This document shows positions 1 to 64,000 of a DNA stretch of 64,000 bases, piece after piece. Position 1 is the first letter of the stretch. Each line of letters begins with the position of its first letter. This DNA is from Gnetum montanum (Eukaryota; Plantae; Gnetophyta): contig MNCI01002485.1 in the NCBI GenBank assembly GCA_015680685.1, positions 1,060,033 to 1,124,032 on the forward strand. Direction: 5' to 3'. The position numbers and the translations under genes are program-made. A model generated the notes under the pieces. It saw only the letters and a program-made list of their open reading frames with translations. It searched no databases and had not been told where the DNA came from.

Positions 1-560
1 ATGGTGAATTACATTAATATTTATAAGCCACAGGACGGTAAAAATCCTACAAACCTTTCCTCAACTTACCTTGAGGTTCTTTAGATGTTTTCCAAGTCTT
101 TTCACCTTCTGCCTAGGTGTTTCTATCTTTCTTTGGCTATTTCCTCAATTGGAATGGTTTTTTTGGAAGTTTTCCCATACATCTGGGTTGTCTCTAACTT
201 TGCTAGGACATCTACTATGAAAGCCTTGCCTTAGAGAGAGACATCTACTATTTTTGTAAATGTCTACTCTTCAAGGAAGACATCTTTGGGAAGACGTCTC
301 TAGAAATATGTCTTTCTTTTTAGGGAGACGTCTCCTCTAAATGTGCAAAAAGTAAAACTACTCCTTTTGATGCTAGGAGCCTATGGATGCCTTCCAACAA
401 GTCCCCATAGACCTTGAAACCTCCTAAACTCATCAAAATGAGCAAAAATCAATCCTAAACATGCCAAAACATCCAAGAATCATCCTCAACGAAATCAACA
501 TAAAATGACACATAACATGTAGGGTAGAACAAGGTGATCGAAAGAGGTGTCCCTAAACCA
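1..560 (-). repeat. 5' part of an LTR (same family as the solo LTR at 15612-16366), cut by the window edge
   Basis: Reverse complement aligns by eye to 15620-15960; carries several GAGACGTCTC/GACATCT palindromic motifs. Confidence 0.65.
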
Positions 561-1629
561 CTTATTTCTATATCTTTCCTGATATTTTGAAATTATGAAT
601 TTGCATTTATACTTGATTATTAGCCAACTATTTTTTTTAAGATTCATTTTATTTAATCATAAGGATGCTAATTTTCTTGGAGAATGATGATTCTTCTAAG
701 TTTAAAAAGAATGTCAATGATTATTTTCCATAAATGTGGGCAAGCTAGAACACTATTAAATCTGTTAAGGAAAATAAAAATAGTTTTGATTTTTTAATCA
801 ACAATGTCTATATGTTTGATATGGATGGCCTCAAGCTCTTCTTGAAGCACCAACTTATATTCTCTTGTACTAATTCTTGTGTTTGTGCTTCATGACTCCA
901 TTACTTGCTTTGCTATTTTGAGTATCTAAGAGTCAATCATTTTATTTAGAAAACATGTCGCTACCATCACTGATCTATTTCTTGCACATCTCATGATCAT
1001 TCTAACAATTTCCATCATGCAAGCCACTCCAAAATGAGGCTAAATCACAACTGTTCAATATCCCTTTCCTGCTTTTCAAGAACCACAATACCGTATTGTA
1101 CTCTTTTCTCCTCTCTATAACTTAACAATAATTTACAAGTCAATGGTTTGTGGGATTAAGAAAGCTAAAATTTATAGGTAGAGAGGCATTTAGTTAAACA
1201 CTGAAAAGGGTGTTGAATAATTCATGAATGTCCTCTTGCAAAAAGAACACTTACTGTGTCTAGTTAACTCTCCTTTAGTTCTTAATTTTTGAAATAAAAT
1301 TTTGGGCTATATTTGACCATTACTACTCCATGAAATGGCAAGAAATGCTAAGAAAGAGGAGGAAGTGCTACTATTAAAGGATATGAAAGATAAGGCTACT
1401 CAAGCCACATCAACTTTGTTTATAAGGTTTACCTGCAGATCAGAATAGATCAGGAAAATCATTAATAATGAATGATCAAATGATGATAAGAGGGGTCTTA
1501 GCTATGAGTCTGGTTCTTCAACAAAGTCATCTTCAACAAAAACATCAACTTATAAGATAAAACTCCAAACACTATCTTCATAATCACAAGTTATTAGCTC
1601 ACATAAAGGTAACATAATTCTTCCTACTT

Positions 1630-3460
1630 GCTACTTCTTTTAACTAAAACCATGGTTTGGATAGTAGTGGGCAATTTGCATGTACCTTTCCATGACAATG
1701 TCGAGAGGCTCATGGGCTTCTTACCTTCATCCAACCACCATCTTTTGGATATTTAAAATTTAAACATATGTTTAAAATTATGTGTAGAAGATTTTAACCA
1801 TGTTTATCTATCTTTTAATTAATTGAGGAGGTAAATATTTGTATTAGGTTTTAGCATGTTTGATCAAAGTATAGGAAAATAACCATAATTTTTGCCAATC
1901 ACTCATGATCTCTTGTAGATAGTAAGCGTTATCAAGGGTTTGCATGGAGTTGGGGATCATCATTGGCATACCCTCAATATGTTAGTACATCAATCATGTT
2001 GATTTTGTTTTTCTTATGCTATCATGAACATGCTCCCTTGAAATGTGTACAAATTCTGTCAACTCATGATAATCACCCTAATCAAACAAAGGAGAATCAT
2101 CATTACCATTGGTAGGTTCAAATAAATGCCAATGCTGAAATTTGGAAAGGAGATCATGTACTAAGCTATACTTGAGGTGAAGGTACCTAACTAGGGGCCT
2201 TGATGATGGATTGGCCCTTTGCATTTTTTAGCCACTTCAACTTCTTACTTTCCATCTAAATAATCAAATGAAAAGCTATAGCCAGCCTCTTCTTCTACTA
2301 CTTGATCCCAAAGATCTTTCATGTACAAGGACTTATAATCATTGGACATGGTCTCATGAGCTTTATACACTATACATTCATTGTCTATCTTCATATTGAT
2401 GAAGAAATCAATAAGGTCATTTGATACAAGCACCACTAGGTTCTTAGAGAACTAGACATGAGCATCTCTACATCTTTCTTGCTTATCTTGATGATAAGTT
2501 AGCATAATCAATGGAAGGATCTATCATTTAAATTCTTAGAGGTAAAAAAATTCCTTCATCTTTTTGGTGCATTACTAGAGTTATTTGCTGGACTCTTAAC
2601 ACTATCTTTTATTTTGTTTGGATTTACAACCTATACACACAACACTAAAACATAGATTTGATTTAAATAAAAGTTAAAATTAAAAATGTACATGTATTTT
2701 CAAAAAATTCACCAATTCCCTCCTTGACAAAAACACCAATGATAAGGGTCTCGTTGATTTTGGATGAATGGGATATATCATACAAATCATAATGCAATTA
2801 GGTCATAAGCTTCGAGGATGATGTTAAATGAATTACCAAGAACACTTGTGTATAGTGTTGCATTCAATAAATATAAAATATATTACACTATTTATGATAC
2901 ATATGGTATAGTTATAACCCTTGTTGTCACAATGTCAGATTGAGAAAATATTTATAATTTTATGTTTTATAATTTTTATGAATTTTATAATCATAAGAAA
3001 CAAAATAATAATAATAAACACACACATGCATTACAATCCCACCTAGGGATAAGACAATGCTCATGTTGTAATCCCTCAAGGATTAGGTGCAACACTACAT
3101 ACACACACAAATATAGATATAAATAAAATGTCTCTCAGTGACAACTTTGATGACCCAACATCATGTCATACATTTGTAACCTTCATGGGTAAGGTTAAAT
3201 CATTGCAACTTATGAAAATGAAATATAAATAAATATCTATATGGTTTTAGTATTTTATAATATTTTTTTTATTTTAATGTTTAAGTCATTAGCAATATAA
3301 AAAATGAGGAAAAACCATAAGCTTTATTCAACGTGGAAACACTAGAATCTGCATCAACCAAATGATTCTAGGCTACATAAGCACGATAGCACTCTAATAG
3401 AGGCTAGTTGTACTTGTGAAAGTGATGATTCAAAACACATACAACACAAAGAAGAAATCA
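1630..3460 (-). repeat. Fragment of a Tat/Ogre-like 3' region, inverted homologue of ~58860-60390
   Basis: Shared blocks in inverted orientation, e.g. CCATGGTTTGGATAGTAGTGG (~1650) vs CCACTACTATCCAAACCATGG (~60360), and CATAAGCTTTATTCA (~3316) vs TGAATAAAGCTTATG (~59001). Confidence 0.7.
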
Positions 3461-6400
3461 CTTACCCAAGAAAGGAAGAGCTCTTCAAATGAAATTAGAT
3501 GTCAAAAGCCAAAGAAAATACTTGGAATCTCCTTTTCTCCTTGTATGGAGCTTGTCCTAGATATTTATAGTTTTCACAACACAAAGACAAAGGTTTGCTA
3601 GTGCCCAATCATTAATGAAGGTTTGACAATGTAGCTAAGACATCTTAGAATGCACCTAAGGAGGAAAAGAAGGTAAAGCACCTAAACTAGACCACCAAGA
3701 GGGATGGGTCAACATCCCTACACTAACATAGGAGGTGCATTGGTGCAGGAAAGCTAGTGCATCCCTATCATCATAATTCACCTCCATTTTTCTAACATGT
3801 CAGAGCCTTCCAAGGATTTTTGAACAAAGCCAAAAACTTCTTAAGAAGCCCAAAACATGCTCCAAACCTATAAGTATGAATTGAAAAGTAAGGATGCAAA
3901 TCTAGGAGGTAGAAACCTTAATCATGTGCGCAAAAACTACAAACACTAGATGTATGAGATACATCTTGAATTCAAGGTTTACAAGTAACTTACAAAATGC
4001 CACTAGATGACTCATCAAAGATCATTTTAGTTATTTATCATGGGTTCCATCACCTTGTAGTTTCTTTAACTACTCCCGAGGAAGCCACTTTTCTTTCCTA
4101 GGATAAAGATATTGCTACTATTCTCGATTTCAAAATCAACATCCCTTCACTCACATCTATTGATGATTAACTATCTACCTTTGTCTCATCACTAATACCT
4201 AAAAAATATTTTTTCATAAATACTCATCCTCATTAGTAAATAACATAGACTACTTAGTGGCCAACTCATTTGTGTTCTTATTTTGTAATGAATTTTCCAT
4301 CATTAATGCTCTTATCATCAAGTTATTTTTAATAACTTGTTCCTTAATCTTCTACAACCTTATATGTAATTAATATAACTTCACATTATCCTTCTACTTC
4401 ATCTATTACTCAACCTTCCACCTTACATGATACATTAGTTTGATCATCAAAGCCCTTTTTTATTAATTATTCATCTGATTTTTCTTCCATAATAGTATAC
4501 ATGTTTTCAGAGCTATCTCAAACCTTTAACCAAGACACTATGAAACCTCTTACACTACTAATCTCATCTTTAACATGAATAAGTCCACCATCTTATAGTT
4601 GCCACCTCTTTAATTTTTGTGATTTCCATCTCATCTTCCTATTTTTCTACATCATTCATTCATCATTGTTTCCTAATTCCTATAAGAAATTTATTCTTTA
4701 ATCAACCATGAAGCTAGTGATCATCACCTTGCTTGTCTTCAAGCCACTATTAGAAAATTAGTCATCTACATCAGCAATGAGCAATTAATATATGTTTAGC
4801 TAGGGGCATTCTAGTTGGGATATATTGTTATCTACAACAAGATCACCCATCATCATGTAACAGGTGTTCTCTAAATTCATCCATATCCACATCTATTTTT
4901 ATCTTTGAATTTTTTTTAATTTCTTCTCTTCCTATCTTGCTTTTCTCTTCTCTATCTCTTCTTATCTATTTTCTACTATTATTATTCTATATCTCTCCTA
5001 TGTAATCACATCTATATTTTACAAGTTTATACTTGTCCAATTAAACTAATATTTCTTCTTATTAAAATACTATGATGAGGATGTTTATAAGCAATCTGTC
5101 TCATGTAGAGTACTATGAGTGTTATGTTTTTTTGTCTCCATGTAAGGGTGTGTTGAGTGTGAGTAGGATAGGAAGAGAATTTATCAAATTTATCAATTAT
5201 TAATATCATTAGAGTGTGGGATTTAGTCATGTCCCACTTCTATAGCATAGCTCCTCAACTTTGTGTATTAGCAATATTCCTCATTGCTTTCCTCCAGTTT
5301 ATGGTTTTCGTGATTTTTGAATTTTATATCTCATATTTCCTCTTGCATGATTCTTCATCCCTTCTTTAACATTCCCTCATATCTATTTCTTTTACTCTCA
5401 TCAACACATTAGTGAGGATTAAACAATTATTTTCTCTTCTAATGAGGATGTGTTGATAATCTAAATGGAATAGGATATGAAAACTATCAATGGCATTCTT
5501 CTAGCCATCTTATGTGTAGGGTTTGGTTATGCCTCTTCTATGACATAAGACCATCCTCATAACATGTGTATCAACAATGTTCTAACATTCTTCACTTATC
5601 ATGCTTCTTTTCTCCCTATTTCTTTTGTAGTTACATCATCAAATTATTGGCGACTATTTGGGACTACCAACGTTGGGCCTTCAGTCTTGTGACAAAGGTC
5701 ACAAGAAATGAAGATGTTCCTTCAAACAAGGTTTAGGTGCTTGCTATTCTTTGGCAACACTAAGGTCGAGATACCTCCAAATAAACTCAATAGTTATAAA
5801 ATAAACTAAACATGAGTGTGTGTTTGTTGTTGTGAATGTTGAAATGGATGGGTTTGTGTATGAAACTATAACTAGCTATTATAACAAACATTTAGCTAAC
5901 TTAGTCGAATACTCTGAGTCATTAAAAATCCCTATTTTCTCATGCCACTTAGTCTATAGAGCCCCTATAATACACTACTTGAAACAAATAAAATTTCACA
6001 AAAATTATTGAGCACAATTCTACCATAATCTACTCCTAATTTCTCCCAAAGAGAAAGTTACACAAGAAAACTAGAAATAGAGCGAGATTAAAAAGATTTA
6101 GAAAAAGAAAAGAAAGAAAAGTAGATTTGTGTGAATCTCAAACATTTAAGCAATGTAAATCAAACATGTTGAAACACTTCACAATAAAGCTATTCCAATT
6201 CAATCTAAATATTACAAATTGTCCAAACCCTTTGAGCTCAACAAGTAATTTCATAAATGACACTCTAATTAAACTACCAAAAATGCTTTGTAAATGACAA
6301 AGTACAAGCTTTTATTTGGCTAGTTAATAGTTGTCAAGAATTGTGAATAGTAGATATATTAGTAATGATTTAACAATTTCAAGATTAAAATTCCAAGGTA

Positions 6401-6599
6401 ATAAACTTTTAAAAAAATGAAGCTATTTCAAGCAAGTCAAAATATCAAAGATTTTTCTAGATCCCCTAGACTCAAACATACAATTTTATAAAGACATTAC
6501 TATTAAATTACTCAAGATGATTTTCAAAGACAACATAAGCTCTTTTATGGTAATCAAATAGATGTCTAGAATTGTACAAATATAGAGCTATAAGAGCAA

Positions 6600-8020
6600 T
6601 CTAGAAAACCCAAAACATTTAATGCCAAGCATGATACTATCTGATGAGTCATGATTTAGTCTGCCTTGATATCAGATATCTGATATCGGAGCCGCAATAT
6701 TGAATACGCGATATTGGACCCTAGGAAATGATGTTGGATATCCAATATCATCCCCTCCATGCTAGCCTAGAATACAACATTTGGGTCCATGGTTGGAACA
6801 TAGTTTTAATTTCAAATTTCAGTTAGCTTTTTCATAGATTGTTGATTTCCAGTTCTGTTATTTCCTAATGCATGTCCACAATGTGATGTTTGTAATTGTA
6901 TGGCATCCTTGTTCGAGTGTGATGTACTTGGACACTTTACATGACTGGAAATAAAGATTGAGATTACTTCCATCATTGCAACATCCACTTAGATTTATTA
7001 TTGCGTTCAACTATTTAATTGTTTAATTATTTATTATGTTCCCTAGTTAATGCTTCCAATTGTCGCTCTTTACAATTCCTATCATCAAGCAGAATGAGTA
7101 CGACTAATCACGAGCACTCAAGTGTAATTACTTGCTAACCCAAAAGTGTATCATTTGGAAAGCCAATGATGTACATTTGGTAATCCAAGTGGTAGTTACA
7201 CAAAGTCCAAGGTGTGTACAGGCAGTTAGGGGCAAACACGCATCACACATAGGCTAGTGTATATTTTACTTTCCACTGTTTATTAGCTTAATTAATTGAT
7301 CTCTTCATTGTCATTAGGAGTAGCTTAGGATTAGGAAACAACAATCACATGCTTCACTTTGGACTAAACCATACGTGACAAAGCTACCACTAGTCTAAGG
7401 GGGAAGACAATGAACTGCAATCAAAGCATAGCAATTTATCTGTACAACTAGTCCCATCCATGAAATTTGATCGAATTGTGTGTGAGTGCTTGTGATTCAT
7501 ACGGCTGGGCATAGGGGTACCTCGCCACTCATCACTATCTAAGTAATTAAGATAAAATAGGAAGAAAAGAACTCATAGGATTAAAACAAAGCAGTTGAAT
7601 TGATGCCTTTAGCAAGCCATGCTTTACAATTTTCAATATATTTCTTCTTGATCTTCCTTCCCAAAAATCCCTTCTTTGTTGTTTCTTTTTTTTTTTTGGC
7701 TATTTTTACTACCCTTGAAGTCCTTTTTATAGTGGCTTTTGGGTGGTCAAAAACATCATGAGAGATTAAGGTGATTTACAAATATCTCGGGAATTTAATC
7801 ATAACCACCATAAGAAGTTGTAACTTCTATAGGAAGTTATGAGAAATTCAAGCCATAATTGGCTAGTGTCATGTCAAATACAAACATCAAGAAGATTTAG
7901 TTATGGTTCCATAAGAAGTTACAACTTTCATGGGAAGTTTCAACTCCTAAAAAAACAATAAAGTTAAATGTCCATATATCCCCCTTTTAAATCATAACCT
8001 TCCTTCATCTTCTACACGTA
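6600..8020 (-). repeat. LTR-like repeat interrupted by the solo LTR; inverted homologue of 34170-34650
   Basis: AATGCCAAGCATGATACTAT[solo LTR]CTAAGTAATTAA matches the reverse complement of 34590-34635; homology continues through a CTATAAAA TATA box and AAGTTA/TAACTT repeats. Left boundary not resolved. Confidence 0.6.
6642..7534 (+). mobile_element. Solo LTR, Athila-like Ty3/gypsy family
   Basis: TGATGA...TCATCA termini, perfect 5-bp TSD CTATC (6637-6641, 7535-7539), family 3' end GGGGTACCTCGCCACTCATCA, no adjacent PBS or PPT. Confidence 0.93.
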
Positions 8021-8139
8021 CATATATATATTATTATTATTCAAACTTATGTTATAATCTCATGCCCATAAAAAAATTTATAAGGGCATAAGGATTAATA
8101 AAAATAAGCCATAATCATCATGAGCCTGTTGTGAAGATG

Positions 8140-9233
8140 TAGAGACGAGGATTGTTACCAACCATGTTGCGCCTCTGCATTTTTTATGCCGCCCACGCTG
8201 CGAGAGAGAAGGACAACAATGGTGATTCTGGTGTGGTGGCGAGGGCATCGTGGATGGCTATTATCGTGATCGGTCGTGGGCGTTTGAAGGGTTTTAGTTC
8301 CGCTGTAGCCCCTACAATTGTGTCCACCATGTTTGTTGCCATACAAGCTCCGCTTCACTACAAGGAGACATGGCCAAATCCTACTGTTACTTGCCTAGTG
8401 ACGCAATGATAGGTGGTAGCTGTAGAATCCTGAATCTAGGTTGAGTCCCTTTGCTCTAAGCTTTGATCTTGCCCATGATGTGCTCATGAGGCAGGGCCTC
8501 CACAATGATGCCACTAGGGTTTTTGTTTGTTTTTTGTTTTTTCTTTGCAGAACATCACGAGAATCCTATTAGACGCATAGCTCTTCAGTGTGGCTGCCAA
8601 ATCGTTGATGAGATCTTGTAGCTGACATAGGACCCCTGAACTATTGATTGGGATGCAGTAACCGCAACGTACAATCTTTCAATTTCGGTTGCAAGAGACA
8701 TCAGAGTGGAATTTTGGGGAGTGTAACACATTATTCTTACCTTTGTTCGGTTTCTGATTTGTTCCAGTAGTTTAATCCATTTATTTTGCCAAATTTATTT
8801 GTAAAACAATTTGGTCATTAACTCAATTTGTTTAATTTTGATGAAACTACTAATAGGAATTTCTAAAATTTCTCCTCTGCTCCTAGGGATTTCAATGGTT
8901 TTTGTTAATGTTGCAACATATTTGATTAATCTCTGCCTTATCTCTATGTACAGGAGAGATGTTTCTTGATTAAGGAAAAACATACATCGTTCTAACCATA
9001 TGGCAATTTCTATTCCATGATAATCTGGTATTCTTTGCCTAGTGTACATTATTTTTGCTCATTTTTCTTTGGCAGGAACAATACCTTTGGCCGTTTAATG
9101 TGGAACAAAATCAGGATGTCCTGGCTTAATCAAGAAATTAATAAAGGCAAATACTAAGACTACTATGTGCCATGGCTGATTTCAAAACTTCCGATTATGG
9201 AGAACATAAGGATGCAAACGCTGTAATCTGCAG
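8140..9233 (+). other. CpG-retaining non-TE island with three putative exons (~8140-8439, 8551-~8750, 9076-9233); lncRNA, long 5' leader or pseudogene
   Basis: Many intact CG dinucleotides, unlike the flanks; strong T-rich acceptors TTTTTCTTTGCAG (8550) and TTTTTCTTTGGCAG (9075); weaker donors at 8440 and 9234; no long spliced ORF found. Confidence 0.5.
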
Positions 9234-9599
9234 GTCATTGAGTTGCTGTCATACAATCTTGGAAGCAATAAGCCAACAAGTGATCATTCTTGATCATGCT
9301 TTTGCCATATTGATTATTTTTCCTTATCAAGAGGAAGTATCCTTGGATTCTCTACTATCAAACCAATGTCAAACATTTCTTCCTTAGTGCTTCTTCTTCC
9401 TATAGTTTTGCCAGTTGCAAAACACAAAACACTGTATTCATGATGCAAGCATTTTCCATTTATATTTAACATTTATTCCATCCCACAAATTTAAAATAAT
9501 GTCAAGGCACAAATAATGTTTTACTTCATTTATGCAAATTGCCGTGGGCCTTATTAATTTTATTTTTATGTATTGCTGCTCCATGGAATGGCATAAAGG

Positions 9600-11290
9600 T
9601 ATGAACACAAATCATGATCCATCTTCTTCTTGATGAATCCTCCTTCAACATCTCAACAACATTCATTAAGAGGGATCAATGTTGTATCCACTTTTCCAAA
9701 CTCTAGTGATTGAGACAAGTATCTCTTTGACATTTTTACAAATACTTGACTCATCAAAATGCCCCTAAAATCATCATCACTAACAACATTTTGATCTTTT
9801 ACATGATTTTGGTAGTTGCCCTTGACCATGTCCCAAAGAAAAAGAATTAGTTTCAAAAGTTTTAATAGCTTTCAAAGGTTTGAAATAATAAGTTTTACAT
9901 AGATGATGCTATGTGATACTAATACTAGCATCATCATCATCTATCAACATCAGTGGTATATCATCACATAAAACCATGACTTCCATTAATATTTTTGATT
10001 TGATAACATCTTGGCAATGTTCAACATCAATTTAGATATGAATAGTGATCATGAAGTCCAAAATTGATAATTTATAATCTAGAGTATCAAGATGTATTAC
10101 TATAGATAACAATGATGCTAACATCAATGTCAGCTAGTTTTAGAATACATCAACAATGTCACTTGTACATGGCATGTATTTTAAGTTGCCAAAACTAAAC
10201 TCCAAGTTAACAAATTCAAACTTTGGATATTTTTGTGACACTCTAATCCTATAAACAATGGATTCTATCATTAATTCAAGCCTAATTTCTTGAGATTTGA
10301 GAGCATAGTTTTGAGAGATCCAAAGCCCTAACATCTATGTCAATTGTACCACCTCTATGTTCCATGGCCATCTTAGTGTTATCTGTAGTCCATGAGCTCA
10401 ATCCCAACATTTGCATTACTAGTATTACACATGAGCATGTTAACACTAGTATCAACATCATTGTGTTATCTACCTACATCACCTATAGAATAACATCTAG
10501 AAATAGCCTTTTTTGATCCTTGAATCAACTTTCAATAGTGTTAACAGTTCTTCCATTAATGTCTAAACTTGCAAGTGGCTAATATCCATTAATCAAAGCC
10601 TTTATTTAGTTATAAACTAACTTTAACTTGTTAACTTTCAATCCAAAGTTTATATCTCATATCATTATAGCTCTTGGCTCTCCCTAGAAGGTAAGCTCAA
10701 TTAGCCTCTCTAAAAAAGCACTTTCATTTATTGGGAAGAGAACACCAAACTCTTTCTCTAATATTGATCTCTAATTCATTTTATGCTTCTTAGCTATTTT
10801 AATTATAATTATATCACTTGAGCTTTATCGTACATCACTCAAGTTATATTAACTTTATCCTAATTTTAAGAATATTCATCTATACCCCTATCAATTCTAA
10901 TCTTGGTTGATATGCTAAGTTTATATTCAATTGGAGGTTCATGTCCCTTTATTTTGTAATTGCTGATTTAACAAGGGTTATATTGTACTGAAGACCATTT
11001 ACAACTAAGGATCATATACTAAAATGTATGATTCATGGAGATGTTCTTGTAGATTTGTGAAGGAAGATGATTACATGAATAATAATAAGAGGAGTTCATC
11101 TCTATTTATATTATCTTGTAAAGGATTTTGTCTCTTAGATCATGAGCCACACAAGAAGGTTCTTAACTTCTTCTTGCTTTTTTTAGTAATTTTCTCAATT
11201 CCTAATCTTCTAAGATTCTTTTTGTAAACAAAAATACCTATACCTTCAATTACATCAAAGTAAACATACCAACATCAAAATAATGACTAA
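9600..11290 (+). repeat. Old long-LTR-like repeat, direct homologue of ~27900-29960 (probably Tat/Ogre)
   Basis: Shared blocks CCTATAAACA, TGAGAGCAT, TCCATGGCCA and GAGGTTCATGTC/GAAGTTTATGTC; decayed GATGCTAACATC-type palindromes. Boundaries approximate. Confidence 0.55.
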
Positions 11291-12739
11291 CATTAAGGAT
11301 TGAGAACTTAGAAGGGGGATGAATAAATTCCCAATTGAAATTTTACCTCCCACAAAAAACACAAAAGTTTACATGGTTTCCCAAATTGGGTACTTCCATA
11401 CTTGGAGGGTAGAATCTATGCATGACTCTAGACTTTGTTTCTCAATCAAATGTGGTTTGAAGGTCACCACACTCTATACAATCTCTAAACTCTACACTGA
11501 AGTCTTTCATCACTGTAAAACCACTTAACCCCATAACATCCCAACAATATTAGAATGTGATTTCAAGGATCCCATAACCTTTACAAAATTAAGCTTTGCT
11601 CCAAAGTGGTTTGACATTCCAAAACCACTCAACCCTATCTTCTCGCAAGAAGTGCATCAACCCTGTAGGACAAGAAGAAAGAGAAAACGATGCAAGGAAA
11701 GAATGTAACTAAAATAACAAGTCCTTTCCATTGAAGCTAAATTCAACATACAATCAAGAAAATGATGTTACAATGAAGAACAAGTGTGCAATATCATAAA
11801 TATGATAATGATTTTTTTGATGTGAATAATGCTTATACAATTTCCAAGAATTTGGTGTGTTCTTATAGCCTCAGAGTTTTAAAAAAACTCCTTAGAATTC
11901 ATGCAGTGGCTACCTAGAGAGTAGTGTAGATGTCTCCTTTAAAGGTGGGATGTCTACATGAGATTGGTCTTAATTCAGGAGAGATGTCTTGCTGAAAAAT
12001 TGAATGTCTCATGTGGGACATCTTTGGGGAGACATATTCTCAGGGATTTAGACATCGATTATTTCTAGGAGACGTCTCCTCAACTCTTGGACTTTGGTTT
12101 ATGAGGCTTCCTCTCATCAATTTATCTTGTTCCTAGTCCTTGGAGCATCTTCATTTGGTTTGTAGTCTTCAATTTCAGTCCATGCTCTTTCATGCTTTCA
12201 TCTTGGCTCATATAGTTCAATTTGTTATCTCATTATAAATCTCATTTCCTTTTAGTCCTCCTATCTTATTTTTGAGTTCTTGTTTATCTCTTGTAAACAG
12301 ATCATCCACAACAAACATTTTATGCTCTTCATTTTTTGTAAGGTTTTGACATACTAAAAGGTCAATAATCCCTTTTTGATGATGTACAAAACTTAAGAAA
12401 ATGGATGAGTAACTATAAAATTTAAATAATAGTAAACAATAAAAATCCTTAAGACATATAAATTCCAATGGTAGTTAAAGGGAATCATAGAGGTAAAATG
12501 TAAGAGCTCAATCTAATAAAAATGAGACTAGAGATTTTTATAATTACAAATAGTCCAATGGCCAACCTATCTATATAGCATAAGTATAAATTTTACAAAC
12601 ATCATACATATGGTCACTCCAAAATGTATAAAATATATGGTCCAAAAATTCTCCTCCTTTTTGGACATCACCCAAAAGAAGGGACCACCGGAGAAAGCTA
12701 ATTATTGACCTTAGTGGCATCATTTGTGTCCTCATATGA

Positions 12740-14110
12740 AGTACCTGTAGCATAAAAAGGCTTGGAATTCTCCTCCTAATCATCATCACTACTTGTACTA
12801 GCACTAGAGATGTGCTACTCATCATTGTCATCTAAAGGTATATGGACTAGAGCCCTCCATGGATGAAGCTTCACTCGAAATTAAGATGAATCTAGTGGAT
12901 CTTATTGGAATGGGAACCTATTGAGAGGATGAAGAAGCACCCTTCCTCTAATAGGTGATAGGATTAATAGGTCTCCATTGGGAAGAAGTCCCAAAGATTC
13001 TCTTCATGCCCTACTACACAAATGTCCTTGGATCATCATCCTAATGATGGAAAATGGGTCCAAGCTACATGAGAATAGGAAGCCCCTCCTAAAAATGTGC
13101 TAGAGCTCCATCATCCTCCTCTCAATTAGAGACATTTCCTGAGTCATAGGCCTAGGAAGGCCTAGCTACTATTGAATGTCTTGGTGGGACTGGACAATCC
13201 TTATGACTGTCTAATATGGAAGGAGTGGTAATCTTCTCAAACTATTGTCCATTAGGAGGAAGAGATATCCCAACTTCATCCATTCTCTTACAAAATTAAT
13301 AGAGGTTCCTACCAATCCATCCAATAACACAAGAAAAGGATCTCAATAGCTTTTTTAGGGATGATGTCACCTATTCATTAAAAGATTTAGACCTTCTCAG
13401 CTAAGGAGGCTTGAGATGGTGATACAGATCTCTTCTCTCTAGATTTTTAAAGCCTAGTGTTGGGTTATACTTCATTGACATGGATGGAGCTCCTCTTTCT
13501 TGAATACTCATCAATGTTACTTTTTCCTTTACGAAAAGGCATGTCAGGTATGGAAACACCTCTCTATTGGATTAGAAAACTGATGAGGTGAGGATTCTCA
13601 TAGATTTTCTCCTTGGTGAAGATGCCAAACATGTCCCAGTAGAGAGTGTGACTCAAATCCAAGGGTTGCCCTACCAAAAGGTAATAGAGAACAAATGCTT
13701 GGGTTGGCAACAAATAATTATAGCTTCCTCCTTTTACAATGATATTGTGTAAAATAATGAGGGAGATGATGAAATAATTTGGGACCATTTGACTTCTATG
13801 AAATCTCCCACTACGTAGAGATACTAACTTCCCAAACAAAGCATCACAAAATTCATCTTGGGAGACAAGAATCACATCATTCATGGAATGAGTGGTGATT
13901 CTAAACACATAAGAACTATAAATTCCAAGAATAGCATTAACATCTTAAGAAGATACATCAATTAGAAAACCCCCAACCATGGTAGTAAAGACCACAACAA
14001 AAGCATTTCTAATCAAAATGTTGCTATAAAATTTACTGATGAAAATTTTAGGTATACAAAAATTCATCGAAATGAAAGTACCCAATTTGAAACTTTCATA
14101 TTCAATAAAG
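12740..14110 (-). pseudogene. Sirevirus env-like accessory ORF remnant
   Basis: IPKIFISKFYSNI...HNIIVKGGSYNYL...AFVLYYLLVGQPLDLSHTLY resembles SIRE env-like / plant transposon accessory proteins; Ser/Pro/Asp-rich tail. Confidence 0.65.
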
Positions 14111-15020
14111 AGACATCTTAATATCTTTTTCTTTAGTTTTATACAAAGATTTTGAAGAGATAAAAGTTCATTACACAGGAGTTCATACCTTTCTTTTTTT
14201 TTTTCCATTTGATCATTATCATCTAAAAGGATAGTATTGTCATTTGTGAGAGCCATACATATGAGATTTGAATCTTTTGAATTATCCTCCACTTCTTCTT
14301 CACTTTGCTCTTCATCATCACAGCTTGAGTAGAATATAGTCTTCTTCATGTCCATGTCTGTCTTATCCTTTCATTGTAACCTGCTATTGCTAGGATATTT
14401 GGAGGCCACATGGCCTCTTCCATTACATACCCAAAATCCTATTGAAAAAAGCATCAACATTAGAATTTGAAATATTTTTACCTCTATCCTTACCTTTGGA
14501 GTTGATTTGGTTGAGTCCTAATTAATTAAGGCTTATTCCCTTTCTTACATGAAGCCTTTGAACTCTTCTTGATAGAAGAGCTCTTTCTTCATCTTGTTCA
14601 CCTAGTTCCTTTTCTTTGGATGTTGATTTTTACACAAGGGGCTTCTCTATTTACTTTGAAAAACCAAGAGTTTTAATTGTTTAAGAATGGATGTGCCCTC
14701 ATAGGTATATTCTAAGGTTTTCCAAATTTCCTTGGTAGTTCTACATCTAGCTGCTCTATTGATATCAAATTTATTTAATGCACAATATAAACAATTTTTT
14801 TCTCTAGAATCATACAAGAGCTTATCTCTCTCTTTTGTGTTCACTTGCTCTATGGCTTAATTAACTTTGTTGTGTTATTGATGGATGAGGTGTAATATTC
14901 AAGGATGAACTCCCATACCTAAAATTTCATTGATTCAAAGAAGCCTTGCATCCTTGCCTTCTAATAAGTAAAATTAAACTTGTTGAACATTGGTGGCTTT
15001 GTATTGGATGTCCCCTCCAT
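14110..15020 (-). pseudogene. gag: Copia/SIRE gag remnant
   Basis: MEGTSNTKPPMFNKFNFTY*KARMQGFF start; YCALNKFDINR...KEIWKTLEYTYEGTS (UBN2-type gag); decayed zinc knuckle ~14405-14435; stops and an internal deletion. Confidence 0.85.
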
Positions 15021-15611
15021 AGTTTACTCTTGAAAGTTGAAGCCAAACGTAAGAGTACCAAGCTCTAATGGCACTTGAGGATTGAGAACTTAGAAGGGGG
15101 GATGAATAAGTTCTTAATTAAAATTGTACTTGCCACATAAAAAAAATTTTACATGGTTCTCAAACTTTGGTACTTTCACACTCAGAGGGTAGAATCTATG
15201 CACACCTATGGATTTTTTTTCTCAATCAAATATGGTTTGAAGGAAACCATAGCTTGTACAAGCTCTAAGCTCTACACCAGAGTGTTTCATCGCTACAAAA
15301 CCACCCAACTTTGCAATGTTCCAACAAGCTCAAAATGTGGTTTCAAGAATCCCACAACCTTTACAAAATTGAGCTCATGTTCAGAGTGTTTTGACATTCA
15401 AAAACCATTGAACCTTGCAGGGTCCCAACAAGCTCAATTAGGATGCCTTCTCACAAGACTTACATCAGCCCTATAGGTCAACAAGAAAAAGAAAAATATG
15501 TAAGGAAAGAATGTATCTAAAATTACAAGGCCTTATTGTTGAATCTCAATTCAACATATAATTAAGCAAATGATGTTACAATAAAGAACTAGAGTATAAT
15601 AGCATAGATAT

Positions 15612-16366
15612 CAATGAGGACATAACCCAGTGCATGTCTAAACCTTAATATGTTTATGTGTTGTTATGTTTTTCTTTTACTGTTGTTTTTTTGATGATGA
15701 TCTCAGGGAATTTTGACATGTTTGGAAGTGTTTTGGGGTCATTTTAATAACTTTAGGGTGTTCTGGGGGCTATGGGAACTTGTTTGGAGATATTTGGAGG
15801 TTCCAGGCCTCAAAACAAGCATATTTAACTTTTAACTTGATAGTATAGATGTCTACATTGCAAATTAGATGTCTCTTCCAAGGCATCTACCACAAGATGT
15901 CTCCTCTAAGACGTCTACTATAATAACTTTTGCACTCGAGAGAGATGTCTCTTGTTTCTCAAAGACATCTTCCACGGATTCTAATGAACACTCAATTAAA
16001 TGATAAATTATGGGAAAGATGAAGATACAAGAGAGGAAAAGGTCTAAATAGACCTCTTGGGCCTTACATTTAATCAAGAGAGTCTAAAGAGATAAGAGAG
16101 AGAGTCCAAAGTGAGTGAGAGGAGCATAGAAAGAGATAGAGTCTTGGCAAGATACCTTGATCATCATCCATGTGACTGTGTGATTTCTTTGATTGAGTAT
16201 GTGAGAGTTGGATTGAATCTCTTGTCTGTCCTTGGGAATTGTACTTTCTTTCATATGTAAATTCTCCATTTGAGTAAGAATAAAGTTTTCACTTTCCTTA
16301 TTCAAATTTATTGTTTTGTAAATTTAAGAGAGCTTGGATTATGGAATCCATGGGAGCTTCTCATCA
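15612..16366 (+). mobile_element. Solo LTR inserted into the Sirevirus 5' LTR
   Basis: Absent from the sister LTR; termini (CA)ATGAGGA...TTCTCATCA; TSD GATAT/AATAT; homologous to 1-560. Confidence 0.8.
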
Positions 16367-18310
16367 AATATGAAAATGATTGTTTTGATGTGAAAAGTGC
16401 TTGCATAATTTTTGGGAATTTGGTATATTCTTATAGCCTCAGAGTTTCTAAAAGCTCCTTAGAATTCATGCAATGACTACCTAACAACTAGTGTAGACAT
16501 CTCCTTTGAAGTTAGGATATTTATGTGAGATTGGCCTCAATTTAGGAGAGACGTCTTGCTAGAAAATGGAACATCTCATGTGGGACGTCTCTAGGGAGAC
16601 ATCTTCTATAGGATAGAGACATTTATTATTTCTAGGAGACATCTCCTCAACTCTTGGACTTTCATTTCTGAGGCTTCCTCTTGGCAATTTATCTTCTTCC
16701 TAGTCCTTGGAGCACCTTCATTTGGTGTGTAGTCTTTAGTTTCAGTCCATGCTCTTGCAATCTCTCATCTTCACTCATATAGTCTTCACTTTGTCATCTC
16801 ATTGTGGTTCTCATTTCCCTTGAGTCCTCTTATCTTGTTGTTGAGTTCTTGTTGATGTCTTGTAAACACATCATCCACAACAAACATTCTATGCTCTCCA
16901 TTTTTCTTAAGGTTTTGACATACGAAAAGATCAACAAACACTAATTTCTACTTAATTTAAATTAAAGAAAATGTAAATAAAAGAGTTTGGAGGTACACAT
17001 TTAGAATATTTCTAATAAGGTAAGCCTTTTAAATTTTCACCAAATTAGATATGAAATCACAATGTTCAAAGATTAATGGTTTACTACATAATGATATATG
17101 TTTATATCCATGAAATAAATAATAAAATTAAATTAAAAATATCCACCATCTCAAGTCATTAATGGCTATGTTATAATGATCATACTGAAATTAATTTATG
17201 CCATCCTATGCTATCAAAGACTTATCAATTTAAATGAGTAGAAATGATTAAGAAAAAAATTATGGTTTGGGAAAAAATCAAGGAAGGGTTTTTATTGCAA
17301 GTGAAATTATGATTTTTTATGACTATATTTTATGAATGAAAATCCATTTATAAGAATTCTATATGTTTGAATTAGCAAGAAAAATCATAATGAAGACCTT
17401 AGCAAAGATGAATCCTAAGAAGAAATTTCATTTTCAAGACATCTTGACAAGTGATAAATTGTGTTTTTCATATGCTCCAATATCAGAGTGACTACGATAT
17501 TGGGTACATGATATCATGGCCCAATATGCGATATTGTACATTTGATATCACAAGGTTACTCCTAAGTCTATAAATACAACCCCCGGGCACATGATTGAGA
17601 GTAGTTTTTGGTAGTTAAGTAGTGAAACTCTTGCAGTTTGTCCATTTGAGAGTTAGAATATTTTCCAAGTTCCTGTAGCAGAAGGTTTAAGTGTGAATGG
17701 ATATTTATTCAAGCATTGATGTACCTAAACACACTATTATGTTGGCAATAAAGATGAACTCTTCGATTCATCCTTGCAGCACTTGAGACTTTCTTTCTTG
17801 TGCATTTATACATATTGTGATTTCATGCAGTTTACCTTAACATTATTCATGTAGCAATTAATTTTGATTAATTAAGAATCTCATTAAGATACATAAGCAT
17901 GACCCCCTTCGAACATATGTGTGACACTTGGTAACTCATAAATGGTTAGCATTTGACAACCCAACAATGTTTACACAAAGCTCAAGATGTATTCAGGAAG
18001 TGGGAACAGTTACTTGTGTTAGTCTAGATTAGACCATAGTTTACTTAGCATTTAATTACTCTTACTTTCATTCTTGTTCTAGGTGAGTAAATTGATCAAA
18101 CACAAAATAATAAAAATCTTACACCTCATTCACACTTAACTATATAATTACATTCCACAAGTGGGACTGGGAAGATAATGAATGGGCAACACACATGCAC
18201 TATTTAGCTCTAGAGTACTTGGTAATTAAGGTTTGTGAAATTTAATCAGATCACATGTGAATACCTATGATTCATATGGTTGGGCATAGGGGTACCTTGC
18301 CTCTCATCAT

Positions 18311-18328
18311 TGGCACTGTTGCTGGGGA
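18311..18328 (+). promoter_or_regulatory. Primer-binding site, tRNA-Asp type (Athila)
   Basis: TGGCACTGTTGCTGGGGA = TGGCGCCGTTGCCGGGGA with three transitions, 1 nt after the LTR end. Confidence 0.9.
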
Positions 18329-18477
18329 CTTTAGTTCTACATGTGCTATCTAAACCGAGTGAAACTTAGTAACCTCGTTGTTTGAATCCTAAGAGTCAAA
18401 TCTTATGAAAATAAAAATTAGAATTATAATTAAATTAAACCTTAACTACACACTACATATAATTCCATTAACATAAA

Positions 18478-21400
18478 ATATCTTCTTCTCATAGGAGCCT
18501 ATCTCTACCAAAGGCAGACTAGGTACCTCAATAATACTGGGTGGTAAATGCTCATCCTAATGAGTATGTACCAAACTTCACCTTCATTTTGCATTAAGAT
18601 GAAATGATACGGTGGTGCGACATGCCAGGAAATGTTGTGTTGCCACCTGATTGATCTATTTGAGTGATGCCCTACTTAATGCTCACATGACATAGGCTTC
18701 AACATCTTCATGGAGATTACGAGATGCGAGATCTCAATTCAAGGGATTATCATCCCACTAAAGCACAAAGGTTAAGGAATTGTTAGCTAGAGCATCAACA
18801 TGAGCTTGTGAAGGGCAAGGGATCAAACACCTTTTCACCTCAGCTTGGACCATTAGATGGAGGTGACCACTTCTTTAGTGATTCTTCTCTCTTTGACTTT
18901 GTTCAAGGGGCCCTCAACCAGAACATGTAATCCACAATTCATAATCTAGGTTTTAGTCAAAATGGATCCAATGAAAAAACTGGATCTAGAGAGGCAAGTT
19001 AGGATAAGGGGGAAAAAGGATGTCATGATTATGATCGTGCTCATGATCATTGAAGAAAGGGTGATAGGTGTCAGTGTGGAGAAAGTTATCCTTCCTCTTC
19101 CCCTTCATCATCATCTTCTTCTTCTTCATCTGGCTCAAATCATGGCTGTAGAGGGAATCATCATGTTGGAGGTGACCATCGGGACTAGAATAAAAAAAGG
19201 GACCATCAAGACAATTATGGCCGAAGGCATGGGAAATCTAAAGAGGCCCATCATCAAGAAATAATGGCTAGTAGAGAGCATCATAGCCACCATCACCATG
19301 GCCTTGATAAACCTCTACTTGCTACTCAGGGCATGTTAAACATTGTAGAGGCTATGAGGATTCCAACAAGGCACATAAAGGATACCGGAATAAAGAGGCT
19401 AGACATTAAGAACATCCCTCAGTTTGAGGGAGGCTATGATGTTGATCCGCAAAATCATCTCCAAGCTTTCCAAGATGCATGTGCCTTACAAAAATATTGA
19501 GAATGACTGGTAGAAGTTGAAATTATTTCCAAGGACATTCATAAAGGAAGCATAAAATTGGTACCGATCCTTAGAGCCAAAATCAATCAGGTGGTGGAGT
19601 ACGATGTTGGAATTGTTCAATGATAAATATCAAACATACTCTGAAGTGTCCAATCTAAGGAAGTAGATCCAAGGGTGAAAACAAGAAAACCATGAGCCCT
19701 TGGATGCCACTATTGATTAATACACTCTCTATTGCATAGGTGTCTCAGCCATGGATATTCTCAACTTGATTAACTTCACCATATCATAGATGGGTTGCAA
19801 TCTAAAATAAGAAAAACCCTCGGAATCTATGCTCAAGGGAGATTGATAGAGTTAAGTGCTCATGAGATCCAAAATTTAATTGAATAGGTAGCCAAGGAGG
19901 AGGGAGAATTGAGAAAGTGTAGAAGAATACAACAAGGACTCTTCTATCCAAAAAATGAGGTTTGATTTTGTAACAACGAGGATGAATTAACCAAAGATGA
20001 GGTGGCTAATCTAAAAACCTTGCCACTCTAGAAATTGTAATCTGAAATCATGGCTAAGGTTGATCAATTATGGGACTCTATGGACCATAGGTTTCAAGCT
20101 ATCTTAAAAATGGCTGAGGTGTCCAAGGGGCAATGTGGTAAGCATGAGCACTAGAGATGTAAAGAAGCTAAATGTGCTATATCTAAGGGTAAGGGTAAAA
20201 TGGCTATGATAGATATGGTTGTAGATAGTGACTCAGATGATGATGGTGGGTGTGACATCTACCAATATGAACATCCTAAGGGATGTTATCTAATTATGTC
20301 ACACTTGCAGGAATTTGGGGTGTATGCATTACATTCATGACTTGCACAAAGGAAAAAACCCAAAATATTACCTTATCCATAAGGGAACACTCAACAATTC
20401 CACCAATGACATTAGTACCATCCAAGTGTAACTCCATCACAACCTTATGAATTTTACCAATAGTGGCAATAATCACAATCATGGGTGTTGGAACCTCCAA
20501 GACAACATTATCCTTATCTGAAATGAGATCCCTATGGTTACTATTTTCAGAAGCCTTCATCTCCATGGGACTCCTTTGGTCATGTTGCCACTTACCAACC
20601 TCACCACTACCATCGTGAAGTATAGCAATCATCCTATCCAGGAGGGATGCCACCTACTATCCTCATACTCCTCCTATCCCTACACCTACTTCTTTGTCTC
20701 ATGCATAGTTACCACCTACTCCTCCATCCATGTAGGGTGAATTGCCTACCCAACCACAATAAAGAAACACTACTAGGGTGATTAATCTACAACCGGTTAA
20801 CCCAGCAAGTAGGTAAAAATCATGATAAAATAAAAGACCCTTCTTCCAACCTTGTAATTCACCAAAGCCCTCAGACACATTAATGGTTGGTAACCCTGCT
20901 CCTCCACCTTCCTTTATTTCACCTTTATCTGATTCCCCTTCAAATCAAAATCCCTCTCAAATCCATACTGTAATGTTAACCCATGTTGTATATGATTGGA
21001 TTCAAGCTAGTAACCTACCTAGGTAGTTAGCTAATCTTTGGAGTCCTCAAGTATATTTCCAAATTGTTGTGAATGAGCCTTGTAAAGATCTTCTTGACTC
21101 TAGTTTTAGTGTTAATCTAATCTCTCATGAGATGTACACGATGTGGAACCTTCCTCCCTTGAAGAAGAGCAACATCTAGCTGTAACTAGCAGACCAGTCC
21201 ATCACTATTCCATTAGGATTGGTAGAGGACATCATAACCACTATTTGTGGATGGTCATATCATATCGACTTCCTAATAATCAAGGTGGAGAAATATAAGG
21301 GGGACTTCCCAATTATTATGGAAAGGGCATAGTTAAGCACCATTGATGCCAAAATGGGCATTAGAGATCTTTCCTTGGAGATATCTAAAGAAAATGAATT

Positions 21401-24400
21401 TGGAAAGATCAAGAAGAAGAAGATTCCATGTATCACATACAATGATTTAGGGTGCTATTGTGTGCAAAAGTTATAATCAATGAAGTGAACATCTATCTCT
21501 GCATGTAAGCAGTGTCCACCTGAAGTTGAAATTCAAAGATGCATGTACACGATAGCCACAAGACAAGAAGGCACCCAGTAGCTGAAAACTGATTCTAGTA
21601 GTAGTACATTATGCATGGAACCTACTGAGGGCCTAATGTATGAATATGTTGCAAGTATGGATGAACTCAATCAAGTTCATCACCAACTCTCTGAAGGAGT
21701 AAATGATGATGTCAATTAGGGAGAACTGGAGATTCCTAACAATTTTAAACAGGAACTCCTTGAATTGAAGATACTATTACCTAGAATGAAGTATGTGTTC
21801 TTTAAAAATGGAAGGTTTATCATTATTAATGCCAAGCTTGCTACATAATAAAAGAAAATGTTGATGAAGGTGGTGGGAAAATGGTTAGCAGCATTTTCCT
21901 GGTCATATTCTGAGCTCACTGGTATAGATCCAAGAATATGCTAGCATCAAATATACACTAACCTCACTATTACACTAAAATAACAGCCACAATGATGTTT
22001 GAATCTTAAATTAAAGTAGATTGTTAAAGAGGAGATTGAATAACTCCTCAAGGTGGGATTCATCTACCTTGTTGTAGATAGTGAGTGGGTCAATCTACTC
22101 ATGATTGTGCCCAAGAAAGAAGGCAAATGGTTGGTGTGCATTGACTTCTGGCTACTCAATATGGCAACTTTCAAAGATCATTTTTCATTTTCTTTTTATT
22201 GACCAAGTGCTAAACACCATTTCTGGGCATAACTATTACAACTTTCTAGATGGTTATAATGGCTATAACTAAATTTGAATTGCACTAGAGGACCAAGTGA
22301 AGACGACTTTCACAAGTCCTTGGGGGACTTTCTCTTATCATTAGATGTCATTCGGTCTATGTAATGCCCTAGCCACATTTCAACAATTATTCTTTAGCAT
22401 TTTCCAACAATAAATTGGTAGTGGGGTAGAAGTCTTCATGGATGACTTTTCTACCTATGGAGCTACATTCAAGTAAGCCCTGGACCATCTTGTGCAAGTG
22501 TTAAGGAGATGTGTCAAATAAAACCTCCAGCTTAATTGGAAGAAGAGCCATCCTATGGTCTAGGAAGGCACAGTTTGGGGGCACCATATCTCAAAAGCAA
22601 GAGCTAAGGTAAACCCTAGAAAAATAAGGGTCATCCAAGGAATAACCCATCAACCTAAAACAATTAAAGAAGTGTGGTCATTCCTTGGTCATACTGGCTA
22701 CTACCAGTGCTTCATTGAGAATTTCTCCAAAATTGCCAAGCCATTAGTGGAATTGACAAAGAAGGATGCATCATTCATCTAGAACCCTACATGTGAAATA
22801 GCAGTTCAACAACTGAAGCAAAAGTTTACTGAAATCTCCATTCTACAAGCACCTGACTAGTTTAGGCCATTTCATGTGATGACTGATGCATCAAATTATG
22901 CTTTGGGGGTAGTGATTACATAGATGGATGATAAAAAATGTTCATATTACATTCACTACAAAAGCCAAAGTATTACAGGTACACAGCTGAACTACACCAC
23001 CATAAAAAAGGAATTGATGGCAGTGGTGTTCGCATTAGAGAAGTTTAGGCACTATGTGCTTGGATATAAAGGGTTCATGCACATAGATCATAGTGCCATA
23101 TGGTTTCTAATGAATAAACCAATGGTGAGCCCTCATGTTATATGATGGCTCATGATTTTGCAAGAGTTCGATCTTAGAATGGTAGATTGAAAGGGTGTGG
23201 AGAATGTATTTGTTAATCACTTATCACAACTAAGATGGGATGACAAGGAGAAAGAGAGCCTCTTAGTTGATCATTTCCTTGATGAATATCTCCTTTTAGG
23301 AGCTATTAATGCATAAATTCCTAATAAACCAAAATGGTGTGACACCATCCTCACTTATCTGCTTAAGCAAGAACTACTGCAAGGGCTAGACACTAAAAAC
23401 AAACAACAGTTTCTTCACTAGGTCAAGCATTTCATGGAAACTAATGAGAACCTTTACAAAGTCTATTCTGATGGCTTGGTACACTGGTTTTTTCCTAATA
23501 TATATCAACTGCATGTTCTCCAAGATGCTCATGAAGGCCCTTATGTAGGCCATTATGCTAGGAGATGAACAACCATAAAAATCCTCATGGAAAGATATTA
23601 CTAGCCAACAATCTTTAGGGATGCATACCAATTCATATGTGCTTGTGATTGTTGTTAGAGGGATGTTGGAATGATATCTTGAATGGATTCAACCTCTTGA
23701 GCCATTCGATATTTGGGGCATTAACTTTATGGGTCCCATTGCACCTTTGTCAAATGGAAAGGCAAATATCATAGTCACAGTTGACTATTGCACTAAATGG
23801 GCAAAAGCAATAGCCATCATTGACTATACATCCACTACTACTACTTGGTTTGTATAAAAAAATGTCATAAATAGGTTTGGTGTGCCTTTTTCATTAATTT
23901 CTAATAATAGAAATCATTTTATAGGTGCCACTTTTCAGAAACTTTTGCAGTGCTTGGGGGTTGAGCACAAACTCACAACACCATATCACCCCCAAGTCAA
24001 TGGTCAAGCTAAGGTCACTAATCAAGAGATTACAAAAATTCTAACATGTACCATTAGTAAATACTAAAGGGACTAGAGCACCAAATGAAACAATGCCCTT
24101 TGGGCCTATCACTCCACATGGAATCTTCCCATAAGTTATTCTCCATATTAGCTCATGTATGGAAAACTACCAACACTACCCATCCAATCTGAGCTTTGTA
24201 CACTCTTTATAGCCTATGACCTTGACCTAAATGTAAGTCTAGCATAGAAAGAATGATTAATGAACCTTAAATTACTAAATTAAAATTGGTTAATCGCCCT
24301 ATCATTAAACAAAATGCATAAGTCATTCAACAAGAAACACCATGACCTCAAAATAAGAAAAGTCAAGTTTCAACCAGGAGACAAGGTCCTCTACTAGAAT

Positions 24401-24667
24401 CCTGCACACATACCCCAATGAACCAAATTTTAAACATTGTGGGAAGGACCTTTCATTATTTATGAGACTTTTCCATCTAGGGCTATGATTATCTATAAAC
24501 ATAATAGCCCAAATAAGAAACAATTAATCAACAACCAATAATTAAAGCCCTTCTATGAGCCCATGCCAACCAACTCAATAGACACCTTGCTAGATGGACA
24601 ATCATACTCAATCTTTTGGATCTCCTCCTTCCAACTTAGTCATGGGTGAGATGGCCATACATGCTAA
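18478..24667 (+). pseudogene. gag-pol: gag-pol of element A, many stops and frameshifts
   Basis: Gag IPQFEGGYDVDPQNHLQAFQDAC; protease LLDSSFSVN (~21090); RT VPKKEGKW.VCIDF and VEVFMDDF (~22430); RNase H VMTDASNYA and YTTIKKELMAVVFALEKFR; integrase HHCC, PFDIWGINFMGP, TTPYHPQVNGQA. Confidence 0.93.
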
Positions 24668-26252
24668 CACTTTATGTGGATCCTCATTCTTTGACTTTTC
24701 TATTTTACACATTTTTGGTTTTACAACTTTTTGTCTTCATATTCTTTGTTTTACATCTTTTTGTTTTTTAGGTTATTGATCTTTTCTAAGTTTTTGTTTT
24801 ACACCATCATTAATATATTTGATATTTATTGCATACTCTTTTACTTCCTTTTATATTTTCTTGTATTTGATATGTCTCTCTACTCTTTTTGTTAATAAGG
24901 TATTAAGTACAATGGTAATGTGCTACTCGATGATGGTATGTTTCATTTGTATCTATTTTCAGACTTTGAATGTTGTTACTGACATTTTGGGACATGGTTT
25001 CTTTTCATGTAATAGGCAATGAGACCACATCATCCACCATCCACATACTCTATGGTTTTCCTTGTTTTGGAAACATGTAGTCTCTTTTTCATTAATGCAA
25101 CTTTAATAAATTGGTGACTTTTGTAGTTTTCAAAATTGGAAAAGAATCAAAGGTTTGGATAGGGTGTGGCTTCAAAGGATGTAGTATTCTTCATAATTTT
25201 CTATTTTCTTGTGTGTGGGTGTGTTCTCATGAGCTTCTCACCATTCTGTGTCATTCCACAATAGGAAGTCAAATAAGTCCTTGCATGGTGTGGTCCTCAT
25301 TGAAAAAAAGAAGAGAAAAGAAGAAGAAATGATATGAGGATTCAAAGAACATCCCTTGAAAAAAATAAATACAAAAAACACATGGGTCTTTGCATGGTAT
25401 GATTCCCATAAAAAAAACAAACATGGAAATTCAAAGCACACCCCTTAGCCCAAATAAAAGGGCTAAAAGCATTGGTTATTCAACTTGTCTTGTCTCCTCT
25501 AACTAAGGCCCTTTCTCACTTCCTACTTTCTCTCCAATTTGGAATGATGGTTGTTTGGTGGAGGCAATCTTGTATCTTAGGTGATGGACTAGTCTTAGAA
25601 TGTCGATGTGAAGTCACTGAAAGTGGTTGGTTTTGGTCTAGACTGAGGATGGATCCTACCAAGTCATTTAATTACAAACTCCACAAGGGACTTCATGTGA
25701 CCATAATTAGGAACTCTGTTTCATTTTCTCTATCATCCATTTATGCTTTTCATGTATCACCTCACTACTAGTTTCATGTTTTAATTCATTGTCCTGGTTT
25801 GATGTGTCAGGTTTCTCAGTCACTTACTTCTAGGTTTTTGTACCTAACTTTTCATAACCATTAATCATCCATGGTGTCCATGAACTCCTTTGTTTGAAGT
25901 TATTCAAGGGCATAAAAGGGCTATGCCTACTTTGGGGAGGACCCACTTGCATATCTTTTGGTTGGGTTAAGTTAAGCTCTTTACCCATGGACATTGTTAC
26001 AATCGAATTCTTTTTATTTACCCCATCAATGCCATCCAATTGCATACATCTTCACAACTATTGTTTGTGAATTCCTTCTTTTTATTGTTGTGAATTTATA
26101 TACCCTATTTCTAGTATTCCTTACATTAAGATTTTTCTAAATTTTATGGACAGCTTCTCTTACTTAACCCATCAGTCTTCCCACTAACATTATCAAGCAA
26201 CCAATCTATCACAATCACAACTTGGCTAGATAAAAATCACCAATGGGACAAG

Positions 26253-26312
26253 GTATTTAGCTATTATCTTTTACACTTTATATACTAATCCTTGATTTTA
26301 TTGTGATTGCAG
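26253..26312 (+). other. Putative 60-nt spliceosomal intron in the 3' region of element A
   Basis: AAG|GTATTT...TACTAAT...GATTGCAG; equivalent intron in three other elements. Confidence 0.75.
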
Positions 26313-27899
26313 TGGTGATCATGGACTGGAAGTGGGATTATCTTCATTGAGGATGCAACAATATCACTCACGGGAGATTGTTCAAGATTGTTGGATCTTT
26401 TCTGCCTCTTCCTCATTCTTCTATTGCCAAGAGGGTTTGGATGTCCATTGGATCTAAGGGTGTTCTTTCCTATTATCAGGAACACCCAACTTTGTACAAA
26501 ATTGTAATGTTGTATGCTTGGGAACTTCTATATTTGTCTATTTTCTCTGTGTCACTTTGCATGTTAGTCACATAGTCCACACTTCCTCATATATTTTGTA
26601 AAGGACTTGTTCCTCCTCTTCTTCTGTACTCAAGAAAAAGTTTTCATTTAGTTGTGGGGGTATGATAAATCATTCTTTTCATATGCTTTGATATCGAAGT
26701 GGCCATGATATCGGGTACATGATATCAAGTACACGATATGATGGCCCAATATGTGATATCGTACATTCAATATTGCAGGGTTACTTCTAGGTCTATAAAT
26801 ACAGCCCCTAGGCACACAATTGAGAGTATTTTTTGATATTAAAGTAGTGAAACTCTTGCAATTTTTCCATTTGAGAGTTACAATATTTTCCAAGTACCCA
26901 TAGTAGTAGGTCTAAGTGTGAACAGATCTTTATTCAAGCATTGATGTACCTGAACACACCATTATGTTGGTAATAAAAAATAACTCTTTGATTCATTCTT
27001 GCAGCACTTGATACTTTCTTTCTTATGCCTTTATACATATTATGATTTCATGTAGTTTACATTAATTTTATTCATGTAGTAATTAATTTTGATTAATTAA
27101 AAAACTCATTAAAATACACAAGCATGACCCCCTTCGAACATATGTGTGACACTTGGTAACTCAAAAATGGTTAGCATTTGACAACCTATTAGTGTTTACA
27201 CAAGGTTCAAGATGTTTTGGGGAAGTGGGAATGGTTACTTATGTTAGGATAGATTACACCTTAGTCACACTTAACCATAAAATTGCATTTCACAAGTGGG
27301 ATTGAGAAGACAATGAACAGGCAACACGCACACATTGTTTAGCTCTAGCATACTTGGTAATTAAGGTCTATAGAATTCAACCAGATTGCACATGAATGCC
27401 TGTGATTTGTATGATTAGGTGTAGGGGTACCTCACCTCTCATCAACAAGGAATGAAGACTTTATGATGTTTCCCATGAACTCATTGCAGGAGAAGATAGA
27501 ATTAAAGAGAAATATTATCTTCAAATTCACATTGTTTCTCATTAATGATCTATCTAAAAATGCATGTAGTGCTTAATTCAATTGGATTAACATAATATGT
27601 TGTACTCAAGCTACATATAAGAAAATTAATGAAAATGAAGAAATTATAAAAATCTTGTATACCTATAGGAACAATTTCATGAAAATATTCTATAATGGTA
27701 ACTCTATCTAAGTTCTCATTAGTAGCTTTCTAATTATCCTAATCATGAATGACAAAAATTTCCACATTTCATTAATAGTTACCCATTTATAAATAGAAAT
27801 TTTATATTTTTATTTGTCCTATTCCAACAAGAGTTTGAGTTATGTAGGAATGATATTTTAATTAACCTTGATTGTCTAGATAAGCCTATTTTGTTGTAC

Positions 27900-30800
27900 C
27901 CATTTTTTCAATATTTTTCCTTGCTAGGATGAGTGGGATTTCAATACTTCACATTAAATTGAAGAATCATCTCAAAAAATAGCATCACAAAACATATTCT
28001 TGGTTGCCAAAGTTCTCTAAGAAATATTTCGAGTGATAACTTAGCTTATGAACATTAGCTTTAGCAACCTTGGCAACTTCAAGAGGTGAATAATTCTAAG
28101 TGTTCTAAAAGTGACACTAATGCTACCACTAATGCAGTATCAACATTACCTCCTAAATAACATCTCCATGTCACAATGCTCAAATTTGCTTTTGGGCTAC
28201 AACTTTAACTTCGTTGAGCCTCAAATGACTAGACTACATCAATGTAGGGACAATGGATATTAATTTTAGGCATCTTTGACATGTTTCCTCTTAATCCATG
28301 AGATGAAAAATTTTCTAAGAGTGGCCAATATCAATGTTGGTGTTGAAATTTTTAATATCACACATAATACTTATTACACATTAAAAAATCAGCATTTTGA
28401 TCTTAGTTTTGACCTCATGAATCCTCCTACAATAACCGAATATCATTCCTAGTACATTGAGCGATGAATTTGGTAAATTTGAAGGTAGCTTGCTAAGTCA
28501 AGACTAAATTAGTGATTAAGTATTGTAGGATGATAGTAACATTAAGATCAATGTTAATGTCAATGTCACTCCCATAGTATTAGCAATAGGAAAGAACATA
28601 AATTTTAACATTTGACATCATTCATAGATTCCACAAGATTCTTAGCATCCTATGGTTACCTTCATAGTGTAATTTGGTATAGGTTTGGACATCAAGAGTT
28701 GTCTCTAGATCTTTGAATATCAGTTCATAAGATGCTAAAACTTATAACTCTAGAGATTATGACCATTAGTATTAGCATCAACATCCCACATCACCTACAT
28801 GACTCCACTTTTCCAAATTTATAATTTCTAAGAACAAACATAAGTCAAGTGTACTTGAATTTGGGGTAAAATTTAAAAATCCTAGGCCTATAAACATAAT
28901 ATCAAAATCCAAATTTAAGACTATTTTTTTGATATTGAGAGCATTTTTTTAGATTTTAAAAAATCAATAATATAAGCATTTATCTTCTTAGTATTTCTCA
29001 AGTGCTCCATGGCCACCCTAGCTCCTCTTAGTAGTCTACAATCTCAATATAATACTTAAGTCTCTAATAACTTTTGAGGTAATACTAACACTAGTGTCAA
29101 CATCAACATTAGCATTACTTGAGTAATCTTCACATCTCCTACATGAGTGTTGTTTTTTTCTAGCTTTAGCATCACTTGCTAAATAGTTTATCAAAATGTC
29201 CTTGTTTTTATTTTGAATAGATTTTGAATGAAATCTATAACTTTTGCATCTATATCTATACCTACCAAAGGTCAAACTTCATCATCAAAATTCTTATTTT
29301 TCTCATAACCTAAGCCTATATTATTAGTCTTATTTTTTAGATGTTTTTCATTGCCCCTTGTAGTTTTGGCCATCCATAGGATGAAAAACTTATATTTCAT
29401 TAATATATCATATTGATTATTAGGAAGGAAATGCCAAAAATATTTTCTCCATATTGATCCTTTTGTTTACCTCTTACATTTTATTTTAAGTCATCATAAG
29501 CATATTTCTCATACTTAACTTTTATTTGCATTTGTTAGAAATTACCAATTCTATCACTTGTCATTTTTCATCATTCCTCCTAGCATTTCTAATTTGTGGA
29601 TAGTAGGCTAAGGCCATATTTAATTAGAAGTTTATGTCTCTTTATTTTATAATCATTGATTTATCAAGAGTTATATTGATTTAAAAATGATTTATGACCA
29701 TGAGTTGGATACTTATCATCTAATTCATAGAGGTTTTTTTGCAATGTTATAAAATGACATTTTTTAAGAACATTTTTTGCACTAGAAGAAGGATCAATAG
29801 GTTTTCTTGTATTCTTGAACATTTGTCTAGAAACTCATATGTCTTTTTCAATGCTTTATTTTTGCATATTTTTAGGAATTTACTTAGTTTTTATGTATAA
29901 TTTTCTTTTTCCATTTGCATTTGATCCTTTTTCTCCAAGTGTATGCATTAGATACTCTTTGACATCATATCTTGATAACAATCTCAATCATTTTAAAGCT
30001 CCTAGCTTCATAGGCTAGTGAAGATATGAGATATGTTCAAAAGTGATTACAAGGCTGCATGTGTTAAATGAAAGCTTAACATTAATCTTTTTGATCCTAA
30101 ATTATGAAGGATGGCTAAATATGAAGCTATTAATAACTTGAAGCCCTTCCTTCCAAACCCAAGTCATCAAGTGGAGCTAGATTAACATGAACAAATAATA
30201 ATAACTAAATATCTTTTTTATTAGAGATGGGATCCAGGAACTTGCTAGTGTTTAAGTATAGCACAAGGAGGTTACAATCAAGCATATCATTGGACATCCC
30301 AACAAAAACTTTGATTGAAGTTACTAGTTTTAGGACCAACATAGCAGAGGTGGTGATGCCATCAGAATTCATGATGATAATGAGGATGATAATATTCATG
30401 TCTCACTATTCATAGATTTCTACCATCAATACGTTATGCAACCATAAAGCCCAATATTGTAGCATGCCAATCTCATCAATTTCACTAATCCATTTTCCAT
30501 GCATATTTCCTAAACTACTAGCCCTACTTCATATATGTCCACTGATTCATCTATTATTGTCTCATCTAAGGTTATCCTCCCTCCAACATATATCCTATTT
30601 CTAAGAATAAATACTAACAATCCAAAATTCCATGCATAAGTATAGAATCATAATACCTTATTGAATCTATTCTAGTCCCTATTCCATATGCCACCAATCT
30701 AACAACAGCAAGCTTCCTTGTCATTTCACCCATTTTCCAAGCATATGCCTCAATACAATATTCCGTAGTCTATCTTCATGCTTTCTGTTACATCTTCCCA

Positions 30801-33240
30801 ACCAATTTTTCCTTTTCATAATCCCATTTTGGGTAATCCTATCATGTCATCTATCCCTAGTATTCCACCTAAGTTAATGCTCCTATTCTAAGACTTATCT
30901 TCTAGGTCATAGATAAGCAAGAATTAGATACATAAGGAAATAGCACTACATAGAGACACTCATGTTGTTTTCATTTTCAATCTCATTGTTGATCCTATTA
31001 GCCAATTAATCCTACCTACCCAAGTTTCCAAATGGGCCTTCTTACTAAATTTCATCAACTATAATGGGAAGTCTGATATGAAAAATCACATTTTTATAAT
31101 GAATGCATATTATTAGCCAGCTATCCTCACACTATCCTTAAAATCTTTTTTAACTCTATAACTAGAAGAGCATTTGAATGGTTTAAGTACAATATCACTA
31201 GTTATTACACTTTTCCAAGCCTTCTAGCAATCAATCAAGCTCAAAATAAGTCCATGTACAACAATGGGACTTACTCAACCATTTCCTAACAATTAATTTT
31301 TGGATATCTTTAAAGAAGCTTTAAATGACCACATTAGACGTAAGCTAGTCTATCCTAGCCTACTTAGCCTTCATGATGCCATTACTTTAGCTAAGTATAT
31401 TAAGAAGGTTTTCATTTAATATAATGACTTGAAATGGTACAAATTTTACAATAAGATCAACAATGTAGTTGGCAAGAAGAAAATCTCTTTAAAATGTAGT
31501 ACACATAGTGATATCGGTGAACCAATTCTCAATAGGTTGATCATTAAGAAATGATGACAATAGAATTTTAAACTCTAAGTCCAATGGTAGTGGATAAAAT
31601 TCTTTTAATAGAGGACAAAGAAGATCATCAAAGGACAAGTTTAAATCATAAATTCTAGATGATCTACACACATAATTATAACATTTTACCAAAAGAGGAA
31701 CATATTATTTCAAAATAGGTCCTCGAGTAAATAAGAAAATGATTTAAAGGACTCCAAAATTTAGACATTGATCCTTCTCAATGGATAGAAGGAGATCCAC
31801 CTCACCCAAAATGATATAATCCTAACAAGTTATATTATTATCATGAAGTTGCAAAACATGATACCAATGATTAAAATATATGTAAGGATGATATATAAGC
31901 ATTGATGGAAAAAGGATAAATTATTTTCAATATGCTAGTATAGCCAAATAATTAAAACATGTAGATCTTTTAGAGTCCTTTGAATACTCAATTAATGAGG
32001 ATCTCCACATTCTTTTTTGAATCCATTAGTAACCATTCAAAAGAATCCTTTATAATCCAAATGGGCCCCTTCCAAAGTGATTTTCATTCATCCTTATAAT
32101 TAAATTAATCAAAATAAAAAAAATCCTTTCATCATAAACCTCTCTTGGAATGATGCTAATCCTTCTACATTCTCAAATGTACATAGAGCTCCATTGGTCA
32201 TTAACATGACACCTCACTACAATGAAATCTCCACATAAATTCCTTCTTTGCTTATCCTCGGTCCCCTCTAAGAAACACATTATCTTTGCCTACACCATCT
32301 TATCTTGTTGATTATCCTTCTATTTCATCATATTCTATAGCTCTTCCATCTCATCCGTTCTCTTCACCTAAGTCACAAGAGCCTGTCCTTCTTTCTACTC
32401 CTACATCCCTCATCAAGATCCTCAACTAGGCTTAAAAGGAAGCAATGGTAAAAGAGAAAGAGAAAGAGAAATAACAAGTAAACAAGTAGTATATACAACA
32501 TAAAAAGAACTCATTCTAGAATACATCAAACATAACATCTCATACTCCTATGAATACATCAATTGCTTCTACATCAAATTCTATTCCTCTTGTGTTAACC
32601 ACCATTGAAGTAATGCCTAGGGATAAAGCCTTGCACCAAATCATAACAACAATGAAATAAAAGAAAATAAACCTATCTTTCTCTAATTTGATCTCACCCT
32701 CAAAGGAGCATCGCTTAAAACTAGAGGGACTTCTCAAATCCATTATAGTACTAGCAAACATTCAGCCTCATGCTTTCACCATTTCATCAATGCTTAATAT
32801 CCCATAATATAAGGTTGATTATTTGGTATTCAAGAAAAAAAAAATAAAAACATTAAGACACATTTTACAATGGATTCCATGTACTATCTTCCCATATATA
32901 TCATGATACAAATCAGTGAGAACATGGCTCTACTCTTGATGTATGTGGATGATGGAACAAGAACCAATATCATTTCATGAGTGGTCATTGAGCATCTCAA
33001 CCTTGAAATACAGACTAAATACTCCAACTATTACTTCTCTTTCATTTCATTTAGTGATGTTAGAATAGAGATCATAAGAGTGATTAAGTTGTTCTCTTTA
33101 GTATGGAGTTGTATTGCATCTAAGGTGGTTTTTGCAATCATTAGAGACTTATCTAGTATCAATGTGTTGGTACAATTTGGCCATTTCATGGAACAAACTT
33201 TATTAGGTTGTAACATTGAAAAATAAATTATTATTAATAA
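27900..33240 (+). mobile_element. Very old Tat/Ogre-like 5' half: LTR-like region, gag (~30200-32000) and protease (~32900-33200), truncated
   Basis: Gag-like LPTQVSK...KFHQL/AFEWF remnants (~31010-31190); protease-like YVDDGTRTNII (~32942); LTR homology to 9600-11290. Confidence 0.55.
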
Positions 33241-33259
33241 TATGGAAAAGAAAATATAT

Positions 33260-34150
33260 AGATCAAATTGCAAAGCCTGGTTGACCAGAACCAGTTGTTC
33301 GAATCAGAGATAGGGATAATATATGTAGCTTTACAATTACAGCACATGGAGATCACACTGCTGCAAGAACAGAGATGCGAAGTTTCCAAATTATGGATGG
33401 ATTTAAAGGTTCAAGTAGAGACTGCTAATGAAACAATGTCAAATGGAAGCAAATTTAAACATGAGAAAGATTTTGAGATACAGAGCTGACATCAAATAAA
33501 GTTCTCTTCATTGTAGTGGGGACCGGGCATAAGCAAATTTAAACATAAGCAAAGATACAGAGCTGTATCCCTTAGAGGGGACCGAGGATAAGCAAAATGA
33601 GTTCATGCAGCAGTGGGATGGATCACAGACCAAAGAGAACGAACGTATCTTGATTCTTGATGCAGCAGTGGGAACGAACGTAGGTTGAGCTCCTTCAACA
33701 GCTCCTGCAGTTTGCCGTTCAGTTCTTGCGCTTTAGTCGCCTACTCCGTCACCGTCTCCATGTCAGTGCAGCCTTTACAGCAGCAAAAATGGCTTTGAGA
33801 AAGCTCCAGCATCAAACATAACAATGGTCTTGAAGCAATCCAAGGACCTTCTGCTGCTTCCCGGATCAAATTCAATATGTCGTTCAGACGACTTCTCTCC
33901 ATGAGAAGGAAAAGCAACATTGGCTACACTAAGTAATGAAGTTTGCTGGTGATCCGGTTCAACTGAACATTTATACACGTCAGTTTCAGTCTGCTTCTAC
34001 AGATTCATATTTAACGGAACGAGCAGTACATTGTTGCCATTTGGCTATGGTGCAAGATGATATAGGATTTTGTAACAACATAGGCAAAAAATACGGTGGT
34101 GATTTTGGACCTATATGATAGGTGCTTTGTTCTTTTTATAATAAAAATAT
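33260..34150. other. Second CpG-retaining non-TE island; possible terminal exon (+) and/or pseudogene fragment (-)
   Basis: CG-rich; AATAAA at ~34140; minus-strand frame MLLFLLMERSRLNDILNLIREAAEG...TVTE*ATKAQELNGKLQELLKELNL with a single internal stop. Confidence 0.45.
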
Positions 34151-34169
34151 TATTTTTCACGGATGATTA

Positions 34170-34896
34170 TGTAACGTCCTATATATAAGGGGATATTTGC
34201 TATTTCCGTTGTGACCTTTATGATAGTTACAACTAAAATTCCATGATATTTAAATTTCTAATAACTTTACGTGGAAGTTAAATTTAACTTTACGTGGAAG
34301 TTAAATTTAACTTTATGTGGAAGTTATAACTTCTTAAGATAGTTATGAATTAATCTCCTAGATATTTGTAACTCACCTCTTTCTTTCATGATGATTCTAA
34401 CTACCCTGAAGTCACTATAAAAAGGGTTTCAAGGGTAGAATTCAAGGAAGGGGATTTTTGAGAGGAGTTTTTGGGGGAAAGCAACCTAGAAGAATATTGA
34501 AGATTTCTCGTAAAGCATAGCTTACTAAAAACATCAATTCAGCTACTTTGTTTTAATTTTGCAAGTTCATTTTTTCTCATTTTGTTTTAGTTACTTAGCT
34601 AATGGTTTAAATAGTATCATGTTTGGCATTTAATTTTTGGATGGAACCAAAAGTCAATGAGTTTGAAACTAGTTTTCCATGATTATTTACCACATATGAA
34701 TTCACGGATCTAGGATTTCGTAAACTAAACATAGTTGAATTAGTCAAATGAATGAAGGCTCTTACTAGATCAAAAGCTAGGAAAGCCATTATCAAGGCAT
34801 AACCATAATAACAATCTAACCCCTTTTTCTTTCTTTTTGATATTTATCTTTTACTTAGAATTTGCATGTGTTTTCTAGTCTTAGTTTATACATTGA
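34170..34896 (+). repeat. LTR-like repeat (TGTAACG start), interrupted by element B; inverted homologue of 6600-8020
   Basis: TGTAACGTCC at 34170, tandem repeats, CTATAAAAG TATA at ~34415; the interrupted sequence resumes after 47970. Confidence 0.55.
34262..34326 (+). repeat. 23-bp tandem repeat x~3 (TAACTTTACGTGGAAGTTAAATT)
   Basis: Two exact copies plus one with C>T; each has TAACTT/AAGTTA inverted arms around TACGTGG. Confidence 0.92.
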
Positions 34897-36131
34897 TGAT
34901 GAATCATGGTTTGTCAGGTGCTGATATTGGATCCTTGATGTTGGACCCTTGACATTGGACCCTTGACGTTGGACCCTTAACATCAGACCCTTAACATCGG
35001 ATCCCTAATATCGAACCCTCGATATCGAGTACACGATATTATGGTTCTTGTGTAAGCCTATAAATACCACATTTGGGCGCACAAGAAAGTAGTAAGTTTT
35101 AAAGTTAAGTTTTAGAGTTAGTTAGTCTTAGAGTAGAATCTTTTTTTCATTTTTTAGTTCTTCTCAACTCCTTCTCTAGTGCATGCTCACAATGTGATGA
35201 TTATAATTGTATGGAACCTTTATTCCCTGCAATATCGCGTACGCGATATCGTAGCCCGCTGCCAGTTGTATAAATAAGAGGCGGCTCTCCCTTGTTTCTC
35301 CATCTAGATCTAGACCTTAGCCAAACTCTTGCCATTTTTCCATTCCAGAGTTAGAATAATTTCCATGTGCCCGCAATAGGAGTCCCAAAGTGAATGGATC
35401 TTTATTCGAACAATTTTGTACCTAAGCACACGATTGTGTATAGCAATAAAGATGAACATTTTGATAAACCTTATAGTGCATGGACTAAGCTAAATAGGAA
35501 TTTAATTATTGTTAATGTTTAAATGCTTTATTAGTTAATTAAATCTCTCTCAACCCTCAACTCCTAGTTAAGCACATTCAGTACGATCGCTTCGAGCATG
35601 TACGTTACACTTGGTAATCCTAGTAACGAATAGTGTTTGGTAATCCCAGTAGCATTGCATTGGTTCAGGGTGTGAAACGGAAAGTGGGAACGGATACTGA
35701 TGCTAGGGTAATTAAGGCTTAGTTAGTTAAAGTTAGTTACTTAGTATCTTCACCCTTTCCCTCATTAGCATAGGCAATAAAACATAAAAGATATAAAAAT
35801 CACATGCCTCAAGCTTACTTAACCATACAACCGTGACAAATACAAGTAAGCTTGGGAGGACAACAATTGATTAACCTTAGGTGTTCCATAAGGCGTGTAG
35901 GCACTTAGTCTGCGGAGTTCAACTGGATCGTGGGTGTAACGCTCGTATTCATATGGTTGAGTGTAGGGGTGCCTCACCAATCATCATTGGCGCCGTTGCC
36001 AGGGACAAAGTTGTTTGTGTGCTAAGTAGAACATAGGAAATCATCCACATCATTGGGAAGCTTAAATGAATCCTTAGGGTTAATTAGAAAAAAATTTAAA
36101 CAACGGTCAACAACACACCAACAAGATAACA

Positions 36132-39100
36132 ATGTCTTCTTCTCATAAAAGCACTTCACCACCTAGGGATCACAGAAGAGACAGTCGGCAGCACAACATA
36201 CATAACCAAGAACCATTAGTTCCTCAACAATTTAGTGTGGTATATATTCATCATGATGAATATATACCTGACTTTACCTTTGTCTTCCATCAAGATGAAC
36301 AACTATGATGGAGAGACTTAGAGGGTAACATAGTGTTGCCTCCAGACAAAGCCACCCCCAACATGCTCCTTCGTGCCCTTGCATGACTTGACATGTCGCA
36401 ATTATACACTGAGTATGTTGCATGCTATTACAACATGAGGGACTACCATCCCACAGAAGCGCAACATCAATGGGACTTGTGACAGGAGAGTCACCACACA
36501 TCATTGAAGGGCAAAGGCCTCCATAATACTTCACCCGTTATAAGAGAAATTAAGGGTGGTGAACCTATCTCAGTAGGTTCTCCATGAAATGATGTTCCTC
36601 CTCCTAACGATAGTAAGGAGGTAGGGTATCAAAACATTCACTCCATGATTCACAACCCTAGTTTTGATTCCCACAAAATCTAAGTGTTCAATAAGGGAAC
36701 ACAAACACAAGATAAGGGCAAGCATTCTGATCATCATCACGATCGGGGCCATAGCCATCGAAGAGAAGGTAAGAAACATCATCATGGCGATGGTTCCCCT
36801 TCTTCTTCACCTTCATCACATCATTGACCCTCTCCTTCCACATTCAGATACAATCACAAAGAGCACAACCATGAGGATAAGGGTAAAGATAAGCAAAATG
36901 AGAGACCTTGACGAGAGAGTTGAGAGCGAGGATGAGGGCATTCTAGGGAATCAAGGCATGAAAGAAGGGAAAGTAGGGAACCACGTAGGCATCATAGATG
37001 TCATGAGAGAGATGATCATGAAGAACCCCTATTAGCAACCTGGAGTATGCTAGACATTATGGAGGCTGTGAGAATACCTACAAGGCACCAAAAAGATAGC
37101 TGGATCAAAAGACTAGACATGAATAATATCCCACAGTTTGTGGGGGGATACAATGCTAATCTGCAGAATCACTTACAAGCATTCCATGATGCCTGTGCCT
37201 TGCAGAATATTGAAAACAAGTGGAAAAAGTTAAAGTTGTTCCCTAGGGCACTCATAAAAGAAGCAGAAAGTTGGTACTGGTCCTTAGAACTGACATCCAT
37301 TAGACGATGGAGTATGTTGTTAGAATTGTTTACGATAAATACCAAACATACTCCAGAGTGTCCAACTTGCATAAGCAGATCCAAGGATAGAAGCAGGGTA
37401 ATCACGAACCCTTGGATGCTACCATGGGCTGATATTATGCATTGCTACATCATTGCCTAGGCCATGGTTACGCACAATGGGATCAACTATGCCACCTCGT
37501 AGATGGGCTAAGACATGAAACTAGGAGAACCCTTGGGACATATGCCCAAGCGAAATTATCTAAACTTAGGTCCCATGAAGTTCATATATTTTTGGAGCAA
37601 GTAGCTAAGGAAGAAGGGGAGCTATGGAAAAGAGAAAGCACAGAAGAATATAACCGTGATGCTTCCCTTCGAAAGAGGGAAGTGAGATTCTATGAGGGAA
37701 GTGAGATTCTATGAGGAGGAGGATGAGTCATCACTTGAAGAGTTGGTGAATAGAAAAACCTTGCCACTTCAAAAGTTAACAACCAAAGTGTCAGCTAAGG
37801 TAGATCAAATGTGGGACTACTTAGATAGTAGATTCGAAATTTTTTTTAACATCATAGAGGAGTCTAAGAAATGAAGTAGTGACCATGATAAGAAAAAGCG
37901 AAGAGATTCAGACCATGCACATAACAAGGATAAGGGAAAAATGACTATCACTGATGAGGTTATGGATTCGGATATAGACAATGATGGTGGATGTGAGATC
38001 TGCCAATATGACCATCCTAAGAGATGTTTCCCAATAATCTCACATTTGTAAGAGTCCGAGGTGTATGCACTCAACCCAAGACTTAACAAATGGCAAGCAC
38101 CCCGAAGGTTACTTTATCCCTAAGGTAACCCAAGGAAGTTCCACCAACCCTTAATGTATTATCCAAGTGGAACTCTGCCACAACCTATCGAGCAACACCA
38201 ATAGTGGAATTACCCACAGTCATGCCACCGCCAAGACAACAATACCCTTATCGGCAACCAGACCCATGTGGCTATTATGTGCAGTAGCCAGTTTCTCCAA
38301 GTAACTATATGGATCATGTGACTTCACAACGACACTACCAAGTTCAGGAGTATTTTAAGACTCCCTCTCCTAGAGGAGACACTCCACATGCATACCATCC
38401 TTCGAATCCATCCACATCTCTTACGCCGATAGTTCCACTACCACCAACTCCAACGATGCAAGGGAAACTCCCCACTCAACCGCAACAACATAATGCTATA
38501 AGAGCTGTAAACCTTCAAACCACTATTGGTTCTAACAACCATACAAAGAGAAGATCCTTCTTTAGAACCAATAGTCCAAACAAGCTCTCACAATCACAAG
38601 CAGTTGATTCTATGACCACTCCTCCATCAAGAAAGGCTTCGGAGCTCCCTTCAAACCAATAATAGAGCTCAACGCACATGGTTACGTTAACAAATAATGT
38701 CACTGACTAGATAAAGGTGGGCCACCTCCCTAGGAAACTCTATGATCCTAGAAGTCCCTTAATCTATCTCCAAGTTACTGGGAATGAACCACGTAAGGCT
38801 CTTCTTAACTCAGGTTCTAGAGTCAACTTAATATCGCAAGAAATGTATAAAACCTGGAACCTACCTTCACTTAAGAAGAGCAATATTTAATTAGAGCTAG
38901 TTGACTAGTCCATCATTGTCCCTTTGGGACTTGTGGAGGACATTATTACCACTATGTGTGGTTAATCATACCTAGCTAATTTCCTAGTGATAGAAGTCAA
39001 CAGTAACAAAGGGGACTTCCCAATTATAATGGGGAGGGCATGGCTTAGCACCATCAACGCGTTCCTAGGAATCTACGATCTTTCCTTGGAAATATCTAAG

Positions 39101-39514
39101 GAAAACATTTATAGAAAAATTAAGAAGAAGAAAGTTCCATGCATCACATACAGTGATACAGAGGATGATGACATGGAGGAATGTTCAACATCTCTTGCAT
39201 GCAACCAGTGTGCTCAGGAAATTAACATATAAAGATGCCTGTATGTAGCAACCACACAACAAAAGAACACCTAGTGGTTGACAGCTAATCAAGAGAGCAA
39301 CCCATCAATATGCATGGAACTAACTAGGGGAACAACTTGCAATTACAACGAAAGCATAGATACATTGGAATATGAGCGTCGCCAACTTCCAAGCCTTAAT
39401 CTAAAAACATCAATTGGAAGAAGTTGGACACTTCTAAAAAATTCAGATAAGCACTCATTATTTCAGATCTCTCCCTTTCAGTTCATTCATGGGGGAGATG
39501 GCCACCTATGCTAA
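36132..39514 (+). pseudogene. gag: gag-protease ORF of element C joined to the extreme C-terminus of pol
   Basis: ATG (MSSSH) at 36132; colinear with element A gag and PR (ALLNSGSRVN ~38800, DFPIIMGRAWL); ends FQFIHGGDGHLC*, matching the pol end of A; a 19-bp tandem duplication at 37675-37712 shifts the frame. Confidence 0.88.
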
Positions 39515-40975
39515 TCATTTGGGGCTCTCAGTTCTTTTTAAGTTTTTATTTTACACATTTTTGTTTTACAAATCTCTTTAAATTTTCTTGTTTTTGTTTT
39601 ACAACATTTTTTATACTTTTTCTTTTATTTGTGTATGTATGTGTGTGCCTTATCCAGTTTGTTAAGTTTGTCATCTAGTAAGTGCTATTAAATGATGGTA
39701 TGAACTGTTTTCTATTAGTTGCTAATATTTGGTTTTTACCTTTAAGTTATGATGTTGATACTAAGGTATGGTTCTTTTGATGTAGTAGGCAATGAGTCCA
39801 CATCACCGGCGCATCCACAATTTCTATGGTATCTCTTGGCTTGGAACTGTATAGTCCCTTTCTCAATAATAAGAACTATCAATGAATTGGTGACTGGGCA
39901 TTTCTCAAACTAAGGAAGGACTCAAGGATTGAAAGGGGTGTGGCTTTAAGGGAATTTGATGTTTTGTGTTGGCCATTCTCTTGGGTTCTTGGATGTTTTC
40001 TTCTTGAGTTTTCTTACCATTCTGACCATTGCCATATTCTCGGGAAGCTGAGTAAATAAAAATAATGAGTCTTTGCATGGTGTGGTTCTCATGCAAAAAC
40101 ACAAAAAAAAAGAAAAAAACTGTGAGAATTCAAAGCACACCCCTTAGACAAAATAATCATTTGGGCTACAAGCATTGGTTATGGAACTAAAATAGACATG
40201 TTCCATCTAACTAAGGCTCTTCTCGCTTCCTATTCTCTCCTCCTTCATTTTGTCGAAATGGTGGTGGCTCTTGGATGAAGGCATTCTTGTTACTTCAAGT
40301 GGATGGATTGGCTGAATGCATTAATGCAAAGTCACTGGATGTGGTTTGTTTGAGGCCAGACTAGGAATGGAATCTACTAAGTCACATTAATCATTAAAAT
40401 ACACAAGGGGCTATACACCACCTTGTCCTTGAGACTCCATTTCATTCTTTTCTTTCCATCATTCTTTCTCCATTGATCACCTCATTGTCGGTTGTATCAT
40501 TAGTGTATATTTTGGTTGACGCATCATTTTCTTTGTGGTAAATTCTTATAGTTAAGGCTTTAACTCTTGTTTCCAAATGACATTCCTAGAGCCTACGGAC
40601 TCTTTAAATGTGGGATTGTCAGGGCATTAAGGGCATGAGCCTGCTTTGGGGAGGACCCACTGGCATTCCTATTTGATGCATCTGTTAATTTCTTTCCTCT
40701 AAACATTGCTACAAACACCATTTATTTCATTCATTTCTATCTTTGACATCCCTTTTTATCAGTGTTATAGTTGTTTCTTTTTCTTAATCCTTCTTATTCC
40801 TTCTCTTTTTCCATTCTCTTGCTATTGGAGGTTCGTGATTAGTCATGGGGGTCCTGGTCCAATTTTTTCAATTTTCTCCTAACCCCTACACCTTGGGTAG
40901 TCATCATTAGCATATCTTCAGAATCCATAATCATCCATACCACAACTCAGCCAATGGACCTTACACCGAAGCAAG

Positions 40976-41035
40976 GTATTAATTGCATTATGATTCATTT
41001 ACCCTTGCTAATATAAGACTGTGTTGTGTGTGTAG
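40976..41035 (+). other. Putative 60-nt intron in the 3' region of element C
   Basis: AAG|GTATTA...TGCTAAT...GTGTGTAG. Confidence 0.75.
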
Positions 41036-42895
41036 ATGGCAATCATACAACAACAAATTGGACCTAGAGAGAACACTTTGAATGGATTGGTGTTGAAGTA
41101 GTTATGTAAGGAGCAAGATTGATGGTGCGTTTATGGATGGACAAAGAAAGGTGCAATATTTTTGTTGGCAACAACAGACCTCTTCTCTCTTCTCTCTTCT
41201 CTCTTAGCTACCAAATAAGGCCTAATGTCAAATGTATAAAGTGTTCACCCTTGTGTCATGAACACCAATTTTGTCATGTTCTGTAATGATGATCTGTTCA
41301 CATGTCATCCCATTCACCATTAGTTCCATTCAAGTCAATAATCCCATACCTTCCCAATATTTTGTAAGGAACTTGAGGATGACTTTTTTTTCAGTCATGT
41401 GGATATGATGGGATGCAGCCACGATATCGCGTACGCGATATTGCAGCCCGCCGCTAGTTCTATAAATAAGAGGCGGCTCTCCCTTGTTTCTCCATTTAGA
41501 TCTAGACCTTAGCCAAACTCTTGTCATTTTTTCATTCCAAAGTTAGAATAATTTCCGTGTGCCTGTAGTAGGAGTCCCAAAGTGAATGGATCTTTATTCA
41601 AGAAATTCTGTACATGAGCACACGATTGTGTATGGTAATAAAGATGAAATTTTCGATAAACCTTGCAGTGCATGGACTAAGCTAAATAGGACTTTAATTA
41701 TTGTTAATGTTTAAATTATTTATTAGTTAATTAAATATCTCTCAACCCTCAACTCCTAGTTAAGTGCATTCAGTACGACCGCTTCGAGCACATGCGTTAC
41801 ACTTGGTAATCTGAGTAATGAATAGTGTTTGGTAATCCCAACAGCGTTGCATTGGTTTAGGGTGTGAAATGGAAAGTGGGAATGGATACTGATGCTAGGG
41901 TAATTAAGGCTTAGTTAGTTAAAGTTAGTTACTTAGTCTCTTCACCCTTTCCCTCATTAGCATAGGCGATAAAACATAAAAGATATAAAAATCACATGCC
42001 TCAAGCTTACGTAACCATACAACCATGAAAAATATAAGTACGCTTTGGTGGACAATGATTGATTAACCTTAGGTGTTCCATAAGGCGTGTAGGTACTTAG
42101 TCTATGGAGTTCGACCGGATCATGCATGTAATGCTCGTATTCGTATTGTTAAGTGTAGTGGTACCTCGCCACTCATCATTGATGTACTTGAACACGCACA
42201 TGACCGATAATAAAGATCAAGATTACTTCATCATTGCAGCATTCACTTAGTTTTAATTGCTTAATATTATTTTTATTTATTGCTTTCTTAATTAATATTT
42301 CTTTAGATTCATTTCCTATCCCTGTTATTAAATGCAGAATGAGGACGACTTAATCATGAGCATTTAAGTGTGACTACTTGGTATCCCAGTAGCATACCTA
42401 GCACATGTGCTTGGTAATCCTAGTAGTAGTACACAAGGTCCAAGATGTGTATGGAAGATTAAGGAAAAATTCTCATCACACTTAGGCTAGCTCAAATTCT
42501 CCTCTTGCATTCCCTCTTAACTTAAACAAGTTATTTTCATTGCCTATAGAAGTAGCACTAGGTTAGAAATCATATCATACACCTCACTCTAGACTAAACC
42601 ATACATGACAAAGCAAATACTAGTCTAGGTGAAAAGATAGTGAACTCCGATCAATTAGTAACTATCTAGATACCACAACTAGTCCATCCGCAGAGTTTGA
42701 TTGGATCATGTGTAAACACTCATATTCATATGGTTGAGTGTAGGGATACCTCGCCACTCATCATTGGCACCATTGCTGAGGACAATGCTAGTATTTTAGA
42801 TTCATTATATCATACAAGATTGCTGTAACAGAGTATTAATGATATATCTTTTAGAAAGAAGTAATTGCAAATAAGTCACACACAATTTCACAACA

Positions 42896-44938
42896 ATGTC
42901 TCTCTCACAAAACTATGATAATGCAACAACCAGTAAGGAAATTCATTGTAGAACCAATGAATCAGACACTGATGAAGATGAAGTTTAGAGTACTCAATTT
43001 TCTACAAGGGTCTCCTATGTACATAAACAAAGACAATATCATCCCAAATCATAAATTCATAACCTACCTAGTGACAATGAACCCCTACTAGCCACTAAGA
43101 GCCTAATGAATATACAAGAGGCTATTTGAATACCTCGTAGGCATCGTAAGGAAATCTGTCTATCTAGGCTTGATTTAAACAACTTTTTCAAGTTTTTAGG
43201 AGGCTATGATTTAGATTTTCAACATCATTTACAAGCCTTCCATGATGCCTGTGTATGGAAAAATATTGATAATGTGTGGCAAAAACTTAAGCTCTTTCCT
43301 ACAACACTCATTGGCCAAGAAAAAGTCTGGTATAAGTCCTTAAGACCAAAATCAATTCGATGTTGGTTGACAATGGTAGAACTCTTCAATGAAAGATATC
43401 AAACTTATGAAAGAGTGTTAACCTTGAGGAGAAAAGTCCAAGAGTGGAAACAAGCACAACATGAACCCTTGGACATGGCCATAGAAATACATTATTTGTT
43501 GTTAAATAATTTCCCAGGCCATGGGTTCTCTGAGGAAAGGCTAATGTATCACATCATAGATGGGCTTCATAACAAAACAAGGGAGACACTAGGGATGTAT
43601 GTCCCAGGTCAACTATATGAGCTACAAACCCACCAATTCCAAGAGCTTATTAAGTAGGTAGCAAAAGAAGAAGGAGAAATGACTAAATGGGAGAATGTTA
43701 AAAGCTCTCAACAAGACCAAAATCTCAAATTAGCAAAGATCCATGATCATGAAGAGGAGATATCAAATCACCTCAAGGAGGTGGAATCATCTTTGCCAAT
43801 ACTAAAATCACTAGATGAAATTGAGACAAAGATCAATAAGATGACAAAATGGATACATGAAAAATGTGGAGAATATGCCAACACTATTAGAGGTATAACC
43901 ATGATTAACCAAGAAGTAGGATAGAACATCCTTAGACAATTAGCAAGAAGGGTTGAAGAGAATAATAACTCAATAGCTAATCATACATATCAATGTAACA
44001 TTTTCTTGTACAATCACCCCAAAGGTCAATGCCCAATCCTATCACATTTACATGAGCATTGGGAAAGAATGTTACATCTAGAGTTCATAGAAAAATACTG
44101 TGTTCAATCACTGTGGAAAAAATCCCAGTTGTGGGGGAGGCCACTCCCAAACCAGTCACACCCTTCATATCATCCAAATCCAAGTGCTTATCAGGTTCAA
44201 CATCTTGTTTCCCCAACTAGGTCAATATCCTCTATCTCACCACATCATTATCATTCTCCTAAGTACTATCAACCCATGTCCTCTCAAATAAGATCACCAC
44301 CTCATGTCCCTTATACTTCTCCTTACCCTCAATATTCTCATCGTTTACATCCTTCTACATCACCACCAGTTGTGCCAGAAGGATTTTCACCACAACATCG
44401 ATCCACAAACATTACTTGTGCTACTACTATCAACCACAATGAAAATCCTCCACAACATCTAAGGCATCCCTTCTTTAGACATGATTATAGAAAGGGACAA
44501 CATGGTTCTAAAACCACTACATCCACCAACTTAGCACAAGTACAGTGTTGTGATGCATCTCCTCCTTTGAACCCAATGCCTCCTATTACCTTATCTAGAC
44601 CACCAATCAACACTCCAAAACTATGTGGCCCAATGAATATAGCCATGTAGGAAGACATATCAATCCTTGCATACCATCTTACAGTCAAGGGTGCCATAGT
44701 GGGTTAATTTTCTATCAATTAAACTCATCTTCTAACTTGCCCCAGTATGTTAACTTTAATACAGTGTGTGCACCCTAATTTGGGTACATTCCAACCACAA
44801 CATCAAAAGAAACCTAGTGGTTTGGATATGATTGAGTCCCAATATTTCCAAAATTCTTGGATCCAAACCTTTCATTTATTAATTCTCACCATGATCAAAA
44901 GTTTAGTTATGGGGGATATTCCCCATTCTAACAAATAG
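42896..44938 (+). pseudogene. gag: gag of element B with a Pro/His/Ser-rich tail
   Basis: QHHLQAFHDAC, WQKLKLFPTTLIGQEKVWYKSL (retrotrans_gag-like); Cx2CxxxHxxxxC knuckle ~43993-44031. Confidence 0.85.
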
Positions 44939-46325
44939 AATTAATAAATGTTTTTCCTTTTCTTTAATTTTACAATTTTTTTGTTTTCTAGTTTTTCATC
45001 TTTCCATTTTTTGTTTTATCCTTTTATTGGTTGGTTCATCTTGTTATTTATTATTTTATCATTTTATCTTTTTATGGGTAATCTCATTTATGAATAAAAC
45101 ACTCATGTGACTCATTGGTTAAGGTGTTGTTCTATGCTATCAAGTCTTAGGTGACTAATTACATGGACAACAAGCCCATCACATTCATCTACCCATTCTA
45201 TTAATAAGAGGTTCTACTCTGGGTTTGATGATAATCTTGGCATCATTAAAACTTAAAGTAATTTTGTGCTCATTATGCCCAGAGCGAAGAAGAATGGACT
45301 AAGCAGGAATGGACGGGGTGTGACATCAAGCGAACTTGTGGATTCTCTTTGGTAACATCTCTAAGAGTTACCATGCAACTTGGTTGTACTAAGATCCTTG
45401 TAGATCTAATGAAAAATGGGAGTAAGTGTAATAAAGGCACTCAATAAAGAAACCCAATTCTATTCTAGGGGGTCCCACTGGAAAGACATGAACCCATGCT
45501 TGAAGGTAGGTAGCTTCTCTAGATTACACATAAAAAAAAGGAAAAAAAAACAAAAAAAAAATAAAAAACAAAAGAGAAGAGAAAGTATGCCAAAGTGGCT
45601 AGACAAAAACAAATGTGCTGCTAAGAAAATCCAAATCACTCCTCCCTTGAACAAAATTCTAAGTGATTGCACACCTTGCTATCATGATGCTCTTATGGTT
45701 CTCCATCATTGGATGAAGCAATGCTATGTCACTGATCGAAGGAATGGACTTGGTCTTTATTTTGGAGCAACAGGCTAATGACACATTAATCACTTCCTAC
45801 ACTCAAGATTCATTATGCCTTGGGTTAGTTATCTCATGTCCCATTATCTGCAATTCCTTCTACGATTCATCCCATCTCACTGTTCATCTATTGATGACTC
45901 ATGTCTTGTGTAACATTAAATTCATACCTCATCATGGTGATATCTACATGTGTGTGTTTTATGGAACTGGTGTGGATTACATTTAACCCTTCTAGTTCCT
46001 ACAAACATTTTATGGTGTGGTTACACAAGGGAATTATAAGTTGGAACCTACTTTGGGGAGAACCCACTTGCATGACTTTTGTAATTTGTACTTGTTGCAC
46101 ACCACCTCATCATTTTATGCCCTCTGAGTACTTCATTGTCAAATCTATTCTTTTCCTTGTCATCATTTTATCAATGTTTCTCAAAACCATTACATGTCCT
46201 TTTATGTGTAACCTAAACAATTCAAGTCCAACATTAAACTTTTAGGGAAACTTCCTTGAAAAAATTTGTAAGTCTAAAATTACACTAAGCAAAGAATTCA
46301 ACATTTATTAAAGTCAATGAGTAAG

Positions 46326-46387
46326 GTATGAAATAATTGAACTTCTTTCAATAACCTTACTAACACTTGATCTTTGTGTGATTATAC
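46326..46387 (+). other. Putative 62-nt intron in the 3' region of element B (acceptor AG mutated to AC)
   Basis: AAG|GTATGA...TACTAAC...GATTATAC|ATGG; same branch-to-end spacing as the other copies. Confidence 0.6.
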
Positions 46388-46804
46388 ATGGTCCCTAAAA
46401 GATGACAACAAGGAGGACCTTCTGAAGGTGCAACTGAATGCCCAGGGGGAGGCGGAGGCTAAGGACATCATGCAAAACATGCAGTGTAGGAGGCACAATC
46501 ATTCAACATCCATCAAGGAACTCCTATCACTGCACAATCTGGCCAAGACAAAGGTGGAGAGGTTAGGGCCCAAGCCTATGAAGAGGAATGAAAACTATTT
46601 GTATCATAGCATGTTAAGGCTAATCAAGTGTTCCCATAGCTGCTGTGTCCATGGGAAGTGCCGACTCCATCAACCATTGGAACATTAGCATGGGAAGAGG
46701 AGAAATGTCATATGCTTCTTCAAAAATATCAATCTTAGAAGCTTGGAGTGTAGGACAAAGGAAAGGCATCCATGGAGGAGCCACCATCACCAGGAACCAC
46801 ATGA
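46388..46804 (+). pseudogene. Last exon of the putative accessory ORF of element B
   Basis: WSLKDDNKEDLLKVQLNAQGEAEAKDIMQ...(frameshift)...WEEEKCHMLLQKYQS*KLGV*DKGKASMEEPPSPGTT*; coding-like composition. Confidence 0.5.
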
Positions 46805-47009
46805 GTTCCAATAAATTTTGTAATTCTATGTCTATGTCCCAATTTTATTTTGTTCAATCCCACACTATGACATGAATAATTCCTAGTTAGTCAATAATCC
46901 CAAACCTATCCACTGTGTAATCAATTTGACTTGTTCTCATTTCTTTTAACTCAAGTATGAGTTGTTATTCAGTCATGTGGGTATGATGAATCATGGTTTG
47001 TCAGGTGCT

Positions 47010-47190
47010 GATATCGGACCCTTGATGTTGGACCCTTGACATCAAATCCTTAACATCAAAACCTTGACATTGGACCCTTGACATCAGACCCTTAACATCA
47101 AACCCTTGACATTGGACCCCCAATATCAATCCCTCAATATCAGGTACACAATATCATGGCCTAACTAATGATATCGAATACACAATATCA
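47010..47190 (+). repeat. 14-bp tandem array in the U3 of B (GACATTGGACCCTT / GATATCGGACCCTT); also at 34922-35045
   Basis: Visible 14-bp periodicity, about 8-12 degenerate units, just upstream of CTATAAATA. Confidence 0.88.
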
Positions 47191-48339
47191 TGGTTCCTGT
47201 GTAAGCCTATAAATACCACATTTGGGCGCATAGGAAAGTAGTAAGTTTTAAAGTCAAGTTTTAGAGTTAGTTAGTATTAGATTAGAGTCTTTTTATCATT
47301 TTTTAGTTCCTCTCAACTCTTTCCCTAGTGCATGCCCGTAGTGTGATGATTGTAGCTATATGGAACCTTTATTTGAGTGTGACATACTTGGACACGCACA
47401 TGACCAGCAATAAAGATCTAGATTACTTCATCATTTTAGCACTCACTTAGTTTTAATTGCTTATTGTTATTGTTATTTATTGCTTTCTTAATTAATATTT
47501 CTTTACCTTCATTTCCTATTCCTGTTATTAAACATGGAATGAGTATGACTTAATCACAAGCATTTAAGTGTGACTACTTGGTATCCTAGTAGTGTACCTA
47601 GGACATGCGCCTCATAATCCTAGTAGTAGTACATGAATTCCAAGATGTTTATGGATGATTAAGGATGGATTCTCATCATACTTAGGCTAGCTTAGATTCT
47701 CTTCTTCCATTCTCTCTCAGCTTAAACAAAGTTATTTTCCATTGCCTCTAGGAGTAGCACTAGGTTAGAAATCATATCATACACCCCACTCTGGACAAAA
47801 CCATACATGATAAAGAAAATACTAGTCCTAGTGGGAAGACAGTGAACTACAATCAACGAGTAACTACCTAGATACCACAACTAGTCCATTTGTAGAGTTC
47901 GAACGGATCATGCGTGAACACTCGTATTCATATGGTTGAGTGTAGGGGTACCTCGCCACTCATCAATTGATGTTACTTTCTTTAGTTTATAATTTTGTGA
48001 TGCTTACTACTTTCTTAGCTTAGTTTTTATTTATGTTATATTATCATCATTTAGATTCTTTTTTATTCAAATTTAGATTTTTATATTGATCATTGCTTAT
48101 TTTATTTTACATTAGAAAAATAAAAAAATATGAATGCATGAAAACTTAAAAATCTCATGAACATAGAAAAACTAGAAAACATAAAAATAAAAAAACTATA
48201 AATGATAAACACATAAAGAATACACAAAATTCATAAAAAATAACAATTCCTATAACATAACTAATTTCCATAGAATATCCATCATAAATACATATCATCC
48301 AAAAGAATATAACATTCATTCAAAACTAGAAAAGCTAAA

Positions 48340-51300
48340 AATAAATGACATACCCAAGAGCTTATCCTAGCATCTACCATATTAATGTTGACCACCTAAG
48401 GCCTAATCATTAGTGGAAAAAATCTTTTCCAACACTTCTATGGCCTTTTCATCTTTTGCCCCACTACCAACAGCCACAAGTGCAATTGTGTCTACTTAAA
48501 ATAATAAATAAAAAATGTGAAAATTCATCTAGAAATTAACAAAAATACTAACATAAATAAACTATGATTACAAAAATAATTAGATTAAGAAAAATCAAAA
48601 TAATAAAAATAAACTAACTAAAATATTTTTCCTTACCTATAGTCATGCCACTAGGGCCCACTCAATTTTCATCATCTCACAATACTACCAATACTCTAGG
48701 TGCCTTAAATCCAGGTACATCAGTAAGTTTTCATGTGATCTTCTTTAAGGGAAGAAATATGAAATCCAAATTTTCTAGGTTCAAATATGCTATTTCTCGT
48801 AGGATACAATCATCTATACTAAACTTTCTCTTCATGTTGTTACTCCCTTTTCTCACTCTAAAACCTAACACCTAGGTCTCATTTTCCTTTGGCTACACTA
48901 TCACACACTCCTCAAATGTCTCCAAAACATCAATAATCCCTATCTTCTCTATTGATAAATCTATCACCCTTATTGTTGTTTCATGAGAAGCAAGCTTTAC
49001 TTATTGTAAAATAATGTATTTTCATATGTAGTCTTCTCCAGTGCTTCCATGTCAAGCATCTATTTCTTAACTTATTGTTTAGGGTCTCTATGGTCAACAA
49101 CTTATGCTGCTAAATAATATGGGCAAACAACATGCAATCTAGAGAAACTCTAAATGACCAATAAGAGAAATCTGTAAGATTATGATGAACCATCTTTCTT
49201 TCAAGTAGATCATCATCTAGGTTCTCCATCTCTTTCTTTAGCTGTAAAATCTTGGAAGCCATCTTCTTATTCTTCTTCGTAATAGTTAGTAGCTGCATTA
49301 TCAAATGCATAGTAGCATTAGCTTGCTTCACTATGAAGAAAATCATATCTAACTCATATTATATTAAGACATCCATCCTTTCTTATATTTTAGAATGATT
49401 AAATGCAATAGGCTAGAATGTAGGATCCAAAATAGGCATCTTCCCATAGTTAATCAAAATTTGAAAATTTGTTAAATGTCTATCTATTATCCCACTATTT
49501 CATAAATCAATCTTGATCATTATAGCTACCAATGAAACATATAAATGGACTTACTAATATTAGTTATAACCTTTAGTTTCTGTACAAAACTCTTCACCAT
49601 TGTTCAAATCAATTAATTTTTTTCTACATGCTTTCAAAATATTTTCATCAGATCTATTCAGAGAAGTCATAAATAAGCCTAACCATACTAACAAATTAAA
49701 ATCAAAATGAACATAAAATAATAAAATTATTAAAATACTAAAATAAAAATAAAAATAGAATAGTGACCAAAACTAACATCATAAACTCACCAAATGATAA
49801 TAGTTACTTCTTCTCTAGCTTCTTCTCAAGCTAATTCTTCTTAGTCTTGTTAGACACAAGATCCTCCCATATATGCAAAAACTTAGAAATCTTGGAAGAA
49901 GATGGCATCCCATCCACATCTATATCATCCATCCCATGACTTACATTACAATTAGTTAGTCTTTCGTAGGATATGAGATTTCAAATCACACTTCCATAAA
50001 AATCATTCTCTCATAAATACTTAGAGCATTAGGAACTTACCTCTCCCACCCTTTAAATTAGATTCTATCTACTCCCCAAATAATGTATTTATCAATGCCT
50101 CTTTTTGTGCCCTCTTCATCACTTCCACTAAAGCTTATTTTTTCTTCCTTTTATCTTTCTCTTGGGCTCTCTACTCTACTTCTTCTTGGGCTCTCCTCTT
50201 CACCTTCACTCTTATTTTTCTCTCTTACTCTTCTCTTTTCTTTCTCTCCTCTTTCATCCTAACCAAAGCCTCCTACTTTACTTTTTCTTGACCTTTATCA
50301 CAACTATTAATCATTAATGTAATTGATAAAGTTAAAAACTAAGGATATAAAAATACTAAAATTGCAAGGATAATAACATCAACAACAAATATAAATATTT
50401 CTAACTTGGCAAACCTCTTTGCAACCTATGCAATCGTGGCCTACAACATTTTCTCCTCTAAATTATAGGTGTTCACAACCTCTATATCATGCATCCTCAC
50501 CGTCTTTACTTCCTAGCCCTTGTACTATATGGCCAAGGTACACTCATTGATCACCTTCATGCCTTGAATAGGATTGACATAAGAAAAATATTTTGTTAGC
50601 AAGGACACACTTTAGACACAGAGGACTCTACTACATCTTCTTGTAATGAAAATATTGCATCCAATGGTTCTTTCATGGTAATCAATAGGATCATCATGAT
50701 ACTCGTAGCATATTGGCGTAAAGGACTAGGAAAGTCCTTATTAAGAACCTTCCCCATATGGTGATCACTATAAGCTAATAAGTCCATGAAAAATCAAGGC
50801 ATGTCATAGTAAAAGCTAATGTTCAAGGAGTTACTAGAACTCTCATCATCCACCATGCTTACATTATCTAGCTTTTTGGATATCCTCTCATCTAGATAAC
50901 TTGATAAAACATAGCAAGTATCCCACATCATGATGTTGTAAATAATTACAAGCCATTGTAGAGAGGTGACACTCTATTATCTAATCTTTTCACATAATAT
51001 CCTCATAATAAATAAATAAATGCCTTAACCAAATTATGATTATTGTACTTAGTGACATTATGACCTTAATCACCACACTACATCCACTCAATAATATACC
51101 TCTAATCAAGTAGAGATAAATTATCATTACTCTTATCTAAAGAGCCTCTATTAGGAAAGTTAAATTAATGCCTCAATGAATCCGTATTTCATGGTAATAT
51201 TATCTTCTTCCATTCAACCCAAAACACAAATAATGCCTATCAACTCAAATAACACTTCAACATAGTAATCACATCTGTGGATAAAATTTTAGATAATCTT

Positions 51301-52460
51301 AATGTGAAAGAAGTTACCAATCCCACCTACCTAAGAATAAAAAGATACTTTCTTCCTTGTCCATAAACTAGCCATTTATGACTAGTAGGACTATTCTATA
51401 TATTCACTTGTAAATACTCATCCTTCATGTTTTTTAACTGAATGTAGATAACACAAGAGGTCTTGACCTTATCTTTGTAAGACAAAAACATCAAAATTTG
51501 ATAACATGAAATATACACATAGTATAAACCAAAATAGGAGCATGAACAACAAAAAATAAGTACTAACATAGATATTCAACCATAGACTTAACAAATTAAT
51601 GACATGACCTTTAAGGTACCTTTAGATCTCAACCAAATGTCGGATTCCTTAGGCCACTTCTTGTTCAAGCCCAAATCTTCTTTCTCATAAAGAATGTGGA
51701 GTATCTATGCCTACTAAAAGGCATTGTATAATTTATGATATCTAGCCTAATTAATATTATTAAGGAATTGTAAAAATACTATGGGATGCCAATTAGCTTC
51801 AAGAATAATCCTATGAAGCACATGATTCAATACCTCCAAGTATGTATCTTCTCCATTTGGTTTCTTAAACCTACAAACACATGAAATAATAAGCTATATC
51901 AATAGTAATTTAGATTATAACTAGTAATTTAGACTTAGAGGGATTAATCTAACAAGTGAGAATTTCCATCAACATACTTAGATACCATAATATATGTTCT
52001 CCTAGAATTGAACAAATTCTAAGTCTAGTAAGAATCCAATAATAATGTAGTGTCGATGTTGAAAAACTTGTAGGAATAATCTCTCCATAGGTTGTTCAAC
52101 CTTTTCTTGTAGATATTCTTAGTCTTATCACCATCATCAATAATGGTTTCCACATATATAATCTCCTGGATCACATAATCCAAAAATCTCACACATATAC
52201 CCAAGAAGATCCTCTCTAAGACATGAGAAACTATAGTAAAGAAAAGCATAGTCTACATGAGTACATGGAAGCTCTTAACATAGAACTATAAGAATAGCCT
52301 AGCCCTAGGATGACCTCCTATCTAGGTGGGATAAAGTGATCTATCATCAATCATTGAGACCATATTTGCTCCTCTTAGTTTTTTGTTGATGGTAAGACCC
52401 ACCTCATAATCCAAAAAGTACATTAGATCTATCACTAGTAGCCTTTAGTATCATATTGTC
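48340..52460 (-). pseudogene. Multi-exon relic, probably CACTA (En/Spm) TnpA-like
   Basis: Minus-strand donors and acceptors (CTTACC 48632, CTCACC ~49787, CTTACC ~50036, CCTACAAAC ~51870); KKLRGANM and IYKKRLNNLWRDY resemble TnpA/Ptta motifs; no termini found. Confidence 0.45.
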
Positions 52461-53358
52461 CTTGCATAATAAGATAATAAACTAAAGGATAGTATCATGA
52501 GTTATGAAAAATTATTAACACTTAAACATCAAAATAATAATTAGATATCATAATATATATGATGAGGCAAAGACTTTAATTAAGACTAAGACATACAAAC
52601 CCCAATTCTCTAACACTCTTATCATTCTCCATAAACTAAGAAACATGTAAAGCATTATGTAAGTAAACTTAAATGCTATCTAGAATTGACCAAGTTCTAA
52701 AGACTAACATAGTTCTAGTGTCATGTCATTAAGTCAATACTTAGTGATTTCTCTCTCTCTGAATCCTTTGTTACTTTTTTGAGTATCACCACATAATAGG
52801 TAGTTGTTTCCCCCATTTTCTAGAACTTAACCATTTCCCCTAGTTTCCTTTTCCAACATCATTTATCTTATACTTTCTACCTTTTCATCCTTCCATTACT
52901 ATGTTGATGTAAGCATTAGCTTCATGTATAGGAGTTAATGGTATTCATTTCCTATGCTTCTTAGCTAAAAAACTTTAATAGAAAAAGAGAAGAAGCCTTC
53001 ATTGTGCATGTTAATACACCAACTACATAGGAAATGTGTTGGTATGACACATTGCACACATATGTGCCCTTAGTATTTGGTACTTGAAAATGGGAAAACA
53101 CATAAAAATGCACCTAAATTGCCAATGAGATGGTAATCTAATTTTCAAGATGAGTAATGAAATGTCAATGAGACATGAGGTTAAATATATATATTTAATT
53201 TGCATTCTTAAATCTAATTAATTTTCCTTGTTAAATAATATTTTTCAAATTTTTTACCTATGTTTCTAGGACATCTCTATGCATTTTGCAACACATTTGT
53301 GTTTCAGAAATGTACCGAATGTTAAAAATTTTATAGAGAAATGAATCTATGGTGCATA

Positions 53359-53385
53359 ATTGTGCATGCATAGTGCATGCACAAT
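53359..53385. repeat. Perfect 12-bp hairpin ATTGTGCATGCA-TAG-TGCATGCACAAT
   Basis: Direct reading of the inverted repeat. Confidence 0.9.
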
Positions 53386-54899
53386 ACTCAGTCCCCTTCC
53401 CTAAAAATTTGAATAAATTAAGAAAATTTAAAATGTTAACTACCCTTTCAAGATTCTAGGCCATGCTAATGTTGTAGATGTCTTTGCAACACATAGCCAC
53501 ATCACACCAATACTATAAAATCTAACTAACAATGACATACCACTTACAAATCCCTCAATGTAAAAAAATAGGAACAAAGGTAAAATATTACTTTATATAT
53601 GTCCAACATGCATACCTACATAGACCGTGGTTGTGATCATAGCATACCAACTATACATAGGCATGGCATGCCATTTCTTGTCATGGGTTACCACAAGTGA
53701 TTCTTTTCTTTCATCTCATGAAATATCTTTTTTAAAAAAGATATGATTAATCATCAACATAAAAACATACACCTCGGTGTGCACAAGGAATCCTAGGCTA
53801 CCATAGCAAGCTTCTACTCACTAGAACTAACATTAATCTATCTTGCTACAAGATGTCCTTCCCATCATCATGATTGTTCTTAATCTATTCTATATCCTTC
53901 TCCTTGTTCCTAATATATCACAACCAATCAAAAAATTCTTGAATTTTCACACATACATCATAACCTTTTTATTTATGCCTTTGTTCTGACATCATTGATC
54001 CATACCACATACTTTGTTACCAGAACACATAGATGTGTCAGGATCACTATTGTAGGCACTACTTTGCATATTTAGATAGCTATATCTATTTTACTCTATG
54101 TCTCTATATCTATTAAAATGCTTTTTTAGAAATCCTCAAATTCAAAAGTGCAAAAATAAAAAAAGTTGATGCAAAAAGTAACTTAGCTTAGCTTTGCTGG
54201 TCTGACTATAGACTCCTTTCTTGTGTTCTCTTCTTCTTGCCAATGTACCTCTTGGTAATATCCACCTTGCTCTTTATGACATCCTCTACTCTTTATCTTC
54301 GCTTCATGAAATGTCATTCTTTCCAATAAAAATGAATTCTAAGGTAAATTATACTTGGAAAAATAATAAAAATAATAAGGTTTTTCTCTTATTTCCCCTT
54401 CTTTTATTTTGGTATAAAAATTTTGACTGATGTGATATGATGCATCATATATTAATAGTGGCATAGCATTAATGTCATCACATTAATATCATACATTGTC
54501 CCATCACCTCCCAACCTTGTCACTTGGAAGGTAAAACCAAAATTCCAATTAGCGTTGGATTGTCACAAACTAATCTAAAATATGTTCAATGCATTTCAAA
54601 CCTTTCCAAATGAAATGTAATATTATAATAAATATTAAAACTCATAATTTAATTTAAATTTCATCATAGGTTGCATCAAGCTTATAAATTTTCTAACTCT
54701 TATAGTTCAACTTTCCCTTCATATGATCACGATCTTGCCTTATGCTTTACAAGCCATGGACCTGATCATCCTTAATTAATTACATAAACTACTCACCTTG
54801 GATGAACCTCATAATAAATTTACTAAGTCTCTCATTGAAGAATTGATTGATTTATTTCCTTAAACCTTTATAATCATTAATATGATCCTTAGACATCAT

Positions 54900-57800
54900 T
54901 AAGGAATACTTGATTCCCAAAGATAACCTTATCTTTCTAGATCATGAGCTAGTTCTAACTAATCATTCTCTTATCAACTTGTCCATCATTAACCATAGAA
55001 ACAAAGAAAATATTCTACAACTAGAGGTGCACTTGCTCTAAAACACTTAAGAAATCCATCCTAGTCATAGTACAAAAAAGTTCTATTTCCTTTTCATGAA
55101 CATATGATAATATGTTTGGCTTGAACACATCATTGGTGCAACATAAAATCATCCTTAATAAGGATTCCAGGCTAATTAAATAGAAGACTAGAAAGATAAA
55201 ACTAGACTTATCCTTAGTCATTAAGGTATAGATTAGTAAACTCTACAATTCCAAATTAATCCATTCCATATATTGCCTTAGTTGGATGTTCAACATGGTA
55301 GTCATTCCTAAGAAAAATAATGCCATCAAGATATGCATTGATTTTCATGATCTTAGTCTTGAAAGATGACATCTTGTTAACCAACACAAATCAACCTATA
55401 GATAAAACAACAAGTCATATTTTACTTAGCTTCTTGGAAAATTTCTCAAATTATAACCAAATGTAGATTAACCTCAAGGATTGATATTTTATAAGTTTCA
55501 TGACCCTATGGATAACATTTTGCTACAAAAATATATATTTGGACTTAATAGCACTAAAGCAACATATCAATGAGATATGAAATTTATATTTAGTTATATT
55601 GTATTTAAAACTATTAATACATATGTGGATAATCTTATAGATAAATATGTCATAGGGACTAATCATTCTAATGATCTTGACATATTCCTAGTTCAATGCA
55701 ATCAATATAACATTTACTTAAATTCCAAAAAGTGTATCTTTGATGTAGAAATAGGAAAAATGCTAGGATTCTTAGCTTCAACCAATGGTCTCATAGTAGA
55801 TCTTAACAAAGTCAAAGCAATCCTAGACCTTATTCCATCTAAGTACCTTAAAGACAAGCACATTCTACAATGCTAATTATAATTCATTCATCATTTCATA
55901 TGTAACCCTATCAACCAATTTCATCCTCTATCTCATCTACTTAAGAAATCCATAACTTTTAATTAGGACTCGAAGTATCAATAGGCTTTTGATGTGATCA
56001 AGAATGCCCTTACTAGCCTTCAAATCCTCCATCACCCTTATTTTTAACTTTATTTTCATCTCTATGTCTCTAATTATTATCACTCTATTGTATTCATGAT
56101 TCTCTAATGATGCATAGATGATGTAGATCTTCTTATCTACTATATGTATTATTTCGTTTCTAACTATTAATTATGATACATAGATACAAAAAAATCTTGC
56201 TTAGACCTTTTCTTTGCTCTCAAGAAATGAAGGCTCTATCTACTAGAGGCAAAGATTTATATCATATGCGAAAATAATGTCTTGTAATCCATAATTTTCA
56301 ATCCTTATGATAACAATTGCATGAAAAAATAAAAGATACTCCTTACCAATGTTGACCTATCCTACCTTTCTTAACACTCTATTAAGCACTAAGTCATAGT
56401 AAATCTCCTCACCTTTGCCCCATTGTTTGAATAATCTAGTGTAACCATTCAACATCATCTTAAGAAATCAAGTATAAATAAAATTTCTCTTACTTCAATC
56501 GTAACATTAATTCATGAAGATTTCAATTGACAATTGGATTATGTTCACATGACTCAAGGTACTAGTATCACTCATTTTCTTCATCACAAAGGAATAGAGC
56601 CTATCTATCAAACATATAAATTTTATTTTCCATGAATGAATAACATGGCTAAATATGAGGGTCTTAATTAAGGTTTTCTACTAATAATCCTATTAGGAAC
56701 CAAAAGGCTTTTGATTTATGGTAATTCTTAATTATTCATATTCTAAGTAAATAATAAATATTCTTGCAAAGCTAAGTACTTTCAATATTATTTTAACTTG
56801 GTTAGAAAAATTTTCTCTTAGTTTAATGAATATTTACTTAAGCATATCCACTAATTAGATAATATGCTTATCAATGCTTTAGACATGTTTTCTCTTCTTA
56901 TGGATCATGATTTTCTTAAAGATTATTTATGTCACTTAAGATAAGATCCACCTATAACTCTCATAAATATACAACACATTATCTTACTTAACTTAGTAGA
57001 AGATGAAAAATACTAAGATATTATACAATACTTGAAACATAGAAAATCTCCTAAAAATTTATGTTTAATTAAAAAAGGATTTTCTCCATAAATGTTCTAA
57101 ACATTTTTTACATTATAGATCCCCATATTTTATGTCTTATATTCACATTATATGTTCTTATATGTTCTCTAAATCATGATGAAGTGCAAATAGTCCTAGA
57201 ACAAGAAAATTTAGGTGTATGTGATGGATGCTTTGTATCATAGTTTGTCATAGATCATATTATCACACTAGGTTATTGGTGGCCCATGATGTCTAGAGAT
57301 GTGGATATGATAGTTAAAATTTATGATTCATGTCAACATCATTCTTAGCTTATTCATGTACCATCTCAAGCATTTTCAACTTTGAAAATTATATGGTCTC
57401 TCTAGAAATAAGGGTTGGATCTTATATGTTCTATTAATCCCACATCTTCTACTCATCATCAATTCATTCTAATAGCTATAGAGTAATTCACCAAGTAGGT
57501 TGAAGCCATTTCTTTAAAATTTGCAACATCCAAGTATATTTTCCACTCTATTCTATATCACATCATCACCTACTTTGGTATTCCACTCCATATTATTATT
57601 GATAATGAATCTCAGGAATAAATAAGTTATTAAATTTTTTAATTAGTATCAAATCATCTAGTCATTCTCATGTCCATACTATCCCAAATCTAATGACCAA
57701 GCTGAATCAACAAATAAATCCATTGTTTCTTACTCAAAACCATGATTAAAAGATATTAATGAAACTAGAATACTTAGATATGTCATACCCTTTGATTCTA

Positions 57801-58247
57801 CCAAACCACTTTTGGAAATATAACTCAAAAAATCTCATTGATGCTTATCTATGAGTTAGAAGAAATATTATTGGTAGATCTAGACATGTCTTCTATTCGA
57901 ATGTCCTTGAAAAATTAATGATAGATGAGAAAAATGACAAAATATATTATGCTAAGCTAGATATACTTAAATAAAATTATAAGAAAGTAGAAATTTAAAT
58001 CCAAAATCATCAAGAATTCATGTATCATTAGTATGACAAGCATGTTAGACTAAGGAAGATCAAATAAAGTGAATTTCTCCTGCAACATTTTCTTAATGCT
58101 AAGATATCCAATTTCTATTCAAACTGGTAGGATTCATTTCACATTTTAATAACCTTGATAATGTAGCATATGTTTTGATAGATTCAGGAAGAAATTAATA
58201 CATTGTTCCTATAAATAGAACATATCTCAAGAGGTACTACATTTGAT
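54900..58247 (+). pseudogene. pol: Tat/Ogre-lineage pol: RT, RNase H, second archaeal-type RNase H, integrase; very degenerate
   Basis: WMFNMVVIPKKNNAIKICIDFHDL; YVDN (YVDD) ~55622; LNSKKCIFDVEIGKMLGF; aRH YKFYFP*MNNMAKYEGL ~56615-56665; INT LGYWWPMM, FTK*VEAI, PYYPKSNDQAESTNK. Confidence 0.88.
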
Positions 58248-61200
58248 GTTTAAGAAAAGAAAAAAACTAAAAATTATTAAGTTTTCTCTAATCTTTACCT
58301 ATAAGTTTTATTTTATTTGATTATATTATATACAATTATGATGAATCATTTATTGGGAATTTGAATGTGAATTGTAAGCCCCAGATCTAGGAAGTATTTT
58401 GAACACACTGTGTTAATAGTCTAGCACATCCAATAGAGGTGATTAACTAACTAAGATGTATCCTTTCCTTATGGATCATACACTAAGATTTCATCCATTA
58501 TTTTAGGCTCTTTAAAATGATTTTGAATTTATTTGTATGTCATAGAGCCCTTTTAGCATGTCTCCTTAGGTTTTGACTTGTACTTAGACCCAAAATATGA
58601 AGTGTGATTCTTTGGGGTGTGCATTGACTACTCTACATTAGCACACCCCATACATCAACATAAGAATGCTGAGATATCTCCTTGTAGGCCTAGTTTTCTT
58701 GTCTTCATCTCTTCAGTTCTCAAGTATCTTAGGTTTAGGTAGGCTATGTTGACAAGCCTTTGTTGAAACCAAGGTGCTAACAAACATTCTCTATTCCTAA
58801 ACAAAAAGTATAAATATTTGAGATAAGGTTTTTTACATAAGACGTTAATAGTTAGCTATTTACATAATAAGTTGATTTCCTTCTATTTTTGTGTGTTTTA
58901 ATTCATCTCTTTCGCAAGTACATATATCCTCTATCAAAGTGCTATCATGTTTACATTTCCTAGAATTTTTTTGTGGATGTAGAGTCAATTGTTTACATGG
59001 TGAATAAAGCTTATGATTTTTTCATCATTTTTCCATTGATGCCTTAAACATTAAAATACCAAAAATATTATAAAACATTAAAACCACAAAAATGTTCCTT
59101 GAATTCTCATTTTCATAATATCCAATGATTCAACCTTACCCAAGGATGTTACAACTATACGACATGATGTTGGGCCATTGAAGTTGTCAGTAAGAGCTAA
59201 TTTTATTACATATCTTATATGGTGTTATACATATCCCTTGAGGGATTGCAACACATGTAAGTATGTGTGAGCATTTCACCTATCTCAAAGATGGACTGTA
59301 ATGCATGTGTATTTATTATTATTTTATTTTTTATTATTATAAAATACATAAAAATCAAAAAATATAAAACTATATATATTCTCTTCTCCTTTCCAACATG
59401 GAAACATGAGTTTTAATTGTATCATATATGTTATAGTATCTTATAAATTTTTTTAAATGTAATGATATACACAAGAATTCTTAGCAATCTACTCAATGCC
59501 ATGTTTAAAGCTTATGGCTAAATTTCACCACAATTTGAATGATATATCCCTTGGTCTAAAATTGGTGGAACCCCTATCATTGGTATTTTTGCTAGGAAAG
59601 GTGTTGGTGAATTACTTGGAATACTTGTACAATCTTGATTTTAACCCTTATTTCAAACTAGTGTGTATTTCTTAGTATTATGTATAGGTTTTGAACACAA
59701 GAAAAATGTAAGATGATGGTAAGAGCCAACCAAATACCTTAGACAAAGTACCAAAATGATAGTAGGCTTCTATTCTATTCGAACATGTAGATGATCTAGC
59801 TTTACCACTAGTTGTCTTAACTTATTATGAGGATAAGCACGGGAGGTGACATAACATTCATGGATATTTTAGAAGGAAACCAATCATAGTTGCTACATCA
59901 AATCTTAAAGAGACCTTGATCAATATTGGGTTGTAGAAATTTTGCACATTCTATGTGACTTTAGAGCCATACTTCAATGATTATGAGCCTGTTTTCATAG
60001 CATGTTCAGGATAATAGGATCAAATGCATCAACATGGTCAATGTTTCATTATACAAAGGGTATAATAGTGATGATTGCCAACTTCAGGTGTAAGCATTTG
60101 ATAATTTTTGTTATCTATAAAGGATCATTATTGATTGGACAAAGTTATAGTTATTTCTCTATACTTTCATTGATCAAGTAAAAACTTGGTAAAAATACTT
60201 TCTAAGTCAATTCATGCATGGGTAGACATGATTAAAATATTTTATACCAAATTCTAAACCTATGCCTATATTTCAAACATTTGGAAGGAAATAACTAGAT
60301 GTAGGTAAGTAGCCCATAAATCTCTATACATCACCATGAAGAGATATGTCAAAAAAATCCACTACTATCCAAACCATGGCTTTAGCCAAAAAGAAAAACT
60401 CATGCATATTCTAAAAGGCCTAAGATAGAAGATAAGTGAATGGGTAGATATGTATGCAATGGGTTAGGTACAAAAAAAGTACATGACCCAAATCAAAGCA
60501 CTTCTTGACACTATTGCTAGCATATAGCAATCTTCATAGGAATACAACTACAATTCCATGTATAGAAAAGAGGCTAAAATCATTGAAGGTATAGTTGAAT
60601 CTTCTTTTTTTTTATAAGAACTTGACATGTGATCAAAGAAAAACTCATGAAGCCTTAACATGCTTGGTCCAATGGGTAGACTAAGTTTGGAATGTGATGG
60701 ATGAGAAAATAACCACTACCCTTAAGGACATTGATGGTAGAGTGGTTAAAGTAGTTGAAAAAGTAGTTGTATCATCGAGGTATAGAAAGAAGTAGAAGGG
60801 TAAAGGTAAGGAGAAGCTCTTCTTCTATAAGGATGTAAGAGAAGATTTAGATTAGGCTTCCTCATCCTTTAATGATGAGGATCCTTGTGAGTATTATGTG
60901 GATCCTCATGAATTATAGTGCTATCCAATCATGGTCCACATGATTGATAAAATGGAATGAGCTAGGATGCCCTTGAATTCCAAGTTCATTAGGACATTAA
61001 CAAGGAGGACTTCCTTTTATGGCCTAGTGTATTATCTTAGAGGTGTATGCCCACAAGCCATGCAATAGTACTAGTAATGACCAACTCCAAATATTTGGGA
61101 TGGTTCTTTATGGAATTATTTAATAAAATAATAGATTCTATTTCCTCCAAATCTTTATTTCATTAATCCTTCCTTGCAAGCTCATCATCATAAATAGTAT

Positions 61201-61417
61201 CTTCTATGCCTGATCTCATGAAAGGTGGGATCCCTAGTCAACTACAACCAAGCTACTTCAAATCTTATGATATTTCATAGTATGCTGATCCTACTTTCAC
61301 TTATGTTACTGGGCAATATGACTATGCTACTATCAACTTGATTGTGGAAGAAAATTCAAGATTCCATGGTAGGAGAATTTTTCATAAGCATAGACATGAG
61401 AACTATAGGGTTGATTT
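58248..61417 (+). mobile_element. Long 3' region of the Tat/Ogre-like element, possibly with an accessory ORF (~59700-61300)
   Basis: Follows the integrase end; homologous to 1630-3460; coding-like decayed stretch including KGKGKEK. Confidence 0.45.
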
Positions 61418-61754
61418 TGTTGACCTTTTGGTATGTCAAAATCTTAAGAAAATGGAAAATATATAATGTATGTGTGGGATTATGATTTTGCAAGACATGA
61501 ACAAGAACTTCACAAAGAGATTTTAGAACTCAAGGAAATAAGATCTACATTAAGATTTCAAGATTAAAACTACTTTCGCAAGATGAAAGTAATGATGAAA
61601 ATGAAGTCTACAAATCAAATGAAGATTCTCTAATGACTACCAAGATGACAAATTGACAAGAGAATTCCTTAGACTTGAAAGTTTAAAAATTAAGTAGTCA
61701 TCTTAGAAAAACAATAGATGTCTATCCTCCATAGTAGACATCTCATAGTAGACA
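61418..61754 (+). repeat. 5' start of a Sirevirus-like LTR related to 11294-16936
   Basis: TGTTGACCTTTTGGTATGTCAAAATCTTAAGAAAATGG matches the rc of 16898-16936; GTAGACATCT motifs; interrupted at 61755. Confidence 0.8.
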
Positions 61755-63550
61755 TGATGAGTGATGAGGTACCCCTACACCCAACCATAAAAATCACAAG
61801 CATTCACATGTGATCCGATTGAATTTTATAGACTTTAAGTTCTTAAGTACACTAGTTCTAAGATGTGAAACCTAATCATGGCAATTGTTTTCTTATCAAC
61901 TATACTTATGAAGCTTAATTATATGTTTAAGTATAATTGAGGCACATGATTGTTATTATTTTATATTTTATTTGTCAATGAGTAAGAATAGGTTGAAACT
62001 TAATTTCTAAATCACTTTAATTAATCTAATTGCTAATCAATGACTAACTATCCTAACATAAGTATTCGATCCCACTTTTTGTGCACATCCTGAATGCATA
62101 TAACATTGCTAGGTTACCAAACATTAAGCATTACCGAGGTTACCAAGAGTCATACACATGCTCAAAGAAATCATAATTATGTGCTTAATTAATTAACTAC
62201 TATTGAATCTAATTAGCTTACTTTGGCTTAATTACTTGGAAGCATTAAAGGAAATTGCATGAAACATTAAATGCATACATAAAATATTTAAGCTAGCTAA
62301 GGTGCTACAATGTTTGATCAGAAAGCTCATCTTTATTTTTGCACACACTACCATGCTTAGGTACAATAGTGCTCAAATATATATCTATACAGTCAATGAC
62401 TCCTACTGTAAGCACTTTGGAAAATATTCTAACTTTGAAGAAAAAAAATTGCAAGAGCTCTACTATGCTATGACAAAAACTATATGGAAATCATGTGCTC
62501 AAGTGCTATATTTATAGGTTGGCACATACCCCAAAATATTGGATATTTGACATTGCATCTTGGGGTTCAATATTTGGTATCCGATATTGCAGCTCTGATA
62601 TCACATATCTGATATCAAAGCATAACTAAAAATGATTCATCATACCTCCACAACTAAATAAAAACTTGTCCTTGAGTGAACAAAAGGAGGAACAAGTTCC
62701 TTACAAAATATTGGGTAGGTATGGAATTATTAACTAACATAAAAACTAACTTAGATGGAATAGAAAAATTCAAAGTCCCTGAGTGTATAGATATACAATC
62801 TTTTACAAAATTAGGTGTTCATGACAATAGAAGTGAACACCTTGGGACAAAAGTAACATTAAACTCCTCTAGTACCTGAATAGTAATGGAGAAGAGCCAA
62901 CAATCATGAATAGTCCTCATTGCATGGTGCTACTACATCATCCTTGGTGAAGATAGTTCCATGTCCAGTCCACACTTTTGACTGTAATCACAACAAAATT
63001 GCGAATTAGTGTGTAATGTGTAACATATAGCTTTGAAGTACCTTGTCTCATTGATGGTTGCACTTGGCTAGGCTATGATTATGGTGAATTAATTTCATTA
63101 ATAGTGTTACCAGGAAAATTAAATAATAGGGTGAAATGAATAAGTAATCCATTATTAAATTCGAAAAAGTCCAAACATGATGAAATGCTTGAAGAGGGTT
63201 TAGGAATTCACAATAATAAAAAGAGGATTTGCCTCAATGACGTTATGAAGATGCACATAATTGAATGTTACTGATGGGACATGCAAAAGGATTTGATTGT
63301 GAGAATGTTTAAGGATAAAGAACTTAACCAACCCAACCAAAAGATATGCAAGTGGATCCTTCCCAAAGTAGGCACATGCCTTTTATTGCTATTTCATAAC
63401 TTTAAACTAAGGAGTCTATTGTCCCAATGGATGATTAATGGCTATAGAAAGTTAAGTACAAATACTAGGAAGAAACTATCTAAGAATATTGACACATCAA
63501 ATCAAGACATCAAATAAGAACATGAATGATGAGACCTGAATTGCACATAG
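61755..63550 (-). mobile_element. 3' LTR (61755-62642), PPT and 3' region of a minus-strand Athila-like element (element D)
   Basis: rc of the family LTR end at 61755; rc TTTAGTTGTGGAGGTA at 62643-62658; 3' region homologous to A 25750-26660; 60-nt intron at 62982-63041. Confidence 0.88.
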
Positions 63551-64000
63551 TGCTGGCGGCCGCGTTAAGGTACCCACGTTGTATCCTGGGTCGCGATGTA
63601 TCATGGGCCGCGATATCGCGTATGCGATATCACGTACACGATATCGTGTCTTGCCCACGATATCGCGTACGCGATATCGCAGTCAGCCGCAATTTCTATA
63701 AATAAGAGGCGGCTCTCCCTCATTTCCATCCCAGTTTTAGTGTAGTGAACCTCTGCCAGTTTGATCCCTCCAGAGTTAGAATTTTCCCGTGTCTGCCCAC
63801 AGTGTGGTGAATGTGATTGTACGGTGTCTTTATTCAAGTGTGCCGTACTTGGACACGCACATGACCGGCAATAAAGATCGAGATTACTTCATCATTGCAG
63901 CATTCACTTAGTTTATTTATTGTTATTTATTTCATGTTATTTATTGCTTTCATAGCGCGGTGTAAGTACGACTTGACTACGAGCATCTACGGGTGTGTAC
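63551..64000 (+). mobile_element. Start of a young CpG-rich Athila-like LTR inserted into element D
   Basis: Abrupt switch to CG-rich sequence at TGCTGGCGGCC; GATATCGCGTACGC repeats; CTATAAATAAGAGGCGG TATA; GCAATAAAGATC poly(A)-like signal. Confidence 0.85.

Follow-up and report, generated by a model that had tools for sequence, protein, structure and literature searches.

A conserved intron-like segment of about 60 nt upstream of the 3' LTR in four Athila-like retrotransposons

The 3' regions of four Athila-like Ty3/gypsy elements in the window (the whole stretch of DNA analyzed, 64 kb long) carry a homologous segment of 60 to 62 nt laid out like a spliceosomal intron. Judged by the alignment of the four copies, this segment is a real, non-random feature. 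Our preferred reading, held tentatively and at a little less than an even chance, is that it is a genuine, if weak, spliceosomal intron, kept under selection and mostly retained in transcripts.

Host elements

The window, which comes from a plant with a repeat-rich genome, is made up of nested, decayed repeats and has a G+C content of 34% and three stop-free frames of at least 150 codons. The four elements that carry the segment and their main parts are as follows.

17452-27444, plus strand: element A, a full-length, broken Athila-like Ty3/gypsy element
17452-18309 and 26663-27444, plus strand: LTRs of element A (653/768 identical), with a 5-bp target-site duplication
ca. 18311-18328, plus strand: primer site of element A, after the 5' LTR
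20916-24580, plus strand: pol of element A, with RT, RNase H and integrase in gypsy order and many stops and frame changes
25930-25952, plus strand: conserved purine-rich, PPT-like motif of element A, ca. 300 nt upstream of the segment
ca. 40644 (C), ca. 46050 (B) and ca. 63370 (D, minus strand): homologues of the purine-rich motif
34850-47965 (start approximate), plus strand: element B, gag only (gag domain, Pfam), with the shared part of its LTRs 504/579 identical
35232-42179, plus strand: element C, limited to gag and the protease region, without RT, RNase H or integrase, LTRs 684/756 identical
61755-63560, minus strand: element D, a 3' LTR plus the last 930 nt of the internal region, truncated upstream by another LTR piece

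When stops were read as X, the pol of element A gave Pfam matches to RVT_1, RT_RNaseH, Integrase_H2C2 and rve in this order, while no Pfam match to a protease was found in this decayed copy. Its best relatives were unlabelled plant polyproteins, mostly 41 to 49% identical, with which the stretch from RT to integrase was collinear (489 versus ca. 480 amino acids), so that an additional RNase H would not fit. An archaeal-type RNase H, the feature separating Athila from Tat, was not detected in the three pieces of element A pol scanned, and the search with gag returned one unnamed protein. Behind pol we found no env-like ORF; the longest sense ORF there had 119 to 121 codons and matched no Pfam family above the cut-off. 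Elements A, B and C have in common a primer-site motif after the 5' LTR, which may be of the tRNA-Asp type. Considering the similarity of pol and the layout, we call elements A to D Athila-like.

The 5' LTR of element B harbors element C, and the LTR matches of B break at 35224 and resume at 42185. Both B and C are devoid of RT, RNase H and integrase, yet they have kept the 2-kb 3' region. Athila4 and Calypso have an extra internal PPT downstream of pol (PMC2829016), and by likeness to them the purine-rich motif may act as an internal PPT.

Several other repeats were seen in the window. Arrays of a 14-bp tandem repeat stand at the start of both element B LTRs (34868-35053 and 46955-47168). What seems to be a solo B-type LTR lies at 6642-7534 inside another repeat, whose other part is found inverted at 34308-34604. 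In the region 11293-16938, LTR-like direct repeats (11293-12368 and 15075-16937) flank a minus-strand frame with a weak match to Transposase_32 (E value of 0.007, below the cut-off).

Position, motifs and length of the segment

The preliminary description of this DNA had reported the four segments listed below, and its coordinates, lengths and motifs all proved exact when the sequence was read again.

26253-26312, plus strand: segment of element A, 60 nt, with an AAG/GTA donor, CTAAT at 26285-26289 and a TGCAG acceptor
40976-41035, plus strand: segment of element C, 60 nt, intron-shaped, ending in TAG
46326-46387, plus strand: homologous segment of element B, 62 nt, ending in TAC rather than YAG
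62982-63041, minus strand: segment of element D, 60 nt, intron-shaped, ending in CAG

All four have an AAG/GTA donor, with the GT in its consensus context, although the donors are weak at +4 to +6 (TTT, TTA, CTT and TGA across the four copies), a G at +5 being present in one and absent in three. The branch motif is CTAAT or CTAAC in every copy, and its last A is always followed by 24 nt up to the segment end, which is YAG in three of the four (CAG in A and D, TAG in C). Each segment lies on the sense strand of its host element, in non-coding DNA between the internal purine-rich motif and the 3' LTR, from which it is separated by ca. 350 nt in A, C and D; in element A, it is found ca. 1.7 kb downstream of pol. 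Criteria published for plant introns include a YURAY motif within 30 nt of the acceptor and an A+U content of >59% (PMC3371709). The segments fit both, with a YURAY branch motif no more than ca. 30 nt from the acceptor in all four and an A+T content of 68 to 75%.

Length is where the segments depart from ordinary plant introns. At 60 to 62 nt, they fall under the lower limit of 70 to 73 nt given for plant splicing (PMC3095359) and at the 60-nt floor applied in junction calling in Arabidopsis (PMC3371709), although these angiosperm limits may not be those of the host; being shorter than 70 to 73 nt, the segment is predicted to be retained. The distance from donor to branch point, ca. 35 nt, is likewise below the minimum of 46 nt described for human introns (PMC11291888), a limit that may not apply in this host.

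The same dimensions would be expected if the segment were a docking module for the spliceosome that is never cut, being too short to splice, and that binds U1 and U2 while leaving the genomic RNA whole. We regard this as unlikely. Such a module would promote the export of the RNA, its accumulation, or the formation of its 3' end in the LTR close by, roles also judged unlikely; it would account for a length below the cited plant limit in all four copies, for the short interval between donor and branch point (under the 46 nt of PMC11291888) and for the spacing of ca. 350 nt between the segment and the 3' LTR in elements A, C and D. Low-level enhancement was still seen with a plant intron that had intact splice sites but had been cut down to less than the limit (PMC3095359). 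However, the YAG kept in three of four copies suggests that the second splicing step matters, and both the human and the angiosperm limits may fail in this host.

Conservation of the splice positions

Pairwise identity over the aligned columns of the 3' regions was 69% between A and D and 51 to 56% for the other pairs. The preliminary description had stressed a fixed geometry in four divergent elements. The geometry stands, but the copies are homologous and belong to one lineage, so that it was inherited and does not represent four separate events, and the proper question is whether the splice positions have been kept better than their neighbors. Among four sequences, two of them close (A and D), and in the one MAFFT alignment mode on which the statistics depend, invariant columns made up 11 of the 17 splice positions defined by the consensus versus 9 of the 46 other positions of the segment (Fisher P = 0.0011; binomial P = 0.002 against a background of 28%). 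Thus, in the comparison with neighboring bases that had been proposed as a check, the splice motifs were the better conserved.

As a null, we kept the positions of the conserved columns, and with them their clustering, and redrew the letters in 5000 shuffles; this was preferred to a plain column shuffle (0/5000), which was judged too lenient. A conserved cassette of donor, branch motif and acceptor appeared in 1 of the 5000 shuffles with an AG/GT donor, in 5 with G/GT and in 117 with GT only, all in the alignment mode (one of three MAFFT modes) in which the donor of element B aligns with the other three. The whole 3' alignment (genafpair mode) contained nine invariant runs of at least 4 bases, three of which coincide with the donor, with the branch motif and with a TGTG that precedes the acceptor. 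On the antisense strand of the 3' alignment of the four copies, no conserved intron cassette was found, and an antisense intron was rejected as a candidate. The claim that the rest of the intron differs between copies holds for the 5' interior (17 to 58% pairwise identity) and fails for the stretch from branch motif to acceptor (45 to 75%, with the invariant TGTG). The segment persists in the autonomous-type element A and in the pol-less B and C, with flanks down to ca. 50% identity.

Conservation could also have come about without splicing, if the block were a different cis element (for reverse transcription, packaging or protein binding) or reflected shared descent, its likeness to an intron being a chance product of A+T-rich DNA picked out afterwards. 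We consider this rather unlikely, though it deserves some weight. The copies are homologous, other conserved blocks unrelated to splicing are found close by, and the block as a whole, interior included, is the best-aligning part among the relatives of element C. To this can be added that no splicing was observed, that the loosest null reached 117/5000 and that a loose intron pattern matched six times in the 64-kb window versus 1.5 expected, two of the matches being unrelated to the four segments. Nonetheless, conservation sits on the donor, branch motif and acceptor and drops in the 5' interior, and the copies have no common RNA structure and no Rfam match.

The search for further copies yielded none: a 22-nt pattern of the upstream motif had one chance bacterial match in metagenome contigs and none in viral contigs, and the integrase of element A gave no loci in viral contigs.

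Coding and RNA-structure tests

The frame after the acceptor stays open for 47 codons in A and, in the same frame, for 99 in B, while in C and D it closes after 14 to 15. No codon periodicity was detected downstream of the segment, mismatches between A and D being spread 18/22/16 over the three codon positions. A coding exon after the acceptor was rejected for now, given the lack of codon periodicity and of protein relatives of the element B ORF, and the region around the segment is treated here as 3' non-coding. Without an ORF or a codon signal, a spliced 3' mRNA would have nothing detectable to encode. A structured RNA element was also rejected: fold z-scores were -0.58, -0.64, +0.58 and -1.96, with no shared fold and no match in Rfam.

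In element B, a stop-free frame of 105 codons (46371-46685) runs through the acceptor and enters a stretch that exceeds its counterparts in A, C and D by ca. 250 nt. Its 105-amino-acid product matched no Pfam family and had no relatives among 1.84 billion representatives, and its Atlas scores were all <0.9.

The open frames of A and B bear on the possibility that the segment is a relic, the last intron of a decayed extra ORF or of a captured host gene with no present function. Fast-evolving extra ORFs are frequent at this place in elements of the Athila group (PMC6317226), and the 99 open codons directly after the acceptor in B share their frame with the 47 in A. Nevertheless, there is neither a codon signal nor a protein relative, and an intron devoid of function should have decayed like its flanks, which the segment has not. 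We hold this to be the least probable of the explanations considered.

RNA evidence

Four raw RNA runs (X21 to X24) were used, carrying the same species label as the best-matching DNA run; X24 is an unstranded poly(A) library. Among the runs listed by the search with this DNA, none was an RNA run, an outcome that says nothing about expression. Reads were mapped at 80% likeness to a narrow region around the segment of element C (40560-41170), for which the table of joints was complete with three entries, none of them at the segment. In none of the four runs was the junction 40975>41036 found at a threshold of 3 reads, so that the check for junction reads from expressed copies came out negative for the relatives of copy C. 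Mean depth over the segment was ca. 368 in X24, 560 in X21, 136 in X22 and 33 in X23 (ca. 1,100-fold together), and it peaked over the segment (1,098 versus 463 and 635 in the upstream and downstream flanking bins). No loose read ends fell at the donor or acceptor among the 24 listed of 325. In a wider mapping, which used one DNA run and three RNA runs, spanned both C and B and was coarse for B, no skip of 60 or 62 nt appeared among the best 15 of 172 joints (weakest total support, ca. 18). Nor did these best 15 of 172, from RNA and DNA contigs and with the DNA joints covered in part, contain any sign of intron-less genomic copies.

The lack of a junction and the peak of depth over the segment indicate that RNA from the relatives of copy C retains it. 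The regulated intron retention proposed in the preliminary description is thus borne out as far as retention in these relatives is concerned; the spliced 3' mRNA found no junction to back it, and nothing observed points to regulation of the retention. Almost all of the mapped reads came from other, diverged copies rather than from C, and the flanks aligned only ca. 40 to 60% as many reads as the segment, both of which make spliced reads harder to catch. In runs X21 to X23, sense RNA made up just ca. 147 of the 730-fold depth when first-mate-minus was taken as sense, an assignment that agrees with poly(A) ends at 40119. Passive read-through, with old copies as its source, probably accounts for much of the mapped RNA. 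The junction reads that mark a U2-type intron were absent for the relatives of C in four runs at a sensitivity limited by the flanks and by antisense RNA, and as a rough bound we infer that the spliced share in X24 is at most a few percent.

The reads also carried information on the acceptor. At 41033, 294 of 355 reads in X24 and 451 of 584 in X21 had a C, which gives TGCAG as in element A. TGCAG is the plant acceptor consensus, and its presence in most reads favors selection on the acceptor.

RNA in X21 over 40665-41170 was mainly antisense (ca. 480 versus 79 over the segment), with 26 molecules starting at 40930. This antisense RNA was probably produced by priming on an A-rich tract of antisense or host-intron RNA.

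Conserved signals at all three places and no junction are what a docking module left uncut would produce as well; the RNA result, though, covers one subfamily, mostly old copies and much antisense. More improbable still is the fuller version of this idea, in which a family of the Athila lineage holds a sub-minimal intron and recruits the spliceosome with it for 3'-end processing or export while the genome stays intact. If it were true, the intron problem of retroelements would be solved by length alone, across subfamilies only ca. 50% alike and through the loss of pol.

A second intron-like segment behind pol

Two further intron-like segments, homologous to each other, were found closer to pol.

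24936-25015, plus strand: second intron-like segment of element A, 80 nt, just after pol
39698-39788, plus strand: second intron-like segment of element C, 91 nt, homologue of that in A

Both lie behind a long T-rich tract, where the acceptor of an Athila env would be expected. In C, 200 poly(A) reads of X24 were clipped at 39812 and differ from the DNA just upstream of the post-pol acceptor, at which a DNA loose end carries a canonical acceptor. The clipped reads may represent splicing or one divergent expressed copy, and no donor matching the loose RNA ends was found in the window.

How a weak intron could persist

If the segment is a weak intron, its 60 nt, the short donor-to-branch interval (ca. 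35 nt) and the missing G at +5 in three donors would make for poor splicing, and the unspliced majority of the genomic RNA would be packaged and copied. Poor splicing that leaves most of the genomic RNA intact would suffice for every copy to have kept the segment, and no special regulation would be needed. A minority of the transcripts of active elements would be spliced at the segment, which would probably serve as the final intron in a subgenomic RNA whose entry point is the acceptor directly downstream of pol. This occasional use in active elements would keep the splice signals under selection.

In favor of the weak intron are the conservation of the splice positions, the sense orientation with no antisense counterpart, the TGCAG in the reads and the precedents for partial splicing, which together bring it to not quite an even chance. 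Against it are the lack of a junction at threshold, the peak of depth, the lack of a coding signal and the TAC at the end of the element B copy. In LTR elements of maize, splicing falls with the age of the element (PMC13192763), and copies A to D are old, so that the lack of a junction weighs less against the intron.

Comparison with known systems

Introns are absent from plant LTR elements in general, Ogre and EVADE being named as exceptions (PMC12786077), and retention with partial splicing is already known in Ogre, EVADE and Athila. In Athila, a spliced env-like subgenomic RNA exists beside the unspliced genomic RNA (PMC7197481), a precedent that the preliminary description did not mention and that lowers the surprise of our finding. 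The elements studied here resemble Athila, Calypso and Bagy-2 in the lineage assigned by pol and layout, in the PPT-like motif after pol and in the T-rich tract with an acceptor-like site. Theirs, however, is an acceptor before a long env-like ORF, whereas here there is no such ORF and a complete 60-nt cassette, predicted from its sequence, is located downstream of the PPT-like motif. Diaspora (PMC1142308) also belongs to the Athila lineage, has no env-like ORF and has a tRNA-Asp primer site, but it has 128 bp between pol and PPT compared with ca. 2 kb here.

A short complete cassette before the 3' LTR was not found in the available parts of the literature searched, which included PMC1142308, PMC2633040, PMC3276544, PMC13547354 and 10.1101/2024.04.02.587720; such an intron may already be on record in the primary papers on Athila4/Calypso, on Bagy-2 and on Ogre splicing, in the surveys of extra ORFs in plant gypsy elements, or in the supplementary material of PMC6317226 and PMC13547354.

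Removal of the Ogre intron (Tat clade), which has a mean length of 274 bp and is placed between gag-PR and RT, joins two ORFs, and this intron offers a precedent in that it survives retrotransposition because only a subset of the transcripts is spliced (PMC6317226). The segment described here differs in position, being 60 nt long in 3' non-coding DNA, ca. 1.7 kb after pol in A, with no detectable ORFs to be joined. In EVADE, with which BARE has been grouped, alternative splicing of the Ty1-copia gag intron balances genomic and subgenomic RNA (PMC7197481 and PMC12786077); unlike our segment, EVADE belongs to the Copia superfamily, has its intron within gag-pol and yields an abundant, translated spliced product. 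Canonical introns have also been described in non-coding DNA of maize LTR elements (PMC13192763). Those introns have a mean length of 1.3 kb, are located within the LTR and have long-read support, while the present segments are outside the LTR and very short. According to a 2025 review, RNA export of plant LTR retrotransposons has not been the subject of direct studies (PMC12786077), and the segment provides a small, testable handle on how these elements keep splice signals and yet export unspliced RNA. Should the segment prove to be no more than a 3' intron with occasional splicing, a new position would join the known list; if it works uncut, it would represent a new way of using the spliceosome.
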